A stretch of DNA of 61,954 nucleotides, counting the filler. It is 7 parts of 7 records of this genome, joined end to end, with 100 filler letters (N's around TTAATTAATTAA, not from the genome) between each part and the next. Parts side by side here need not be neighbours in the genome. Positions count along the whole stretch, not along the records: positions 1 to 17,682 come from DRR723986_7963; 6 more parts are not named here. One strand, 5' to 3'. Shown in pieces: positions 1-61,954 of this stretch. Numbering within the stretch: position 1 is the stretch's first letter; each line of letters starts with the position of its first letter. Position numbers and translations under genes: made by a program. The notes beneath the pieces were generated by a model. The model had not been told where the DNA came from. It was given only the letters and a program-made list of their open reading frames with translations, and ran no database searches.

Positions 1-149
1 GCCATTGCATTTTTTACTCATTTCCAGGAATATGGCTGGCAAACATTTAAACTCGGTTATAAATTGATTTTATATCGCCTGCCGTGGGCTACTCAAATTC
101 TCTGGTGGATTTTGAAGGAAAATCCCAGAGAATTTCGAGTTTCTATTTT

Positions 150-977
150 CTATACGGCAATGAATGATTGTGTTTTCCCGAACTGTTCTGGGGCAAGGAA
201 ATTCAGGTAGGAGTGTTTCCTTTTTCTATTGTACCAGATTTCGATGAATTCAAAGAGTTCCATTTGTGTATGATAGATAGTCAATTCTGGAATATGATAA
301 ATAAGCTCTGATTTGATTATTTTGAAGAAGTTTTCAGCTACTGCATTATCCCAACAAATTCCTTTTCTGCTCATACTCTGGTGGATTTTATAGATTATAA
401 GCAGATTTCTGAATTCTTCACAGGCATATTGAACTCCCCTGTCAGAATGAAACATCAGTTCCCTTGGATTCGCCGTTCTATTTTTGATTGCCATCTTAAA
501 TGCGGCTATGACGGTTTTCCCTGCTTCCATGGTAGAACTCAAAGACCATCCGATAATTTTCCTGTCAAACAAATCCATGATAATGGTCAGATAAATCCAT
601 TCCTGCTTAGTTCTTACATAAGTGATGTCAGACACCCATTTTTCTCCAGGTCGGCTGGCGCTAAATTCCCTGTCAATCAAATTCTTCGTAGGAGGATATC
701 CATGCTTCGAATCTGTGGGCGACACCTTGAATTTCTTACAGATAATGCTACGCAGGCCCAGCAGTTTCATCAGTCTGGCTACCCTGGGTCGGAAAACAAG
801 TATTCCCCGATCCTTGAGTTCTATCCTCATTTTGGGACTCCCCAGGCGAGATTTGGTCTGTTTATGCAGTTCTTGAATAGCTGCTTTCAAAACCTGATTC
901 TCTAAGGCCCTTTTAGTAGGTTTTCTGCTTAGCCAGGCATAATAGACACTTCTTGATACACAGAAAACTTTACACAT
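150..977 (-). CDS. IS3-family transposase OrfB (rve integrase, DDE)
   Basis: Motifs WVSDITY, FHSDRGVQY and DNAVAENFF give an intact D-D-E triad; C-terminal WYNRKRKHSYL. Confidence 0.9.
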   Translation of the reverse strand: MCKVFCVSRSVYYAWLSRKPTKRALENQVLKAAIQELHKQTKSRLGSPKMRIELKDRGILVFRPRVARLMKLLGLRSIICKKFKVSPTDSKHGYPPTKNLIDREFSASRPGEKWVSDITYVRTKQEWIYLTIIMDLFDRKIIGWSLSSTMEAGKTVIAAFKMAIKNRTANPRELMFHSDRGVQYACEEFRNLLIIYKIHQSMSRKGICWDNAVAENFFKIIKSELIYHIPELTIYHTQMELFEFIEIWYNRKRKHSYLNFLAPEQFGKTQSFIAV

Positions 978-1322
978 GTTCTCAACAGCAAATTCCGATT
1001 GGTATTCATGAACCTGAATATTTGTTGTCGCTCTTGGAAAAGATGATTACAGCCTTTTTTAAGATATCTCGTTCGATCTTCGCTTCTTTTAGTGCCTACC
1101 TTAATTCGGCTATTTCGCGTTGTTCAGCAATCAAAACCGGTTTCCCATTGCCTGTGAAACTGGACGCTCCAGTTAATGCAAATTCCCGGTTCCACCGCCT
1201 GACCATATCGCCAGGAACACCTAATTACCTGCCGATCTCAATGGAGGATTTACAGCTTTTCTGTAATTCAACTGCCATCAATTAAAAGCCCTGTCAAAAG
1301 TTCTTCTTGATCTGTCACTCAT
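978..1322 (-). pseudogene. IS3 transposase OrfA (HTH), inactivated
   Basis: Manual translation: MSDRSRRTFDRAF, then a frameshift, then LMAVELQ...IGR*LGVPGDMVRRW...ELR*ALKEAKIERDILKKA (one frameshift plus two in-frame stops). Confidence 0.8.
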
Positions 1323-1415
1323 TGATTCAAAGTTAGGAGAGCTTAACTTCCTGACCAATCAAATGTAGCAGCTCCACCTAAGCCCATCTTTTCGCTTGGC
1401 CCCTAAAAAGACATC

Positions 1416-1445
1416 AAAAAAGTAGCTCCAGAATTAACCGGAGCT
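1416..1445 (-). terminator. Possible intrinsic terminator downstream of the VOC gene
   Basis: AGCTCC/GGAGCT stem with an A-tract on + (U-tract on -). Confidence 0.35.
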
Positions 1446-1570
1446 TCACTAGATGAGCTTCCGTACAACGAATCGCCTGAAGCCCTCTTTTCGCTAACGT
1501 GAATTGGCAAATAATCTTATAAATTATTTGATATTTAAGACACTACCTCGGTTGTGCGATCGTTCTTTTT

Positions 1571-2065
1571 CTAATTTGGCGAATGAAGTCCGATCTTATT
1601 TCCTTCCGAGTCGTGGAAAATTGCAAAAAATCCACTCTCGTCTGCGTGGGGTGTTTTAGGAATAATAATCTTTCCTCCATTTCCTTCTACTCTATCAAGA
1701 ATAGGTTGCAAGTTATCCCCACCATTCAGATAAATGGTAACTCCCTTGGCAGAAGGTTCTAAACCTTCTTCTCTCATAATAACTCCTGTCACCATTTGGT
1801 TTTGGTATGGAAAAATGCCCATTTCCATTCCTTGGGACTCTAATTTTTCAATTTCTATGCCTAAAGTTCCTTTGTAAAAGTTTATGGCTCTCGAAATATC
1901 CGTTGCTGGAATCTCAAATATTGATATAAAACTTTTCATGTTATTATCGTTCTTGATTGTTAATTCTTTAGTAAGATTTGAATTGGTAGCAGTTGTACCT
2001 TTGTTTTTGCAGGAGACATTTCCAAAAGTCAAAGCCATTATTGTTATAAATATTTTTCCTTTCAT
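1571..2065 (-). CDS. VOC/glyoxalase family protein with N-terminal lipoprotein-like signal
   Basis: FEIPATDISRAINFY...GVTIYLNGGDNL...VEGNGGKIIIPKT...FAIFHDSEGNKIGLHS; N-terminal ...FGNVSC lipobox-like segment. Confidence 0.85.
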   Translation of the reverse strand: MKGKIFITIMALTFGNVSCKNKGTTATNSNLTKELTIKNDNNMKSFISIFEIPATDISRAINFYKGTLGIEIEKLESQGMEMGIFPYQNQMVTGVIMREEGLEPSAKGVTIYLNGGDNLQPILDRVEGNGGKIIIPKTPHADESGFFAIFHDSEGNKIGLHSPN

Positions 2066-2140
2066 TTTATGTCCGTTGTAGATGAAGTAAAATTACAAGT
2101 AGGTAGTCGCTAGAAATTGTAAAAATGCGACACCATTAAA

Positions 2141-2956
2141 CTATTTATAGAAAAGGGCGGAAAGAACTAAGTTTTCGTGATTAATAAATTCTTTGGGGTT
2201 TGTACCTGTAAATTTTTTAAAGTCCTTTATGAAGTGTGCTTGGTCGAAATATTCACTTTCATAGGCAACAATGGTAAGATCTTCTGATTTCTTGTAAAGC
2301 AAAATTTTTAAAGCGGTTTGAAACCGAATAACCTTTCCCAATTGTTTAGGACTTACCCCAATTTGCTTTTTGAAGTTCCTTTCTAATTGTCTTCGTTTTG
2401 AGAAGTTCTCTTTTAGGATTGAGTTTATTGAGGCACTACCGTTTGTGGATAAGAGTGAGTCAACGGTGTTTTTTACAATTGTATTTATCGTCTTTTGGTC
2501 ATTAAACCTATCCAAAAGAAATTTTTCGATAATACTTATGCGTTCTTCAGTATCCTTCGCTTTTATTATTTTTTGCTCCAAATCATTTGCGATTTCTCCT
2601 CCGAAAAGTTGGTTTATAGACGTTTCCTTATTAGCCAAATTGCTGATTGGTACAGAGACAAAATTTGCAAATCCATAAGGGTAAAAACGGACAGCAAATG
2701 TTTTGACAATCCCTGTGGGCTCAATGTAAAACGGTTCAATTGTTTGGCCAAGCACCATTGCCCGAGGTTGAAGTATAAATTCATTTTCAGAAGTGTACCG
2801 TTTTATGTCGGCTCCAAGAATAAACGCAATTTCAATACAACCATCAGGTACAATTCGTTGTTTTTGCGGTTCAGACTGTTTAGGTAATTCCAAAGTCCAA
2901 TAGCAACTAACAAGTGATTTTAGGTCAGCATGTGGTTCAAATGTTTGATAGTCCAT
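2141..2956 (-). CDS. AraC-family transcriptional regulator (DUF6597-type N-domain)
   Basis: N-terminal IVPDGCIE; C-terminal double HTH RQLERNFKKQIGVSPKQL...YFDQAHFIKDFKKFTG. Confidence 0.9.
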   Translation of the reverse strand: MDYQTFEPHADLKSLVSCYWTLELPKQSEPQKQRIVPDGCIEIAFILGADIKRYTSENEFILQPRAMVLGQTIEPFYIEPTGIVKTFAVRFYPYGFANFVSVPISNLANKETSINQLFGGEIANDLEQKIIKAKDTEERISIIEKFLLDRFNDQKTINTIVKNTVDSLLSTNGSASINSILKENFSKRRQLERNFKKQIGVSPKQLGKVIRFQTALKILLYKKSEDLTIVAYESEYFDQAHFIKDFKKFTGTNPKEFINHENLVLSALFYK

Positions 2957-3006
2957 TTATCTTTAGGTTGTTTTTTCTGAGTTCGGACTAACGGCATCCA
3001 AAACTC

Positions 3007-3510
3007 TTAAAAATCAGCAGTTTTTAGTGCTAGATCGTCTTCTATGAGACCGAATTTATCGATTTGATTCTTTTATTTCTTAACTAATCCCCACTTTCTT
3101 CCTGATCCTTCCGGATTGAGAGATGGAGTTTCTTTTACCACCATGTCCCAAAGGGTCACCGCCAATTTTCGTACTGTGGCGCTGGTGGCAGAGACTCGGC
3201 CTTTTCTAAAACTAATTCTTTGGAACAAGTCCCCCAGAGGAGTTGATTCCTTTAAGTTTTCGATAGCATTAGAAGCGTTTCGGAATGGGATTTTTAGTCT
3301 ATTGCTTCCTTAAAGTACTTTGCTGAACAGGAGTTTCCCTCCGCTGATACTGGGATAAGTGCTAATCAAAGCCAGGAAAAAAAGTGCGTGGCGGTTTTGA
3401 ACTTTTTGATTCCATCTGGCCCGACTTCGCTCATCAGAGATAGTACGGTTGAGAATCTCATTCCTTTTATCTCCAACAGCCCTGGCCCTTCAAAGAGTTA
3501 AAAGACTTTC
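3007..3510 (-). pseudogene. IS110-family transposase remnant (C-terminal half)
   Basis: Manual minus-strand translation gives LLEIKGMRFSTVLSLMSEVGPDGIKKFKTATHFFSWL*...ISGGKLL...GSNRLKIPFRNASNAIENLKESTPLGDLFQRISFRKGRVSATSATVRKLAVTLWDMVVK...QIDKFGL, with stops and frameshifts. Absent from the ORF track. Confidence 0.75.
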
Positions 3511-3790
3511 ATATTGATGCAGTCAAGTTCAATTGGAATGGTTAGAATTTCCTATCTATGTGTATTCCACCCACAATGGTTTCTGGGTGGAATTTGCCTA
3601 CACTCCTCCCATAAATTGTTGTTGACTGGAGAAAGATTAAAATGATTTATGATCATTTTTTTAATGCATTGGCTTACTATCCCTACTGGAAAGATTATTT
3701 TGAATAGACTTCAACTTAAGTGCATTTAAAACGATTATAATTTTTAATTGGGGAATTGACGAAAAGAAGTAGAAGATAGAAGATTATTAG

Positions 3791-3821
3791 TGTTTACCTT
3801 TTTTAGGTTCAGATGACTAAG
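3791..3821 (+). promoter_or_regulatory. Putative ECF promoter, copy 1 (TGTTTACC-N16-GACTAAG)
   Basis: Exact match to the copies at 10327-10357 (-) and 10562-10592 (+); ends 32 nt before the OmpA ATG. Confidence 0.8.
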
Positions 3822-3853
3822 TAGCAGAAACAGATAAAAAATCAACTACTGCT

Positions 3854-5260
3854 ATGAAGACAATATCTTTTAGAAAAACACTATTCCTGAATGGCGCTAT
3901 CGTCTTAATTCCTATATTTTTTTCACAGGCACAAGTCAAGGAACGTGTAGTAAACCAAGCTAAGGAATCTACAGCAAGCAAGGCAGAGCGAACTGTTGAC
4001 CAAACCATCGAATCGGTGGGTGATGGTATCATCAACGGAGTGAAAGGAGTATTCAAGAAAAAAGACAAAAAGGAAAAAGGCTCCAAGAATGAGATCGGAG
4101 GAGATTCCACTGTGATGGAAGATGGTTTCTCGGATTGGTCTAAGGATAACTCCAGCCCGAATCATTCCAGTGGCCAGGACACTCCCAGCCTATCCAAATA
4201 CACGAAGTTTTCATTTATCCAAGGAGAAGAAATAGTTGTCTTTGATGATTTTAAGCAAGACAACGTAGGTGATCTCCCTGCCTCCTGGATTACAACAGGT
4301 GCTGCCGAAGTGGTCAATTTTGAAGGATTGGAAGGGAATTGGGTTTGGTTCAATAAAACCAAAGGCAATTTTGTCCCTGAGTATTTGAACGATTTTCCTG
4401 AAAATTTCACTTTAGAATTTGATCTGATGTACGATTTTGCATTTGGTACTTTCAGCGGAAGCAGAAGAATCATGCTAGTTTTCTCAGATATTGCCAACCC
4501 GGAAGCAAAGCTTGACTGGGATGGAGGTGGGGATTATTTCAACCTTCAAAAATTGTCAGATAATTACCTTGGTGTTGAATTTTCTGGCAATAGCCATGAC
4601 GGAGGACCTTACATAACTGGTAAAAAAGCGGTTCACACTGAAAAAGGATTGAATTTCAGTAACTCTTTTAATGCCGGTAACCTGATAAATGCAGAAGAGG
4701 CTAATAAGCCGATACACATTTCCATTTCCAGAATGGGAAGAAGAGTCCAGGTATTTGCCAATGAGGAGAAAGTCTTGGACCTTACTGCTGCTTTTCAAAA
4801 AGATGTGAACCTAACCAGTGCCCGATTCTTTGTCAACAATGCGACGGATGCTGACAACTATTACCTAAGCAACATTCGCTATGCGGTAGGTCAACCGGAT
4901 TCCCGCAGCAAACTCCTGGAAAGTGGCAACTACAGCACTTCCGCCATCACATTTAACTCCGGTTCGGCTGAGATTAAACCTGAGTCTTATGCCATCCTAA
5001 AGGAGATAGCCGAAGCCCTAAACGCTGAACCAACTAAATCAGTATCCATAATCGGCCATACAGATAGTGATGGCTCCGCAGAACTGAACCAGCGACTATC
5101 TGAGGAACGTGCAGCTGCTGTAATGCATGCCTTGCAAACCGAATTTGCTGTAAATAACGCCATTGAGACCTCCGGTAAAGGGGCTTCAGTTCCCATCGCT
5201 GAAAACGACACCCCTACTGGAAAAGCGAATAACAGAAGGGTGGAATTTATCCTGAATTAA
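3854..5260 (+). CDS. Secreted OmpA-family protein (beta-rich N-domain plus C-terminal OmpA_C peptidoglycan-binding domain)
   Basis: Signal peptide ending SQA-Q; C-terminal ITFNSGSAEI...GHTDSDG...NQRLSEERA...NRRVEF. Confidence 0.9.
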   Translation: MKTISFRKTLFLNGAIVLIPIFFSQAQVKERVVNQAKESTASKAERTVDQTIESVGDGIINGVKGVFKKKDKKEKGSKNEIGGDSTVMEDGFSDWSKDNSSPNHSSGQDTPSLSKYTKFSFIQGEEIVVFDDFKQDNVGDLPASWITTGAAEVVNFEGLEGNWVWFNKTKGNFVPEYLNDFPENFTLEFDLMYDFAFGTFSGSRRIMLVFSDIANPEAKLDWDGGGDYFNLQKLSDNYLGVEFSGNSHDGGPYITGKKAVHTEKGLNFSNSFNAGNLINAEEANKPIHISISRMGRRVQVFANEEKVLDLTAAFQKDVNLTSARFFVNNATDADNYYLSNIRYAVGQPDSRSKLLESGNYSTSAITFNSGSAEIKPESYAILKEIAEALNAEPTKSVSIIGHTDSDGSAELNQRLSEERAAAVMHALQTEFAVNNAIETSGKGASVPIAENDTPTGKANNRRVEFILN

Positions 5261-5349
5261 TTCTGATCCAAAGCTTTTTGGCAGGTGCCTAGACCATAAT
5301 TATCTTGACAATCTGAAATCCATTTTTATAATAAAACATATCATACACA

Positions 5350-5775
5350 ATGAAACGACACTATTTCCATCTTCCGGCCTTAAGCTTGATAGCCGTCCTT
5401 TTACTTTCCCACTGCAATGAAAAAGAAGAGCCGGTAACTGACTTTTCTCAATTTGTTCTAGGTGAATGGACGCTCGCAGAAAGCAATTTTATAAATGATG
5501 AGGTGATCGATGAATGCAATTATCAAACGACCTACACTTTTGGCAGCGATGGAAATCTAAACATCAATCCGGTTGCCACAGCCTATGATGAAAACAATAC
5601 CCCCTACTGCACTGCTCCGATAAATGATGGGCTGGGGTTTGATCTCCACTATGGCATCAATGGGAATCGAATGGAAAGTGAGCTGGGGGACGCTACGTTA
5701 ATGAAATCTTCCGAGACAAGCCTTAAGCTAACTTTTGAAAATGAAGATCTTGGGATAGTTGAGTTGACCCGATAG
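5350..5775 (+). CDS. Lipocalin-like lipoprotein
   Basis: Lipobox LLSHC; VLGEWTL lipocalin-like GxW motif; all-beta pattern. Confidence 0.65.
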   Translation: MKRHYFHLPALSLIAVLLLSHCNEKEEPVTDFSQFVLGEWTLAESNFINDEVIDECNYQTTYTFGSDGNLNINPVATAYDENNTPYCTAPINDGLGFDLHYGINGNRMESELGDATLMKSSETSLKLTFENEDLGIVELTR

Positions 5776-5965
5776 AACACCTATTTACTAAATTCAATTT
5801 CAATAAAAGATTTTGGGATTGCTTGAAAAAATTCATTATACATGAGAGCAAAAATGTCATTGAATATAAAGCATATTTAATTTTAGCTCCCCAGACTTCG
5901 ACATGAATTTTGTTAGAATCAATTAAATCCGAATATATTAGTGATATTTTTTTTAATCAACTTAT

Positions 5966-8782
5966 ATGATCACACAAATTCACAAGCTGCTTTGCGGTCT
6001 GATACTGTTTTTCCATACCATCCCTCTATCTGCGCAAAACCTATCGCAAGATACAGTGCATTACCTCAAGCTATATGAGGAAGGAATGGATTATTATATC
6101 AAAGGCGATCACGGTAAAGCAAAGCAATATGTTATAAAGTTAAGTGAGTTGGCTTATAAAAACGGTTGGGAGAATAAATGGGTCGAACACATGATTGAAA
6201 TCAGCAGTTTTGAGCTCTATGATGGAGATTTTGAAAACGCACTGCAAATATTAGATTCTCTAGTTAAGCTATCTGAAGAAGGGAAAATCCGAAAAGAAAT
6301 CAATAAATTCCAAATATATGACTGGTATTCCGGTTTTCTTGCCAATGACGGAGATATAGAGACCTCCCAAGTATTTCTGACCAAAGCTCAAGAACTTATC
6401 CCTAAACTTCCGGCCCAAATGCAGAATACTTCAATGCAGAAGCTAGAAAATGGCCGGGCTCTGAATTTTTATAAATTCGGGGATTTGAGAAGAGCTAAAG
6501 CATCCTTTTTACGATCCATTGACTTACTCCACAAAGCATATTTGGATGGGGTCTATTCTGAAAAAGACGAATATGAGTTTACCAAAGTAATTCTTTATAA
6601 GAATATCGCAAATAATGAAATCTTAGCCGGAGAATTTGCAAATGCCAAATTGTACTTAGATTCTGCCCTTCTGACCTTTTCAAAATTAACCGATCCATAT
6701 TACCAAAATTCACCAATGGCAGCCGCAATCAATAATTCCTTTGGAGATTATTATAAGGGATTGGGAGATTTTGAGCTAGCGGAGAAGGCAATGAAAAATA
6801 GAATAGAAGAATTGGAGAAATATGAAAAAAGAGTCAATCTCCAAATGAGAATAGAGGCAAGACAAAATTTGGCAAACTTATATTTCAAAAACGGCATCTA
6901 CGATCTTGCCAAGTCTAATTATGAGATAAGTTTAAAGTACCTGAAAGACCTTAAAACATCAGAACCTTCTAAGTATCGGTATTTATGGAAAATCATTGAT
7001 TTTTATCAAAATACTAATGAAGACAGTCTGAGTAATCATTTGCTATCAAGAGTCGATTTTGAAACTGATCCCATACGTCTCTACTATAGTGGTGCTGAAA
7101 CTTCAATTGTATCTATGTATGCACTCAAAGCCAATTCATTGGCGAAGGTATCATCGGTAGATGAGGGATGGAATGAGTCCAATTTTTTAGATTTTAACCG
7201 AAAGGCCTTAAGTATATCCAATCAAATAGGCATGCTGAACCAAGCAGGACTAAGCAATTCATTAACAGAGCCCACAAAACTTGCGCTTGACTCCTACATT
7301 GCAAATTTATACCGGCTGTACAAGCGCAATCCGGAAGTGAATACCCTTATTGAGGCCTTAAATGTGATTGAGTTTTCAAATAATAAGAACTATAATGATC
7401 AATTAATTACAGGTCATTTGGCGAGAAACAATCCTGATTCCAGCCTTGTGAATGAGAAAAAAAAATTGCAGCGAAAACTGGACGAGTTGGAGAAAAACAT
7501 TGCTTCAGGGGTAGGTGATATCCTTGTGGATTCCATTGTAAAAGTATCTTATCGGTTAGAGAAAATAAATGATCAGTTAATCGAAGCGATTCCTGAAATA
7601 CAATCAATGGCAGAGTTTCGAGTCAATGAAGATATCCTTAAAGGAATAAATCTAGCTGAAGATCAGCAAGCGTTTCTCTTTTATTATTCGGAAAGTACAC
7701 TCTATATTTTATCAAGGTCAGGAAAGGAAAATGACTGGAATTGGGCAGGTGTTCCGACACAAAATCTAGATGGACTGATTGAAACCTCAAACACCGCTTT
7801 TCGTGAAATTTCAGATTCGGGCTGGCAGCAAGCAGGCAAACAACTTTTTCAAATTCTATTAAAAGGTCGGATTTCTCCAGGATCCAAAAGGCTGGTGATT
7901 TACCCACATGGAAATATTGGACTGATTCCTTTTGCTGCTTTAATCGATGTAAATGACAACTATCTGGTGGAAAATTATTCCATCTCTATCAAGAATAGGT
8001 TTGAGAAGAAAGATAAAAGCTCATTCAGGCCTAAAAAGCCTACTGAAATTCTGGCATTTGCTCCATATTTTGAAAATTCGCAGCAGCAGTTCCAACGAAA
8101 TTTATATGGCTATCTAGGTGGGACCAGACAGGAAGTAGCTGGAATCTCAAGGTATTTCAAAACCAAGCTATACGAAGGACTCTCTGCTACTAAGCAAAAT
8201 TTCATAAGGGAAAGCAAGAACAATAAATTTATCCATTTAGCCACACATGCCTTTGCGGAACCTAATGTTATGTTCTCAAAAATTATATTTTCAGGTGACG
8301 GCAATGAAGATGTACACAGCCTATTTGGTTATGAAATTGCAGGTTTAAATTGGGACGTTGAGATGCTGATTTTAAGCGCATGTCAAACCGGATATGGTAG
8401 ATTCCAACTCGGTGAAGGCATTTCAAGTCTTGCCAAATTATTTTCTGATGCAGGCGCCAAAAGCTTACTATTCACGCTTTGGAAAGTAGATGATTACGCC
8501 AGCGCTGAACTAATGACTCTTTATTACAGCTATCTAGAAGCTGGCTTGGAAAAAGACCTTGCGCTGCAGGCTGCACAGAAATCCTACTTGCAAAACAATG
8601 AGGAAGCTAAAAACATGCCATTTTTCTGGGCAGGATTTGTCGTAAGCGGTGAGGTTACGCCAGTGTATAGAAGCAGTTTGCCTTTCAATGCACTTCTAGT
8701 TGGTTTAGTTATTATCGGATTGCTTATAGTGATCTTAGTAAGGAAAAAAATTGCTAGGACTCGCAAGACAATCAGACACTAA
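5966..8782 (+). CDS. TPR-CHAT (caspase HetF-associated) protease, signal peptide plus C-terminal TM anchor
   Basis: Signal peptide ...PLSA-Q; TPR-like helices; CHAT motifs LVIYPHG.IGLIPFAAL, FIHLATHA (catalytic His), LILSACQTGYG (catalytic Cys), LWKVDD, PFFWAGFV; C-terminal hydrophobic helix followed by RKK. Confidence 0.92.
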   Translation: MITQIHKLLCGLILFFHTIPLSAQNLSQDTVHYLKLYEEGMDYYIKGDHGKAKQYVIKLSELAYKNGWENKWVEHMIEISSFELYDGDFENALQILDSLVKLSEEGKIRKEINKFQIYDWYSGFLANDGDIETSQVFLTKAQELIPKLPAQMQNTSMQKLENGRALNFYKFGDLRRAKASFLRSIDLLHKAYLDGVYSEKDEYEFTKVILYKNIANNEILAGEFANAKLYLDSALLTFSKLTDPYYQNSPMAAAINNSFGDYYKGLGDFELAEKAMKNRIEELEKYEKRVNLQMRIEARQNLANLYFKNGIYDLAKSNYEISLKYLKDLKTSEPSKYRYLWKIIDFYQNTNEDSLSNHLLSRVDFETDPIRLYYSGAETSIVSMYALKANSLAKVSSVDEGWNESNFLDFNRKALSISNQIGMLNQAGLSNSLTEPTKLALDSYIANLYRLYKRNPEVNTLIEALNVIEFSNNKNYNDQLITGHLARNNPDSSLVNEKKKLQRKLDELEKNIASGVGDILVDSIVKVSYRLEKINDQLIEAIPEIQSMAEFRVNEDILKGINLAEDQQAFLFYYSESTLYILSRSGKENDWNWAGVPTQNLDGLIETSNTAFREISDSGWQQAGKQLFQILLKGRISPGSKRLVIYPHGNIGLIPFAALIDVNDNYLVENYSISIKNRFEKKDKSSFRPKKPTEILAFAPYFENSQQQFQRNLYGYLGGTRQEVAGISRYFKTKLYEGLSATKQNFIRESKNNKFIHLATHAFAEPNVMFSKIIFSGDGNEDVHSLFGYEIAGLNWDVEMLILSACQTGYGRFQLGEGISSLAKLFSDAGAKSLLFTLWKVDDYASAELMTLYYSYLEAGLEKDLALQAAQKSYLQNNEEAKNMPFFWAGFVVSGEVTPVYRSSLPFNALLVGLVIIGLLIVILVRKKIARTRKTIRH

Positions 8783-8956
8783 CTTCGGTCTGCTGGAACT
8801 AAAAGCCAACAAGTTAAGTCAATCGCTAATTTAATCGTAAGGTTACCAATAGCTATTCTGATAGGATTGGAAAGAGAATTATCAAAGAGAATAAATAGAC
8901 ATGTTGAAGAGAAGACACTCCTCATTACGCATGTAAATGGTGGCGGAAGTTATTTA

Positions 8957-8994
8957 AAAATTCCCCAGCCCCTTAAAAAGCATTGGGGAATTTT
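8957..8994. terminator. Bidirectional terminator-like hairpin between convergent CHAT and anti-sigma genes
   Basis: Perfect 11-bp inverted repeat AAAATTCCCCA/TGGGGAATTTT. Confidence 0.6.
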
Positions 8995-9014
8995 GATTCT
9001 ACTTGATTCTCACT

Positions 9015-9767
9015 CTATTTATCCAAAACAAGCAGAATTCTCTCCACCTCATCCATCTTATATCCGCTGCTTTTTCTGAGCCGGATCATCTCTTCTTTAC
9101 CCCTTAGGGTATCACCTTTTACAAGATAAGCAAGTGCCATGTACCATTTGGCCTGATCCCGAAGCTGGGTGCCGTCGCTATATATATAATTGTCAAAATA
9201 ATGGATTGCGCTATCGTATTGGCCAAGTTCAAACTTGGTGATTCCTTTATAGAACTGAACATAATCGGTCTGATATGGGAGAATCCTGGTAAACAGACTA
9301 TCAGAAAGACTGTAATTTTTGCTTTCATACGCTATGAATGAGGCTTTCTCCAAATCCTCCGGATTCAACTCTTCTCCACGAGTGATCGGTGAAACTACGT
9401 TGGGATATGCAGTGTAATACGAAAGAAAAGAATCCGTAGCAGGCGCGGAGGAAGTGGTATCAGAAAGGTTTAGGATAAGGACAGTGGCGGCAACCAATAA
9501 CACTATTCCTGCTGCAACCTTCCATAGGTATGGTTTGGCCTGTATTTTCCGAACTTTTTGGCTGCTTACCAACCCCTCCTCTACTCCGCCTAAAAAAGCT
9601 TTGATCTCAGAATGTTTATTTCGGATTATCGCTTCCCGGGTCGCCTGCTGCAACTCAAATTCTTCCCTGAATTCAGCATCGGAGCGAAGCAATTCTTCCA
9701 AAATGAGTTTTTCATCTGCTGTCAGGCTGCCTTTAATGAAACGGTCCAGCAATTCGTTGCTTTCCAT
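9015..9767 (-). CDS. Putative anti-sigma factor: cytoplasmic helical N-domain, single TM, periplasmic TPR domain
   Basis: Start overlaps the sigma stop (TGATG at 9767); LLDRFIKGSLTADE N-terminus; TM WKVAAGIVLLVAATVLIL; TPR FYKGITKFELGQYDSAIHYF...AKWYMALAYL. Confidence 0.8.
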   Translation of the reverse strand: MESNELLDRFIKGSLTADEKLILEELLRSDAEFREEFELQQATREAIIRNKHSEIKAFLGGVEEGLVSSQKVRKIQAKPYLWKVAAGIVLLVAATVLILNLSDTTSSAPATDSFLSYYTAYPNVVSPITRGEELNPEDLEKASFIAYESKNYSLSDSLFTRILPYQTDYVQFYKGITKFELGQYDSAIHYFDNYIYSDGTQLRDQAKWYMALAYLVKGDTLRGKEEMIRLRKSSGYKMDEVERILLVLDK

Positions 9768-10321
9768 CAGTAATCAAATTTTTTGTGTTTGAACGACTCC
9801 TTGAGTGACTTCATACAGCGTGATTTATGGCTTTTCACCACGTCTGGATGATTGTAATCCATAAGTTGCTGGATCTCCTTCATGCTTTTGTTTTCGTAGT
9901 AATAGTACTCGAGGATTTTCCTGCACTTCTCCCCTAGCTTAGCGAGTGACTTTCCCAGGAAGGACACCTTTGGATCCGGTTCTTCGATGAAAAGTTTGGC
10001 TTCTTCATACAATCCCGCAGACCACTCCTGGTCTTCCTTTAATTCCAAGCCAGGTTGCTCTCGTTTCAATCGGGTAAAGAGCATAAATTTCCCCATTGAG
10101 AACAGGTAAGTTTTAATGCTGCTTTTTTCAAGTTCCAACTTTCCGCTCACCGCCCTGTCAAATAAGGCGATGCTTACATCCTGATAGATGTCCTGCAAAA
10201 GCTCTTCTCCCTGATGATACCTTTTGGCAAACTGGAGGAATGGCTCCCTATACAACTTATACACTTCTGCCAGAGCTGATTTATCACCAGACTTAAGTCG
10301 CTCTATAAGAATATCACGCAT
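9767..10321 (-). CDS. ECF-family RNA polymerase sigma factor
   Basis: 184 aa; region 2 QDIYQDVSIALF...SIKTYLFSM; region 4 LGEKCRKILEYYYYENKSMKEIQQLM...VVKSHKSRC. Confidence 0.92.
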   Translation of the reverse strand: MRDILIERLKSGDKSALAEVYKLYREPFLQFAKRYHQGEELLQDIYQDVSIALFDRAVSGKLELEKSSIKTYLFSMGKFMLFTRLKREQPGLELKEDQEWSAGLYEEAKLFIEEPDPKVSFLGKSLAKLGEKCRKILEYYYYENKSMKEIQQLMDYNHPDVVKSHKSRCMKSLKESFKHKKFDY

Positions 10322-10326
10322 TTACC

Positions 10327-10357
10327 CTTAGTCTTAAAAATTGGAATAAGGTAAACA
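10327..10357 (-). promoter_or_regulatory. Putative ECF autoregulatory promoter, copy 2
   Basis: Minus strand reads TGTTTACC ttattccaatttttaa GACTAAG ggtaa ATG. Confidence 0.8.
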
Positions 10358-10561
10358 TATCCTTTTTTTCTTTATTGACAACTAGTTAGTTGACCAATCT
10401 ATAAAAAGAAGCCTTACTTTCTGGCAAGTAGTTACTTAGCTCTATTTTTCAGCTTTTCTTCCTTAGGAATAATACCAGTCGCTTTTCTAGCTATGCAGAA
10501 GAGTCTGTATCAGTGATAATTATCAGATATACAGCCAGTTTAGAAATTTGTAATACTTTTC

Positions 10562-10592
10562 TGTTTACCATTTTCCTCCCACCCAGACTAAG
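10562..10592 (+). promoter_or_regulatory. Putative ECF promoter, copy 3
   Basis: TGTTTACC attttcctcccaccca GACTAAG, ending 24 nt before the ATG at 10617. Confidence 0.8.
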
Positions 10593-10616
10593 ACATAGCA
10601 AACAAAATCAACAGCT

Positions 10617-11399
10617 ATGAACAGATACTCAATTTCTAAAATTTTCCTGCTAGCCTTCTCACTATTTTTTCTGGGAAATGCAGGGGAATGCCAAATCCTG
10701 AAAAAAATCCGGGAACAGATGGCCGTGAAACCTAACTCCGAATCCGCTGAATCAGACGGGGAAAATGCATTAGGTGGAATCGACCTTACTGGCATGATGG
10801 GGCAGACAAAAGATTTCAAAGCCCCCTCCGCTTACAATTTTGACTTTCAGGTCACCATGGAAATGCAGATGGAAAAAGGAAAGTCCATGAATCAGGTATG
10901 GAAGTACAACATCGCAGAAAGTTACTTTGGAATAGAAATGTCCAATATGCTGATCATCTATGACCTGGACAGTGATGTAATGGTGACACTCAATCCCAAA
11001 GATAAAACTTACACAGCCATGTCTACGGCTATGATGGGAATGTTTGGTAATGCTGCTGATGCAGCCGATGATGCCAGTATACCTGAAATGAGAAAGACCA
11101 ATGAGACCAAATCTATCCTGGGCTACACCGCTACCAAGTACATCATGGAGGATGAAAACCTAAAAGGTGAGTTCTGGATGGCTCCTGATGTGGAGTTTGA
11201 CCAGTCAGCCTTTGCCAAATCATTGAGTTCTTACTCTAAAAACCCAGTGCCTTTACCTGAGAAAATGCAGGGATTCATGATGGAAATGACTGCTTTTGAC
11301 AAAAAAGGAAAAGTGACCTCAACAATGAAAGTGGTGCAACTCGGAGAGATAGATCAGATGATCAATATGTCTGACTATAAAAATGGAATGACATTCTAA
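10617..11399 (+). CDS. Secreted DUF4412-like protein
   Basis: Signal peptide; KTNETKSILGYTATKY...GEFWMA...GFMMEM pattern typical of DUF4412/GLPGLI-like proteins. Confidence 0.75.
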   Translation: MNRYSISKIFLLAFSLFFLGNAGECQILKKIREQMAVKPNSESAESDGENALGGIDLTGMMGQTKDFKAPSAYNFDFQVTMEMQMEKGKSMNQVWKYNIAESYFGIEMSNMLIIYDLDSDVMVTLNPKDKTYTAMSTAMMGMFGNAADAADDASIPEMRKTNETKSILGYTATKYIMEDENLKGEFWMAPDVEFDQSAFAKSLSSYSKNPVPLPEKMQGFMMEMTAFDKKGKVTSTMKVVQLGEIDQMINMSDYKNGMTF

Positions 11400-11411
11400 T
11401 ATATCTTGGCT

Positions 11412-12116
11412 ATGAAACCTAAAAATTTCATTTTCACCTTACTTATACTGGCGCTGGCATCTTCCTGCAGCTCTACCACCACAGAATCAGAAGCAGGAAA
11501 ACAGCTCCATTTAAAGACAGTGGTTTCTTCCTGCCTGAAGGATTATTCTGAAGAAAATAAAGGAAAATTTTTTACAGAAACGTTGATCCAAGATCTGGCA
11601 AATGGCAATGAGATCACAGCCGACCATTATGAGCCAGCCCATCTTTACAAATTTTACTGGAAAGAAAAAGGCGTAGACCATTTCATAGGATTTGAAGAAA
11701 TGCAGACAGCCAAAGAGTTGAGCATTCTTAAAGACAAGGGACACAGCCAAAGCTCCACACCCCTAATCGACTATGTAAAAATGACCTACCGGGACAAAAC
11801 CCCAGAAGAACAAACCAGGCTGAACAAGCTATTAGATGAGCAACTGGATAAATCCGAAGATCCAAACGCCTCCGGCACCTCAAATAAAGCTCTCCAAAAA
11901 AAAGGGATGGGGATGGAAACTATGGCCTATGTCCCATTGGATTCCAAGGCAGATTATGCGGTGTACAACAGAAAAAGCTTTAGTCTCTACATGGTCTTGG
12001 GAGATGTGCTCATCACCTTAAGTGCACAGGTGGGACCCTACGGATCTGTAAACGAATCCCTAAGCATTGAACTTGCAAGGAAACTTGCGGATAAAGTCGC
12101 TGAATTATGCATTTGA
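11412..12116 (+). CDS. Hypothetical lipoprotein
   Basis: ATG at 11412; lipobox LALASSC; operonic spacing. Confidence 0.75.
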   Translation: MKPKNFIFTLLILALASSCSSTTTESEAGKQLHLKTVVSSCLKDYSEENKGKFFTETLIQDLANGNEITADHYEPAHLYKFYWKEKGVDHFIGFEEMQTAKELSILKDKGHSQSSTPLIDYVKMTYRDKTPEEQTRLNKLLDEQLDKSEDPNASGTSNKALQKKGMGMETMAYVPLDSKADYAVYNRKSFSLYMVLGDVLITLSAQVGPYGSVNESLSIELARKLADKVAELCI

Positions 12117-12679
12117 TCGTATTGATAATCCTGTACATTCCGATTTTTCTATTCCAAAATGAGCAGTTAAAGAAATTTCCAATTGGTACAGATACTGACC
12201 GTCAACAAACACACCTAGTGTATTTGGAGATTGGTGAACGGGTAGTTTTTGACTCTATGGAAATGGCAAACGCCACGCTTTCCCACTATCCTAACCAGCA
12301 CATATTTAGCATCATGGACAATGAAGGTCAACATATCTCACTGACCTTTGCAGGCAAGGATATTTCTTCAAGAAAGCCCATGGAGTTGAAATTTGACCAT
12401 CCTGGTTTATTCCATGGATATAGTGAGAATGGCGATGTGTTTTTTATTGCTTTTGGAAAACTCGACCAAGAGCGGGATCCAAGACAGATCAAGTACGATC
12501 TTTCCTTTCCCTCAGATATCATGGAAGGCAGATTAACAGTCATCAACTGGACTCCAGAAGAATTTGAATTTGCGTTCGAAGGCAAACTGGGGAAAAGCGA
12601 TGCCGTCGATAAACCGGAGAGTTGGCAACCATTTTCAGGCTATGTGAAAGCGCAAAACTATCAGGAATTCCACCTGTAG
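12107..12679 (+). CDS. Hypothetical exported protein
   Basis: Hydrophobic N-terminus; overlaps the upstream stop by 10 nt; beta-rich. Confidence 0.7.
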   Translation: MHLIVLIILYIPIFLFQNEQLKKFPIGTDTDRQQTHLVYLEIGERVVFDSMEMANATLSHYPNQHIFSIMDNEGQHISLTFAGKDISSRKPMELKFDHPGLFHGYSENGDVFFIAFGKLDQERDPRQIKYDLSFPSDIMEGRLTVINWTPEEFEFAFEGKLGKSDAVDKPESWQPFSGYVKAQNYQEFHL

Positions 12680-12774
12680 GTTTATGCTTGCCGTTTACTG
12701 ATTAAACAAAAACTTCAAAACAGCCACCATAACGCTATTAATATCATTATTCATTTACATCAAACACATCAACT

Positions 12775-13281
12775 ATGAAAACGTTTATTCGAATTATCGC
12801 TGTGGCTTGGTTCACCTTTATTCTGGTCGAATCCAATGCCCAAACTGTCAAAGGAGCCATTTCGGTCGGGAAAAAATCTGAATTGAAACTGGAAACCCGA
12901 TCCGACAACATGATAGATATTTTTATTGACTTCCGAAAAGAAAGGTATCCCATCTTATTTTCTTTTCAGGGAGAGGACATCAAATCAAAAGAGGGCAAAG
13001 AAATCATATTCTTCGAGTTTATTACAGAGGTATATCACAATGGCAAATTGATGGGCAAGACCTCCCGAAATCCAATGCCATACATCCCCGGGGACATGAT
13101 TATAGGCACGGAAGGATTTGATTTCATCTCCCTGCTATCTTACAATGAAAAAAGCCGTGCTTCTCTAAAGGAAACGCCAGGAAAGCTTGCGCCGGGTAGC
13201 TATCAGGTGAAGCTCCTTGCCCGTCCCTTGGAAGCCAAGGGGCAGATCAAGCCTGCCACATTTTCATTCAACATCCAATAG
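12775..13281 (+). CDS. Hypothetical secreted protein (Ig-like beta sandwich possible)
   Basis: Signal peptide ending SNA-Q; C-terminal LAPGSYQVKL strand motif. Confidence 0.75.
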   Translation: MKTFIRIIAVAWFTFILVESNAQTVKGAISVGKKSELKLETRSDNMIDIFIDFRKERYPILFSFQGEDIKSKEGKEIIFFEFITEVYHNGKLMGKTSRNPMPYIPGDMIIGTEGFDFISLLSYNEKSRASLKETPGKLAPGSYQVKLLARPLEAKGQIKPATFSFNIQ

Positions 13282-13288
13282 ACATGCT

Positions 13289-13891
13289 ATGAAGACTAAT
13301 TTAATTAATCGGATTCTATTATTTACTGGCATGTCATTACTGGCTTTTGCCTGCGCCGGATCATCCGAAGATCAAGCCTTAGAAAAAGTTGCCAAAGAGC
13401 TGGGTATGGACAAGGAGAAATTGAAGAACAAGTCCTTCTATTCCTTTGAAATTACAGGAGGCACACTAAACGGGCAGACATTCACCACGCCTGTATATGC
13501 TCAGGGAGGAATTGATAGCCGATGGAATGAGAACACAGAAATAAGTGCCACCACCATAGGTTTTGTAGATCCTCCACAAGGCAATAGTACGTTTAGGATG
13601 ATTTGGGAAGGTGACAAAATTAGTCCTCTAAAGCCAGAAGAAAATCCATTTGGGGAGAATTCCTATATAGAACTGAAGGTGGAGAAAAATGATAAGAAAT
13701 ATACCTTCTTATCCAATGGCGGTTCTTATCAAGTAGTTTCAAAAAACAAGAAAGCCTGGGTGGACCAGATCACTAAGAAAGAGTATCCAATTTTAGATAT
13801 CGAGGCTGAGTTTGAAGGCGATTTTACTGAAACTAACTCAGGAGAAAAAGTGAAAATCAAGGGCTGGGTAAAGGGTTTTGATCCTCGCTAA
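13289..13891 (+). CDS. Hypothetical lipoprotein
   Basis: Start re-called at ATG 13289 (7 nt after the upstream stop); lipobox LLAFAC. Confidence 0.75.
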   Translation: MKTNLINRILLFTGMSLLAFACAGSSEDQALEKVAKELGMDKEKLKNKSFYSFEITGGTLNGQTFTTPVYAQGGIDSRWNENTEISATTIGFVDPPQGNSTFRMIWEGDKISPLKPEENPFGENSYIELKVEKNDKKYTFLSNGGSYQVVSKNKKAWVDQITKKEYPILDIEAEFEGDFTETNSGEKVKIKGWVKGFDPR

Positions 13892-14014
13892 GTGATCTTT
13901 CTTTCGCCCTTTTCTCCGAATATCTAAACCAAATCAGGCAATCAAATCTATGCTGTAGCTGAGCAACCAGCTGCAATAGAGATTCCTTTGCCCATTACCT
14001 AACACCTACTCCCT

Positions 14015-14812
14015 ATGAAATATTATATCAAAACCTTTTTGCTGTCCACTCTTGTAATTCTATTTGGGAACAACTTTCTCAGAGCCCAGACTTTCCCGGT
14101 TCAGGCAACAGGAATATTTACCTTAAACGACGGTAATGAACTGAGGATATTACAGAATCTTACTTCTACACAAATCAACGGAATATTGGCCAATGCCAAA
14201 AAAGAAAAGTTGGCAGATTTTAGTGGGAGTTACAATAAGGACACAGGGAAGGTACTTGCCAAGATGACGTATTGTGACGGCAATAAAGAGCAATTAACTT
14301 TTTTTTTCACCAGGGGCGATGCGAATGTTTCAGAAATTTATTTTGGAACTGCCCCTGATGACAGAAAAGCCATAGGAAACCGAAAAGGAAGAACCAGGCC
14401 AACACTTGCATTTCAATGTGCCGAAGGAACAGCCAATATTCAGGAGCCTTTCTTGGGAAAAGGATCCTGGACCGGGACCTGGAAGACACATCTAGGAATG
14501 ATCAGATTAATCCATATCAATGATATCGCTACAGGCAACGTATTCGTGGTGGGAGATTTTAAAGATACCGGAGTCATCCAACTGATTGATTTTGATGGCA
14601 ATGAAGTAGAAGGAGAATTTACATCCCATACCCAGGGCGACGGTTATTTCAAAATCACCCGGGTCAGCGAAACCAAGTTTGAAGGTACATATAGATGGGG
14701 AATGCAGAGCGAGTGGACTAAGTGGGGAGGAGAGCGCAAAGACGCCAAACTCCCCCTATTGACTTCCGAAGGTGCTCAGCTCTTGGTCAATCGACTATTG
14801 ACAGAATACTAA
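14015..14812 (+). CDS. Hypothetical secreted protein with two predicted small beta-barrel domains
   Basis: Signal peptide ending LRA-Q; Gly/aromatic strand pattern, e.g. SWTGTWKTHLG...FEGTYRWG. Confidence 0.75.
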   Translation: MKYYIKTFLLSTLVILFGNNFLRAQTFPVQATGIFTLNDGNELRILQNLTSTQINGILANAKKEKLADFSGSYNKDTGKVLAKMTYCDGNKEQLTFFFTRGDANVSEIYFGTAPDDRKAIGNRKGRTRPTLAFQCAEGTANIQEPFLGKGSWTGTWKTHLGMIRLIHINDIATGNVFVVGDFKDTGVIQLIDFDGNEVEGEFTSHTQGDGYFKITRVSETKFEGTYRWGMQSEWTKWGGERKDAKLPLLTSEGAQLLVNRLLTEY

Positions 14813-14840
14813 CCAAGCTCAACTTTAACTTAAAAAAATC

Positions 14841-16442
14841 ATGAGAAAACACATTTATATACCCCTATTTCTACTCTTTTTGGCAGGATGGGCACAGGCT
14901 CAGAATTACACAGGTGTATGGAACGCCGCTATGGTGAATGACAAAACGAAAGTGGATACGAACATTGAGTATCATCTCACACAAAATGGCAATACTGTCA
15001 CAGGAGAAATTATCCACAAGAAGGAAAACATGAAGGCTATAGTCACAGGAACACTTGCCAATGGTGAGGTGAACGGCACCTTAAAGTATGATAAAAACCA
15101 GTGGGCATCTCTGGATCAAAAGTTCAGGATTTTCACCAGGCCCACTGACAATGCAACTATTTTTATGCATGAGAGTACAAAAGGTGCACGGTATTTCGGA
15201 GGTCCCCTCTTCAAAAACCAAGCCCTCACCAATCAGCAAGCTAGTAAAGCTCAGGCTGCAACTTCACTACAAAAAGGCGCATTTTCTTCAGGAAGTGGTA
15301 CGGTAGTGCAGCAGTCAACTGCTAAACCTAAAGTGGGCGTAGCAATGGCAACCACACCCACGAAGACAGCCAGAAATATTGGCGGATATTATCGTATAGA
15401 AGGAATGAGTGATGCTAATGGAACCAAGAGAAATCTCTATGTAAATGTAAAAAACTTCCCAGATCCCAAAGACAGAAGTAAAGCGTATGGCGAAGCGTTA
15501 ATTATGGGAGAAGCGTATGGTATTGGATCAGCTCAGAAAAAACTGTTTGGTTATGAAACCAACGGAGATGATATCACAGTCATGTTTGACACGATCTATG
15601 AATTGAATAAAAAGAACACCATGGCAAATGGGCGGGTTGAAGGAATCTATCTGATAGCACCAAAACAAGGCTACAAAATGATCAAAATCAGTCAGGCAGA
15701 AGCAGAGCGGGAGAGTAAAAAGCTGAGTGCTACAGTGAAGGTGAGGGTGGATTATAAGTTTATTTATCTGGCTTCATCCCTTTATTGGGATAAGTCATTT
15801 TTAAACTACAACCTAACAGACAAAGGCTCAATGGCATTGTACGGGACGGGAAGTATCCGTGTTTATAAGGAAACTTCCTCTAACACTACAGAGCTTAAAG
15901 CTATCAATAATGCTTCAGCACGAATTTTTGATACTCCAAAATCAAGAGCTGCAAGCAAGCCTAACCTTTCTTATTTTGATAAAAGCAAAAATCGTTCTTG
16001 GGGAGGTTTAAACTATCATTTCTTTGGCTTCTATAGTTTTGCTAAAGACGCAGATTTCCCCAACCCCCCAGGGGGTGATAAACACACAAGAGGTGCTATA
16101 TTTCCTGTTAATCGTTATCTTGAATTTGAAGTGAGTCGTGCCGCTTTGGAGGGTAAAACAGAACGCATAGCAATTAATGGACATGCGCACCTTTCAAATG
16201 CTCTTCCTTTTGGGGATGCTAATTTCGGGAATATGCATCGTAGAGTTTATCTTCATGAATTGACTGATCAGAGTAAACTTACTGAGGAGGAAAAAAAATT
16301 CAATAGAAAATTAGAAGGAAAAGGGCATCCTCATGCAGGATCATTAGTAAGTCCGCCTTACTATTTTTTTGCAATCAAAAAGGATCAACAATTTTCTACT
16401 CCAGCAGTAATGATCGCTTTTACTGTGGAAATTATTGAATAG
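14841..16442 (+). CDS. Hypothetical multidomain secreted protein
   Basis: Signal peptide ending AQA-Q; NYTGVW...LTQNGNTVTG domain, A/S/T/Q-rich linker, further beta domains. Confidence 0.8.
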   Translation: MRKHIYIPLFLLFLAGWAQAQNYTGVWNAAMVNDKTKVDTNIEYHLTQNGNTVTGEIIHKKENMKAIVTGTLANGEVNGTLKYDKNQWASLDQKFRIFTRPTDNATIFMHESTKGARYFGGPLFKNQALTNQQASKAQAATSLQKGAFSSGSGTVVQQSTAKPKVGVAMATTPTKTARNIGGYYRIEGMSDANGTKRNLYVNVKNFPDPKDRSKAYGEALIMGEAYGIGSAQKKLFGYETNGDDITVMFDTIYELNKKNTMANGRVEGIYLIAPKQGYKMIKISQAEAERESKKLSATVKVRVDYKFIYLASSLYWDKSFLNYNLTDKGSMALYGTGSIRVYKETSSNTTELKAINNASARIFDTPKSRAASKPNLSYFDKSKNRSWGGLNYHFFGFYSFAKDADFPNPPGGDKHTRGAIFPVNRYLEFEVSRAALEGKTERIAINGHAHLSNALPFGDANFGNMHRRVYLHELTDQSKLTEEEKKFNRKLEGKGHPHAGSLVSPPYYFFAIKKDQQFSTPAVMIAFTVEIIE

Positions 16443-16482
16443 AAAATGATAGAAACTAAAAGAAACACCTAATCTGTTAAAG

Positions 16483-17292
16483 ATGAATCTTCTAACCAAA
16501 ATTCTGATTCATTTCTTCAGCATTATAGGCTCAATGACAGTCGGGTTTACCCAAGACATAGACCTTACCACCTATGACACTGAAGAAGGAGGGCTGTATT
16601 TTGATCAGGTGTTGATTTACTCCTATTCAGATCATACCGGTCAATCAGCAGACGTGTGGATCTATTACAGTACCTGTAGCGGACGCTTTCTCTTCGACCA
16701 TGCGGCATGGGGAAGGGAAGATGAGATGATCCACTATGTAATTGCCCAGCCTGATGGCAGTTACCTGACCTTCGGCACAGAAGCCGAAGGGCCAGGCAAC
16801 GGCAAGACCGTCACTGTGGACTCCGTATATCTGGAACCCAAAGAGCAACTTACTGCCATCCCTGCCATGAATGAATACCTAGAATTTATAGCAATCCCTG
16901 AGTCTGACCAAGTACTTGCAGGATTGGAGAGCAAAGCCTTTGAAATCAGGAAATCCAAAGACCCAAGTGGGTTCGAAAAGATTCACCTAGCTAAAGTGGA
17001 CTTTGATGCAAGGCTTATCTATGCTTTCAACCAACAGGCTCAAGAACTTCGTCTTCCTGAATTGTTCAGCAATGGACTTTCAGTTGGCACCGATCAGCTC
17101 ATCACACAAATTGAATCTTCCTACACTGATTCAAACGGAAAACAGTATTGGAGCAAGCTAATACTCAAGTCAATTGACCCAGCTACCTACTGGGCGCCTT
17201 TTAGAGAATACACAGTTCAACTTAAGGTTGGGGAAAAAATACTGGAGAAACCTTTGGCTGAATCCCTTATTTTAGTCCAACCGTGTTATTAA
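16483..17292 (+). CDS. Hypothetical exported protein
   Basis: 269-aa ORF, hydrophobic N-terminus, last gene of the co-oriented run. Confidence 0.75.
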   Translation: MNLLTKILIHFFSIIGSMTVGFTQDIDLTTYDTEEGGLYFDQVLIYSYSDHTGQSADVWIYYSTCSGRFLFDHAAWGREDEMIHYVIAQPDGSYLTFGTEAEGPGNGKTVTVDSVYLEPKEQLTAIPAMNEYLEFIAIPESDQVLAGLESKAFEIRKSKDPSGFEKIHLAKVDFDARLIYAFNQQAQELRLPELFSNGLSVGTDQLITQIESSYTDSNGKQYWSKLILKSIDPATYWAPFREYTVQLKVGEKILEKPLAESLILVQPCY

Positions 17293-17682
17293 CAAATAGT
17301 TGCGAGTACAAGATTAAACTTGGATATTTGAGGTTTATGTAGATAAGTTTCCAATTCAAGCCTATTTTATAGTCAATTTTACTAACGTCTGAGTTTTTGG
17401 CTTCCGACGGATTTTTAATTACACGTAAATTGATCTGTCAAAGCCCAAAATATTCCTATCTATCCACATTTTGTTTTCGGGAGCAATTGGCTTTCAACCT
17501 CGCCCCAGTCATCCATCAGCACAGAATGTCTTAATCCCAGACATAACCATATATTTTGATTGTGCTTTTCCAAACCTGATAATGCTAAAGACAATGGGAG
17601 AAAATTCTGAGGGCTGGATTTAATAGTGTCTGAATAATCAATAAAAAATCAGTTCAGAGGTTTGTGGCTATGAAAAATAATC

Positions 17683-17782
17683 NNNNNNNNNNNNNNNNNN
17701 NNNNNNNNNNNNNNNNNNNNNNNNNNTTAATTAATTAANNNNNNNNNNNNNNNNNNNNNNNNNNNNNNNNNNNNNNNNNNNN
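17683..17782. other. Artificial contig spacer
   Basis: 44 N + TTAATTAATTAA + 44 N; base composition changes abruptly across it. Confidence 0.99.
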
Positions 17783-17783
17783 G

Positions 17784-17966
17784 AAGCGCGACCACGGTTT
17801 GCTGTTGAACATCTTTATGGGCATCGTGGGTGCGATGCTGTTCAACGCGATCCTGGGGTTTGTTTTCGGCTCGTCCTTGGGTGGCTGGATCGGACAGCTG
17901 TTTGCCGGTGTTGTCGGGGCCTGTATTCTGATTGCGGCGATCAACGCCTTTCGCAGCCGATCCTGA
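17784..17966 (+). CDS. GlsB/YeaQ/YmgE (transglycosylase-associated) membrane protein, 5'-truncated
   Basis: Manual translation KRDHGLLLNIFMGIVGAMLFNAILGFVFGSSLGGWIGQLFAGVVGACILIAAINAFRSRS*. Confidence 0.8.
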   Translation, partial: KRDHGLLLNIFMGIVGAMLFNAILGFVFGSSLGGWIGQLFAGVVGACILIAAINAFRSRS

Positions 17967-18034
17967 GCGCAGGCTTTTCAATTCCCACAGATCACGCTAG
18001 GGCTGCCTTTCACACGAAAAAGGTGGCCCTTGTC

Positions 18035-18394
18035 ATGTCTGATCCTAAGAAAGCCAAAAAGAAGTCGCGCCAACAGGTGTTCACCTTGCTGGTTCAGATC
18101 GGCCGCAAAGAGGGTGATGGCTTGCCGGACAAGGCAACCGGTGCCGCGTTGATGTGTTTCGCCTCCGGCGTGGATGAGGCCGAAGCCGTTAGGGAAACCG
18201 TTGCAATTCTCAAACAGGCGGACACCAATCCATTGGATGTGACTGGCTACGGCACCATGGAAGAACGCGAAGCGGACGGGCAAGACATCAGCGATGAGGA
18301 ACGCGCCTTGATGCAGCGCGCGCTAGAGGAAAACGCGGTGATCGTCGCGCAAATGACCCCGTTCTTTGACAAGGAATTGCCGTCACCGGAATGA
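18035..18394 (+). CDS. Conserved hypothetical protein
   Basis: Coding-like ORF (QQVFTLLVQIGRKEGDGLP...CFASGVDEAEAVRETVAILKQAD). Confidence 0.75.
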   Translation: MSDPKKAKKKSRQQVFTLLVQIGRKEGDGLPDKATGAALMCFASGVDEAEAVRETVAILKQADTNPLDVTGYGTMEEREADGQDISDEERALMQRALEENAVIVAQMTPFFDKELPSPE

Positions 18395-18440
18395 GGCAGG
18401 GATCGCAAGGTTTGCAATCTTTTGACTTGCCCATTTTACA

Positions 18441-19535
18441 TCAAGCGGCCCGCTGACGCGCCAGATGGATGGCATCATACCAACGCAAAACGTGATGCGC
18501 CGGGCGCCCATGTTCGGGCAGGGAGCCACGGTCAAATGACTGGAGCAGGCTGTTGGCCAGATGTTGGCCATTGCGCCGAATACGTCCGATATAAAGGCTT
18601 TCCAGCGTGGTGCCGGCGGCCAGCAATGTTTCATGGGACGGCAACAGCAACTGGGCATAGCGAATGACGGGTCCGCAGGGTTCCTCAAGCGCGGCGAACC
18701 CGTTGACGAGATGACGTGCGGGCACCAGTACTGCCTCTTGGTTGAACAGATATTCCACCTCCGGCCCGTCGATGATCAGTCTTTGATCGGGGGAAACGAT
18801 GATATCTTGTTGCAAGCCAAAGTAGGGGGCGCGCAGCCGCACGGGGCGATAACTGCCGCGGGCCGGAACCATTCTATCCAGGCTATGGAGAACCGGCACG
18901 ATGCCCGCGTTGCCCGTCAGAACGGTATCACCGCGCTGTAGTTGACCCACTTGCTTGTACCCGCGCGGCGTCGCAACCGGTGTGCTTGGCAGCAGGCTTG
19001 GCATCGGGCCAATTGGTTCGATCTGATCCGACAGCGCGGCAAAGATCATATCGGCAGAAAAGCTGTGATCATTGCGCCCCAACATCAGGTCGCGAATGTC
19101 ATCCAGCGATAGCGGTTTTGGCACGTCGATATAGGCATGCGAGATTTGCGCGTCTTCCGGCCGCTCCAGCGTCATCCGGGCCCAGTTTGCGTTGCAGTCC
19201 CACGAATAGGTAATCCTGACTACATCTGTGCGCCCGGTTTCGGATCTTTGGATCGCGGCATGACAGATGTCCTGATCCTGCACCTGTACCATCGCGATGC
19301 CGCCACCAGGGATGGCCTGAAAGGTCAGGCTGCGCAACTCGGGATAGGTTGTCTTGTAACCGAACAGAACCTGCGGCTTGCCATCAGGGGTCAGGCGGGT
19401 CTCAAACATGATCGTGCCACGGTTAAGCAAGCTACCGGGATGATCCGCCAGCAGAGGTTTGTCTTTCTTGTCGGCGCCAAGACCGCGCAGGGAAAACCGC
19501 CGGTCATCGTGATCGCTGAGGGCCAGCCAGGTCAT
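18441..19535 (-). CDS. Hint (bacterial intein-like) domain protein, degenerate active site
   Basis: Start MTWLAL at 19535, 1 nt after the upstream stop; PSLLPSTPVATPRG...LQRGDTVLT...VSPDQRL...YAQLLLPSHE...ESLY. Confidence 0.8.
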   Translation of the reverse strand: MTWLALSDHDDRRFSLRGLGADKKDKPLLADHPGSLLNRGTIMFETRLTPDGKPQVLFGYKTTYPELRSLTFQAIPGGGIAMVQVQDQDICHAAIQRSETGRTDVVRITYSWDCNANWARMTLERPEDAQISHAYIDVPKPLSLDDIRDLMLGRNDHSFSADMIFAALSDQIEPIGPMPSLLPSTPVATPRGYKQVGQLQRGDTVLTGNAGIVPVLHSLDRMVPARGSYRPVRLRAPYFGLQQDIIVSPDQRLIIDGPEVEYLFNQEAVLVPARHLVNGFAALEEPCGPVIRYAQLLLPSHETLLAAGTTLESLYIGRIRRNGQHLANSLLQSFDRGSLPEHGRPAHHVLRWYDAIHLARQRAA

Positions 19536-19536
19536 C

Positions 19537-21120
19537 TTAAGCCACCTGACCAGAACGCAGAAGATCGGCTTCAAACCGCTTCAAGGTCCGACGTGCCGCG
19601 GGGGGATAGCCGATGCCGGTTTCAGGATCAATTTCGGGAAAGAGCGCACAGATCTCGGCGACAACTTCTGTTTCAAAGCTCTTGTTGGTTTGCGGGCCGG
19701 GCAGATAGCTTTCTGTCTCAAGCCCCTCGGAGAACACCACCTGATGACGGTCAAACAGCAGGTGAACATAGGTCACATCGCCGCCCGGTCTGCGCCGCAC
19801 GGACCTGTCGTTGACCAGATCACGCGCCGCGACCAAGACCTCGGCCTCCCCAAACAGAAGCTCTGCCAGATTGTCACGGATCAAGACCCGGTGCAGCGGA
19901 GAAACCAGCAGGTCGCGGTGATCGCCAAAGGTGTTGGCGCGGATATGGATCGGGGCAAATTCGCCCTCGGCCTCAACTTTGCGTGTCCCGATCCAGCGCA
20001 AGGGTTGCGGCCCGTCATCCTGGGTCAGCACCAGATCCCCCGGCATCAGGGTTTCTGCCGGGCGTTCGCCGTCAGGCGTTGCGATCATGGTTCCGGCGAC
20101 AAAACACGGCACGCCGGTCGCGTTGACAAAGCCGACGTCAACGTCGCTGCCGTTGTCGACGGTATAGGTAAAGTTGAAGTTCTCGACATCGCCATCCCCC
20201 GTCACCGTAAAGGTGCCGTTCGGGTTCAACTTGACCGTTTGTCCGGTGGGCAGTGTGATCGTATCACCGGCAACGACATCCTGCCCGTTGATCTGGGTGA
20301 TGGTCAGGGTGCTGCCGGGGGTGTTGTTGATGTCATTGGCCAGCACATCGATGTCTTTGTCGCCGTCTGGGTAGAGGTCGATGTCATCGGACACTGCAAC
20401 AAGACTGGTCTGAACGGAATTGCCAGCGATCAACAGATTTGAATCGAAACGGTTGTCCGAGACATCCGCAATTGCGATCCGCATGGAGTTGACCACATTG
20501 GGCGTGACCGCCATCGTCAGGGTCATCGTGATGGTAAATCCGTCCATCTCGGTGTTGTAATCGTCAGACTGGTTGTTGACGTACATGTTGATGTTGTTGG
20601 TGGTGTTGACGTTACCCGGATCGGTATCGCCATTGCCAACATCCATCGGCACCAGATCGCCATTGACCCAGACACCTACAAAATCCTGATAGATCGAGTT
20701 TTGGAATTCTGGGTATTCCTCGGATGAAAACACAAACTGCATGGTCATCGTGGCCGCATCGGGGATGAAATCCACATCCAGTGTTGAGGCATCATAGGTG
20801 CGCGCGCCAGCATGGCTGTTGTACATGCTGACATTGTTGCTGCCGGAGGTATTGGTGCCGGTGTTGGTGTTTTGGTTGGACTGGCCGCTGGAATTGGTGA
20901 AATCCTCAGCCTCACCCGTGGACATGATTACACCGGTATCAGACGGCGTGACCCCCGGCGCAACGCTGTTGCCGTTTGAGTAGATGCCCGCGCTGTCGCG
21001 ATCACCGAAGTATGTGGCGCCAGTGACCGTGACGCCATTGCCAAAGATCGCCTGCGCCATATCAAGCGCGGTTGTGCCCTCGCGCACCGTTTCAATAGGG
21101 AGTTCCGACGCTGCTACCAT
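19537..21120 (-). CDS. Choice-of-anchor L / cadherin-like / Hint domain protein
   Basis: FVFSSEEYPEF and IAIADVSD (anchor-L type); IDVLAND...FTYTV (Ig/cadherin-like); PCFVAGTMIATPDG...VSPLHRVL...YVHLLFDRHQVVFSEGLETESYLPG (Hint). Confidence 0.88.
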   Translation of the reverse strand: MVAASELPIETVREGTTALDMAQAIFGNGVTVTGATYFGDRDSAGIYSNGNSVAPGVTPSDTGVIMSTGEAEDFTNSSGQSNQNTNTGTNTSGSNNVSMYNSHAGARTYDASTLDVDFIPDAATMTMQFVFSSEEYPEFQNSIYQDFVGVWVNGDLVPMDVGNGDTDPGNVNTTNNINMYVNNQSDDYNTEMDGFTITMTLTMAVTPNVVNSMRIAIADVSDNRFDSNLLIAGNSVQTSLVAVSDDIDLYPDGDKDIDVLANDINNTPGSTLTITQINGQDVVAGDTITLPTGQTVKLNPNGTFTVTGDGDVENFNFTYTVDNGSDVDVGFVNATGVPCFVAGTMIATPDGERPAETLMPGDLVLTQDDGPQPLRWIGTRKVEAEGEFAPIHIRANTFGDHRDLLVSPLHRVLIRDNLAELLFGEAEVLVAARDLVNDRSVRRRPGGDVTYVHLLFDRHQVVFSEGLETESYLPGPQTNKSFETEVVAEICALFPEIDPETGIGYPPAARRTLKRFEADLLRSGQVA

Positions 21121-21261
21121 GTGCCTCAAACCTCTGGTTCAGATAGAACGTGGCAGCCTGCATGGTGTGCCCATGCGATTGTTCTTGGATGCAAGCGCGG
21201 CCGGATTTTTCCGGTTCCGTCATTTGCGATATGCTGCTGCGCCCTGCCTCGGGTCATATTA

Positions 21262-21300
21262 TTGCCACAAACTTAACACGAGGATTTAGGAACTGTTAAC
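21262..21300. promoter_or_regulatory. Two CtrA-like boxes upstream of the Hint genes
   Basis: TTGC-N7-TTAAC and TTTA-N7-TTAAC versus consensus TTAA-N7-TTAAC. Confidence 0.45.
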
Positions 21301-21385
21301 CTTTTCTGGGCCATCCCCCTTGGCATCGCGTGTTTTTCGCCACAAAACAGGGCAAATTTGACTGACCTAGCCAAAAGGAACCGCC

Positions 21386-22531
21386 ATGCCCGGTGTTGAT
21401 CCCGCCGAACTGACCGCGCAACTGGTGCGCTGTGCCTCTGTCACGCCTGCCAATGAAGGGGCGCTGGAAATCCTGCATGACCTGCTGAGCGAGGCCGGTT
21501 TTGAATGTGCATGGGCGGATCGAGGCGGCATTCGCAATCTGTTCGCCCGCTGGGGCAACAAGGGCAACACACGCGCCTTTGGGTTCAATGGTCACACCGA
21601 TGTCGTGCCGATTGGCAATCCTGAGGATTGGTCCATGCCACCCTTCGGGGCCGAGATCAAAGACGGCATCATGTTCGGGCGCGGCACCACGGATATGAAA
21701 TCCGGCGTTGCCGCTTTTGCCGCCGCAGCCGTAGATTTTGTAAAAGACACCCCGCCCGACGGGTCGATCATTCTGACCATTACGGGCGATGAAGAAGGTG
21801 ATGCGCTGGATGGCACCACCGCGCTGCTTGAGTATATGGAAAACAATGGCGAACGCATGGATGTGTGTCTGGTGGGCGAGCCGACCTGCCCAGAGACCAT
21901 GGGCGAGATGATGAAAATCGGGCGCCGCGGGTCGATGAATGCCCGCATCGCAGTCACAGGTGTGCAGGGGCATTCGGCCTATCCGCACCGCGCCAACAAT
22001 CCGCTCAATGCGATGGTCCGGCTGATGGACAGGTTGGCCTCGCATGAGCTGGATCAAGGCACAGACCACTTTGACGCCTCCACATTGGCGATTGTGACCG
22101 TTGATACTGGCAACCCGGCAACAAATGTCATCCCGGCAAGCTGCACAGCCGGTTTGAACATCCGCTTTAATGATCTGCACTCAGGGGCCAGCCTGACCAC
22201 ATGGCTGGAGCAACAAAACGCGCTCATCCGCGATGAATTTGGCGTTGAGATCGAGATGAGCGTCAAAATCTCCGGTGAAAGCTTCATCACGCCGCCCGGA
22301 CCCTTGTCGGATATGATCGGCAAGGCGGTCGAGGCCGAAACGGGGGTGAAACCTGTGTTGTCCACATCGGGCGGCACATCAGATGCGCGGTTTGTCAAAC
22401 ATCACTGTCCGGTGGTGGAATTCGGGTTGGTCGGCCAATCCATGCACAAGGTCGATGAACATGTGAAGGTGGAGCATATTCACCAGCTCAAGGCGATCTA
22501 TGGCCGCATTCTGCGGGACTATTTTGCGTGA
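21386..22531 (+). CDS. dapE: Succinyl-diaminopimelate desuccinylase
   Basis: [47 protein letters not shown]. Confidence 0.95.
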
Positions 22532-23103
22532 AAAACGCCACCCTCATCGTGATGGTGAAGGAACCCCGCCCCGGACGGGTGAAAACACGGCTGGGACGTG
22601 ACATTGGAATGACAGCTGCGGCGTGGTGGTTTCGCCATCAAACCCGCCGTCTGTTGCGCCGAATCGAAGATCCGCGCTGGCAGGTTGTTCTGGCTGTCGC
22701 GCCGGATGTTGAAGGCCTGAAAAGCCGCAACTGGCCGTCACATCTCCACCGCTTTCCGCAAGGCAACGGAAATCTGGGCGACCGTATGGCGCGGATGCTG
22801 CGTCTGTCCGCACCGGGGCCGGCCTGCGTGATTGGCGCCGATATTCCCGGCATCACCCGCCACCACATTGCCGAGGCATTTGCCGCGCTGGGCGATCATG
22901 ATGCGGTTTTTGGCCCTGCGCCGGATGGTGGTTACTGGCTTGTCGGGTTGAAACATCCTGCACGCCAGCCAGCGGGATTTTTCGCAGGTGTGCGTTGGTC
23001 CAGCGCAGATGCACTATCAGACAGCAAGGCAACACTTGCGGGCCACCGGATTGCTGACATTACGCCACTGCGGGACATAGACACAGCAGACGATTTGCGA
23101 TGA
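22528..23103 (+). CDS. DUF2064 / TIGR04282-type glycosyltransferase-like protein
   Basis: [48 protein letters not shown]. Confidence 0.85.
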
Positions 23104-23134
23104 CGCGCCGCAGGTCGCGTGCTACCTCAGGGAT

Positions 23135-25390
23135 ATGAGCAAAATCCCCTCCAAACCCGAAATTCTCGAATGGATCACCCAGAACCCGACCCTGACCGCC
23201 AAGCGTGACATCGCCAAAGCGTTCGGGATCAAAGGCGCCGCGCGCATAGACCTCAAGCGGGTGCTGAAAGAGCTGGAAGCCGAAGGTCATCTGGAAAAGC
23301 GCAAGCGCAGCTATCAAGACCCTGACCGTTTGCCGCCGGTCTCCGTTTTGGTGGTCACTGGCCCGGACCGTGATGGTGATCTTTTCGCCAAGCCGATGGA
23401 GTGGCAGGGCGAAGGCGTAGAACCGCGTGTGCTGGTCTTGCCGCGTGCCTCCGATCCGGCGCTGGGTGAAGGGGATCGCATTCTGGCGCGGCTTACGCTG
23501 ATCAAGAACGAAGACCATCATTATGAGGCGCGACTTATCCGGCGCATCGGGACCAACCCTAAGAAAGTCTTGGGTATTTTTCGCAAACGGACTGAAGGCG
23601 GCCGGATTGTTCCCATCGACAAAGGCTCTGACAAGGAGTGGATCGTCGCCGATGATGCCACCTTCGGGGCCAAGGACGGTGAGCTGGTCGAAGGGGAACT
23701 GGCGGGGCCAAAAGGCCGGATGGGCCTGCCGCGTGCGCGCATCGTTGACCGGTTGGGCGATCCGTCCGCACCCAAAGCCGTGTCGCTGATCGCGATCCAT
23801 CAACACGGTATTCCCGATCAGTTTCCCGATGATGTGATCGCGCAGGCGGATGCGGCCAAACCGATGGGCCTGAAAGGGCGCGAGGATCTGCGCGAAATGC
23901 CGTTGATCACAATTGATCCCTCCGATGCGCGGGATCATGACGATGCCTGTTACGCGCATGCCGATGATGATCCCAAGAACGAAGGCGGGCATGTCGTCTG
24001 GGTCGCGATTGCGGATGTAGCCGCCTATGTCACACCCGGATCGCCGTTGGACCAAGAGGCGCGCCGGCGGGGCAATTCGACCTATTTCCCGGACCGCGTT
24101 GTGCCGATGTTGCCGGACCGCCTTTCGGGGGATTTGTGTAGCCTGCATGAAGGCGTGCCGCGGCCCTGTATCGCCGTGCGCATGGTGCTTGATCCCAAGG
24201 GCAACAAACTGCGGCACAGCTTTCATCGGGGGCTGATGAAATCTCCGGCATCGCTGCATTATCAAGAGGTGCAGGACGCGATCGACGGACAGCCCAATGA
24301 GCGGACCGAAGCCTTGCTGGAACCGGTGCTGAAACCGCTCTATGCCGCTTATGAGGCGTTAAAGCTGGCCCGCGCGGAACGGCAACCGCTTGACCTCGAC
24401 TTGCCCGAGCGGCGCATCGAACTCGAGGCCGACGGGACTGTTAAATCGGTGAATTTCAAGGAACGGCTGGACGCGCATCGGTTGATCGAAGAATTCATGG
24501 TGCTGGCCAATGTAGCGGCGGCAGAAACGCTTTTGGCAAAGAAGGTTGATCTGCTGTTTCGGGTCCATGAGGAACCCTCACCCGAAAAGCTGGAGAGCCT
24601 TCGGGAGACCGCGCAAGCAGCAGGGTTCAAGCTGGCCAAGGGTCAAGTTTTGCAGACCGCCCATCTGAACCGGTTGCTCAATGATGCGGCGGGCAGTGAC
24701 GAGGCGGAGCTGATCAACATCTCGACGCTGCGGTCGATGACACAGGCCTATTATGCGCCGCAACATCTGGGTCACTTTGGGCTGGCGCTGCGGTCCTACG
24801 CACATTTCACCTCGCCCATCCGCCGCTATGCCGATCTGATCGTGCACCGTGCATTGATTACGGCGCACGGCTGGGGAAAGGACGGGCTTAGCCCCGAAGA
24901 GATTGAGCGGCTCGAACAAACCGCGGCGCATATTTCAGACACCGAGCGCCGGTCGATGATGGCGGAGCGTGACACGACGGATCGTTATCTTGCGTCCTAT
25001 TTGTCAGAACGGGTTGGCAATGAAATGACCGGCCGGACCAGCGGCATTGCCCGGTTCGGCGTGTTTGTGAAACTGGACGAGACCGGCGCGGACGGGCTTA
25101 TTCCGATGCGCAATCTGGGGCGCGAATACTTCCACCACGATGCGGACAGCCAGACCCTGATGGGGTCTGACACCGGCATGGTCATTGGTCTGGGGCAACG
25201 GGTCAAAGTGCGGCTTTCGGAGGCCGTTCCTGTTACTGGTGGAATCGCGCTTGAGCTGCTTGAGATCGAGGATCAGAAGATAAAACAAGGCTCGCGCAGC
25301 CCCGCAGGCCGAAGCCCGCGTGGCAAGGCGCATAAGGCCAAACGCAAGAAGGACAAGATCAAGCGCAAAGTAACGCGGCGCCGTCGGTGA
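23135..25390 (+). CDS. rnr: Ribonuclease R
   Basis: TIDPSDARDHDDA, HFTSPIRRYADLIVHR, S1 domain, basic tail. Confidence 0.95.
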   Translation: MSKIPSKPEILEWITQNPTLTAKRDIAKAFGIKGAARIDLKRVLKELEAEGHLEKRKRSYQDPDRLPPVSVLVVTGPDRDGDLFAKPMEWQGEGVEPRVLVLPRASDPALGEGDRILARLTLIKNEDHHYEARLIRRIGTNPKKVLGIFRKRTEGGRIVPIDKGSDKEWIVADDATFGAKDGELVEGELAGPKGRMGLPRARIVDRLGDPSAPKAVSLIAIHQHGIPDQFPDDVIAQADAAKPMGLKGREDLREMPLITIDPSDARDHDDACYAHADDDPKNEGGHVVWVAIADVAAYVTPGSPLDQEARRRGNSTYFPDRVVPMLPDRLSGDLCSLHEGVPRPCIAVRMVLDPKGNKLRHSFHRGLMKSPASLHYQEVQDAIDGQPNERTEALLEPVLKPLYAAYEALKLARAERQPLDLDLPERRIELEADGTVKSVNFKERLDAHRLIEEFMVLANVAAAETLLAKKVDLLFRVHEEPSPEKLESLRETAQAAGFKLAKGQVLQTAHLNRLLNDAAGSDEAELINISTLRSMTQAYYAPQHLGHFGLALRSYAHFTSPIRRYADLIVHRALITAHGWGKDGLSPEEIERLEQTAAHISDTERRSMMAERDTTDRYLASYLSERVGNEMTGRTSGIARFGVFVKLDETGADGLIPMRNLGREYFHHDADSQTLMGSDTGMVIGLGQRVKVRLSEAVPVTGGIALELLEIEDQKIKQGSRSPAGRSPRGKAHKAKRKKDKIKRKVTRRRR

Positions 25391-26090
25391 CCCATCGTTT
25401 GCCCAAGGCGTCACTGACCCGGTCTGTGTAGCGGCACAGCACTTCATCCTCGGCAACGCGTGTCTTGAGCAGGGTTTTGCCCGGCGTGGCCCGCATATTG
25501 GCCAGCATCGCCGCGACCGAAGCATCAGCCGCTGTGGGCCTGTCGCCGAACAGATAGGCGCCAAGCCAAAGCCGTGTCGAAATGGCTTGCAGGTCCGGCT
25601 CAAGCCTGGCGAGGCGTTCTTCGTCGGACCACCGGCCAAGGCCTTGAAAGTGCGTGCCCTGAATGACTGACTTGCGCAATTTGTTGGTGATCAATTTACG
25701 CAAAATCTTGGGAATGCTGTCAAAATAGGTTTCTCGAACCACTGGCCAAACTGCATCGTTGCACCACCTGTCCGCGACGATGTGGAAATACATATGCTCT
25801 TCCGCCATGCGGATGAACGCACGCGACGTGGCCTTTTCCATATCGGACAACCCTGGATCAAACTCCGCGCCCAGACCTTCAAGATGGCTGCGGATATTGT
25901 CGCTGTCATGGATCAGCTGGCCGTCTGTTTGGATTGCGGGCAGTTTCTGATTGGGCATCTTGCGCGGATCAGCAAGGTCTTCGCGTTGCCAATCCTGCCC
26001 TGACATATTCAAAAGCCAGATGGCCTTGGTGCAAAACGGGCTTGCGGCGGGTTCGCCAAAGGCGGGTTTGTAAGTGTAGAGGGTGATCAT
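25359..26090 (-). CDS. Glutathione S-transferase family protein (metaxin/FAX-like)
   Basis: SPFCTK, KLPAI...IHDSDNI, YLFGDRPTAADASV; start re-called at ATG 26090 behind GGAGA. Confidence 0.85.
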   Translation of the reverse strand: MITLYTYKPAFGEPAASPFCTKAIWLLNMSGQDWQREDLADPRKMPNQKLPAIQTDGQLIHDSDNIRSHLEGLGAEFDPGLSDMEKATSRAFIRMAEEHMYFHIVADRWCNDAVWPVVRETYFDSIPKILRKLITNKLRKSVIQGTHFQGLGRWSDEERLARLEPDLQAISTRLWLGAYLFGDRPTAADASVAAMLANMRATPGKTLLKTRVAEDEVLCRYTDRVSDALGKRWVTDGAALLCA

Positions 26091-26129
26091 CAGTGTCTCC
26101 TTTTTCTGATGCCGGAGTAACATTCGATG

Positions 26130-26146
26130 CTGTCAATTTCTGACAG
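26130..26146. promoter_or_regulatory. Putative WYL-regulator operator
   Basis: Inverted repeat CTGTCA-N5-TGACAG in the 75-nt divergent gap between the GST and WYL genes. Confidence 0.6.
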
Positions 26147-26165
26147 GATGGGATATGCTTCCAAG

Positions 26166-26909
26166 ATGACCCGCACGCACCGCCTGTTTCAATTGATGAC
26201 AACATTGCGCCGCTTGCCCGCACCCGTTCGGGCCGTGCAATTGGCGAACGAGATGGATGTGTCCCTGCGCACTGTCTATCGCGATATTGACGCGTTGCGC
26301 GGGCTTGGCGCTGTGATTGATGGCGAGGCCGGGTTTGGCTACACCTTGATCGAAGACGCCGCATTGCCGCCGCTTGGGTTCGAGGACGACGAACTGGAGG
26401 CGTTGGTCTTGGGCCTGCGCGATGTGGCGGTGATTGGCGATCCGGCCCTGTCACGCGCTGCAGAATCTGCGCTTGCCAAGCTGACTGCGCGGGTGCCGCC
26501 CCGGCAGGCGCACCGCCTGCAACACGCCATTCTGGACGCCCGCCGTTTCTTTCGCCCTGAACCACCTCGCATTGATGTGGCGGATTTGCGTGCAGCGACA
26601 TGGGCCGAAGAAACAGTGGCGTTCTCTTATGTTGATGCCAAAGGCGCCCCGTCGATGCGCGAGGTTGATCCATTGGGTATCGTCTATATGCAGGACACCA
26701 ATATGCTCATGGCGTGGTGTCATTTACGCCGTGATTTCAGGGTGTTCCGCCTTGACCGGATGGATGATCTGCGGCGCACCGGGCAAAGTTTCCGGCCACG
26801 CAGGGTGCCAATGCTTCGAGAGTACACAGAGCAATTGAGGGCCGAAGCTGAAGAGCGGGCAAGATGCCGCCCAAGCGCAACCGGCGCTTCTGAGGATGAC
26901 AATTCCTGA
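26166..26909 (+). CDS. YafY-like HTH-WYL transcriptional regulator
   Basis: LANEMDVSLRTVYRDIDALR...GEAGFGY; WYL-type LMAWCHLRRDFRVFRLDRM. Confidence 0.9.
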   Translation: MTRTHRLFQLMTTLRRLPAPVRAVQLANEMDVSLRTVYRDIDALRGLGAVIDGEAGFGYTLIEDAALPPLGFEDDELEALVLGLRDVAVIGDPALSRAAESALAKLTARVPPRQAHRLQHAILDARRFFRPEPPRIDVADLRAATWAEETVAFSYVDAKGAPSMREVDPLGIVYMQDTNMLMAWCHLRRDFRVFRLDRMDDLRRTGQSFRPRRVPMLREYTEQLRAEAEERARCRPSATGASEDDNS

Positions 26910-26942
26910 TAAGATGGCCTTGCAGGTAACAGGTGAAAATTG

Positions 26943-28205
26943 ATGCGTATGAACAGTCTTCTAGGTGCGATGTCATTGGCTATTGCACCGGTTCTGGCAC
27001 TGGCGGCAGGGCCGGAAACATCGTCTCGGCCACCGGAACAGCGCAGCGCTTTGGCTGCCGTTGCGGGCGTGGCCGCACAGGAGCCTTCGGGGCTGACAAA
27101 GTGGATCGCGGGTTTTCGTAAACGCGCCCTGTCGCAAGGCATTTCGGCACAGACCTTTGACACTGCAATGACTGGTCTTCGCTATGATGCGCAGGTGATC
27201 AAACGCGACCGGAATCAATCGGAATTTACCAAAACGATCTGGGATTATCTGGACACTGCCGTATCTGATCTGCGCATTGCGAACGGGCGCAAGGCCTTGG
27301 CCAAATGGCAAAGCACGCTGACCAATATCGAAGCGCGCTATGGCGTAGAGAAGGAGGTTGTCACCGCAATCTGGGGGCTGGAAAGCGCATATGGCACCTT
27401 TCGCGGCAGTGACAATGTCATTCGCTCACTGGCGACGCTGGCCTATGATGCACGCCGCGCGGCGTTCTTTGAGGCAGAGCTGATCCATGCGCTGACCATT
27501 TTGCAATCGGGTGACACCGACCGGTCCCGGATGCGCGGAAGCTGGGCCGGCGCGATGGGGCATACACAGTTTATGCCATCATCATTTCTGGCACATGCGG
27601 TCGATTTTGACGGCGATGGTCGGCGCAACATTTGGGAGGATGATCCCAAGGATGCTTTGGCGTCAACCGCTGCCTATCTGAAACATTTTGGCTGGACCAA
27701 AGGGCAACCGTGGGGCGTTGAGGTCTCGTTGCCTGAGGGGTTCGATTACACGACTGCCCGCCGCGATCTGGTGAAACTGCCAAGTGTATGGGCCGCCCAA
27801 GGCGTAAAGGGCACAAATGGCCCGATCGCCGACCACGGCACGGCATCAGTGCTGTTGCCGGGCGGTGCGGAGGGCGCCGCGTTCTTGGTGTTCGACAATT
27901 TCGAAGTGCTGGAAAGGTACAACACCGCAGATGCCTATGTGATCGGTGTCGGGCATCTTAGCGATCGGATCAAAGGCGGCGGGCCGATTCGCCATGACTG
28001 GCCGCGCGGCGACCGCGCCCTGACATTTGATGAGCGGATAGAGTTGCAAAAGCGGCTGACGGCGGCGGGCTTTGATACCATCAAGATCGACGCCAAAATG
28101 GGGCCTTTGACCATCAACGCCGTGCGCAATTTCCAGAAAGCCAGAGGGCTTTTGCCAGACGGTTATCCCTCATTGCGATTGTTGGAGCGTTTGAGAGCGC
28201 TATAG
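26943..28205 (+). CDS. Lytic murein transglycosylase (MltB-like) with PG-binding domain
   Basis: AIWGLESAYG, GSWAGAMGHTQFMPSS, YNTADAY, C-terminal LQKRL...AVRNFQ. Confidence 0.92.
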   Translation: MRMNSLLGAMSLAIAPVLALAAGPETSSRPPEQRSALAAVAGVAAQEPSGLTKWIAGFRKRALSQGISAQTFDTAMTGLRYDAQVIKRDRNQSEFTKTIWDYLDTAVSDLRIANGRKALAKWQSTLTNIEARYGVEKEVVTAIWGLESAYGTFRGSDNVIRSLATLAYDARRAAFFEAELIHALTILQSGDTDRSRMRGSWAGAMGHTQFMPSSFLAHAVDFDGDGRRNIWEDDPKDALASTAAYLKHFGWTKGQPWGVEVSLPEGFDYTTARRDLVKLPSVWAAQGVKGTNGPIADHGTASVLLPGGAEGAAFLVFDNFEVLERYNTADAYVIGVGHLSDRIKGGGPIRHDWPRGDRALTFDERIELQKRLTAAGFDTIKIDAKMGPLTINAVRNFQKARGLLPDGYPSLRLLERLRAL

Positions 28206-28228
28206 GCCGGTAAAGGTCCGGCCTATAG
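28200..28228. terminator. Hairpin between convergent genes
   Basis: Perfect 11-bp inverted repeat CTATAGGCCGG/CCGGCCTATAG. Confidence 0.6.
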
Positions 28229-28237
28229 AGATGTTGA

Positions 28238-29635
28238 TTAAGATGCCGCTTTGAGCATGTCTTTTTCCTGAAGCTCCGCATAGGTCGCATCCAAGGCGGC
28301 TTTGGCCCGTGTTGCCAAAACTTCGATTTCTTCAGGGGTGATAACCAACGGCGGCGATACGATCATTCGGTCGCCCACATGGCGCATCACAAGGTTCTGG
28401 GCAAAGCAGTTCTCGCGGCAGATATAGCCCACTGCGCCCTGCTCTCCGGCAAAGGGTGCGCGGCTGCCCTTGATGGGTGCCAGTTGAATGGAGGCCATCA
28501 GGCCGGACATATTGATGGTGCCCACCAGCGGATGATCTGCCAGACTATCAAAGACAGCTTTGAGTGCTGGCGCGGCCACATTGCGGACGTGATCCAGAAT
28601 GTTCTCTTCTTCTATGATACGTAGATTCTCAAGCGCGACAGCGGCACAAACAGGGTGACCCGAATAGGTATAACCGTGGTTAAACTCACAGGCACTGATC
28701 ACAGAGGCCACTTCATCACTGACGATTGACCCGCCAATGGGCGCATAGCCGGAGCTGAGCCCCTTGGCGATGGTCATGATGTCTGGGCTGATCCCAAATG
28801 TCTGAGATCCAAACATATTGCCGGTTCGTCCAAACCCGCAGATCACCTCATCCGCGATCAACAGCACATCGTATTTTTTACAGATCCGCTGGATCTCTGG
28901 CCAATAGGTGCTGGGGGGCACAACCACACCGCCTGCACCCTGAACAGGTTCGCCAATAAAGGCCGCAACCTTATCCGCACCCAGCTCAAGGATCTTTGTT
29001 TCCAGTTCCTGCGCACAGGCCAGACCAAAGTCTTCGGGTGTTTGATCACCGCCCTCGGCCCACCAGTCAGGCTGTGCGATGTGGTGAATGCCGGGAATGG
29101 GCATGCCGCCCTGTTCATGCATGTAGGTCATGCCGCCCAGTGACCCTGACCCAACCGAGGAGCCGTGATAAGCGTTCTTGCGGCTGATTACGTGGCTTTT
29201 CTCCGGTTGGCCTTTCTGCGCCCAATAGGTCCGCACCATCCGTAGGTTGGTGTCATTGGCCTCAGAGCCGGAACCGGCGAAAAACACATGGTTTAGATCG
29301 CCGGGGGCGAGTTCGGCCAGTTTTGCGGCCAATGCGATCACCGGCACATGGGTCGTCTGGAAGAAGGTGTTGTAATACGGCAGCTCAAGCATCTGGCGGG
29401 CGGCGACCTGGCTCATCTCTTCGCGGCCATATCCGATGTTGACGCACCACAGACCCGCCATTGCATCCAGAATTTCGTGGCCCTCGCTGTCTGTGAGATA
29501 GACGCCCTTGGCCCGCGTGATGACCCGCGCGCCCTTTTTGCCGAGCGCCTCGTTCTCCGAAAATGGGTGGAGGTGATGCGCGGCATCCAATGCCTGCAAT
29601 TCATCAGTCGGAAGGTGGTTTGAGATGATAGACAT
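28238..29635 (-). CDS. Class III aminotransferase (putrescine/polyamine aminotransferase-like)
   Basis: GLWCVNIGYG, SGSEAND, LIADEVICGFGRTG, AKGLSSGYAP; adjacent to a polyamine ABC transporter. Confidence 0.88.
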   Translation of the reverse strand: MSIISNHLPTDELQALDAAHHLHPFSENEALGKKGARVITRAKGVYLTDSEGHEILDAMAGLWCVNIGYGREEMSQVAARQMLELPYYNTFFQTTHVPVIALAAKLAELAPGDLNHVFFAGSGSEANDTNLRMVRTYWAQKGQPEKSHVISRKNAYHGSSVGSGSLGGMTYMHEQGGMPIPGIHHIAQPDWWAEGGDQTPEDFGLACAQELETKILELGADKVAAFIGEPVQGAGGVVVPPSTYWPEIQRICKKYDVLLIADEVICGFGRTGNMFGSQTFGISPDIMTIAKGLSSGYAPIGGSIVSDEVASVISACEFNHGYTYSGHPVCAAVALENLRIIEEENILDHVRNVAAPALKAVFDSLADHPLVGTINMSGLMASIQLAPIKGSRAPFAGEQGAVGYICRENCFAQNLVMRHVGDRMIVSPPLVITPEEIEVLATRAKAALDATYAELQEKDMLKAAS

Positions 29636-29676
29636 GATTCTGCGCCTTTCAATATGGCCTAACGGATTGAGCGCAG

Positions 29677-29690
29677 AATATGATCAAATT
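29677..29690. promoter_or_regulatory. Putative GntR operator (upstream of the aminotransferase)
   Basis: AATATGATCAAATT, near-palindrome shared with 30498-30511. Confidence 0.6.
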
Positions 29691-29707
29691 ATCCGAAGTC
29701 AATCGAA

Positions 29708-30409
29708 TCAGTTGGCTTGCTGCCCTTCTTCAAAGGCGGCCTGTACCTGAAGCATACCCTGCTCGACGTCCTCTGCCATGGCTGCAACCGCGGCTTCGAT
29801 ATTGTTCGCGGCCAGAGCCTCAAGCAGGTCTTTGTGTTTGTCCGGCAGATTGCTGGTGCCGAACCGCCCGCAAATGACCCGCAACGAAGGTCCAAAGCGC
29901 AGCCAAAGCCTGTCAACTGTTGCGCTCATGATCGGGGCATCGGCGCCATCGTAAATCAGGCTGTGAAACCGGTAATTGTGCGTCAAATATCCGCCCACAT
30001 CCCCCAGTGCAATTGCCTGGTTAAGATCCCTGTCACACGATTGCAGCGCCGAAAGCCGATCCGGTGTCATGCGTTCTGCAGCCCTACGTGTGAGTTCACT
30101 TTCGAGGGTTTTTCTCATAAAATAAAGCTCGTTGGCGCAGCTTTCGGTCAGCTCCGGGACGCTAACGCGGCGGTTGCCTTGATGGGTAAGCGCCCCTTCA
30201 GAGATCAACCTGCGCAAGGCCTCGCGCACCGGGGTCATCCCTGCGCCCAACTGCTTGGTCAGGCCCTGGATGGTCACCGCTTGGCCGGGGGCCAGATCGC
30301 CAAAAAGAATCATCTGGCGCAGTTCTTCGTAGACATGTTGGTGCGCAGGCGTTTTTACCGATGGTTCCGCCCCGCTTTCTCTATTGGATGAAATCACGTC
30401 TGTCGCCAT
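29708..30409 (-). CDS. GntR/FadR-family regulator (FCD domain)
   Basis: GMTPVREALRRL HTH; NYRFH...H FCD motif; start re-called at 30409. Confidence 0.9.
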   Translation of the reverse strand: MATDVISSNRESGAEPSVKTPAHQHVYEELRQMILFGDLAPGQAVTIQGLTKQLGAGMTPVREALRRLISEGALTHQGNRRVSVPELTESCANELYFMRKTLESELTRRAAERMTPDRLSALQSCDRDLNQAIALGDVGGYLTHNYRFHSLIYDGADAPIMSATVDRLWLRFGPSLRVICGRFGTSNLPDKHKDLLEALAANNIEAAVAAMAEDVEQGMLQVQAAFEEGQQAN

Positions 30410-30497
30410 TTTCTGCCGCCCAAATTCTACGCTGTAACGGTACCTTGCACCAATGCGTTGTGCGTGAAACCATAAATCATCTTGCCCGAAGAGGCAA

Positions 30498-30511
30498 AAC
30501 TTGATCAAATT
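30498..30511. promoter_or_regulatory. Putative GntR operator (gntR/potF divergent region)
   Basis: AACTTGATCAAATT. Confidence 0.6.
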
Positions 30512-30555
30512 AACGTAAGGCCGGGGTCAACCCGGTCACCTGATGGGAGCTTACT

Positions 30556-31641
30556 ATGAAGAATCGAATTCTTGGCGGCGTTGCCGCGACAGCCCTGACT
30601 GCGGTCAGCGCCATGGCCGAAGAAGTACGTGTGTACAACTGGTCTGACTATATCGACGAAAGTCTGCTGGAAAAGTTCGAGACCGAAACCGGCATCGAAT
30701 TGATCTATGATGTGTTTGACAGCAACGAAGTTCTGGAAACCAAAATGCTGGCCGGTGGGTCAGGTTATGATGTTGTGGTGCCCTCCGGCACGTTCTTGCA
30801 GCGCCAGATCAGCGCAGGTGCGTTTCAGAAGCTGGATATGTCCAAGCTGTCCAACAACGGCAACCTTTGGGACGTCATCGAAGACCGTCTGAAGAAATAT
30901 GACCCCAGCAACGAATATGCGATCAACTACATGTGGGGCACCACTGGCATCGGTGTAAACATCGGCAAGGTCAAAGAAGCATTGGGTGAGGACGCGCCGG
31001 TCGGTTCGCTGTCTCTGATTTTTGATCCCGCCAACATGGAAAAACTGGCGGGTTGCGGTGTGCATTTCCTTGATGCACCAGCGGAGATGATCCCGGCAGC
31101 ACTGGCCTACATCGGTGAAGACCCCGACAGCCAGGACAAAGACGTGATCGCAAAGGCCGAGGATGTTTTGACCCCCGTCGCGCCGTTTGTGCAGAAATTC
31201 CACAGCTCCGAATATATCAACGCGCTGGCCAATGGTGATATCTGCGTCGCATTCGGTTGGTCAGGTGATATCCTTCAAGCGCGTGATCGTGCCGCAGAGG
31301 CGGAAAATGGTGTTGAGATCGAATATTACGCGCCGTCCGAAGGCGCGCTGATGTGGTTTGACAACATGGCAATCCCGGTTGACGCACCAAACCCTGATGC
31401 CGCGCATAAATTCCTGAATTTTATCATGGACGCGCAGAACATGGCTGCGGCCTCCAACTACGTCTACTACGCCAACGGCAATCTGGCGTCTCAGGAATTT
31501 CTTGAGGAAGACGTGATCGGCGATACCGCGATTTATCCAGATGCCGCGACACTGGAAAACCTTTATACAACATCGCCTTACGGGCCAAAGACCCAACGTT
31601 TGGTGACGCGTATGTGGACCAAGATCAAGTCCGGTACCTAA
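30556..31641 (+). CDS. potF: Polyamine (putrescine) ABC transporter substrate-binding protein
   Basis: VYNWSDYID, FDSNEVLE, GYDVVVPS, YMWGTTGIG, WSGD, WFDNMAIP. Confidence 0.9.
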   Translation: MKNRILGGVAATALTAVSAMAEEVRVYNWSDYIDESLLEKFETETGIELIYDVFDSNEVLETKMLAGGSGYDVVVPSGTFLQRQISAGAFQKLDMSKLSNNGNLWDVIEDRLKKYDPSNEYAINYMWGTTGIGVNIGKVKEALGEDAPVGSLSLIFDPANMEKLAGCGVHFLDAPAEMIPAALAYIGEDPDSQDKDVIAKAEDVLTPVAPFVQKFHSSEYINALANGDICVAFGWSGDILQARDRAAEAENGVEIEYYAPSEGALMWFDNMAIPVDAPNPDAAHKFLNFIMDAQNMAAASNYVYYANGNLASQEFLEEDVIGDTAIYPDAATLENLYTTSPYGPKTQRLVTRMWTKIKSGT

Positions 31642-31650
31642 AATTGATTG

Positions 31651-31679
31651 GGGCAAGGCAGCGATGCCTTGCCCTTTTT
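31651..31679 (+). terminator. Stem-loop after the SBP gene
   Basis: GGGCAAGGCA-gcga-TGCCTTGCCC-TTTTT. Confidence 0.7.
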
Positions 31680-31719
31680 ACATGCCCGATCAATTGGGCC
31701 GAGCGAAGGATTGCCAGCC

Positions 31720-32352
31720 GTGAGCCAAACCGTATTTGCGCCTTGGGATGATCCCAAAGAAAAACCCCTCATCCGCTTTCAAAATGTAACCAAGAAGTTT
31801 GGTGAATTTGTCGCGATTGACGATCTGACGCTGGATATTTTTGAACAGGAATTTTTTGCCCTGCTTGGTCCGTCCGGCTGTGGCAAAACCACGATGATGC
31901 GCATGTTGGCCGGGTTTGAAACCCCGACCGAAGGCCGGATCGAACTGGCCGGTCAAGACATCGGCCCGGTGCCGCCAAACAAGCGGGCGGTGAACATGAT
32001 GTTCCAGTCCTACGCCCTGTTTCCGCATCTTTCGATTTGGGAAAACATTGCCTTTGGCCTGCGCCGCGACCGCAAACCCAAGGACGAGATCAATGCGCGG
32101 GTTGAGGAAATGCTCAAACTCACCCGGCTTGAAAAATTTGCCCAACGCAAGCCGCATCAGATCTCTGGTGGGCAAAGGCAGCGTGTGGCACTGGCCCGGT
32201 CTTTGGCCAAGGCACCGAAATTGTTGTTGCTGGATGAACCTTTGGGCGCATTGGACAAAAAGCTGCGCCAAGACACGCAGTTTGAGCTGATGGACATTCA
32301 GGAAACCACCGGTACGACCTTTGTGATCGTGACCCACGACCAGGAAGAGGCC
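31720..32352 (+). CDS. potG: Polyamine ABC transporter ATPase, 3'-truncated
   Basis: [32 protein letters not shown]. Confidence 0.85.
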
Positions 32353-32452
32353 NNNNNNNNNNNNNNNNNNNNNNNNNNNNNNNNNNNNNNNNNNNNTTAA
32401 TTAATTAANNNNNNNNNNNNNNNNNNNNNNNNNNNNNNNNNNNNNNNNNNNN
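32353..32452. other. Artificial contig spacer
   Basis: N44-TTAATTAATTAA-N44. Confidence 0.99.
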
Positions 32453-32453
32453 C

Positions 32454-32522
32454 CCCGCCGATCTGGCAACGGGTGAAGCCGATGACTGGACGTTTCCCCC
32501 GGCACAGGAGGCCGCAGAATGA
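32454..32522 (+). CDS. 3' end of an upstream gene
   Basis: PADLATGEADDWTFPPAQEAAE*; ATGA overlap with the next start. Confidence 0.55.
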   Translation, partial: PADLATGEADDWTFPPAQEAAE

Positions 32523-33154
32523 CCTGGTCCCTGAACGAGATCGAAGCGCTGTCGCGCAAAGCCACCCGTGGCGCGGGATATTCCTGGGGTCTGGCCGAGG
32601 AAGCAGGGCGCGCCGTGCGCTGGCTGGAGGCCCGCAACCTGCCCGGTGCTGCGGCTCTGGTCGGCCATTTGCAGGTGATGGACGGGCAACCGCTGACCGC
32701 GCTGACCCCTGACCTTGAAACCTGGGCCGCCACCGGCGGCGCGGCCTGTCCGATCCTTGCGGGAACGATGCTGGCCGACGGGCTTGCGGGGGGCGACACA
32801 GACGAAATGGACTTGCCCGCAGTAAACGCCCCGCTATTGCTGCTGCCCTTCCTGTCCTGGATGGCAGAGGCGCAGGACCGCACGGTTGCGCTTGATCTGG
32901 CTGACACGGCCATCGCGCTTGGCCCTGACGGAATGCTGTACGCCTCGGGCAAAATAACAGCGCCCGGCGCGGGACCGGTGACGTTGCAGTTCGGTGCATC
33001 GCCATTAGGGGCACCGATCACCGAAGGTCTGCGATCTGCCTGCGATGCGGCCATTGTCGCCGCACTCAACACCTTCGCGCATCGCACCTATGCGCCCGCG
33101 ACCGAGGAAAGCCGCCTTGCCGGTGCGGGTGCAGGTCTGAGCGACAACGACTGA
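32519..33154 (+). CDS. DUF3726 domain protein
   Basis: WSLNEIEALSRKATRGAGYSWGLAEEAG...AHRTYAPATEESRLAGAGAGLSDND. Confidence 0.85.
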   Translation: MTWSLNEIEALSRKATRGAGYSWGLAEEAGRAVRWLEARNLPGAAALVGHLQVMDGQPLTALTPDLETWAATGGAACPILAGTMLADGLAGGDTDEMDLPAVNAPLLLLPFLSWMAEAQDRTVALDLADTAIALGPDGMLYASGKITAPGAGPVTLQFGASPLGAPITEGLRSACDAAIVAALNTFAHRTYAPATEESRLAGAGAGLSDND

Positions 33155-33242
33155 CAAGCCGCCTTGCATTGCCAATCGGGGCAGCCCGGCCTTAGGGTCG
33201 GGCCATCCCGGCCGGTCCCGGCCCTTTCTGCAGGCGCGCGTC

Positions 33243-34136
33243 ATGAAAGCCCGACTGAACCTCGACCAGTTGCATACCTTCCTTGCCGTCGTGCGCATGG
33301 GTGGTATCCGCAAGGCCGCCGAGGTTCTGAACATCACCCAACCGGCAGTCACGACCCGGATCCAGAACCTCGAAGCCTCGCTTGGAGCCGATCTGTTCGA
33401 ACGCACCGCCAATGGCGTCCGACTGACCAAACGCGGCGATCTGCTGGTGCAATATGCCGAACAGGTAGAGCAACTGGCCGAACGGGTGGGCCGCGACGTG
33501 ATGGACCCGGCAGGCGTAGAGGGGCACTTGCGCCTAGGCGTATCAGAGACCATCGCCCAATGCTGGCTGCCGGAATTCGTCGCCGCCCTGCACCGGCGCT
33601 ATCCGACGCTCGATATCGAGATCAACGTGGATATCTCGATGAACCTGCGCGCCGACCTGCTGAACCGGGAGATCGACCTTGCCATCCTGCTTGGCCCGAT
33701 CTCAGAATATTCCGTCGATAATGTGGATCTGCCCGCCTTTGACCTCGCGTGGTATTGCGCGGCCAATGCCGAAGAGCCCCCGGAAGGCGCCTCGGGGTTC
33801 CTCCTGAAACCGGTGATCACCTATGCCCGCAACACCCGACCGTTTCGGGAACTGAAGGCGGAGCTCGCCGCGCGGGTGGGGCCGCAGGTGTCGACCTTTC
33901 CCTCCTCGTCTTTGTCCGCCTGTTTCCGGCTGGTCGAAGCTGGACTGGGTGTCGCCGCCCTTCCCCGCACGCTTGGCGCGCCGATGGTCAGCGCGGATCG
34001 CATCCGGGAGTTTGACCCCGGATGGGTGCCAAGCCCGCTGCGCTTTACGGCGTCGTTTCTGGGCGAGCCGAAAAGCCATATCGTTGAAACCGCCGCCCTG
34101 ATTGCACGGGATGTGGCGCAGGATTTCGCAAAGTGA
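33243..34136 (+). CDS. LysR-family transcriptional regulator
   Basis: AAEVLNITQPAVTTRIQNLEASLGADLFER HTH. Confidence 0.93.
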   Translation: MKARLNLDQLHTFLAVVRMGGIRKAAEVLNITQPAVTTRIQNLEASLGADLFERTANGVRLTKRGDLLVQYAEQVEQLAERVGRDVMDPAGVEGHLRLGVSETIAQCWLPEFVAALHRRYPTLDIEINVDISMNLRADLLNREIDLAILLGPISEYSVDNVDLPAFDLAWYCAANAEEPPEGASGFLLKPVITYARNTRPFRELKAELAARVGPQVSTFPSSSLSACFRLVEAGLGVAALPRTLGAPMVSADRIREFDPGWVPSPLRFTASFLGEPKSHIVETAALIARDVAQDFAK

Positions 34137-34155
34137 CTTCGCCACGTGATCTCGT

Positions 34156-34180
34156 TAGTGATTAAAATATCTGATCACTA
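34156..34180. promoter_or_regulatory. LysR T-N11-A box
   Basis: TAGTGAT-N11-ATCACTA perfect inverted repeat about 70 nt upstream of the DUF1445 gene. Confidence 0.65.
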
Positions 34181-34250
34181 TTTCAAAAATCATTCAATTT
34201 GATCTTATCGGACCGGCTTTCGATACTCCCACCAACTGGAGGGACCGAAC

Positions 34251-35078
34251 TTGCAAACGACTCATGGCGTGCTGAAGGGCAAACCGCTGTCCGATCTCAG
34301 GGCCGAAATCAGGGCCGGGCGCTATGCGTCGCATACGGCCGGTCTAGGTGGCGGCTATCTGCAAGCCAATCTGGCGATCATGCCTCAGGAATTCGCGCTC
34401 GACTTCATGCGGTTTTGCCAGCGCAACCCCAAGCCCTGCCCGCTGGTCGGCGTCACTGATACGGGCAACCCGATCCTGTCCACTCTTGGGGCGGGGCTTG
34501 ACCTGCGCAGCGACGTGCCCGCCTACAACATCTATCGCGACGGGCGGCTCGATGGCTCTGCCACCGATATTTCAGATATCTGGACGGATGATCTGGTGGG
34601 CTTCGCGCTTGGCTGTTCCTTCACCTTCGAACAGGCGCTTCAGGCCGAAGGCATCGCGATGTGGCATATCGACAATGACCGCACCGTGCCGATGTTCCGG
34701 TCCAATATCCAAACCGTGCCCGCCGGGCCGTTTGGCGGGGCGATGGTCGTCAGCATGCGCGCAATCCCACAGGATCAACTTGACCTGGCCATCGAAGTTT
34801 CTGGCCGCTACCCGCTTGGCCATGGCGCACCCGTCCATTGGGGCGATCCCGCAGAGATCGGCATCGCGGATGTGGCCCGCCCCGAATGGGGCGACCCTGC
34901 CCCGGTGCCGCCCGGTCATATCCCTACCTTCTGGGCCTGCGGGGTGACGCCGCAAGTGGCCGTCACACGCGCGAAACTGCCGCTCTGCATCACCCACAAA
35001 CCGGGCCACATGCTGATCACCGATGTGCCGGATGACGCGGAATTCCCGGTGATTTTCCAACACAAAACAAACAGCTAA
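34251..35078 (+). CDS. Putative hydro-lyase (DUF1445 / D-glutamate cyclase family)
   Basis: FCQRNPKPCPL, DLRSDVPAY, GCSFTFE, FWACGVTPQ, ITHKPGHMLITD; TTG start behind GGAGG. Confidence 0.9.
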   Translation: MQTTHGVLKGKPLSDLRAEIRAGRYASHTAGLGGGYLQANLAIMPQEFALDFMRFCQRNPKPCPLVGVTDTGNPILSTLGAGLDLRSDVPAYNIYRDGRLDGSATDISDIWTDDLVGFALGCSFTFEQALQAEGIAMWHIDNDRTVPMFRSNIQTVPAGPFGGAMVVSMRAIPQDQLDLAIEVSGRYPLGHGAPVHWGDPAEIGIADVARPEWGDPAPVPPGHIPTFWACGVTPQVAVTRAKLPLCITHKPGHMLITDVPDDAEFPVIFQHKTNS

Positions 35079-35099
35079 CATCCAACAAGGAGAAACGAG

Positions 35100-36134
35100 A
35101 TGAAAAAGACAATCGCCATCGCCGCCGCCGTTCTGGCCGCGACCCCGGCCCTTGCCGAGGATCTGTCGGTCGTCGGCAGTTGGTCCAGCCTGCCGCTGCA
35201 CAACCAGTTCGAAGCCCCCTTCTGGACCGAAACCCTGCCGGCTGCATCGGGCGGGAACATCAACGTGGCGCTGACCACCCATAACCAGATGAACCTTGGT
35301 GTGGGTGACGTCTATCGCCTGCTTGGAGACGGGGTTTATGACGTCGCCATGACCGTCGCCGACTATGCCGTTGCCGACGCACCGGAGTTGGAAGGTCTGG
35401 ACGTTCCGCTGCTGGCAATGACGGCAGATGAGGCGCGCGCCATGGTCGACGCGGCCCGCCCGATGGTCGAGGACATCTTCAACGCCCGCTTCAACAGCCA
35501 CGTACTTGCCATCGCGCCCTACCCGCCGCAGGTCGTGTTCTGTAATGCCGAGATCAACAGCCTCGATGACCTCGCTGGCCTGCAAATCCGCGCGTCTGGC
35601 CGTATGACCGCGAAATTCCTTGAGGCGCTTGGTGCGGAAGGCGTCAATGTCTCGTTCTCCGAAGTGCCGGGCGCATTGCAGCGGGGCGTGGTGGATTGTG
35701 CCGTAACCGGCGCAGGATCCGGTTATTCCGCCGGCTGGTGGGAGGTTTCCACCCATCTGCTGCCGATCCCGCTTGGTGGTTGGGATTCCGTCGTGACCGC
35801 GATCAATCTTGACCGCTGGAACGCCATGGATGCCGACACGCAGGCGTTGATTGAATCCGAGATCGCCACCGGTTTCGAAGATCCGGCATGGGCCGTCGCG
35901 CAGGACGCTTTGGTCAATGACATCGCCTGCCTGACCGGCAATGGCGAATGCCCGGCGGGCGAGGCGCGTGACATGGTGCTTGTCGAAGTGTCGGACGCCG
36001 ATTTCGACCGGGCCCGTGACATTCTGGTGACCGAGGTTCTGCCCGAATGGGCCGAGCGCGCGGGCAGCGAATGGGCCACCCGCTGGAACGAAAGCGTCGG
36101 CGCGACCGTCGGCGTGACGGTTCCCGTCAACTGA
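35100..36134 (+). CDS. dctP: TRAP transporter solute-binding protein
   Basis: Signal peptide; DDLAGLQIR, FSEVPGALQRGVVD. Confidence 0.88.
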   Translation: MKKTIAIAAAVLAATPALAEDLSVVGSWSSLPLHNQFEAPFWTETLPAASGGNINVALTTHNQMNLGVGDVYRLLGDGVYDVAMTVADYAVADAPELEGLDVPLLAMTADEARAMVDAARPMVEDIFNARFNSHVLAIAPYPPQVVFCNAEINSLDDLAGLQIRASGRMTAKFLEALGAEGVNVSFSEVPGALQRGVVDCAVTGAGSGYSAGWWEVSTHLLPIPLGGWDSVVTAINLDRWNAMDADTQALIESEIATGFEDPAWAVAQDALVNDIACLTGNGECPAGEARDMVLVEVSDADFDRARDILVTEVLPEWAERAGSEWATRWNESVGATVGVTVPVN

Positions 36135-36162
36135 TCCCGGACCTCTGAAGGAGCGCCCCCAG

Positions 36163-36711
36163 ATGGCTCAGTCCATACTCTCCCTCCTGCGCCGCCTCAA
36201 CCGGTGGGTGGCCTTGGCAATCGGCCTTGTGCTGTTCCTCTGCGCGATATTCGTGCTGCTGGATGTGGGCCTGCGCAAACTGGGGGCGTCCTTCGGCGGC
36301 ACCGATGAGATCAGCGGATATGTCATGGCCATCGTGACATCCTGGGGCATGGGATATGCCCTGCTGGAACTGGCCCATGTCCGCATCGACATTCTCCGGG
36401 GGCGCGTCGGCGCCCTTGGACGGTCTTTGTTCGACCTCTTTGCCATGCTGACCATGGCGGGCACCGTGACGCTGATCGCACTGCGCTGCTGGCCGGTTCT
36501 GGACAGGTCCATATCCAACATGTCCCGCGCCAACACGCCGCTGGAAACGCCGTTGTGGCTGGTGCAGGGGCCGTGGTTTGCGGGCTGGGTCTGGTTCGCC
36601 ATCGTGTCATGGCTGACCTTTCTGGCCGCGCTACTGCTGGTTGCAAAGGGTGAATTCAGCCAATCCGAGGCCGCCATCGGGGCCTTTGGCGAAGAGGATG
36701 CGGTTCTATGA
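36163..36711 (+). CDS. dctQ: TRAP transporter small permease
   Basis: Four TM segments; DEISGY, HVRIDIL. Confidence 0.88.
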   Translation: MAQSILSLLRRLNRWVALAIGLVLFLCAIFVLLDVGLRKLGASFGGTDEISGYVMAIVTSWGMGYALLELAHVRIDILRGRVGALGRSLFDLFAMLTMAGTVTLIALRCWPVLDRSISNMSRANTPLETPLWLVQGPWFAGWVWFAIVSWLTFLAALLLVAKGEFSQSEAAIGAFGEEDAVL

Positions 36712-37718
36712 TCACCTATGTCTCGATCGGCCTGCTGGCCATGCTGTCGCTGTCGATCCCAGTGGGTATCGTGCTGTTCCTGTTGGGTTTTGGCACCGAC
36801 ATCTTCTTCAGCCCCTTCCCGCTGATGCGCGGGCTTGGCAACCTTGTCTGGTCCACCTCCAACAACGCCACGCTTATCGCGATCCCCTTCTTCGTGCTGC
36901 TTGGAGAGATCCTCGTGCGCAGCGGGATTGCCGCCCGCACCTATGCAGCGCTCGACCGGTGGGTGTCGTGGATGCCTGGCGGTCTGGTTCATGCCAATGT
37001 GGCGACGGCCACCATGTTCTCGGCCACCTCCGGCTCGTCCGTTGCCACCGCCGCGACCGTGGCCACCGTCGCCATGCCGCAGGCCGAAAAACTGGGTTAT
37101 GACCCCAAGCTCTTCTCTGGTGCCATCGCGGCGGGCGGCACGCTTGGCATCATGATCCCGCCCTCGATCAACCTCATCGTCTATGGCTTCCTGACGCAGA
37201 CCTCTATCCCGCAGCTGTTCCTTGCGGGGCTGATGCCCGGCATCCTGCTGGCGCTTGGCTTTCTTGCGATCACCGCGATCATCTGCACCATCCGGCCAGA
37301 GCTTGGCGGTCAACGCCGCGTCTTTCCCTTCCCCGAGATGATGCGCGCGCTGCTGCAACTGATACCCATCGTGTTGCTCTTCACCATCATCATCGGATCC
37401 ATCTACAAAGGATGGGCTACCCCGACAGAGGCCGCCGCCGTCGGCGTCGCCGGTGCCCTGCTGATCGCCTCGACCTTCAGCCGCATTACCCTGTCGATGC
37501 TGGCCGAAGCCGTGATGGGCACCGTCAAGATCACGTCGATGATCATGCTCGTTGTGATCGGCGCATCCTTCCTGAACTTCACGCTGGCCTCTGCGGGCCT
37601 TGGGGCAGAACTGTCCGGCTTCCTTGACGGGCTTGGCCTGTCGCCGCTGATGACCATCCTTGTCGTGGTCTGCATCTACATCGTGCTTGGTTTCTTCATC
37701 GAGACCCTGTCGCTGATG
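36708..37718 (+). CDS. dctM: TRAP transporter large permease, 3'-truncated
   Basis: AIPFFVLLGE, SGSSVATAA, GGTLGIMIPPS, TPTEAAA. Confidence 0.9.
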
Positions 37719-37818
37719 NNNNNNNNNNNNNNNNNNNNNNNNNNNNNNNNNNNNNNNNNNNNTTAATTAATTAANNNNNNNNNNNNNNNNNNNNNNNNNN
37801 NNNNNNNNNNNNNNNNNN
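37719..37818. other. Artificial contig spacer
   Basis: N44-TTAATTAATTAA-N44. Confidence 0.99.
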
Positions 37819-38067
37819 CGGATAGCACTGGTGGCCGACGTCCCAGATGAGCTTGTCTTCCGGCGTGTTGAACACGTAGTGCAGCGCGACCGTAAGTTCC
37901 ACGACACCGAGCCCGGCGCCCAAGTGTCCGCCAGTAATCGACACGGCGTCAATCGTTTCCGCACGCAACTCTTCGGCGAGCTGCTTGAGTTCGCTTTCAT
38001 CGAGCAGGCGCAGATCGGCCGGGGACTTAACCTTGTCAAGAAGCGGGGTATCGGGCTTGGAAGTCAC
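37819..38067 (-). CDS. dxs: 1-deoxy-D-xylulose-5-phosphate synthase, 3'-truncated
   Basis: [14 protein letters not shown]...[38 protein letters not shown]. Confidence 0.95.
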
Positions 38068-38259
38068 TCTGGAGATAGCTCCACGATTTGAAACATGGCG
38101 GGCAGGCATACACCAACCGGATATAGGGCGCAAATCGGGCAGGGGGTATGCGCCAAATTGGCCTCATGATTTCGGTCGAAAATTTACCCCGCCTTTGCCT
38201 CAAAAGACTTAAGACGGTGTTTGGCAGAAACCGTGCAATTTTTAGTGAAAATACGCGCA

Positions 38260-38277
38260 ATCACCCCATTGGGTGAT
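38260..38277. promoter_or_regulatory. Lux-box-like inverted repeat
   Basis: ATCACCC-catt-GGGTGAT, centred about 42 nt upstream of the sRNA candidate. Confidence 0.55.
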
Positions 38278-38310
38278 GCAAAGCATTTGGAACTGGCCTA
38301 GGGAATGGGT

Positions 38311-38374
38311 GTGGTCGATGGGGCCACGTGCACAGTGATCAACTGGGAGTCGTAATCCACGGCTCCATTTTTTT
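38311..38374 (+). ncRNA. Candidate small RNA (three hairpins, intrinsic terminator)
   Basis: GUGGUC-gaug-GGCCAC; CAGU-gauca-ACUG; GGAGUCGU-aaucc-ACGGCUCC then A and a U-tract. No + strand gene upstream explains the terminator. Confidence 0.5.
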
Positions 38375-38455
38375 GTGCGTTGGCCGCTTTCCGGTTGCTG
38401 AAACAATAATGATAGCAACTGGCTTCAACACAAAATTCTGCGTTCCCGAGTACTT

Positions 38456-39622
38456 TCAAAACAGGCGGGCGATCCGGTGGACGAGCCGTGCGAGTTGAAG
38501 TTGTGTGTGCGCTCCGGTCTTTTCATAGATCCGTCGCAGGTGTGTTTTTGCAGTGTTCTGCGTGATGCCGAGATCCTGGATCGTGGTGCTCAGTGCGCCG
38601 GTCATGGTCAGATGCCATGCCAGACGTGCTTCGGAATTTGAAAGTTCGTAGTGATCCTGAAGGCAAATTTCGACCTCTTCCGGAGGGTCTTTTGATGTTG
38701 TCGTGCGGATTAAAAACAAAGGTTGTGCGCAGGCGTCCGGCGGCAGGCCCGGGCACGAAACGGTCTCCAGTGACACCCGGCAGACAAGCCCGCTCTCCGG
38801 TGCGGGACAAAAAAGGACGCTTGTCGGGTCTGCGATGCCGCCGTCTTCGAAAGTCGCCAGTTGTTCCTGCAGGGCAATCTCAAGGCGTCTGCTGTTGATC
38901 GCCAGGTGCCGCTGCCGACGGACGGCGATATCCAGTTCGTTCAACCTTTCCAACCCTTCTGACGTTTCGGCAAGTATCACCCGGTTGGCGTCGACAAGAA
39001 CCGCAGCGCTCTCCTGTTCCAAAAGCATCAATTCCTGGAGCTGGTTTTCGAGCCGTTGTTTTTCCAGTTGGAAATGCAGATCGAGTGCGGGCAGCAGCGC
39101 ACTGACGAGGGTGTGAAAGGTCGCGCTGGCCCGGTCCGCGTCAATCCTTTCGGTGCTGTATCCTCTGAAAAGGCAGCCAAACAGGACGGAAGAGTGTGCA
39201 GTGCGCCTGACTGGGGTAACCAGCCCGGGAGCATTTTTCAGCCAGTTGTCTGCCATATTCGCATCTGAGTGCGAAGTTTCCTGCGATCCGGTGGCGGGGG
39301 CGGATGCCGTCTGTCGATGGTTCGCCAGGGATGTCTTTGAATAGGGGTAGAGCGGGGCGGCTTCGGTGAGCAGGAACTCGAATGCGGAGTTGCCGCTCAC
39401 CGTTTCAATGCGGCTAAAAAGGGTCGCGAGCTCTCTGGCCTGGTCTTCGCCGCCAAGGGACCTTAACGGTGTCCCGTCTCCATCGTATTCGGCAAGAAAG
39501 GTTCTGCAGTTCAGTTTGCCGTCGATGAAGTTCAGTACCGGGGGCCAACCTTCAGGTTGCAGCGGGCGCTTGAGCATCTGCATAAGTAGTTCTATGTGAT
39601 CGCGTTGGCTGAGTGCCGGCAT
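38456..39622 (-). CDS. LuxR-type C-terminal HTH regulator with long sensory N-terminus
   Basis: YELSNSEARLAWHL...LGITQNTAKTHLRRIYEKTGAHTQLQLARL. Confidence 0.85.
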   Translation of the reverse strand: MPALSQRDHIELLMQMLKRPLQPEGWPPVLNFIDGKLNCRTFLAEYDGDGTPLRSLGGEDQARELATLFSRIETVSGNSAFEFLLTEAAPLYPYSKTSLANHRQTASAPATGSQETSHSDANMADNWLKNAPGLVTPVRRTAHSSVLFGCLFRGYSTERIDADRASATFHTLVSALLPALDLHFQLEKQRLENQLQELMLLEQESAAVLVDANRVILAETSEGLERLNELDIAVRRQRHLAINSRRLEIALQEQLATFEDGGIADPTSVLFCPAPESGLVCRVSLETVSCPGLPPDACAQPLFLIRTTTSKDPPEEVEICLQDHYELSNSEARLAWHLTMTGALSTTIQDLGITQNTAKTHLRRIYEKTGAHTQLQLARLVHRIARLF

Positions 39623-40073
39623 GCTCTGCTGCGTCTATTAATGATTACATTGTCAGGGTTCTGTTTGACAATATATTTATCAAATTATCGAATAAATGGC
39701 AATAAATCTGCCAATAGTAACCTAGGGTACGTGTAGCCGAATGATCGTTCAATAGTATGAAATTTATTATGTCAGAATCTGGGTGGAACTTGGGCTTACT
39801 TCAAAATGAATAAAGTGGATGCTGGCTTGTGCTGGTGGATTGGCCGCAGTTGACGCCGTCTTCTCGATAAAGGCGGCCGACACATCAACGAGGCGACGCG
39901 CTCGCAATGCCGGCGACATTCCGGTTGGCGATTGAGCAGCCGCAAGCCGGTCAAGACGATGAGGTTTGACGTAAGCTAAGCGCCTCTGTCGGCCGAACAG
40001 GCCACGTATAAGGGGAGCTGATCGCGATCTGACGGTATGGGGTCTGGTCGGACTGGAAAATGACCTTGTCGGA

Positions 40074-40322
40074 TTATTGCGGGTCGAGTGCTTCGGTGCC
40101 GCTGGCTTCGCCATTTTGACCCAGTTGGATCTTCTCGACCTTGGCTTCCGCCGATTTCAGGAGTGTGTCGCAATGTTTGCGCAGCGCATCACCGCGCTCG
40201 TACATGTCGATGCTTCGCTCCAGCGGTACGTTACCCTGCTCGAGTTCCCGCACAATGGTTTCCAACTGCTTCAGCGCTTCTTCAAAGGAAAGGCCGGCAA
40301 TATCGTTGGCAGCATCGGTCAT
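40074..40322 (-). CDS. xseB: Exodeoxyribonuclease VII small subunit
   Basis: [34 protein letters not shown]. Confidence 0.95.
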
Positions 40323-40461
40323 CGGTCGGATCCCGTTTGTCTGGATGGCATCTGGTCTTGAGGGAAACTTGCGGTCTGAGGGCCGAAGGTCAAGGTTTCA
40401 TTTGGGTCTTCAGACGGTCATCCCCGTGCTTTTCGATCTTGCTGCACCGAAGCGGGATCAC

Positions 40462-41391
40462 TTAACCTGTCATCAACGTCATGACATGGGCTGCGACCGA
40501 TCGCGCCAGGCCCTCGAGATCGTATCCGCCTTCAAGGACGGAGATCAGGTGGCCGTTGCTATGGGCATCGGCAACGTCCATCAGCGCCCGCGTTGCCCAG
40601 GCAAAGTCGGCTTCGACCAGATTAAGGCCCCCAAGCGGGTCGCGCATGTGCGCATCGAAACCTGCGGAAACGATGACCAACTCCGGCGCGAAGTGATTGA
40701 GGCGAGGCAGCAGCAGGACTTCGAACGCTTCCTTGAAGCCGGTTCCATCCTCCCCCGGGGCCAGAGGTGCATTCACGATCGTGTTGGCTTCTCCAGTCTC
40801 CGAGGCGGCTCCCGAGCCCGGATAAAGCGGCATCTGGTGGGTAGAGCAATACATTACCGTGGGATCGTCCCAGAAAATGTCCTGCGTGCCGTTGCCGTGG
40901 TGAACGTCGAAATCGACGATGGCCACCCGTTCCAGTCCGAACTTTGCCTGCGCGTAACGCGCAGCAACCGCAGCGTTGTTGAAAAAGCAGAAGCCCATGG
41001 CGCGGTCTTTTTCCGCGTGGTGGCCCGGCGGGCGGGACGCGGAAAAGGCGTTGTTGACCTTTTTCGTCAAGACCTCGTCGACCGCACGGCATGCACCGCC
41101 AACGCCGCGAAGCGCTGCTTCCCAGGTGCCGGGCGACATGGTGGTGTCCGCATCAACCCGGGCTGTTCCTTCCGCCGGCGCCAGCCGGTGGATCTGGTCG
41201 ACGTAGCTCATCGGGTGGGCGCGGGCGATGTCCTCAACGGTTCCCATGGGGGCGAGGTCGCGCTCCACGGACTGGAATTTTTCGTGCTCCAGGATCCTGT
41301 CGATCGCCCGGATCCGATCCGGTCGCTCCGGGTGCCCCACAGGTGTCAGGTGGTCGAGATAGGACGAATGATGCAGAAGCAAGGTAGACAA
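40462..41391 (-). CDS. Histone deacetylase family (AcuC/AphA-like) protein
   Basis: GHPERPDR, RPPGHHA, GFCFFNN, DFDVHHGNGTQ, SAGFDAH, LEGGY; TTG start re-called at 41391. Confidence 0.93.
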   Translation of the reverse strand: MSTLLLHHSSYLDHLTPVGHPERPDRIRAIDRILEHEKFQSVERDLAPMGTVEDIARAHPMSYVDQIHRLAPAEGTARVDADTTMSPGTWEAALRGVGGACRAVDEVLTKKVNNAFSASRPPGHHAEKDRAMGFCFFNNAAVAARYAQAKFGLERVAIVDFDVHHGNGTQDIFWDDPTVMYCSTHQMPLYPGSGAASETGEANTIVNAPLAPGEDGTGFKEAFEVLLLPRLNHFAPELVIVSAGFDAHMRDPLGGLNLVEADFAWATRALMDVADAHSNGHLISVLEGGYDLEGLARSVAAHVMTLMTG

Positions 41392-41794
41392 GGGGGCGTT
41401 TCCGGAAGGTCGATTGTTATCTTTTGTCGGCTCTGCATCAGAACGGTTGCCGGACAGGCTGTCAATTCCCGCATTGGAATAACGACTGCGGCAAAATTGG
41501 TGAACCGCGGAAAGGAAAGCCGGGAGGTCGGGGGGCATTTTAGAAAGTCAGGTCGGATGGAACTCGGACCCCGATACCGGTTCCACATGGGGCTTGTCCC
41601 GCATCGCGGGAGAGGTGGCTTAAGTCTGATCTGGGAATTCACTTGAACTTCGCTTGAAAACTTTCGCCACCGCATTGATCGCGTTGGAGGCAGGTGCCGT
41701 ACATGAGGCAGCAACAAAGGGCGGTGCTGCACGGCTCCCGGTACACCGGCTTCAGCTTCGGCTGGCCGGGCTTGCGTCATGGAAGGGGAGGGTC

Positions 41795-41875
41795 AAAAAA
41801 AGGGGGCCGGCTCTTTGCCGGCCCTTACCGAGGTGCGAGCACCGCAATGCCCGAGGGGAGGTCCGCTGCATCTCA
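41795..41875 (-). ncRNA. Candidate trans-acting sRNA with anti-Shine-Dalgarno motif
   Basis: Minus strand has CCUCCCCUC, a GGUG-cucg-CACC hairpin, and terminator GGGCCGGC-aaaga-GCCGGCCC-cc-U7, about 350 nt downstream of the sua5 stop. Confidence 0.5.
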
Positions 41876-42222
41876 AATCTGATTCTTAAACTACGTGATT
41901 CCAGTAAGGGAATGCGAGCTTTTTACCGTAATCCATTTGGGTCATGGTGTTGATAAGTTTGCAGTAGAGGGGCGTATCTCGATAGATATTATATGATTTG
42001 CTTAACCAAAATCGAGTTGCGAAGGCGGTAGTTGCTTGTCCGTTAAAGCGGAAACTTGCGTCTCTTTTCGGTTAACTTAAGGCGATCGGGATTCAGCTTG
42101 AAATTTAGCGCCTGCTTCCGAGTTGCTGTTTTTTAAGGCCTTTTGTTTTGGTGCCGAAGAATGCGCCAAAACATTGCCGGATGAATTTAGCCGGCTCATT
42201 CCATCGCAAGCGTTGGTCGAGT

Positions 42223-43218
42223 TCAGTCGCGTGGTGCCGCCGCACGGCGCAGCCGATCGTTGATCGCTTCGCCCAATCCAAAGCTGGGGATAAACTGCAC
42301 CTTGATGACGCGGACACCCTTGGCGTCCAGAAATCGCATGGCGCGAAACAGATTTGCGGCAGCTTCGGCAAGTTCACCTGCCGGGCTCAGGTTGAATTCA
42401 GCCTGTGCACGATCTGCCCCTGGCAAACGATCAGCCCCGAAGGAGAGCAGTCCGTCTGCGGCGTTCACCTCGCTGGCGTTCAGTATCATCGCAGCGTCGG
42501 GGGCATAGTGAGACGTCAACATGCCGGGGGCTGCAGGAGCGTCCGGCCGCATGTCGGGGCTGGCGCCTTGCAGCGATTGGCCAAGTACGCGTTCGATATC
42601 CTCGCGGGCAAGGCCGCCTGGCCGCAACAGGCGCGGTGTGCCGTCAACCAGGCCGACGATGGTGGATTCTATGCCGACGGCACAAGCGCCTGCATCAATG
42701 ACGAAGCTGAGCGAAGGGCCGAGATCGGCAACGACGTCCTCTGCGCGCGTCGGACTGATCTTGCCCGAGCGGTTTGCGCTTGGCGCCGCGAGAGGCCTGC
42801 CGGTCTTTTCTGCCAGAAATCGCATCACCGGACCGACCGGAACCCGAAGCGCAACAGTCTGAAGTCCGGCAGTGGCCAGATCGGAAATCGGGGAGGCTGG
42901 GCGTTTGGGCACGACCAGCGTCAAGGGGCCGGGCCAGAAGGCTTCAGCCAGTGCAAGTGCGCGTTCGTCGAAAACACCATGTTCCAGTGCTGCATCCAGC
43001 GTCTGGATGTGGGAGATGAGCGGATTGAACTGGGGCCTGCCCTTGGCGGCAAAAATCTTCGCACAGGCCGTGCCGTTGGTGGCATCGGCGGCAAGGCCGT
43101 AAACGGTTTCGGTTGGCACCGCCACAAGGTCACCCGCCATAAGCGCAGCGCACACCGCATCTGCTTCAGGCGCTTTCTTCCAGTCAGGTGCCACGATGTC
43201 GAGCGTCCAAGTCCGCAT
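42223..43218 (-). CDS. sua5: Threonylcarbamoyl-AMP synthase (Sua5/TsaC)
   Basis: PTETVYGL, KGRPQFNPLISH, APSANRSG, PGMLTSHYAP, AINDRLRRAA. Confidence 0.93.
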   Translation of the reverse strand: MRTWTLDIVAPDWKKAPEADAVCAALMAGDLVAVPTETVYGLAADATNGTACAKIFAAKGRPQFNPLISHIQTLDAALEHGVFDERALALAEAFWPGPLTLVVPKRPASPISDLATAGLQTVALRVPVGPVMRFLAEKTGRPLAAPSANRSGKISPTRAEDVVADLGPSLSFVIDAGACAVGIESTIVGLVDGTPRLLRPGGLAREDIERVLGQSLQGASPDMRPDAPAAPGMLTSHYAPDAAMILNASEVNAADGLLSFGADRLPGADRAQAEFNLSPAGELAEAAANLFRAMRFLDAKGVRVIKVQFIPSFGLGEAINDRLRRAAAPRD

Positions 43219-43381
43219 GTGCCTCACTCGCTTGCGTACCCGGCAGCCGAGAGCTGCCCGGATGTGCGAAGATTTCGGTTCCGACAGTGACGGTACAATG
43301 AGTTCCGGAAGGGCTCGAGCCGACCGGACGTGTCATTTCCGCAATTGACCAAAAAGACGATGACCTGCCGCTGCGATACGG

Positions 43382-43399
43382 GTTGACGTTAACGTCAAC
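43382..43399. promoter_or_regulatory. LiuR-type (MerR family) operator
   Basis: Perfect 18-bp palindrome GTTGACGTTAACGTCAAC upstream of an acyl-CoA dehydrogenase. Confidence 0.75.
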
Positions 43400-43532
43400 G
43401 GGTCTATTGTCCTTTCAAACCGCTGTCGATAGCGCCTTTTGCGGAGTAGCCTTGCCGCCGTCAAGCTCGGAACAGCGAAAACCGCCACCCGGCGGCAAGA
43501 ATCGAAAGCCAATTGGTTTTGGGAGGACCTGA

Positions 43533-44035
43533 ATGTATCGCGCACCCGTCGATGAGATTGCCTTCACTCTGAAACATGTCTGCGGTCTGCCCGACCTGCA
43601 AAAGAGTGCCCGTCATGCCGAACTCGGCGACGATCTTGTCGATGCCATCCTGACCGAGGCGGGCCGGTTTGCCGCCGAGGAAATCGCACCTCTCAATGCA
43701 GTTGCCGACAAGCACGGCACACCGCTTGCCGACGGCAAGGTGTCTACTCCTCCGGGGTGGCGCGAGGCTTATCATGCATGGATCGAGGGCGGCTGGAACA
43801 GCCTGACCGCCAATCCGGAGTCCGGCGGCCAGGGCCTGCCGGTCATGATGTCGGCGGCGGCGCTGGAAATGTGGAACTCCGGCTCAATGGCATTCGCCAT
43901 CGGACCGACCCTGACCATCGGCGCTATCGAGGCGATGGAAAAACACGCTTCGGAAGAGCTCAAGGAAAAATACCTGGAGAAGCTGGTTTCAGGCGAGTGG
44001 ATGGGCACCATGAACCTGACCGAACCGCAGGCCGG
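43533..44035 (+). CDS. Acyl-CoA dehydrogenase, 3'-truncated
   Basis: MYRAPV..., GGQGLP, KLVSGEWMGTMNLTEPQAG. Confidence 0.92.
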
Positions 44036-44135
44036 NNNNNNNNNNNNNNNNNNNNNNNNNNNNNNNNNNNNNNNNNNNNTTAATTAATTAANNNNNNNNN
44101 NNNNNNNNNNNNNNNNNNNNNNNNNNNNNNNNNNN
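44036..44135. other. Artificial contig spacer
   Basis: N44-TTAATTAATTAA-N44. Confidence 0.99.
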
Positions 44136-44152
44136 GTCTTCATCTTGGGCAT
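44136..44152 (-). CDS. rpmI: 50S ribosomal protein L35, first codons only
   Basis: AAGGAG RBS then MPKMK(T). Confidence 0.8.
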
Positions 44153-44230
44153 TTCCGTCTCCTTAAATTTGGGTTCGGTTTCAGCACGACTCGGCATGCC
44201 ACTTTGGCCGGTCGTGCAACACGAAGCCGC

Positions 44231-44259
44231 CGTATAGGGGGGGCTGGGGGCTAATGCAA
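44231..44259 (-). promoter_or_regulatory. sigma70 promoter of rpmI
   Basis: TTGCAT-N17-TATACG. Confidence 0.6.
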
Positions 44260-44290
44260 GGGGCAAAAACGGCTGTTTTACCCTATTTTC

Positions 44291-44518
44291 CTAAAGAAAC
44301 CGCGCAATCACTTGCACCAAAACCGTTGGGATATCGGCCAGCCCATAGGCCGTGGGGCTGGCCCAATAGGCCCAGCCCACCGCCAACAGCCCCGAAAGGC
44401 ACAGCAAAACGGACAGGCGCGGAATATACCTGTCGGCATAGGCCGCAACGATCGACGGGATCGACAAGACCAAGAGCACCAGGCCTATTACCAAAACGCT
44501 ATCCGCATCCAGCCCCAT
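44291..44518 (-). CDS. Small membrane protein
   Basis: Two hydrophobic segments; lies between pyk and rpmI. Confidence 0.7.
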   Translation of the reverse strand: MGLDADSVLVIGLVLLVLSIPSIVAAYADRYIPRLSVLLCLSGLLAVGWAYWASPTAYGLADIPTVLVQVIARFL

Positions 44519-44550
44519 AGGCGCACCCCCTACCCTAAACCGATGCCAAA

Positions 44551-45996
44551 TTAGCCCGGATCGGTGGCAAATATCAAACGCTCTTCGCAGGGCGCCACGC
44601 GCAAGATATTGGTGGTGCCGGGCACGTTAAATGGCACGCCGGCGATCACCAGGATCTGATCTGTCTCGGTGGCATAGCCGCCATCGCGCGCGGCGCGCGC
44701 GGCATTGACCACCGCCATCTTAAAGCGTGTCATGTCGCCGGTCATCACGCTGTTCACCCCCCAGGTCAGCGCCAGGCGCCGCGCGGTGGCGCGCACCGAT
44801 GTCATGCCGATAATGGGCACGCGCGGGCGTTCGCGGGCGGTCAGCGCGGCGGTGGTGCCGCTTTCGGTATAGCAGCAGATCGCGCGAATATTGGTGGTTT
44901 CGGCAATCTCACGCGCCGCCGCCACGATGCCATCGGCCACGGTGTGGCGATGCACGCTGCGGCTGGCCTCGATCACCTCGCGGTAGGTTGGGTCGCTTTC
45001 CACCTCGATGGCCACGTTATTCATGGTTTCCACCGCCTCGCGCGGGTAGTGGCCGGCCGCCGATTCTGCCGATAGCATAATGGCATCGGCCCCCTCGTAG
45101 ATGGCGGTGGCCACATCCGACACTTCGGCGCGGGTGGGCATGGGGCTTTCGATCATCGATTCCAGCATTTGCGTGGCCACGATCACCGGTTTGGCCGCCG
45201 AGCGGCATTGCCGCACCAGCCGCTTTTGGATGGGGGGCACGTTTTGCACCGGCAATTCCACCCCCAGATCACCACGCGCCACCATTATACCATCGCTGGC
45301 CGCCAGGATCTGATCAAAGGCCTTTACCGCCGCGGGTTTTTCGATTTTCGACAGCACCGCCGCACGGCCCGCCGCCAGGCTGCGGGCCTCGTGCACATCT
45401 TCGGGGCGCTGAACAAAGGACAGCGCCAGCCAATCCACCCCCAGCTGGCAGACAAATTCCAGATCGGCGCGGTCTTTTTCAGACAGCGCCGCCAAGGGCA
45501 GCACCACATCGGGCACATTCACCCCCTTGCGGTTTGAAATCACGCCCCCCACCAGCACGGCGCAATTGGCAAAATCAGCGCCACAGTCAACCACTTGCAG
45601 GCGGATTTTGCCATCGTTCACCAGCAATGTTGCCCCCGGCTGCAGCGCTGCAAAAATTTCCGGATGCGGCAGGCAGACGCGGCTGCCATCGCCCGGGGCG
45701 CTGTCAAGATCAAGGCGGAACATCGCCCCTTCGGCCAGATCTTCGGCGTCATTTGCAAATGTGCCAACCCGCAGTTTCGGCCCCTGAAGATCGGCCAAAA
45801 TGGCGATGGGGCTGCCCAGATCAGCCTCGACCTTGCGAATGGCCGCGTGGCGGGCGCGTATCTCGTCGTGGCTGCCGTGGCTCATATTCAGGCGAAACAC
45901 ATCCGCCCCCGCCTCGTGCAGGGTGCGGATCATCTCGTAGCCATCTGATGCCGGGCCCAAGGTGGCCACGATTTTGACATTGCGATTGCGTCTCAT
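44551..45996 (-). CDS. pyk: Pyruvate kinase
   Basis: KIVATLGPAS, RLNMSHG, DLQGPKLR, MVARGDLGVE, ATQMLESM. Confidence 0.96.
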   Translation of the reverse strand: MRRNRNVKIVATLGPASDGYEMIRTLHEAGADVFRLNMSHGSHDEIRARHAAIRKVEADLGSPIAILADLQGPKLRVGTFANDAEDLAEGAMFRLDLDSAPGDGSRVCLPHPEIFAALQPGATLLVNDGKIRLQVVDCGADFANCAVLVGGVISNRKGVNVPDVVLPLAALSEKDRADLEFVCQLGVDWLALSFVQRPEDVHEARSLAAGRAAVLSKIEKPAAVKAFDQILAASDGIMVARGDLGVELPVQNVPPIQKRLVRQCRSAAKPVIVATQMLESMIESPMPTRAEVSDVATAIYEGADAIMLSAESAAGHYPREAVETMNNVAIEVESDPTYREVIEASRSVHRHTVADGIVAAAREIAETTNIRAICCYTESGTTAALTARERPRVPIIGMTSVRATARRLALTWGVNSVMTGDMTRFKMAVVNAARAARDGGYATETDQILVIAGVPFNVPGTTNILRVAPCEERLIFATDPG

Positions 45997-46131
45997 ATCA
46001 TTTCCTTTTGCCATTCAGGCGGCAGTGTGGTGCCAAAAGCGGCGCGCCATTTTTCAGCGCGCCCGCAACCGGCGGCAGTTCCAATTTGCTGCGTTCTGTC
46101 CTAGAGCCTGCACAAAGGAAAAGACAGCCCT

Positions 46132-46872
46132 ATGACATATGCACCCTTCGAAATTGTGAATGAAACCGCCAACGCACGTTGGTTGATCACCTGCGATCAC
46201 GCAGCAAACACTGTGCCAGCCTTTGTGGGCGGCGGCGATCTGGGCATCGCGGCGGCGGATATGAACCGCCATATCGCCTATGACATTGGCGCCGCCGGGG
46301 TCAGCCGGGCCTTGGCGCAGCATTTGGGGTGCAGCGCGATCTTGTCGAATTTCTCGCGCCTTGTGATCGATCCGAACCGCGGCGAAGATGACCCAACGCT
46401 GCTGATGAAGCTTTACGACGGCACGATCATTCCCGCCAATCGCCATGCCGGCCCCGAGGCGCTGCAAGAGCGGCTCAACCGCTGCCACCGCCCCTATCAC
46501 ACCGCATTGGCGCAGCTGGCCGCGCGCCGCCCCGATACGGTGATCGTGGCCATCCACAGCTTTACCCCGCAGCTGCGCGGGCGCCCGCCCCGGCCCTGGC
46601 ATGTGGGCATTCTTTATGCCGCCGATCAGCGCCTGTCGCAGCCCCTGTTGCAGCTGCTGCGCGCGCAGCCCGATCTGTGCGTGGGCGAAAACCAGCCCTA
46701 TTCGGGGCATTTGCCCAATGATGCCATAGCCCGCCACGCGCTGGCCCATCAGCGCCACAACACCCTGATCGAGCTGCGCAACGATCTGATCGAAACCCAG
46801 GCACAACAGCACGCTTGGGCCGCACGGCTGGCGCCTTTGTTGCAAGCCGCGCTGGACCAAGTGGCCCCCTAA
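46132..46872 (+). CDS. N-formylglutamate amidohydrolase family protein
   Basis: TCDHA, HIAYDIGA, SRLVIDPNR, HSFTP, IELRNDLI. Confidence 0.9.
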   Translation: MTYAPFEIVNETANARWLITCDHAANTVPAFVGGGDLGIAAADMNRHIAYDIGAAGVSRALAQHLGCSAILSNFSRLVIDPNRGEDDPTLLMKLYDGTIIPANRHAGPEALQERLNRCHRPYHTALAQLAARRPDTVIVAIHSFTPQLRGRPPRPWHVGILYAADQRLSQPLLQLLRAQPDLCVGENQPYSGHLPNDAIARHALAHQRHNTLIELRNDLIETQAQQHAWAARLAPLLQAALDQVAP

Positions 46873-46920
46873 CCCCATATTTCCCTAAATCCGCCAAAGA
46901 CCAGCGACATGGAGAGCAAC

Positions 46921-47247
46921 ATGGACGAGCAAACCCGCATCGAAATAGAGGCCGCAGCCTTTCGCACCTTGCGTGCGCATCTGATGGAAAAGCGCAGCGA
47001 TGTGCAAAATATCGATCTGATGAACCTGGCAGGGTTTTGCCGCAACTGCCTAAGCCGGTGGTATCAAGAGGCCGCAAATGAGCGTGGCATCGAGATGAAC
47101 AAGGAAGAGGCGCGCGAGATCTACTACGGCATGCCCTATGATACGTGGAAGGCGCAGAATCAAACCGCCGCCTCTGCGGCCCAAAAAGCCGCCTTCGATG
47201 TGGCTTTTGCCGAAAATGTGGGGGCTGAGGCCAGCACCAAGAAATAA
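46921..47247 (+). CDS. DUF1244 protein
   Basis: EAAAFRTL...DVQNIDLMNLAGFCRNCLSRWY...YGMPY. Confidence 0.9.
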   Translation: MDEQTRIEIEAAAFRTLRAHLMEKRSDVQNIDLMNLAGFCRNCLSRWYQEAANERGIEMNKEEAREIYYGMPYDTWKAQNQTAASAAQKAAFDVAFAENVGAEASTKK

Positions 47248-47420
47248 GAACAGATTTCGCCCCTGGGGCGGGTGGCAGAACGCCATTCGCCCCCGCAGGC
47301 CCCTACGCGGCCATCTGCACCGGGCCTTGGCCGCAAGCCAAAATGCCGGTCTGCCGGGGCGCGGCGTGCCGCAACGGCGCCCTCTTTTCAGGCCGCAGAT
47401 TTCGCGCCATCACAGGCGCC

Positions 47421-48260
47421 ATGAGCATGACATTCCCCCTTCCGGCCCATGGATGGCCGCTATTGCAGCCCGGCTGGGTTTGGCTGGTGGGCGCAGGCCC
47501 CGGCGACCCGGGGTTGCTAACCTTGCATGGGCTGAACGCGCTTAGCCAGGCCGATGTGGTTGTGCATGATGCGCTGGTCACTAGCGATATTTTAGATTGG
47601 GCACCGCAGGCGCGGCTTGTTAATATGGGCAAGAGGGCTGGAAAAACCTCGGCCCGGCAGGAAGATATCAGCGATTATCTGGTCGATCTGGCCCGCCAGG
47701 GCCTGCGGGTGCTGCGGCTGAAAGGGGGCGACCCTTACGTTTTTGGGCGCGGCGGCGAAGAGGCGCAAGTGCTGGCACGGGCGGGCGTGCCCTTTCGTGT
47801 GGTGCCAGGCATCACGGCCGGTATCGGTGGCCTGGCCGCGGCCGGCATTCCGGTGACGCATCGCGCCTGCAACCAGGCTGTTACCTTTGTCACCGGCCAT
47901 GATCACACCGGCGCCAGCCCCGCCTCGCTGGATTGGGCGGCGATTGCCCAAGGCAGCCAGATGTTGGTGATTTACATGGGCCTGTCCCATGCCGCCACGA
48001 TCACCGCCAAGCTGATCGCGGCCGGCCGCCCCAAGGACGAGCCTTGCGCCATTTTGGCCCATGCCACCCTGCCCAGCCAAAAGCTGGTGGAAACCACCCT
48101 GGCCCAGCTGCCGGGAGCGCTGCAAGACAGCGCCATCACCGCGCCTGCGCTGATCTGTGTGGGCCGCAATGTGGCGTTGCGCGCGCAATTGGATTGGCAG
48201 GCCATGGCCCCCCATATGGCCCCCCAAATGGCCCCGCAAATGGCAATGGCCGCCGAGTAG
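47421..48260 (+). CDS. cobA: Uroporphyrinogen-III C-methyltransferase
   Basis: VWLVGAGPGDPGLLT, RLKGGDPYVFGRGGEE, VPGITA, PVTHR. Confidence 0.93.
   Translation: MSMTFPLPAHGWPLLQPGWVWLVGAGPGDPGLLTLHGLNALSQADVVVHDALVTSDILDWAPQARLVNMGKRAGKTSARQEDISDYLVDLARQGLRVLRLKGGDPYVFGRGGEEAQVLARAGVPFRVVPGITAGIGGLAAAGIPVTHRACNQAVTFVTGHDHTGASPASLDWAAIAQGSQMLVIYMGLSHAATITAKLIAAGRPKDEPCAILAHATLPSQKLVETTLAQLPGALQDSAITAPALICVGRNVALRAQLDWQAMAPHMAPQMAPQMAMAAE
48204..48239 (+). repeat. 12-bp tandem repeat (3 copies) at the cobA 3' end
   Basis: ATGGCCCCCCAT ATGGCCCCCCAA ATGGCCCCGCAA (MAPH MAPQ MAPQ). Confidence 0.85.
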
Positions 48261-48337
48261 CCCGCCGCGCAAGCGCTGTCGTTAACATATTCAAAATCTA
48301 TCTTGCGTCTGCTGCGTTGCAGGTCTAGCACTTTGGC

Positions 48338-49558
48338 ATGACCGACACAGCCCTTACCCCAGACGATAGCCGCGCCAAGCACAACGTATTCATCCTTGTG
48401 ATGGCGCAGGCCATTTTGGGGGCGCAAATGCCGATGATCTTTACCATCGGCGGATTGGCGGGCCAGTCTTTGGCCAGCAATCCCTGTTTCGCCACTTTGC
48501 CGATCTCGCTGATCGTGCTGGGATCGATGCTGGCGGCCACGCCGGTATCGGCCATTATGCAAAAATACGGGCGCCGCGCGGGGTTTTGGCTGGGTGCGGG
48601 CTGTGGGGCCATTGGCGGCGCAGTTGGCGCCTATGGGCTGTATCTGGCCTCGTTCCCGATCTTTTTATTGGGCAGTTTCATCACCGGTGTATACATGTCG
48701 GCGCAGGGCTTTTACCGCTTTGCAGCGGCTGATACCGCCTCGGATGCGTTCCGCCCCAAGGCCATTTCTTATGTGATGGCGGGGGGGCTGGCATCGGCCA
48801 TCATTGGGCCGCAGCTGGTGAAGGTTACAAGCCAGGCGATGGTGATCCCGTTTCTGGGCACCTATCTGGCGGTGATCGCGGTAAATGTGCTGGGCTCGGC
48901 GCTGTTTTTCTTCCTTGATATCCCGCGCCCAAAGCCCCCCGCCGCCACCGATGACCGTGGCCGCAGCCGCCGCAAATTGCTGGCAACACCCGTTATCGCC
49001 GTTTCGGTGATTTGCGCCATGGTGTCTTATGCGCTGATGAACCTTGTCATGACCTCAACACCGCTGGCGGTGGTGGGCTGCGGGTTTGAGCAAAATATCG
49101 CAGCCGATGTGGTGTCGGCCCATGTTTTGGCCATGTATGTGCCCAGCTTCTTTACCGGCCATTTGATCGCCCGGTTTGGCGTGCGCACTATTGTGGCGCT
49201 GGGGCTTGTTATTTTGGGTGCCGCCGGCGTTGTTGCGCTGCAAGGCGTGCAGCTGGAAAACTTCTTTATCGCGCTCATTTTGCTGGGGGTGGGCTGGAAT
49301 TTTGGCTTTATCGGCGCCACCACAATGCTGGCCGCCTCGCATGGCCCGCACGAGCGTGGGCGCATGCAAGGGATGAATGACCTGATCGTTTTTGGTGGTG
49401 TCACCGTGGCATCGCTGTCATCGGGCGGGTTGATGAACTGCTCGGGTGGTGATGCGATGGTGGGCTGGGCCAGCGTAAACCTGGCCATGGCCCCGTTTTT
49501 GATGCTGGCAGGGGGCGCGCTGATCTGGCTGGCACTGCGCCCGAAAGAAACGGCCTAG
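48338..49558 (+). CDS. MFS transporter
   Basis: About 12 TM segments; YRFAAAD, HVLAMYVPSFFTG, GWNFGFIGAT. Confidence 0.9.
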   Translation: MTDTALTPDDSRAKHNVFILVMAQAILGAQMPMIFTIGGLAGQSLASNPCFATLPISLIVLGSMLAATPVSAIMQKYGRRAGFWLGAGCGAIGGAVGAYGLYLASFPIFLLGSFITGVYMSAQGFYRFAAADTASDAFRPKAISYVMAGGLASAIIGPQLVKVTSQAMVIPFLGTYLAVIAVNVLGSALFFFLDIPRPKPPAATDDRGRSRRKLLATPVIAVSVICAMVSYALMNLVMTSTPLAVVGCGFEQNIAADVVSAHVLAMYVPSFFTGHLIARFGVRTIVALGLVILGAAGVVALQGVQLENFFIALILLGVGWNFGFIGATTMLAASHGPHERGRMQGMNDLIVFGGVTVASLSSGGLMNCSGGDAMVGWASVNLAMAPFLMLAGGALIWLALRPKETA

Positions 49559-49573
49559 CACCCGCGGGCGGGC

Positions 49574-50123
49574 CTATACCCGCCGCAGCGCCAAGACCGC
49601 GTTTAACCCGCCAAAGGCAAAGGCGTTTGACAGCGCCACATCCACCTTGGCCTCGCGCGCCTCGTTGGGCACGACATCAAGCGCGCATTCGGGATCGAAT
49701 TCTTCATAGCCGATGGTGGGGGCAATCACCCCATCGCGCAGCGCCATGATGCAGGCCAGCAGCTCGACCGCGCCGGTGGCGCCAATCAAATGCCCATGCA
49801 TCGATTTGGTGGAAGATATCATCAGATTATCGGCATGGGGGCCAAACACATCGGCCACGGCGGCGCATTCGGTTTTGTCATTTGCGGCGGTGCCGGTGCC
49901 ATGGGCATTGATATAGCCCACATCTTCGGTGTTAAGCCCTGCATCTTTCAGCGCCCCCGCAATCGCCCGCGCCGCCCCCTGTTTCGAGGGCATCACGATA
50001 TCAGAGGCATCAGATGACATCGCATAGCCCACAACCTCGGCCAGAATTTCGGCGCCGCGCTTTTTGGCATGCTCATAATCTTCAAACACGAAAATCCCCG
50101 CGCCCTCGCCCTGCACCATGCCG
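49574..50123 (-). CDS. Beta-ketoacyl-ACP synthase (FabF-like), 5'-truncated
   Basis: [30 protein letters not shown]. Confidence 0.9.
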
Positions 50124-50223
50124 NNNNNNNNNNNNNNNNNNNNNNNNNNNNNNNNNNNNNNNNNNNNTTAATTAATTAANNNNNNNNNNNNNNNNNNNNN
50201 NNNNNNNNNNNNNNNNNNNNNNN
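50124..50223. other. Artificial contig spacer
   Basis: N44-TTAATTAATTAA-N44. Confidence 0.99.
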
Positions 50224-50297
50224 ATTCCGGTGATATAAGTAAGGGCGATTGGTACCCGCTTTGCAGTGGGGATGTTTACGCCGGCAATACGTGCCAC
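50224..50297 (-). CDS. rpsM: 30S ribosomal protein S13, 3'-truncated
   Basis: GTG start, (M)[24 protein letters not shown]. Confidence 0.93.
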
Positions 50298-50450
50298 GTG
50301 TCACTTTCCTTTTGGTTGCGGTTCCGTAACACCGGAACCTTTTTTCACAACACCAGACCGGATGCGAACACCATTGGCCAAGTATCTCGAGGTAGTCTTG
50401 CGAGATGAGCGAATCTCATCCACGCGTTTGATTCCCCTAGGGGATGTGGG

Positions 50451-50479
50451 TGCGTAGAGAGTTTTGGAAATATCGTCAA
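50451..50479 (-). promoter_or_regulatory. sigma70 promoter of the rpsM (alpha) operon
   Basis: TTGACG-N17-TACGCA. Confidence 0.5.
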
Positions 50480-50570
50480 GCCCTGCCGGTACGGAACGCA
50501 GCGAAAAGGGCAAGTGTCTGGTTCGAAAGGTCGATCCAGACACCGTTTATCTATTCGTCAGACCAAAATG

Positions 50571-51146
50571 TCAGCCGAGAATCGCATCAATAGACGCGGT
50601 AACATCACCGATGTCGGCCAACCCATCAACAGGGCGTAGATCGCCCTTAGCGTGATAGTAGCCGATCAGAGGCGCGGTCTTTTTGTAGTATTCCATCAGA
50701 CGGATGCGCACGCTGTCTTCGTTGTCGTCTGCGCGGGCCTCTTTGCCTGCGGCAACGGCTTCGGCAGCGCGGTTAACGATCCGCTTGACCAGCGTTTCGT
50801 CATCGACCTGCAACTCAACAACGCGATCTAGGCTTTCGCCCTTTTCAGCCAGCAGCTCACCCAGAGCATCGGCCTGAGCCAGGGTGCGCGGGAAGCCGTC
50901 AAAGATGAACCCACCCTTGGCGCCCTGCTCCAGCTTTTCGCGGATCAGACCAATGACGATTTCGTCGGTGACGAGTTCGCCCTTGTCCATGACTTCGGCG
51001 ACGCGCTTCCCCATTTCGGTGCCGCTGCTTTTGGCTTCTCGCAGCATATCACCCGTGCTCAGCTGAACCATGCCACGCGCATCAACCAGATGCTGCGCCT
51101 GAGTGCCTTTGCCCGCGCCTGGCGGGCCCAATAGAATGATATTCAT
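50571..51146 (-). CDS. adk: Adenylate kinase (short-LID type)
   Basis: [29 protein letters not shown]. Confidence 0.96.
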
Positions 51147-52507
51147 CGACGAGCAGGTCCCTTCCTGGCGCGTTTCTTGTTTTTACCGCGCAGTTGGGAC
51201 TTTTCAATCAGCCCTTCGTATTGGTGCGCCAACAGGTGGCTCTGAACTTGTTGGATGGTATCCATGGTTACAGAGACTATAATCAGAACGGAGGTACCGC
51301 CGAAATAGAACGGGATTGCAAACTGACCGCGCAGAATTTCGGGCAACAAACAAACTGCTGCAAGGTAGGCCGCGCCCATCACCAGGATCCGGTTCACAAC
51401 ATACTCAAGGTACTCAGCGGTTTTCTTACCCGGGCGGATACCCGGGACAAAGCCATTCTGGTTCTTGAGGTTGTCCGCGACATCATCCGGCTTAAACGCA
51501 ACGTTGAAGGTATAGAAATACGCAAAGAAGACGATCATCGAGACGAAGAACAACAGATAGAGCGGCTGACCCGGTCCAAAGTTGGCCAGCAACCAAGACA
51601 TGACCGGACCGTTTGCAGCACCTGCTGAGAAGGTCGAGATCGTCACAGGCAACAGGAGCAACGAGCTGGCAAAGATCGCAGGGATAACACCGGCTGGGTT
51701 AACCTTGACAGGCAAGTGGCTAGAACCACCATCATAGACCTTCATGCCGACCTGACGGCGCGGGTATTGGATGTGGATCTTGCGCAATGCGCGCTCCATG
51801 AACACAACAAAGGTGATTGTCACCAGAACCATCGCAATGACCAACAGGATCACTGCGGGGCTGATCGCGCCCGAACGGCCCGAAGCTAGGAACTGCGCCA
51901 ATGCGGCGGGAACTTCGGCGATGATACCGACGAAAATGATCAGAGAGATACCGTTACCAATGCCGCGTGCGGTGATCTGCTCACCTAGCCACATCAGGAA
52001 CATGGTCCCACCAACCAACGTGATCATGGTCGAGAAGCGAAAGTAGAGACCGGCATCTGTTGCCAGATCACCTGATTCGAGCGAAACAGCCAACCCGTAA
52101 GCCTGTACTGTGGCCAGTGCCACGGTACCGAAGCGGGTGTACTGGTTGATCTTCTTACGACCCTGTTCGCCTTCTTTCTTGAGCTGCTCAAGTTGCGGCA
52201 CCATGGCCGTCATCAGCTGAACAATGATCGACGCCGAGATATAGGGCATAATGCCAAGGGCAAAGATACCCATGCGGCCCAATGCGCCCCCGGTAAACAT
52301 CGAAACCATACCCCCGATGCCCTGCCCCGCTTGCTCCATGAACTCGCGCAGCGCAACACCGTCGATACCTGGCACGGGAATAAAGGTCCCCAAGCGGTAG
52401 ACGATCAACAACCCGAGAGTAAACAGGATGCGGTTGCGCAGATCGGTGGCTTTGCCAAGGGCTGACCAGCTTGTATTGGCCGCCATTTGTTCTGCTGCTG
52501 ATACCAT
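51143..52507 (-). CDS. secY: Preprotein translocase SecY
   Basis: [45 protein letters not shown]. Confidence 0.97.
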
Positions 52508-52616
52508 TATCGGTCTCTCTTATGAAAACGCCGCCCAGAACCGTTTTCCGGCTCGGGCGGCGTCAAATTGGAAAACTGAGAACTATGTAAGCGGCATCGT
52601 CGCCGCTCACAAGCAG

Positions 52617-53090
52617 TTACTCTGCTGCTGCAGCAGATGTGACCTTCAGTGAGCCGCCCGCCTTCTCAACTGCTTCGACAGCAGCTTTCGAGGCACCAGT
52701 GACTTCGAGGTTCAACTTTGCAGTAACTTCGCCTTTGGCCAGAACGCGGATACCGTCCAGCTTACGACGGATCAGGCCGGATGCGATCATTGCATCTTCG
52801 GTGATCGCTGCAGTTGCGTCGATTTTGCCTGCGTCAACGAATTTCTGGATCAGGCCCAGGTTAACAACAGAGTATTCTTTGCGGTTTGGCTTGTTGAAGC
52901 CACGCTTTGGCAGACGTTGGTACAAAGGCATCTGACCGCCTTCGTAGCCGTTGATAGCCACACCCGAACGGGATTTCTGACCTTTGATACCACGGCCAGC
53001 TGTTTTACCTTTGCCGGAACCAGGACCACGTGCAACGCGTTTACGAGGTTTGGTTGCGCCGGCATTGTCGCGCAGTTCATGAAGTTTCAT
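52617..53090 (-). CDS. rplO: 50S ribosomal protein L15
   Basis: [30 protein letters not shown]. Confidence 0.97.
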
Positions 53091-53185
53091 ATCGCTTCTC
53101 CTAAGCCGGATGTGACCCTCGAAGCGAATGGGTCAACCACGGCATTTCTTAATTTTGATTCTATGACTCGTACAGCCACCGGGCG

Positions 53186-53214
53186 CGTATAGACCTTCCA
53201 CTTGTTGGGATCAA
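53186..53214 (-). promoter_or_regulatory. Dedicated sigma70 promoter for rplO
   Basis: TTGATC-N17-TATACG. Confidence 0.65.
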
Positions 53215-53330
53215 GTCAGATCCCCACTGCTGGGTCTTTGCCGTCGCCGTCACAGAAAGGCTAACCACAATTTTACCAACGCGCCCCTGTTTCTGCTATT
53301 CTGGGTCTCATCCCAACAGGCCACACATGC

Positions 53331-54470
53331 ATGACTTGGAAAGACACAGACATTTTGGATTGGCTCCTGACTGATGGGCGCTTCCTTCCTGATCTTGATG
53401 CCGCCACCAAGGCGTTGGGAAAGGAGATGTTGAATGTCGGCGCGCCAATCTGGAGATTTCGGTTGGCCATCCGAACCGTTCACCCCCTTGTTGCGGCTTC
53501 CAGCGCGATCTGGGAACGTGACAGCGGATCCATTGAACCTCAAGAAGCCTCGCACGGGTTGGAAAAGCGCACTGATTATATCGGCAGCCCCATGGCCGTC
53601 ATTCGGGAAACCAGTCAACCGCTGCGGCAGAGCTTGATCGCGCTCAGCCCAACGGACCACGACGCGTTTCACGAACTGCATGCCCGGGGGGCATCCGACT
53701 ATTATGGGGTGCCGCTGCGTTTCTCAGGGAAAGGTGGTGGTATTGCAGTCTTTGTAACGGATCGCGCCAGCGGTTTTTCTGAAACAGACATCGCTGCCTT
53801 CAACAGAATAGCGCTGGGTTTGACGCCCATTGTGGAGGTCTATCGCCTGAACTACCTCTCCAGCGCGATTGCCGAGGCCTATTTAGGACAACGCAGCGGA
53901 CAACGCGTTTTGGGTGGCGAAATCACGCGCGGACATGTTGAGCAATTGGATGCGGCTGTATTTTTTTCGGATCTACGAAATTGGACCGGGTTGAGCAGCG
54001 CTCTCCCCGCCGCAGAGGCGCTAAGCTTAGCCAATCGATACTTTGAACTCATAGATCAGGCAGTCACAGCACACGGTGGCGAGATTCTCAAATTCATGGG
54101 CGATGGTGTTCTCGCGATCTTTTCAGAGTCTGAACTCGGAGAGAGAACCTGTATAAATGCTTTGGCTGCGGCTCATGCTGCGCATGAAATGGCACGCAAC
54201 GCGGATCAACCCTTAGCGACAGACTTTGGCGTGGGCCTGCATCACGGGCGCGTATCCTATGGCAATGTCGGTTCAGAGCGGCGTCTCGATTTCACAGTCA
54301 TGGGACAAGCCGTTAACGTCGCGGCCCGAGTCGAAGCGTTGTGCCCCAGATTTTCTCAGCCCGTTCTCTGCTCCAAAGCGTTTGCAGATCGTTTGCCCAA
54401 TTCGAACGACGTATTAGAGACCGTGACACTAAAGGGTTTGTCCGCACCTCAGGAAATCTTTGCGCCCTGA
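53331..54470 (+). CDS. Class III adenylate/guanylate cyclase with GAF-like N-terminal region
   Basis: FFSDLRNWT, ILKFMGDGVLAIF, GLHHG, LDFTVMGQAVNVAARVE. Confidence 0.9.
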   Translation: MTWKDTDILDWLLTDGRFLPDLDAATKALGKEMLNVGAPIWRFRLAIRTVHPLVAASSAIWERDSGSIEPQEASHGLEKRTDYIGSPMAVIRETSQPLRQSLIALSPTDHDAFHELHARGASDYYGVPLRFSGKGGGIAVFVTDRASGFSETDIAAFNRIALGLTPIVEVYRLNYLSSAIAEAYLGQRSGQRVLGGEITRGHVEQLDAAVFFSDLRNWTGLSSALPAAEALSLANRYFELIDQAVTAHGGEILKFMGDGVLAIFSESELGERTCINALAAAHAAHEMARNADQPLATDFGVGLHHGRVSYGNVGSERRLDFTVMGQAVNVAARVEALCPRFSQPVLCSKAFADRLPNSNDVLETVTLKGLSAPQEIFAP

Positions 54471-54478
54471 ACGCTAAA

Positions 54479-54499
54479 AGCCCCCAGAAACTGGGGGCT
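54479..54499. terminator. Hairpin between convergent cyclase and DUF1127 genes
   Basis: AGCCCCCAG-aaa-CTGGGGGCT with an A-tract on the left. Confidence 0.7.
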
Positions 54500-54521
54500 C
54501 ACTAACATCCATTGTCTAGGT

Positions 54522-54737
54522 TCACATACCGTAAACGTGACGATGAACCATCGACTGAATCTCATACCGGCTGAAACCCAAATCGTGCAATTCACGATCA
54601 CTCATCGACGACAGTTCGGAAACTGTTTGACGGTAAGCGATACGCTTTACGCGGGATTCTTTGAAGCCTTGGAAAAACGCGCTCAGACGTGCTGAAAATG
54701 AGAGGCCTGAGGATGCGGGTGCTTGAGCGATTGCCAT
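54522..54737 (-). CDS. DUF1127 small protein
   Basis: YRQTVSELSSMSDRELHDLGFSRYEI. Confidence 0.9.
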   Translation of the reverse strand: MAIAQAPASSGLSFSARLSAFFQGFKESRVKRIAYRQTVSELSSMSDRELHDLGFSRYEIQSMVHRHVYGM

Positions 54738-54876
54738 GTTGTATTCCTTATCTACTGCTGGGACGTATTCCCAGTGTTACGTTGTCCATGTTTTCTGTGA
54801 CCAACCGCAGATAGGGTCAGGACAGCGCGTCAGCAACCGACGTTCTGGTCTAGCCGCTATGCACTCGCAGCAAAGC

Positions 54877-54909
54877 AAAAAAACGCCCCCGGTTTCCCGA
54901 GGGCGTTTT
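54877..54909 (-). terminator. Intrinsic terminator after rpmD
   Basis: AAAACGCCC...GGGCGTTTT stem with a U-tract on the minus strand. Confidence 0.8.
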
Positions 54910-54937
54910 CTAATCTTGTAGGGGTTTGACCCAGCGC

Positions 54938-55126
54938 TTAGCCGCGCTCTTCGATGATCTCAACCAGATGCGGGATCTTGTTGACCATGCCACGAACCGA
55001 AGGAGTATCTTCCAGCTCACGGGTTTTGTGCATCTTGTTCAGACCCAGACCAACCAGAGTAGCACGCTGGTCGGCGGGGCGACGGATCGGAGAACCGATC
55101 TGTTTTACGACGATGGTTTTTGCCAT
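54938..55126 (-). CDS. rpmD: 50S ribosomal protein L30
   Basis: [10 protein letters not shown]...LVGLGLNK...DTPSVRGMV. Confidence 0.96.
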
Positions 55127-55138
55127 GTGATCGATTCC

Positions 55139-55609
55139 TTACGCTTCTGCTTGGGCAGGCGCTTCGTCCCGCTTAGGCAGGATGTCAGCAACCTTTTTGC
55201 CACGACGCTGTGCAACGGAGCGAGGGCTGGATTCCTTGCGGAGGCCATCGATTGTTGCGCGGATCATGTTGTAAGGGTTCTGCGAACCGATCGACTTGGA
55301 GACAACGTCTTTCACGCCCAGCATTTCGAATACGGCACGCATCGGACCACCGGCAATAATACCAGTACCTTCCGGTGCGCTGCGCATTACGACTTTACCG
55401 GCGCCGTGACGGCCTTCCATGTCGTGGTGCAGGGTCCGACCTTCGCGCAATTGCACGCGGATCATCTGACGCTTGGCCTGCTCGGTGGCTTTACGAATGG
55501 CCTCAGGGACCTCTTTCGCTTTACCTTTACCAAAGCCGACGCGGCCTTTTTGATCGCCTACAACAACCAGAGCGGCGAAGCCAAAGCGCTTACCACCTTT
55601 TACGGTTTT
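55139..55609 (-). CDS. rpsE: 30S ribosomal protein S5, 5'-truncated
   Basis: [19 protein letters not shown]...[13 protein letters not shown]. Confidence 0.96.
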
Positions 55610-55709
55610 NNNNNNNNNNNNNNNNNNNNNNNNNNNNNNNNNNNNNNNNNNNNTTAATTAATTAANNNNNNNNNNNNNNNNNNNNNNNNNNNNNNNNNNN
55701 NNNNNNNNN
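55610..55709. other. Artificial contig spacer
   Basis: N44-TTAATTAATTAA-N44. Confidence 0.99.
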
Positions 55710-56762
55710 GACCGCATGCTGGATATGGGCTTTATCCCCGATATCGAGCGCATTTTTAACCTTACGCCCTTTACCCGCCAGACGCTGTTTTTCTCGGCCA
55801 CCATGGCGCCCGAGATTGAACGCATCACCAACACATTCCTGTCGGCGCCAGAACGCATCGAAGTGGCGCGCCAGGCCACCACATCGGAAAACATCACCCA
55901 AGGCGTGGTAATGTTCAAACCCAGCCGCCGCGACCGCGAAGCCAGCGAAAAGCGCGCCCTGCTGCGCGCGCTGATCGAAAGCGAGGGCGAGGCCTGCAAA
56001 AACGCCATCATCTTTTGCAATCGCAAAACCGATGTCGATATTTGTGCAAAATCGCTGAAGAAATATGGCTATGATGCCGCCCCCATCCATGGCGATCTTG
56101 ATCAAAGCCAGCGGATGAAAACGCTCGATCAGTTCCGCGATGGCAGCTTGCGGTTCCTGTGCGCCTCGGATGTGGCGGCACGTGGGCTTGATATTCCTAA
56201 TGTCAGCCATGTGTTTAATTTCGACGTGCCCAGCCATGCCGAAGATTACGTGCATCGCATTGGCCGCACCGGGCGGGCCGGGCGCAAGGGCACGGCCTTT
56301 ATGATCAGCGCGCCGCGCGACGAAAAGAACTTTGCCGCGATCGAGGCCTTGGTTCAGGCAGAAATTCCGCGCATCGAACTGCCCGGGGCCCAGCCTGCCA
56401 CCGATGCACCCGACACAGGCGAAACCGCCGCAGAACCCACCCGCGATGGCCGCAAATCGCGCAGCCGCGGTGGCCGTGGCCGGGGCCGCGACGAGGCCGC
56501 CAAGCCCGATGCAGCCCCCCAACAGGCCCAGGCCCAGGACGAAACCCAAACCCAGGCACAAACCCAGGCCCAAACCCAGGCAAAGCCCCCCCGCACCGCC
56601 GAGCGTGGCACCGCCGATAAAAACACCCGTGGCCGCGACCGCAATGATCGCGGTGGCGAGCGTGGCGATCGTGGCCGCCGTGATGATCACAAAGTGGTGG
56701 GTATGGGCGATCATCTGCCGGGCTTCATTGCGCTTAGCTTTGACCAGCGCCGCGCAGGCTAA
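55710..56762 (+). CDS. DEAD-box RNA helicase, 5'-truncated
   Basis: DRMLDMGF, FSAT, IHGD, SDVAARGLD, YVHRIGRTGRAG; R/G-rich tail. Confidence 0.95.
   Translation, partial: DRMLDMGFIPDIERIFNLTPFTRQTLFFSATMAPEIERITNTFLSAPERIEVARQATTSENITQGVVMFKPSRRDREASEKRALLRALIESEGEACKNAIIFCNRKTDVDICAKSLKKYGYDAAPIHGDLDQSQRMKTLDQFRDGSLRFLCASDVAARGLDIPNVSHVFNFDVPSHAEDYVHRIGRTGRAGRKGTAFMISAPRDEKNFAAIEALVQAEIPRIELPGAQPATDAPDTGETAAEPTRDGRKSRSRGGRGRGRDEAAKPDAAPQQAQAQDETQTQAQTQAQTQAKPPRTAERGTADKNTRGRDRNDRGGERGDRGRRDDHKVVGMGDHLPGFIALSFDQRRAG
56547..56582 (+). repeat. 12-bp tandem repeat (3 copies) in the helicase tail
   Basis: CAAACCCAGGC(A/C) x3 (QTQA). Confidence 0.85.
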
Positions 56763-56791
56763 GCCACACAGCGCCCCAGATCAGACCAAAC

Positions 56792-56818
56792 AAAAGCCCC
56801 GCAAAAGCGGGGCTTTTT
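56792..56818. terminator. Bidirectional intrinsic terminator
   Basis: AAAAGCCCCGC-aaaa-GCGGGGCTTTT. Confidence 0.85.
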
Positions 56819-56842
56819 GAGTTTTGCCAATCGAAAAACCGC

Positions 56843-58513
56843 TTAAGACAAACGGCTGATCACAACCGTGACCTCGGGCTTTTTGCCGATCTCATCTTGG
56901 GTCGATTGGCGGGTGATCTTTTTCAACCCATCTTCCAATTTATCGTCATCTGCCAAAATCTTGGCCCCAGCCCGGCGCATGTATTGATCAAGATCTTCCT
57001 CGAGCACATCCACCAATGGCGCCTTTGATCGCCCGGTTTCTGCCAGCCCGCGAATTTCGCACCACGGCTCGCCCAGGGGCTCGTTGTCTTCGTCCAAGAT
57101 CACCGACACCATGATATGCCCGTTCAGCGCCATGCGGATACGGTCGCGCACGATGCCGTCCAGCGCGCCCACCTGCACCGAACCATCCAAGTATGTGCGC
57201 CCGGTTTCCACATAGCCCGCCACGCTGGGCGCATTGCCAGACAGGTTCACAATCATCCCGTTCACCGCCAAAATCGATTGGCAGCCATTCTCGGCCGCCA
57301 GCCGGGTATGGGCGCGCAAATGGCGGTGTTCGCCATGCATGGGGACCACGGTTTGCGGCTTCATCAGCTTGTGCATTTGGTCCAGATCGGGGCGGTTGGC
57401 GTGGCCCGAAACATGGTAGCGCCCGCTGTGATCATCTACCACATCCACGCCCATTTCCGACAATTGGTTCATAATGCGGATCACACCGCGTTCATTGCCG
57501 GGGATGGTTTTCGAGGAAAAGAGGAACAAATCGCCCTCTTTCAGACTGACACCCTGATATTTGCCATTGGCCAGCTGCGCACTGGCGGCGCGGCGTTCGC
57601 CCTGGCTGCCAGTGACCAGCAGCATCACGTTTTCCCGGGGCAAATGGCCCACATCTTCGGGTGAGATCACGCTTGGGAAATCTTTCAGCACGCCAGTGGC
57701 CACCGCCGCCTCGATCATGCGGCGCATCGCCCGCCCCATCAGGCAGACCGAGCGGCCAGCGCGCAGGCCCGCCTCGGCCAGTGTTTTCAGCCGCGCCACA
57801 TTGCTGGCAAATGTTGTGGCCACGACCATGCCGCGCGCATCGGCAATCAGGGTTTCAATATCGGCGCCGATACTTGATTCCGATCGCCCCGGCTCGGGCG
57901 AGAATACATTGGTCGAATCGCACACCAGCGCCTTGACGCCGCTTGCCGCCACCGCGCCCCACAGCTCGGGGTCCCATGCCTCGCCCACGATGGGGGCTTG
58001 GTCAAGTTTGAAATCCCCCGTATGCACGACACGCCCATCCGGGCTGTCGATCACCAGGCCGCTGGATTCGGGAATCGAATGGCTGATGGGCAAAAACCCC
58101 ACCGTAAACGGCCCCGCCTGCACGGTTTCAGGCCATGCCGAGACGGTTTTCACCACTTTATCGGAAAACCCGTATTCGCCCAGCTTTTGGCGCGCCAAAT
58201 GCGCGGTAAAGGCGCGGGCATAGACCGTGGGCGCGCCCAGACGTTCGAACAAATGGCCCACGGCGCCCAAATGGTCTTCGTGGGCATGGGTGATAAACAC
58301 CGCCTCGATCTGCGCCTTGCGCGCCTCAAGCCATGCAACATCGGGCAGGATCAAATCCACACCCGGTGTGCCGTCCATATCGGGAAACGTCACCCCCAGA
58401 TCCACCACGATCAGGCGTTCCTGATCTTGGGGGCCATAGCCGTAGACGTAACAATTCATCCCGATTTCACCGGCACCGCCGAGGGGAAGATAGATCAAGC
58501 GCGCGCTGCTCAT
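56843..58513 (-). CDS. rnj: Ribonuclease J
   Basis: LGGAGEIGMN, THAHEDHLG, HTGDFK, TGSQGE, HVSGHA, PMHGE. Confidence 0.95.
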   Translation of the reverse strand: MSSARLIYLPLGGAGEIGMNCYVYGYGPQDQERLIVVDLGVTFPDMDGTPGVDLILPDVAWLEARKAQIEAVFITHAHEDHLGAVGHLFERLGAPTVYARAFTAHLARQKLGEYGFSDKVVKTVSAWPETVQAGPFTVGFLPISHSIPESSGLVIDSPDGRVVHTGDFKLDQAPIVGEAWDPELWGAVAASGVKALVCDSTNVFSPEPGRSESSIGADIETLIADARGMVVATTFASNVARLKTLAEAGLRAGRSVCLMGRAMRRMIEAAVATGVLKDFPSVISPEDVGHLPRENVMLLVTGSQGERRAASAQLANGKYQGVSLKEGDLFLFSSKTIPGNERGVIRIMNQLSEMGVDVVDDHSGRYHVSGHANRPDLDQMHKLMKPQTVVPMHGEHRHLRAHTRLAAENGCQSILAVNGMIVNLSGNAPSVAGYVETGRTYLDGSVQVGALDGIVRDRIRMALNGHIMVSVILDEDNEPLGEPWCEIRGLAETGRSKAPLVDVLEEDLDQYMRRAGAKILADDDKLEDGLKKITRQSTQDEIGKKPEVTVVISRLS

Positions 58514-59289
58514 TGCTGTGCGTGTTCCTTATTATATTTATGAATAACGGTCAGGCCATGCATGGTCAGATCGTCTTCTATTGTGTCAAACAGGCTTTGT
58601 GCCTGCGCGAAAAGTGGCGCCAAACCGCCCGTGCCGATCACTTTCATCGGCTTGCCATATTCGGCCTTGATACGCGAGGTAATACCTTCGATCAGGCCGA
58701 TATAGCCCCAAAAAACCCCAGATTGAATGCAGGCCACGGTATTTGTGCCAATAATCCGCTCGGGCTGGCTGATATCGACATGCGGCAGGGCGGCCGCGCC
58801 CATATGCAGCGCCTCTAAGCTTAGGTTCACGCCTGGGGCAATCACCCCACCCACATAGGCGCCATCTGCGGCGACCACATCGAAATTGGTGGCTGTGCCA
58901 AAATCAACCACCACCACATTGCCGCCATGGCGGTCAAACGCGCCCGCCGCATTGGCCAGCCGGTCGGGGCCCACTTGGGTGCCGGGATCAACCCGCGGGA
59001 TATGGGGCAGCAGGCATTCGGGTTTGCCCACCACCAATGGGCGGCAATTAAAAAAGCGGTCCGCAAAAACGCGCAGGTTCCACACCACACGCGGCACGGT
59101 AGAGGAAATCACCACATCGGTGATATCGGCATTGATGCCGTAATGCTTGACCAAGGTGGTGAACCAGGTGAAATACGCATCCGCCGTGCGGCCATGATGG
59201 GTTGAGGTGCGCAGCGTGCACAGCCATTTTTGCCCATCCCAAATGGAAAACACCGTGTTGGTATTGCCACAATCAATTGCCAGAAGCAT
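58510..59289 (-). CDS. coaX: Type III pantothenate kinase
   Basis: LLAIDCGNTNT, GPDR, VVDFGTATNFD, GGVIAPG, TGG. Confidence 0.93.
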   Translation of the reverse strand: MLLAIDCGNTNTVFSIWDGQKWLCTLRTSTHHGRTADAYFTWFTTLVKHYGINADITDVVISSTVPRVVWNLRVFADRFFNCRPLVVGKPECLLPHIPRVDPGTQVGPDRLANAAGAFDRHGGNVVVVDFGTATNFDVVAADGAYVGGVIAPGVNLSLEALHMGAAALPHVDISQPERIIGTNTVACIQSGVFWGYIGLIEGITSRIKAEYGKPMKVIGTGGLAPLFAQAQSLFDTIEDDLTMHGLTVIHKYNKEHAQQ

Positions 59290-60047
59290 CAATAGCCCCC
59301 TTCCCAGAAAACATCGGCCGCAGCTATGGCCTGCCGCCCTTGTGCCGTGTGAAGAACCAAGTTTCCAGTCTCGTCAATGGTTTCAAACGTGCCTGTGAAA
59401 CTATCGCGCATGGTGCGGGCGGTGATGACTTGGCCCAACCGTGCCGCCCGCTGCAGCCATGCGGTGCGTATAGGCGCAAAGCCCGCTTGCTGAAACTGCC
59501 GGTCAAAACTGGCAAAATGCTGTGCCAATTCGCCCAAAAACGCCTCGGCTGGCATCAACAGCCCGGTTTCCGCCGCTAGGGCGACCGGGCGCAGCGCGCC
59601 GCCCTCTAGCTGGCCACCCTCGGGGGCATGGGCCAGGTTAACCCCAATGCCAATGACCAAAACCAGCCCATCACGCGCAGTGGCGCTGCTTTCCAGCAAA
59701 ATACCCGCCAGCTTGCCGCCATCAAGCAGCACGTCATTTGGCCATTTCAGCGAAAACCGTTGCGGCGTGCCGGTCAGCGCGCTGCAGGCCTCGAATAGTG
59801 CCAGCGAGGCCACAAAGGAATAAAGCGCGGCATGCTCGGGCCCGCTGGCCGGGCGCAACAGCAGGCTGGCGGCGAAATTTCCCGCAGGGTCGGCCCAGGC
59901 ACGGCCACGCCGGCCGCGGCCGCGGGTTTGCCTATGGGCAAAAACCCAAGTTGGGCCCGCCATTTCCGGCGCGCGCCGCAGGGCTTCGGCATTGGTGCTG
60001 TCAATCTCGGGCAGGATGACCCGCCCATAGTCCTGGGGCCAGCCCAT
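59289..60047 (-). CDS. birA: Biotin--protein ligase
   Basis: DSTN, QTRGRGRRGRAW, KWPNDV, KLAGIL, GIGVN. Confidence 0.93.
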   Translation of the reverse strand: MGWPQDYGRVILPEIDSTNAEALRRAPEMAGPTWVFAHRQTRGRGRRGRAWADPAGNFAASLLLRPASGPEHAALYSFVASLALFEACSALTGTPQRFSLKWPNDVLLDGGKLAGILLESSATARDGLVLVIGIGVNLAHAPEGGQLEGGALRPVALAAETGLLMPAEAFLGELAQHFASFDRQFQQAGFAPIRTAWLQRAARLGQVITARTMRDSFTGTFETIDETGNLVLHTAQGRQAIAAADVFWEGGY

Positions 60048-60116
60048 CAGCCGCCCCCCGCAAACGCATGCGGCCCCCAATAAGGGAGCCGCAAATGCCG
60101 TTTGCCGATATGCGCC

Positions 60117-61556
60117 TTAGTTAACAAGCGTCGCAGCGGCCGCGGCGGCCACGCTTTCCAGGCCAAACATGTTGACCACGCCCACCACCATCACAAGGGC
60201 CGAGCCCATCAAACACACCCAAAGCACAGGTGCGCGGGCGGTTTGCAGGGTTTCCCCCTCGGCGCCGAAATACATGAAGAACACGATGCGCAGGTAGTAA
60301 AAGGCGCCAATGGCCGATGCCACGGCCGAGGCCACAACCAGCCACACCATATCCACCGCCAGCGCCGCCTGCCACACACCCAGCTTGGCGAAAAAGCCCA
60401 GCATGGGCGGCACACCGGCCAAGCTGAAGAGCAGCACCAACAGCGCCAGGGCGCGCGCAGGTTCGCGTTTGGCATAAAGGTTCAGCGCTGAAATATCCGT
60501 AACCGGCTGGCCATCTTTTTCCATCGCCAGAATAAAGGCAAAAGTGCCGATATTCATCGTCACGTAAATGGCCATATAGGTCAGCATGGCCTGCACGCCC
60601 AGGGCGGTGCCCGCGGCCAGGCCAATCATCGCATAGCCCATATGCGCAATCGAGGAAAACGCCATCAGACGTTTGATATTGGTCTGCCCAATGGCCGCCA
60701 CAGCGCCCAAAAACATCGACAGAACCGACAGCATCGCAATGATCTGGCTCCAGTCATGGCTGACACCGCCAAAGGCATCGTGCAACACGCGGGCAAACAG
60801 CCCCATGGCCGCCACTTTGGGCGCGGTGGCAAAAAACGCCGTAACCGGGGTTGGGGCGCCCTCGTATACATCGGGGGTCCACATGTGAAAGGGCACGGCC
60901 GAGATTTTAAACGCCAGCCCTGCCACCATGAACGACAGGCCAAACAGCAGCCCCACCGGGGTATAGCCCTCGCCCGCGGCGGCGATGATGCCGCTGAACA
61001 GCGTGGTGCCGGCAAAGCCATAGACCAGCGACGCCCCATACAGCAGCAAACCCGACGACAGCGCGCCCAGCACAAAATATTTCAGCCCCGCCTCGGTCGA
61101 TTTCACACTATCGCGGCGGAAAGCGGCAATCACATACAGCGCCAGCGATTGCAGCTCGAGCCCCATGTAAAGCGCAATCAGATCGCCGGCCGAGACCATC
61201 ACCATCATGCCCACAGTGGCCAAGGCCACCAGCACCGGGTATTCAAACCGCGCCAGCCCGCGACGGGCCATGTAATCTTGGCTCATCACCAGCACCACTG
61301 CGCCGCTGAGCAGAATGGTAACTTTGGCAAAACGGGCAAAGCCATCGTCGTGGAACATGCCGCCAAAGGCCACGTTGGTGCCCTGCCCCGACAGCGCAAT
61401 CCACATCGCCACCAGCGCCATGACAGCCGCCGTCAGCCAGGTCAGCGCGCCGCTTAAGCGGTCTTTGCCAGTATAGACCGCCCCCAAAAGCGCCAGCATC
61501 GCATACACGCTGATGACGATCTCTGGCAAAATGACATTCAGATCAGCCTGGATCAT
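60117..61556 (-). CDS. nuoN: NADH-quinone oxidoreductase subunit N
   Basis: [39 protein letters not shown]; start re-called at MIQAD. Confidence 0.95.
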
Positions 61557-61569
61557 TGTCTTCGGCTCC

Positions 61570-61954
61570 TTAGTGGGATGCGGCCACTTGGGTGGCGGCG
61601 CGTGCGCCCTCGCCCAAAGCCGTTTCATAATTCTGGATCAGCGCCTCGACCGAGGGGCCAATGATATCGGTGATCAAGCTGGGGTAGACCCCCAACAGCA
61701 GCGTCATAAACACCAAGGGCGCAAAAATGGCGCGCTCGCGGCGGGTCATGTCGGTGATGGCTTTCAGGCTTTCCTTGATCAGATCGCCCATCACCACACG
61801 GCGATACAGCCACAGCGCATAAGCCGCCGACAAAATCACCCCAGATGTTGCCACGGCCGCCACCCAAGTGTTCACCTGGAAAATGCCCATCAAGGTCAGG
61901 AATTCACCCACAAATCCCGATGTGCCCGGCAGGCCCACGTTGGCCATGGTGAAG
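61570..61954 (-). CDS. nuoM: NADH-quinone oxidoreductase subunit M, 5'-truncated
   Basis: [17 protein letters not shown]...YALWLYRRV. Confidence 0.95.

Follow-up and report, generated by a model that had tools for sequence, protein, structure and literature searches.

The window analysed here, i.e. the entire stretch of DNA of 61,954 nt, stems from an Algoriphagus-like bacterium. A 184-aa ORF on its minus strand (9767–10321) matches the NCBIfam profile TIGR02937 (sigma70-ECF) with 55.2 bits (cut-off 42.9) across residues 16–175 of 184. Its scores for the Pfam families Sigma70_r2 (18.4 bits, gathering score 24) and r4 (20.8 bits, gathering score 24.1) both fall below the gathering scores, marking the protein as a divergent member, and its closest solved structure is that of Bacillus subtilis SigW (5wuq; residues 6–172, E 1.7e-4). 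With an ECF profile covering regions 2 and 4 and with regions 1.1 and 3 lacking, the ORF is predicted to encode an ECF (group 4) sigma-70 factor, relatives of which occur at least 402 times among ~185,000 species genomes. For comparison, we used 79 Bacteroidota loci with sigma orthologues, amounting to 1.49 Mb.

Overlapping the sigma gene stop/start at 9767 is a gene on the same strand (9015–9767) whose translation suggests a single-pass anti-sigma factor of 250 aa, with a cytoplasmic N-terminal part, a transmembrane helix at ~81–101 and a periplasmic TPR-like domain. Its profile matches are weak (NCBIfam anti-sigma E protein, E 0.0012, and TPR proteins); relatives directly follow the sigma gene in 77 of the 79 loci, and the periplasmic domain holds a conserved Y-x-P-Y-P-N-V-V-x-P-I-x-R-G stretch in an alignment of 39 sequences. 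On the plus strand, 5966–8782 encodes an exported TPR-CHAT protease of 938 aa (Pfam CHAT, 5.2e-53), which reads as an N-terminal signal peptide, a TPR region, the CHAT domain (622–896) and a C-terminal transmembrane helix. Its residues His757, His761 and Cys806 are invariant in nine of nine orthologues, and CHAT relatives are present in 76 of 79 loci. The core module consists of the sigma factor, the putative single-pass anti-sigma factor, which has TPR-like repeats, and the exported TPR-CHAT protease.

Two plus-strand genes precede the CHAT gene. The first (3854–5260) specifies an OmpA-like envelope protein of 468 aa, the translation of which displays a signal peptide, an unknown middle part and a C-terminal OmpA peptidoglycan-binding domain (Pfam OmpA, 5.5e-22, residues 366–461); relatives are found in 44 of the 79 loci. 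The second (5350–5775) encodes a small predicted lipoprotein of 141 aa with a signal peptide ending in LLSHC, no family match in Pfam or NCBIfam and relatives in 7 of the 79 loci. On the far side of the sigma gene, eight co-directional plus-strand genes (10617–17292) encode predicted exported proteins or lipoproteins, as judged from N-terminal signal sequences, beginning with a DUF4412 gene (Pfam DUF4412, 2.5e-09). The gaps in this run measure at most 123 nt, no motif copy lies inside it, and a putative single transcription unit is plausible. The closest relative has nothing corresponding to the segment 13996–14810 (ORF 14015–14812).

Three motif copies in the window

Searching the window for TGTTTACC-N16-GACTAAG returns exactly three matches, at 3791–3821 (plus), 10327–10357 (minus) and 10562–10592 (plus), which bears out the first-pass annotation in its description of three exact copies with equal spacer length and different spacer sequences. 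Its further claims, namely that chance recurrence is negligible, that the copies are intergenic and correctly oriented and that none lies directly before the CHAT gene, hold as well. In 100 dinucleotide-preserving shuffles of the window, the pattern is never matched (0/100). A relaxed regular expression applied to all 61,954 bases finds the same three sites and none besides, while a tolerance of up to three mismatches adds a single site (14115–14145, 3 mismatches, within ORF 14015–14812) at a chance expectation of 0.63. Each copy has a 16-nt spacer of its own sequence, and the likeness between copies is confined to 31 nt (the repeat arms are exactly 3791–3821 and 10327–10357), meaning that they do not belong to a longer repeat.

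All three copies point at the next ATG, i.e. that of the OmpA-like, the ECF sigma or the DUF4412 gene. In copy 1 (3791–3821, plus), the putative −35 region TGTTTACC at 3791–3798 is followed by the 16-nt spacer and by GACTAA as the putative −10 element at 3815–3820; the distance from the end of GACTAAG to the ATG at 3854 is 32 nt, and transcription is predicted to start near A3826. Copy 2 (10327–10357, minus), the candidate autoregulatory promoter, is an exact match with GACTAA at 10333–10328 and leaves only 5 nt to the sigma ATG (10321, minus), which is itself immediately preceded by an in-frame TAA stop. Its predicted start is 10322 or 10321, the latter being the A of the sigma ATG. Copy 3 (10562–10592, plus), likewise exact, has GACTAA at 10586–10591, lies 24 nt from the DUF4412 ATG (10617) and has a predicted start near A10597. 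The 190-nt gap upstream of the CHAT gene (5776–5965) is free of motif copies, both for the pattern with up to three mismatches and for the relaxed regular expression.

Conservation and genomic distribution of the motif

The canonical cores of ECF promoters are AAC for the −35 and CGT for the −10 element. A search upstream of orthologous sigma genes, as proposed in the first-pass annotation, reveals a different motif family that is conserved before these genes and their neighbours. Across the 79 loci, the strict pattern GTT[TA]AC[CT]-N15-17-NA[CT]TAA has 205 matches versus 21 in reversed sequence, and 134 versus 0 if only matches at most 60 nt upstream of a same-strand ORF that starts with ATG and spans 100 aa or more are counted; the OmpA-like gene is the first gene behind a strict site in 20 loci. 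With a looser pattern, 56 of 80 rows, including 10 of 10 in the window's clade, have a site no more than 90 nt upstream of sigma, and the other 24, mainly 19 Aquimarina-clade loci, show no recognisable copy directly before it. Sites are always directed at a gene, with most start codons 16–40 nt away.

The spacer of 127 unique sites measures 15 nt (65), 16 nt (59) or 17 nt (3), and their composition is GTT(T 62% / A 37%)AC in the −35 and (C 62%)A(C 70% / T 29%)TAA in the −10 part. Hence, the canonical cores are found in neither element, as the first-pass annotation had anticipated in calling the motif a non-canonical variant of AAC/CGT. Of its proposed elements TTTACC and GACT, the two-part nature of the signal stands and the exact cores do not: what is conserved is TGTT(T/A)AC(C/T) plus a T-tract, then (G/C)A(C/T)TAA. 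Motif variants track sigma clades on a quick tree (15 label changes versus a shuffled mean of 40.8, with 0 of 200 shuffles reaching this value), a clustering that relatedness alone can produce.

Closer relatives show the same at higher resolution. Upstream of the OmpA-like gene, the sole invariant blocks among six sequences are TGTTTAC, the following TTT and GACTAA, and DNA homology to the closest relative begins exactly at 3791. Copy 2, spacer included, differs by one change only across four Algoriphagus sequences, and the motif and 5′ leader of copy 3 are kept in four. In Algoriphagus sp. 4150, where the DUF4412 unit lies ~7.4 kb from the sigma gene, the unit has retained its motif copy.

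Scanning relatives' genomes further indicates that the motif hardly occurs outside the sigma locus. The three matches in the closest genome (5.4 Mb) all fall inside the orthologous locus, as do 14 of 17 matches in five further genomes (reversed-pattern control, 8). The variant GTTAACC-N15-16-CATTAA behaves similarly in five Maribacter/Arenibacter genomes, with 21 of 29 matches in the locus and one more 4.5 kb beyond it (reversed-pattern control, 8 matches). Among 61 Algoriphagus genomes, three to five matches occur in exactly the five that have the sigma orthologue (84–97% identity); 53 of the remaining genomes have no match and three have one, with four matches in controls. As the sites share a locus with the sigma gene, part of this co-occurrence stems from the locus being present or absent as a whole. 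In three genomes, the motif is also carried by a gene for a 169-aa outer-membrane beta-barrel protein at a large distance from the locus; in a fourth, the orthologous gene is 7.4 kb away from sigma, and a 40%-identical homologue adjoins a sigma paralogue in a fifth. The motif at such a distant gene would suggest action in trans and is counted in favour of a sigma-dependent promoter.

Promoter interpretation and alternatives

Taken together, conservation before orthologues, confinement to the sigma locus and co-occurrence with the sigma orthologue support the original reading of the motif as the cognate promoter, and we consider it very likely that RNA polymerase, when loaded with the ECF sigma factor of 9767–10321, uses the three sites as promoters. 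According to this model, sigma region 4 would read the −35 element, TGTTTACC followed by the T-tract, and region 2 would read GACTAA across the rigid 16-nt spacer, with the RNA beginning at an A 6–7 nt past the hexamer. Copy 2 would drive sigma and anti-sigma, resulting in positive autoregulation; copy 1 the OmpA-like and lipoprotein genes and, by read-through, the TPR-CHAT protease gene; and copy 3 the DUF4412 gene together with those of seven further exported proteins. At rest, the single-pass anti-sigma factor would keep sigma at the membrane until an envelope signal leads to its release, thereby turning on all three units together. The comparison with relatives indicates an ordinary kind of switch, here in an unstudied sigma family.

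Read-through into the CHAT gene is one of two options that the first-pass annotation had named, and it is favoured by the place of CHAT in the regulon of relatives: in the closest relative, CHAT is co-directional behind sigma and anti-sigma, and many flavobacterial loci have it behind a motif copy of its own. The window's CHAT gene is therefore probably read from promoter copy 1.

As for the start site, 82 unique non-sigma sites show an A in 85% of cases at the sixth position past the hexamer and in 79% at the seventh, making this A-rich position the likely point of initiation. The sigma mRNA of the window is consequently predicted to be leaderless or nearly so, and across the Cyclobacteriaceae clade the ATG keeps its 6-nt distance from the hexamer. 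In Flavobacteriia, the conserved sigma ATG overlaps or abuts the −10 element (ACTAATG, distance −1 to +1) at 23 of 32 strict sigma-proximal sites, the codons after the overlapping ATG look coding, and initiation 6–7 nt past the hexamer would then lie within the reading frame. This overlap, which is absent from the window's clade, is not explained by the simple promoter model.

An overlap of this kind would be possible for an operator, and the motif might instead be bound by a non-sigma transcription factor, be it a repressor or an activator, acting on otherwise ordinary promoters. Given that the start sites here are predictions and that Pfam identifies an AraC-family gene at 2141–2956, this alternative has some footing. 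Yet the site is asymmetric, with two unlike halves, the first followed by a T-tract, and a rigid 15–16-nt spacer whose sequence varies freely, which is the form of an ECF promoter rather than of a dimeric operator. Moreover, no DNA-binding protein other than sigma is conserved in the loci (AraC relatives, 3 of 79), and the constant orientation of the sites towards a gene, 16–40 nt from most start codons, also speaks against an operator, leaving this explanation improbable.

The sites could also be ECF-type promoters of another sigma factor whose gene lies elsewhere, such as the 37–41%-identical paralogue of several Algoriphagus genomes. Such paralogues exist in 6 of the 61 genomes, one with a TGTTTACT-containing site upstream, but none was found within the window. 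In addition, two genomes with a paralogue only (G055 and G064) have no match to the exact pattern, whereas G047, in which the orthologue is present and a paralogue is lacking at E ≤ 1e-20, has five, so that we regard recognition by another sigma as very improbable. An origin of the copies through local sequence duplication, without regulatory role, is extremely improbable, because similarity ends at the 31-nt site, spacers differ and the halves are conserved across Bacteroidota families and classes while the surrounding DNA is not.

Comparison with known systems and significance

The promoter of B. subtilis SigW has xxAAC in its −35 and CGT in its −10 element. The sites described here share with SigW-type promoters the bipartite −35/−10 structure, the rigid ~16-nt spacer and the T-rich stretch after the −35, as well as a site before the sigma/anti-sigma operon and a small, envelope-related regulon. 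They differ in the −35, which is TGTTTAC(C/T) or TGTTAAC(C) instead of xxAAC, in a −10 of GACTAA or CACTAA that lacks CGT and in the predicted leaderless sigma mRNA.

In the examined part of the supplement to ECF classification 2.0, GTCTAA/CGTCTAA −10 elements, which GACTAA resembles, are given for ECF111, ECF253, ECF279 and ECF281 (Casas-Pastor et al. 2021, PMC7826278). The same material describes an actinobacterial ECF54 context that includes a CHAT-domain protein with TPR repeats, a likeness by genomic context alone; ECF54 belongs to another phylum, and its context contains subtilases and carboxypeptidase-regulatory-like proteins (PMC7826278). CHAT, TPR and OmpA are absent from the main text of that study. 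In the examined part of supplement file 1, CHAT is tied to ECF54 only, the strings GTTTAC, TTTACC, ACTAA and TTTAC are absent, and none of 17 ‘present in Bacteroidetes’ passages (0/17) matches the sigma/anti-sigma/CHAT context seen here (PMC7826278).

The nearest studied analogue of the core module, going by the excerpts of the literature available to us, is DdvS/DdvA of Myxococcus xanthus, an ECF sigma factor with a transmembrane anti-sigma factor that carries a periplasmic TPR-CHAT domain (PMC6061681, PMC11506125). Both systems have an ECF sigma factor encoded with a single-pass anti-sigma factor (putative here), a periplasmic TPR-CHAT module and several promoters in one locus (predicted here), the sigma factor's own included. 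In the excerpts on Myxococcus, the sigma-dependent promoters P1–P4 were mapped by 5′ RACE, and one of the mapped starts falls on an annotated ATG, so that a spacing of promoter and start codon as tight as proposed here has a precedent (PMC6061681, PMC11506125). Unlike in the fused DdvA described there, anti-sigma (250 aa) and TPR-CHAT (938 aa) are separate genes on opposite strands in the window, and they are also separate in 75 and 76 loci with delimited ORFs. TPR-CHAT has its own signal peptide and C-terminal membrane anchor, and the anti-sigma N-terminus is devoid of Cys and thus has no CHCC zinc site. The CHAT His and Cys are conserved here, whereas the site of DdvA is described as incomplete, and the predicted regulon comprises envelope and secreted proteins instead of CBASS/CRISPR (PMC6061681, PMC11506125). 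Among 13 proteins scanned for anti-phage genes, PADLOC reports only ZorB/MotB-like matches to the OmpA domain. The systems also differ in phylum, which is Bacteroidota in our case.

A tentative and rather doubtful extension is that the locus represents a split DdvA design. TPR-CHAT would then act as the site-1 protease of the anti-sigma factor, cutting at the nearly invariant Arg of the Y-x-P-Y-P-N-V-V-x-P-I-x-R-G stretch, ~30 residues outside the membrane, with intramembrane proteolysis following to free sigma. CHAT in the regulon and a leaderless sigma mRNA would make for a fast, self-amplifying switch. CHAT is only 27% identical and in opposite orientation in a genome with a 97%-identical sigma factor; exchanged as a cassette among close relatives, it would bring a new sensor to an unchanged output promoter. 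As far as the excerpts show, the DdvA work raised and left open the question of how anti-sigma factors are controlled by CHAT proteases (PMC6061681, PMC11506125), for which the constant sigma/TPR-CHAT pairing may serve as a simple test system of two genes, available in culturable type strains. The stringent promoters with little predicted cross-talk may also be useful parts for Bacteroidota genetic tools.

If confirmed, the finding would provide a defined promoter, TGTT(T/A)AC(C/T)-N15-16-(G/C)A(C/T)TAA, for an ECF family of Bacteroidota that is fairly widespread and as yet uncharacterised, making the regulon of the family readable from sequence. In the window, this predicted regulon is tiny and local, with three units only; in relatives, it is predicted to consist of variable surface proteins, i.e. 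OmpA-like proteins, beta-barrels, type IX secretion cargo, Kelch and LRR proteins.

Three copies of a two-part motif and the genes they head

The pattern TGTTTACC-N16-GACTAAG has exactly three matches in the whole 61,954-base window, as the first-pass annotation had claimed: at 3791–3821 (+; copy 1, heading the OmpA-like unit), at 10327–10357 (–; copy 2, before the sigma gene) and at 10562–10592 (+; copy 3, heading the DUF4412 unit). None of 100 dinucleotide-preserving shuffles contained any match, and a relaxed regular expression run over the entire window returned the same three sites and nothing more. The ORF map likewise bears out that the copies are intergenic and oriented toward the next start codon, which follows the end of GACTAAG by 32, 5 and 24 nt, respectively. 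Their spacers, also as described, are identical in length (N16 in all three matches) and differ in sequence; because the likeness among the copies is moreover confined to the 31 nt, they are not pieces of a longer repeat. When up to three mismatches were allowed, the window scan added a single site at 14115, with 3 mismatches; it was rejected, since it falls within an ORF and does not exceed the number expected by chance.

A scan for consensus sigma-70 promoters was also set aside, its 41 matches (versus 34.3 expected) resting on the E. coli consensus, which Bacteroidota are not known to use. Rfam returned no family at gathering score for window positions 1–20000.

The gene behind copy 2 encodes an ECF-type sigma factor (9767–10321, –; TIGR02937 at 55.2 bits versus a cut-off of 42.9), whose Pfam matches to regions 2 and 4 are both below gathering scores and whose nearest solved structure is B. 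subtilis SigW. The stop codon of this gene is overlapped by the ORF of a putative single-pass anti-sigma factor of 250 aa (9015–9767, –), whose single transmembrane helix is joined to a TPR-like periplasmic portion. Convergent to both runs the ORF of a 938-aa TPR-CHAT protein (5966–8782, +) that begins with a signal peptide, ends in a C-terminal membrane anchor and carries TPR repeats and a CHAT protease domain in between. Downstream of copy 1 lie the genes for the OmpA-like protein, a small lipoprotein and then CHAT, and downstream of copy 3 those for DUF4412 and seven further proteins with signal or lipoprotein sequences. The sigma factor is 97% identical to that of Algoriphagus locisalis DSM 23445, and the host of the window is Algoriphagus or Algoriphagus-like.

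Several other features of the region were recorded. Near the left window end lies a transposase ORF of the integrase-core (rve) type (150–977, –; 275 aa), and at the left edge of the locus the 900 nt upstream (2957–3853) contain neither a notable ORF nor an Rfam family. The A. locisalis locus lacks window 13996–14810, and with it the ORF at 14015–14812 (265 aa, with a signal peptide), an insertion or deletion within the putative copy-3 operon. About 30 nt upstream of copy 3 stands a palindrome, CTGTATCAGTGATAATTATCAGATATACAG (10505–10534; 18-nt overlapping arms, 83%), which A. locisalis does not share and which may be bound by another regulator.

Conservation of the motif and its link to the sigma factor

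Patterns from the sigma alignment, applied to contigs of one genome per species, recovered at least 402 sigma relatives, of which the best 79, every one from Bacteroidota, were compared as loci (1.49 Mb in total). Relatives of the neighbouring genes recur across these loci, namely the anti-sigma factor in 77/79, CHAT in 76/79 and the OmpA-like protein in 44/79. Directly upstream of most sigma orthologues stands TGTTTAC(C/T), followed after 15–16 nt by (G/C)ACTAA, and the divergent gene opposite sigma is often faced by a second copy in the fetched loci. A strict pattern matched the 79 loci 205 times versus 21 times in reversed sequence; restricted to matches at most 60 nt upstream of a same-strand, ATG-started ORF of at least 100 aa, the figures are 134 and, in the reversed control, 0. 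The consensus from 127 unique sites reads a-T-GTT(T/A)AC(C/T)-TTTT, a spacer of 15 or 16 nt, and (C/G)A(C/T)TAA. Before the OmpA-like gene, TGTTTAC, TTT and GACTAA are the sole parts invariant from Algoriphagus to Belliella, and blastn homology between the window and its closest relative begins at 3791, the first base of copy 1.

The sigma-proximal spacer TTATTCCAATTTTTAA is also kept, with one change among four Algoriphagus (window 10327–10357 and the relatives' loci L001, L003 and L008), unlike the spacers of copies 1 and 3, which vary freely. Aquimarina loci (L016–L019, L021, L026, L030 and others) have no recognisable motif copy directly before sigma; a motif-like site, GTTAACCTTATTCTATTATCGGGGACTAA, is conserved in them at position 10384 (+), within the sigma coding region and ~110 nt ahead of the anti-sigma gene. 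Strict co-evolution of sigma and motif was rejected as proof, as TTTAC and TTAAC sites occur together in some loci and the tree was a quick version.

Scanned for in the genomes of relatives, from which the genome-wide counts derive, the motif proves largely confined to the sigma locus. In the closest relative (5.4 Mb), the relaxed pattern has three matches, all three in the orthologous locus; in five other genomes, 14 of 17 matches fall in the fetched sigma locus; and in five Maribacter/Arenibacter genomes, whose loci carry GTTAACC...CATTAA, 21 of 29 do, with another 4.5 kb beyond. Of the 61 Algoriphagus genomes surveyed, five encode a sigma orthologue, and these same five are the only ones with three to five matches; 53 of the others have no match and three have one (four matches in the reversed controls). 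This co-occurrence arises in part because the whole locus is present or absent. Three of the sigma-carrying genomes have the motif also before a distant gene for a 169-aa outer-membrane beta-barrel. In a fourth genome the orthologue of this gene is found 7.4 kb away from sigma, and in a fifth a homologue neighbours a sigma paralogue; such a pattern would be expected if the locus encoded a diffusible factor. No DNA-binding protein other than sigma is conserved across the sigma loci. Conservation, locus specificity and co-occurrence with sigma thus support the earlier proposal of a cognate ECF sigma promoter, and on this comparative evidence the three copies are very probably promoters recognised by the locus-encoded ECF sigma factor, which would be autoregulated.

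The extra-locus copies in three Algoriphagus genomes precede two small outer-membrane beta-barrel genes, of 169 and 196 aa (L083, L085, L096 and L098; C1:1320197 and C1:4079405 in the surveyed genome G047). The surveyed genome G001 (C3:65867–66382) and five other Algoriphagus genomes encode a further sigma factor of this family at 37–41% identity, which in A. locisalis lies 16 kb from the first; the window holds none.

Predicted start sites and expression of the CHAT gene

GACTAA is similar to the GTCTAA/CGTCTAA –10 elements that the ECF classification (PMC7826278) gives for several groups. Placed at –12 to –7, it would direct initiation 7 nt after the hexamer. At 82 unique non-sigma sites, A occupies position 6 after the hexamer in 85% and position 7 in 79%, which fits a preferred initiating purine. 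For the window, starts are accordingly predicted near 3826, near 10597 and at 10322/10321. The sigma ATG begins at position 10321, directly behind an in-frame TAA stop, so the sigma mRNA would be leaderless or carry a one-base leader. Algoriphagus and Penaeicola retain the 6-nt gap between hexamer and ATG, as does Belliella at the second ATG. In Flavobacteriia, the conserved sigma ATG overlaps or abuts the –10 element (ACTAATG, just before 10001 in fetched loci L010–L013, L015, L025, L031, L038, L048, L055, L064, L078 and others) and the next codons look coding; a start 6–7 nt downstream would therefore miss this ATG, and no conserved alternative start codon was seen for the sigma factor in this class. 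The overlap is a gap in the promoter model that leaves the window unaffected. Work on DdvS, an ECF sigma factor of Myxococcus xanthus, describes a comparable situation, with one mapped start falling on an annotated ATG, and proposes a start codon further downstream (PMC6061681, PMC11506125).

The window scan confirmed that no motif copy precedes the CHAT gene, for which the first-pass annotation had offered either read-through from the OmpA-like unit or independent expression. In A. locisalis a CHAT gene comes after sigma and anti-sigma in the same orientation, in three Flavobacterium loci the gene stands directly behind the motif, and in 16 + 3 loci the motif lies ahead of a 207–219-aa ORF that the coordinates (checked for L017 and L035) place just upstream of CHAT. 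Since relatives' CHAT genes lie behind the motif and the + strand shows no terminator-like site at 5260–5966, read-through from copy 1 is the likelier reading and independent expression the less likely. The remaining first genes behind the motif in relatives code for a varied set of surface proteins, comprising type IX secretion cargo, beta-barrels, and Kelch, LRR and collagen-like proteins. Between the OmpA-like and lipoprotein genes, a perfect E. coli-type TTGACA-N16-TATAAT (12/12) occurs at 5305–5332; L003 and L008 keep TTGACA but not the second hexamer, and L001 keeps neither.

Comparison with DdvS/DdvA and the CHAT cassette

The closest studied system, as far as the covered portions of its reports describe it, is DdvS/DdvA of M. 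xanthus, in which an ECF sigma factor is paired with a transmembrane anti-sigma factor fused to a periplasmic TPR-CHAT part and four sigma-dependent promoters lie in one locus (PMC6061681, PMC11506125). Anti-sigma and TPR-CHAT are separate proteins here, however, the window anti-sigma factor is without zinc-site cysteines, and the regulon comprises envelope proteins rather than the defence genes described there, so the present system is DdvS/DdvA-like in outline and not a member. The covered text and supplement part of the ECF classification (PMC7826278) do not describe this context or motif. Literature searches returned nothing joining an ECF sigma factor to a CHAT domain in Bacteroidetes or a CHAT domain to a sigma factor in Flavobacterium, and only unrelated results for TGTTTAC with sigma. 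The sigma/anti-sigma/CHAT family is uncharacterised; the probable autoregulated ECF promoter is itself of a known kind.

A split DdvA-like relay in which CHAT cuts the anti-sigma factor is possible. Across the anti-sigma family a periplasmic stretch is conserved, Y-x-P-Y-P-N-V-V-x-P-I-x-R-G, in which the Asn is invariant and the Arg nearly so, and the CHAT His and Cys are invariant among orthologues of the window protein. Complex prediction for CHAT (130–905) with the periplasmic part of the anti-sigma factor (102–250) scored 0.42 versus 0.28 for the control and speaks neither for nor against.

Window 5765–9036 and 11301–14865 of L001, the A. locisalis locus, share no DNA homology across the segment and are homologous on both flanks. 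The L001 CHAT gene (1021 aa, opposite strand) is 27% identical to that of the window, whose type has its own orthologues at 86–50% identity, e.g. in Belliella kenyensis, and the CHAT gene is a cassette swapped between the window and A. locisalis. With CHAT wholly different while sigma is 97% identical, the sensor part of the system appears exchangeable.

Follow-up and report, generated by a model that had tools for sequence, protein, structure and literature searches.

We found that an Algoriphagus contig encodes an ECF sigma factor, a membrane anti-sigma candidate and a periplasm-facing, membrane-anchored CHAT protease as a three-gene set, and that the same three genes are found together in many Bacteroidota, as the initial annotation had thought probable. 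The three genes very probably function together. A narrower proposal, that the CHAT protein makes the site-1 cut in the anti-sigma, stands in our judgement at close to an even chance. The window analysed is a stretch of 61,954 nucleotides in which contigs are joined (at ~17684–17783) by an N / TTAATTAATTAA spacer, and the Algoriphagus contig makes up only ~17.7 kb of it. Within those ~17.7 kb no cas or PADLOC families were found, so the earlier statement that the contig has no cas genes holds at that scale.

Gene content and predicted topology

The three genes lie exactly where the initial annotation had placed them, and the gene overlap, catalytic motifs, signal peptide and C-terminal anchor that it had described were all found. 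The TPR-CHAT protease gene (5966..8782, + strand) was delineated from its ORF, Pfam, an orthologue alignment, hydrophobicity and AlphaFold2. Its 938-residue product comprises a signal-like segment (residues 1–24), helical repeats (~28–560), a CHAT domain (622–896; Pfam E = 5.2e-53), a membrane anchor (905–925) and a basic tail. The N terminus, MITQIHKLLCGLILFFHTIPLSAQ, resembles a signal peptide, and the 21-residue hydrophobic stretch at 905–925 is followed by RKKIARTRKTIRH. The topology call rests on these features together with hydrophobicity counts across the family, in which 52 of 54 full-length linked CHAT ORFs have the C-terminal anchor and 48 of 54 the N-terminal hydrophobic segment. 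The protein carries the motifs IHLATHA and LSACQTG, with H757, H761 and C806 invariant in nine orthologues; the putative catalytic residues are His761, the second His of IHLATHA (codon 8246..8248, +), and Cys806 of LSACQTG (codon 8381..8383, +). The dyad, previously described as intact, is kept across the family: aligned His and Cys are present in 66 of the 67 linked CHAT ORFs in the survey loci, the sole exception being a fragment at a contig end.

The TPR array that had been read from the sequence is seen weakly by Pfam (TPR_12 and TPR_8, E = 0.003–0.006, below the cut-off). AlphaFold2 models helical repeats over residues ~28–560, with ten-residue block means mostly of 72–94 at residues 31–400 and lower, patchier values beyond, and the top Foldseek matches of this region are TPR proteins and separase. 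Across the family the N-terminal region varies much more than the CHAT domain does: BLASTP detects similarity in 271 of 741 pairs for the former and in all 741 for the latter. The best PDB match of the CHAT-domain profile is DdvA (8ROT/8RW5; E = 2.2e-9); the craspase TPR-CHAT protein matches at E = 2.5e-7.

The 184-residue sigma factor (9767..10321, − strand) scores 55.2 bits with TIGR02937 (sigma70-ECF; cut-off 42.9) and is translationally coupled to the 250-residue single-pass anti-sigma candidate (9015..9767, − strand), which overlaps the sigma stop codon as TGATG. In the latter, cytoplasmic helices (residues 1–67; 3–67 in the AlphaFold2 model) are followed by a membrane helix (80–101), a low-confidence linker (102–132) and a helical, TPR-like domain (136–249). 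This placement of the TPR domain after the membrane helix, taken with the topology of the CHAT protein, predicts that the CHAT protein and the anti-sigma C-terminal domain are both periplasmic. The anti-sigma has no Pfam family. Its N-terminal domain resembles no known anti-sigma domain significantly: NCBIfam PRK13920 scores 18.6 bits (cut-off 225; E = 0.0012), and no PDB anti-sigma is matched at E ≤ 1.

Between the membrane helix and the TPR domain, in a segment that AlphaFold2 models with pLDDT below 50, lies a conserved juxtamembrane motif (residues 113–131, SFLSYYTAYPNVVSPITRG; 9375..9431, − strand) that contains Arg130 and is a candidate docking or cleavage site. Residues 121–130 are the most conserved ten-residue block among 149 family representatives, N123 being present in 148 and R130 in all 149. 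Because the motif is invariant and the CHAT N terminus variable, the conserved CHAT domain fits as the motif's partner. In the wider set of 90 loci the motif Arg is kept in 71 anti-sigmas, equally often with a CHAT neighbour (52/65) and without one (19/25), so the motif is not specific to CHAT-linked loci.

Linkage of the three genes across Bacteroidota

Of 121 genomes from Cyclobacteriaceae, the family to which Belliella kenyensis belongs, 105 were matched at E ≤ 1e-5 by a profile of the anti-sigma (A2). Examining 7 kb on each side of 60 such matches, we found a CHAT ORF in 45 (75%), against ~1% expected; the chance level derives from 22 CHAT matches in the 30.8 Mb of five complete genomes, which corresponds to ~1% of 14.7-kb stretches. 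Thirty-six of the 45 CHAT ORFs lie at most 1 kb downstream: 28 have the convergent orientation seen in the window and eight are co-directional. The remaining nine are farther away or upstream. CHAT was absent from 15 loci, five of them at contig ends, which leaves 10 of 55 informative family loci without CHAT within 7 kb. In a phylum-wide sample, in which the profile matched 18 of 201 genomes (E ≤ 1e-12), CHAT lay within 7 kb in 20 of 30 loci and was absent from the other ten. Homologous sigma/TPR pairs thus do not usually lack a CHAT neighbour, and these counts support the earlier description of the three genes as a conserved, CRISPR-independent module. Across 90 loci the recurring families were the anti-sigma (90), the sigma factor (77) and CHAT (66); the next commonest occurred six times, and no other recurring gene family was found in these loci.

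Linkage is not strict. In the five complete genomes, 11 of 21 strong CHAT genes adjoin an A2-family gene and ten lack one in their vicinity; in B. kenyensis 57 kb separate the orthologous sigma/anti-sigma pair from the CHAT gene. Distances between anti-sigmas correlate with those between the adjacent CHAT domains in 54 triads (Mantel r = 0.61, reached by 0 of 2000 permutations), to which shared ancestry contributes; the corresponding value for anti-sigma and sigma factor is 0.79.

At the window locus itself, the CHAT gene has been swapped and inverted among close relatives. In these, the anti-sigma is 86% and the sigma factor 97% identical, but CHAT is only 27% identical, with undetectable N-terminal similarity. 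A CHAT protein this divergent beside a near-identical anti-sigma is hard to square with tight enzyme–substrate co-adaptation, unless recognition occurs through conserved parts only.

Candidate regulon, proposed mechanism and alternatives

A candidate autoregulatory promoter, TGTTTACC-N15-AGACTAAG (10327..10357, − strand, exact match), ends 5 nt before the sigma start codon and is conserved in 10 of 10 orthologous upstream regions. A second exact copy (10562..10592, +) precedes a divergent four-gene cluster (10617..13281, +) encoding, in order, a DUF4412 protein of 260 residues and proteins of 236, 190 and 168 residues, all secreted or envelope proteins and, from synteny and the upstream motif, predicted regulon members. 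A third candidate sigma-dependent promoter, TGTTTACC-N15-nGACTAAG with one mismatch (3791..3821, +), lies upstream of the gene for a 468-residue OmpA-family envelope protein (3854..5260, +; Pfam OmpA at residues 366–461, E = 5.5e-22), likewise a predicted regulon member. The OmpA-like gene is syntenic in loci L001–L008 and L014, and orthologous loci carry the motif at the same position ahead of it. Adjoining it, in relatives as well, is a gene for a small secreted protein or lipoprotein of 141 residues without a known family (5350..5775, +). These three matches in the window compare with 0.22 expected (≤3 mismatches), and the motif is a candidate marker of a small local regulon of envelope proteins. 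In every member of the orthologous group to which the window belongs, an operon with the motif precedes the CHAT gene, namely sigma/anti-sigma in L001–L008 and the OmpA–lipoprotein genes in the window and L014, so membership of the regulon fits CHAT as well as the role of regulator.

We propose that the locus encodes a three-protein signalling module across the inner membrane. The single-pass anti-sigma would bind the ECF sigma factor and hold it at the inner membrane, with its small TPR domain in the periplasm and its flexible linker to the membrane helix bearing the conserved motif (...YPNVVSPITRG...). The TPR-CHAT cysteine protease would be exported and tethered to the same membrane through its C-terminal helix. 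A periplasmic cue, most likely a protein, may be sensed by the variable N-terminal repeats of the CHAT protein, whose conserved caspase-like domain would then act on the anti-sigma, most likely through site-1 cleavage of the juxtamembrane linker. The sigma factor could subsequently be freed by a site-2 protease together with cytoplasmic proteases and would activate its own operon, the OmpA-like and lipoprotein (probably also CHAT) genes and the DUF4412 cluster.

The same linkage and shared compartment would be expected if the CHAT protein and anti-sigma formed a joint sensor complex, with the anti-sigma serving as partner or as pseudosubstrate inhibitor, much as securin does for separase. We consider this unlikely, and equally so its corollaries that the real CHAT substrate is another periplasmic or incoming protein and that the sigma factor is signalled by dissociation or a conformational change rather than by cutting of the anti-sigma. 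The linear motif, being invariant, could act as a pseudosubstrate, both partners have TPR domains, which typically mediate protein–protein contacts, and the CHAT repeats have separase structures among their top fold matches. However, sequence data fit this reading and site-1 cleavage alike, the kept dyad (66/67) shows that catalysis matters but not which substrate is cut, and release from single-pass anti-sigmas usually requires proteolysis, according to the summary in PMC11506125.

The position of CHAT behind operons with a candidate sigma promoter raises another improbable reading, that CHAT is the output of the pathway and not its trigger. It would then be a sigma-controlled periplasmic protease with a role, at the same low probability, in quality control of the envelope or in attacking foreign proteins. 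No more probably, ordinary site-1 proteases would inactivate the anti-sigma, or its own TPR domain would do so through a conformational signal. The eight co-directional CHAT genes among the 36 adjacent ones, the swapping of the CHAT cassette beside a nearly unchanged sigma/anti-sigma pair, and the retention of the motif Arg without a CHAT neighbour are consistent with such a role. By contrast, the 28 convergent CHAT genes are outside the sigma operon, and a crude test found no bipartite motif common to the sigma-proximal and CHAT upstream regions at 25 loci (mean of 11.68 out of 16 positions for real pairs, against 11.78 for mismatched ones). Moreover, the pair has no further recurrent output gene in 90 loci, an ECF pathway with one membrane-anchored protease as its only conserved target would be unusual, and the fused protein DdvA, as described in PMC11506125, has TPR-CHAT on the input side.

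Mere coincidence or history is very improbable: both gene types are abundant, with an average of 22.5 ECF sigma factors per Bacteroidota genome in the figures available from PMC7826278 and up to 12 CHAT matches in some genomes, but the family linkage far exceeds expectation, persists in paralogues at only 22–36% identity (L015, L016), under several arrangements of the genes and across the phylum-wide sample, and extends to nothing else in 90 loci. Of these readings, we favour site-1 cleavage of the anti-sigma by the CHAT protein.

Comparison with known systems

In classical regulated intramembrane proteolysis, anti-sigmas are processed by proteases, as in RseA/DegS/RseP and RsiW/PrsW/RasP. These systems and the Algoriphagus set share a single-pass anti-sigma co-transcribed with an ECF sigma factor and a periplasmic domain that presumably keeps the site-2 protease from acting until it has been cut away. 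The proposed Algoriphagus site-1 enzyme, however, is neither a serine protease nor a metalloprotease but a clan-CD caspase-like cysteine protease encoded beside the pair.

The initial annotation drew its CHAT comparisons from cytoplasmic CRISPR-linked systems only. In type III-E craspase (Cas7-11, the TPR-CHAT protein Csx29, Csx30 and CASP-sigma), and likewise in type III-B SAVED-CHAT systems, available descriptions couple TPR-CHAT proteolysis to release of an ECF-type sigma factor. Their CHAT domains are distantly related to the Algoriphagus domain (E = 2.5e-7 to 2.4e-3). They are described as cytoplasmic systems, encoded in CRISPR loci, that RNA or cyclic oligoadenylate activates, whereas the Algoriphagus protease is predicted to be exported and membrane-anchored, cas genes were not found in its ~17.7-kb contig, and its candidate substrate is a transmembrane anti-sigma without similarity to Csx30.

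Two further parallels had been missed. Actinobacterial ECF54 sigma factors, in the accounts available from PMC7826278 and PMC8999054, resemble the Algoriphagus set in having conserved CHAT/TPR genes nearby, which are proposed to regulate the sigma factor by proteolysis. In these accounts ECF54 is described without an anti-sigma, with subtilase and carboxypeptidase-regulatory-like proteins, and only in Actinobacteria. Algoriphagus-type loci, by contrast, have an anti-sigma, and neither of these ECF54 partners recurs in the 90 loci.

The nearest precedent is DdvA/DdvS of Myxococcus xanthus (PMC11506125, as far as its available text goes), in which a single-pass membrane anti-sigma also controls an ECF sigma factor. 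In DdvA the anti-sigma is fused to a TPR-CHAT module that lies in the periplasm and has a His-Cys dyad, a flexible linker faces the dyad, and self-cleavage is proposed; a flexible juxtamembrane linker as CHAT target, with RseP acting afterwards, is a proposal common to both, and CHAT cleavage is a proposal for DdvA as well. In contrast to DdvA, the Algoriphagus anti-sigma and TPR-CHAT protein are encoded by two genes and anchored in the membrane independently, and the CHAT protein has a signal peptide as well as its C-terminal anchor. A fused form was not found in the Algoriphagus-type family, which is weak evidence. The Algoriphagus anti-sigma N-domain lacks Cys, and hence a CHCC zinc site, and the protein has a small periplasmic TPR domain of its own. 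Neither CBASS nor CRISPR genes lie near the set or recur in the 90 loci. The DdvA authors report DdvA-like proteins from only some Myxococcota and one Comamonas, whereas the split form is common in Cyclobacteriaceae. The three-gene module is probably a version of the Myxococcus DdvA sensor in which the parts that DdvA fuses are two separate proteins.

A three-gene unit on an Algoriphagus contig

The triad lies on a contig 17.7 kb long, with a G+C content near 40% (0.40), whose best protein matches are from Algoriphagus (Cyclobacteriaceae, Cytophagales, Bacteroidota); the anti-sigma candidate, for example, is 86% identical to its A. locisalis counterpart. A spacer of the form N / TTAATTAATTAA / N at about 17684-17783 links this contig to a stretch unrelated to it, with a G+C content of about 58%, and window positions 17784-61954 probably belong to another organism, unrelated to the finding. 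The three open reading frames of the initial annotation were recovered exactly as described: a CHAT protein of 938 amino acids (5966-8782, + strand), an ECF sigma factor of 184 amino acids (9767-10321, - strand) and an anti-sigma candidate of 250 amino acids (9015-9767, - strand) that falls outside Pfam families. TIGR02937 (sigma70-ECF) matched residues 16-175 of the sigma factor at 55.2 bits (cut-off 42.9), placing it among the ECF (group 4) sigma-70 factors; its Pfam r2 and r4 matches were under the cut-off. The anti-sigma candidate occupies the directly downstream, coupled position expected of a class I anti-sigma: the sigma stop and anti-sigma start share a TGATG overlap, and 77 of the 90 loci surveyed have a sigma gene immediately upstream. 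The contig opens with an IS3-type transposase (rve integrase core and HTH_21; 150-977, - strand), which neighbours a glyoxalase-family protein (1571-2065) and an AraC-family regulator (2141-2956).

The Pfam CHAT domain (PF12770) spans residues 622-896 of the largest protein (E = 5.2e-53, 180.8 bits against a curated cut-off of 24), in which the motifs IHLATHA and LSACQTG occur. Its orthologues all retain H761 and C806, and the putative His-Cys dyad aligned in 66 of the 67 CHAT open reading frames from the surveyed loci, the sole exception being a 122-amino-acid fragment at a contig end. The window protein has a signal-like segment at its N terminus and a hydrophobic stretch followed by a basic tail at its C terminus. 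Among 54 full-length CHAT open reading frames from the survey, 48 have an N-terminal hydrophobic segment and 52 have a strongly hydrophobic 17-mer within the last 45 residues, usually with Lys or Arg after it. These terminal segments lead us to predict, from sequence, that the protease body lies in the periplasm tethered to the inner membrane, the predicted compartment of the anti-sigma TPR domain. A PEP-CTERM-like sorting signal was rejected for the C-terminal helix: judged by what we take to be the features of such signals, no conserved motif preceded the helix in the tails compared.

AlphaFold2, run on an alignment of nine sequences, modelled residues 28-560 or thereabouts of the CHAT protein as helical repeats, with good confidence to about residue 400. 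The CHAT domain was poorly modelled (pLDDT 24-46 over approximately 690-840), so the fold search, in which the repeat region resembled TPR proteins and separase, bears on that region only. A PDB search with the single CHAT sequence returned nothing but designed TPR proteins. Among 39 full-length proteins, the CHAT domain could be aligned in all 741 of 741 pairs, and the 650-amino-acid N-terminal region was detectable by BLASTP in just 271 of them. The N-terminal half of the window protein (residues 1-560) was present in only 2 of 251 family genomes (E <= 1e-15).

For the anti-sigma candidate, AlphaFold2 gave three N-terminal helices (residues 3-67, pLDDT about 60-75), a low-confidence linker (102-132) and a TPR-like domain (136-249). 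A single hydrophobic membrane helix at 80-101 keeps its position across the family. The only sequence hint for the N-terminal domain was NCBIfam PRK13920 (E = 0.0012, 18.6 bits against a cut-off of 225), and a PDB search with the anti-sigma profile returned TPR proteins only, with no anti-sigma match at E <= 1. Among orthologues, the periplasmic part is better conserved than the cytoplasmic part. Across 149 diverse representatives, the most conserved block of ten residues is 121-130, which sits in the part of the linker with pLDDT below 50 and belongs to the motif L-[YF]-x-x-[YN]-[FY]-x-P-Y-P-N-V-V-x-P-I-[VT]-R-G; of these 149 representatives, 148 have N123 and all have R130. The only longer relative found was P0253, a metagenome protein of 486 amino acids that may be a sigma/anti-sigma fusion, because its source names it a sigma24-family protein. 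The same search for longer relatives returned no CHAT fusion, which is weak evidence.

Linkage of the three genes and exchange of the protease

Orthologues of the anti-sigma candidate were confined to Algoriphagus and Belliella (21 matches). A family profile built to include two paralogues matched 19,202 cluster representatives at E <= 1e-3, of which 9,582 remain at a threshold of 1e-10 and 746 at 1e-30, and these proteins bear no database names other than TPR or hypothetical protein. In the family of Belliella kenyensis, 105 of 121 genomes matched at E <= 1e-5, with up to 15 matches per genome; the 150 matches listed all had E <= 1e-13. We retrieved 7 kb on either side of 60 of these matches, namely ranks 3-42 and 20 weaker ones (E from 5e-25 to 9e-15) picked by hand, blind to context, with several partial or interrupted ones skipped. 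Home-made HMMs for anti-sigma, sigma factor and CHAT domain were then run on these loci. A CHAT open reading frame lay within 1 kb downstream of the anti-sigma gene in convergent orientation, as in the window, at 28 of 60 loci and in co-directional orientation at 8; at 9 it was upstream or farther off, and 15 stretches had none, although 5 of these 15 reach a contig end less than 2 kb past the anti-sigma gene.

Five complete genomes (30.8 Mb) contain 22 CHAT matches, and therefore about 1% of 14.7-kb stretches would be expected to hold one, compared with 75% observed. In those genomes, 11 of 21 strong CHAT genes adjoin a member of the anti-sigma family. In a phylum-wide sample, 18 of 201 genomes matched at E <= 1e-12, and of 30 loci drawn from these genomes, 20 had a CHAT gene within 7 kb and 10 had none. 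The triad co-occurrence that the initial annotation had supposed for other Bacteroidota is thus borne out, with CHAT nearby at 45 of 60 family loci and 20 of 30 phylum loci. In a recurrent alternative layout, CHAT lies upstream of the sigma gene at a distance of about 3.2-3.9 kb and is read from the opposite strand (loci L075, L084, L095, L096, L098, L099 and L101).

All-against-all clustering of every open reading frame of at least 110 amino acids in the 90 loci returned three recurrent families, the anti-sigma (90 loci), the sigma factor (77) and CHAT (66); the next family occurred at 6. Conservation is thus limited to the triad itself and extends to no cas, CBASS or other partner. The independence of the triad from CRISPR, as first proposed, also holds for the Algoriphagus contig, in whose 17.7 kb no cas genes were found. 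Linkage persists between paralogous triads at 22-36% identity, such as those at L015 in B. kenyensis and L016 in A. locisalis. Across 54 triads, anti-sigma distances correlated with those of the adjacent CHAT domain (Mantel r = 0.61) and of the sigma factor (r = 0.79), and none of 2,000 permutations reached either value. Because common descent adds to such a correlation, this result fits joint inheritance and is no proof of co-evolution. The triad module is real, widespread and unnamed.

An OmpA-like gene was rejected as a fourth component; it recurs in the orthologous group and at L015, and not in the 90-locus survey. The OmpA-family protein that flanks the paralogous B. kenyensis triad (L015, 5712-7097, - strand) has the same unusual long N-terminal region as the window protein at 3854-5260 (+ strand), to which it is 32% identical.

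Orthologues of the sigma/anti-sigma pair were found in nine genome loci. In eight of these, one or two CHAT genes directly follow the anti-sigma gene, co-directional with the pair, and match the window CHAT at 27-31% identity in the C-terminal part only. Between A. locisalis and the window, flanking genes are 74-97% identical, the sigma factors 97% and the anti-sigmas 86%. The CHAT genes (window 5966-8782; L001 8789-11854) have opposite orientations and are 27% identical over the C-terminal 430 amino acids only. Low CHAT identity amid conserved flanks therefore indicates that the window holds a different, inverted CHAT gene in the same slot. This slot is flanked by the anti-sigma gene on one side and the lipoprotein/OmpA genes on the other; close relatives carry non-orthologous CHAT genes there, and some have a tandem pair (L002, L004, L005 and L008). 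In a metagenome-assembled Algoriphagus (L003, 8720-14962, + strand), two tandem CHAT genes form one open frame of 2081 amino acids, which could be a true fusion or an assembly or stop-codon difference.

Orthologues of the window CHAT itself (P0022-P0029) are 86-48% identical to it. Metagenome contigs of equal size (7029, 17002, 38703, 47788 and 10141) suggest that five of them share the window arrangement with anti-sigma orthologues; two metagenome scans for loci of the window type gave no match. In B. kenyensis, a window-type CHAT gene (50% identical) follows the OmpA-like and lipoprotein genes, and the sigma pair is on the same contig at a distance of 57 kb. The exchange of sensor cassettes between close relatives could, as a matter of speculation, reflect diversifying pressure, perhaps from phages or competitors.

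A candidate promoter and a proposed mechanism

Ten orthologous sigma upstream regions share TGTTTAC-N16-AGACTAA, a few bases ahead of the start codon. With up to 3 mismatches allowed, the window has three occurrences of TGTTTACC-N15-AGACTAAG, where 0.22 would be expected. Two are exact, ahead of the sigma gene (10327-10357, - strand) and of the divergent DUF4412 cluster (10562-10592, + strand), and the third, ahead of the OmpA-like gene (3791-3821, + strand), has one mismatch. The motif occupies matching positions in relatives wherever those genes fall inside the fetched stretch. In the whole A. locisalis genome (5.4 Mb), the exact pattern occurs three times, always at the triad locus (G002:C3:43188-43217, 50032-50061 and 50263-50292), and the reversed control does not occur. 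This candidate ECF promoter marks three divergent or flanking operons and is unlike the ECF03 -35 element, quoted as TTAAACC. If it is the promoter of the triad sigma factor, as we infer, the regulon would be small and local, made up of the sigma operon together with the OmpA-like/lipoprotein genes and those of four secreted proteins. Whichever gene order applies, a motif-bearing operon lies upstream of the CHAT gene. A search for a motif common to the upstream regions of sigma and convergent CHAT genes gave no signal; the test was crude because start codons were guessed.

The analysis shows that the genes are linked, what domains they encode, that the dyad and the linker motif are conserved and that a common compartment is predicted; the mechanism that we infer beyond this involves binding, cleavage at a particular site, a signal and sigma release. 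The best-supported design, on our analysis, would be a split version of DdvA, the fused anti-sigma/periplasmic TPR-CHAT protein that partners the ECF sigma factor DdvS in Myxococcus xanthus. In the anchored protease, a periplasmic cue would be sensed by the variable repeat half, whereupon the conserved caspase-like half would act on the anti-sigma; a cut in the conserved linker would be the simplest form of such action. Release of the sigma factor would follow from proteolysis within the membrane and in the cytoplasm. Specificity for Arg is a common trait of this protease clan. In complex prediction, CHAT residues 52-900 with anti-sigma residues 101-250 scored 0.40, compared with 0.24 for the best control, where a margin of 0.20 was required; this score counts neither for nor against binding. 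The role of site-1 protease of the anti-sigma is plausible for the CHAT protein, at close to even chances.

Two other readings have room left to them. CHAT could be an output controlled by the sigma factor, or the anti-sigma could be a partner or pseudosubstrate of CHAT, with the true substrate elsewhere. Both fit the co-directional and operon-downstream positions of CHAT genes and the exchange of CHAT cassettes at the slot. Both also fit the behaviour of the linker Arg, which in the more divergent 90-locus set is present in 71 of 90 members and is retained alike whether a CHAT gene is nearby (52 of 65) or not (19 of 25). As a tracker of CHAT linkage, the Arg was rejected on these rates.

Cleavage by CHAT would add to a short list, since to our knowledge few protease types are known to make the first cut in ECF anti-sigmas. 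The module also gives a likely role to proteins that databases label no further than 'tetratricopeptide repeat protein' or 'CHAT domain-containing protein'. Enzyme and substrate would be encoded by two genes, and the system is abundant, with 746 anti-sigma clusters (E <= 1e-30) and a presence in most sampled Cyclobacteriaceae genomes. With separate genes, this abundance, Arg130 as candidate site and a candidate promoter for reporter work, the question can be tested directly. More tentatively, and with the odds against it, there may be a large unnamed Bacteroidota family of periplasmic caspase-like sensor-proteases that act in trans as site-1 proteases of ECF anti-sigmas, cut at the conserved Arg of the juxtamembrane linker and exchange their TPR halves as cassettes, as the window and A. 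locisalis illustrate. Hypervariable TPR cassettes at fixed sigma/anti-sigma loci would resemble an innate-immune-like surveillance of foreign or damaged periplasmic proteins. On that reading, regulated intramembrane proteolysis would have its first caspase-type trigger open to demonstration.

Relation to known CHAT and ECF systems

Literature searches on CHAT with ECF or anti-sigma factors returned the DdvA paper (PMC11506125), CRISPR-linked CHAT systems and ECF54 (PMC8999054, PMC7826278). Within that coverage, which takes in part of the ECF supplement, we found no account of a Bacteroidota locus that pairs a TPR anti-sigma with a periplasmic TPR-CHAT protein encoded by a gene of its own. As described in its two sources, ECF54 has no anti-sigma, has subtilase and carboxypeptidase-regulatory-like neighbours and occurs in Actinobacteria, whereas the triad has an anti-sigma and a Bacteroidota host, and the ECF54 neighbours do not recur in the 90 loci. 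Craspase, the type III-E CRISPR TPR-CHAT system, goes with Cas7-11 and Csx30, unlike the triad, on whose 17.7-kb contig no cas genes were found.

Among solved structures, the CHAT-domain profile matched DdvA best (E = 2.2e-9), ahead of the craspase TPR-CHAT protein (2.5e-7). The likeness to DdvA, a periplasmic TPR-CHAT protein with an ECF sigma factor, thus consists of predicted topology, gene linkage and this best PDB match, and it qualifies the initial interpretation, which is supported in part: the module stands as real and widespread, and the proposed site-1 role is less unprecedented than was thought. There are three differences. DdvA joins the anti-sigma and TPR-CHAT in one polypeptide, whereas the window has separate genes on opposite strands; DdvA has a CHCC zinc-binding anti-sigma domain, whereas the N-terminal domain of the window anti-sigma (residues 1-79) contains no Cys; and the DdvA regulon consists of CBASS/CRISPR defence genes, whereas the candidate sites in the window precede envelope-protein genes only. 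PADLOC gave no match among the three triad proteins. Because the fusion, the zinc anti-sigma domain and the defence regulon are all absent, we regard the triad as a variant of the DdvA kind and not as a member of it. If the proteolytic reading is true, reconstitution in vitro may be easier than for DdvA, since enzyme and substrate would be separate proteins.
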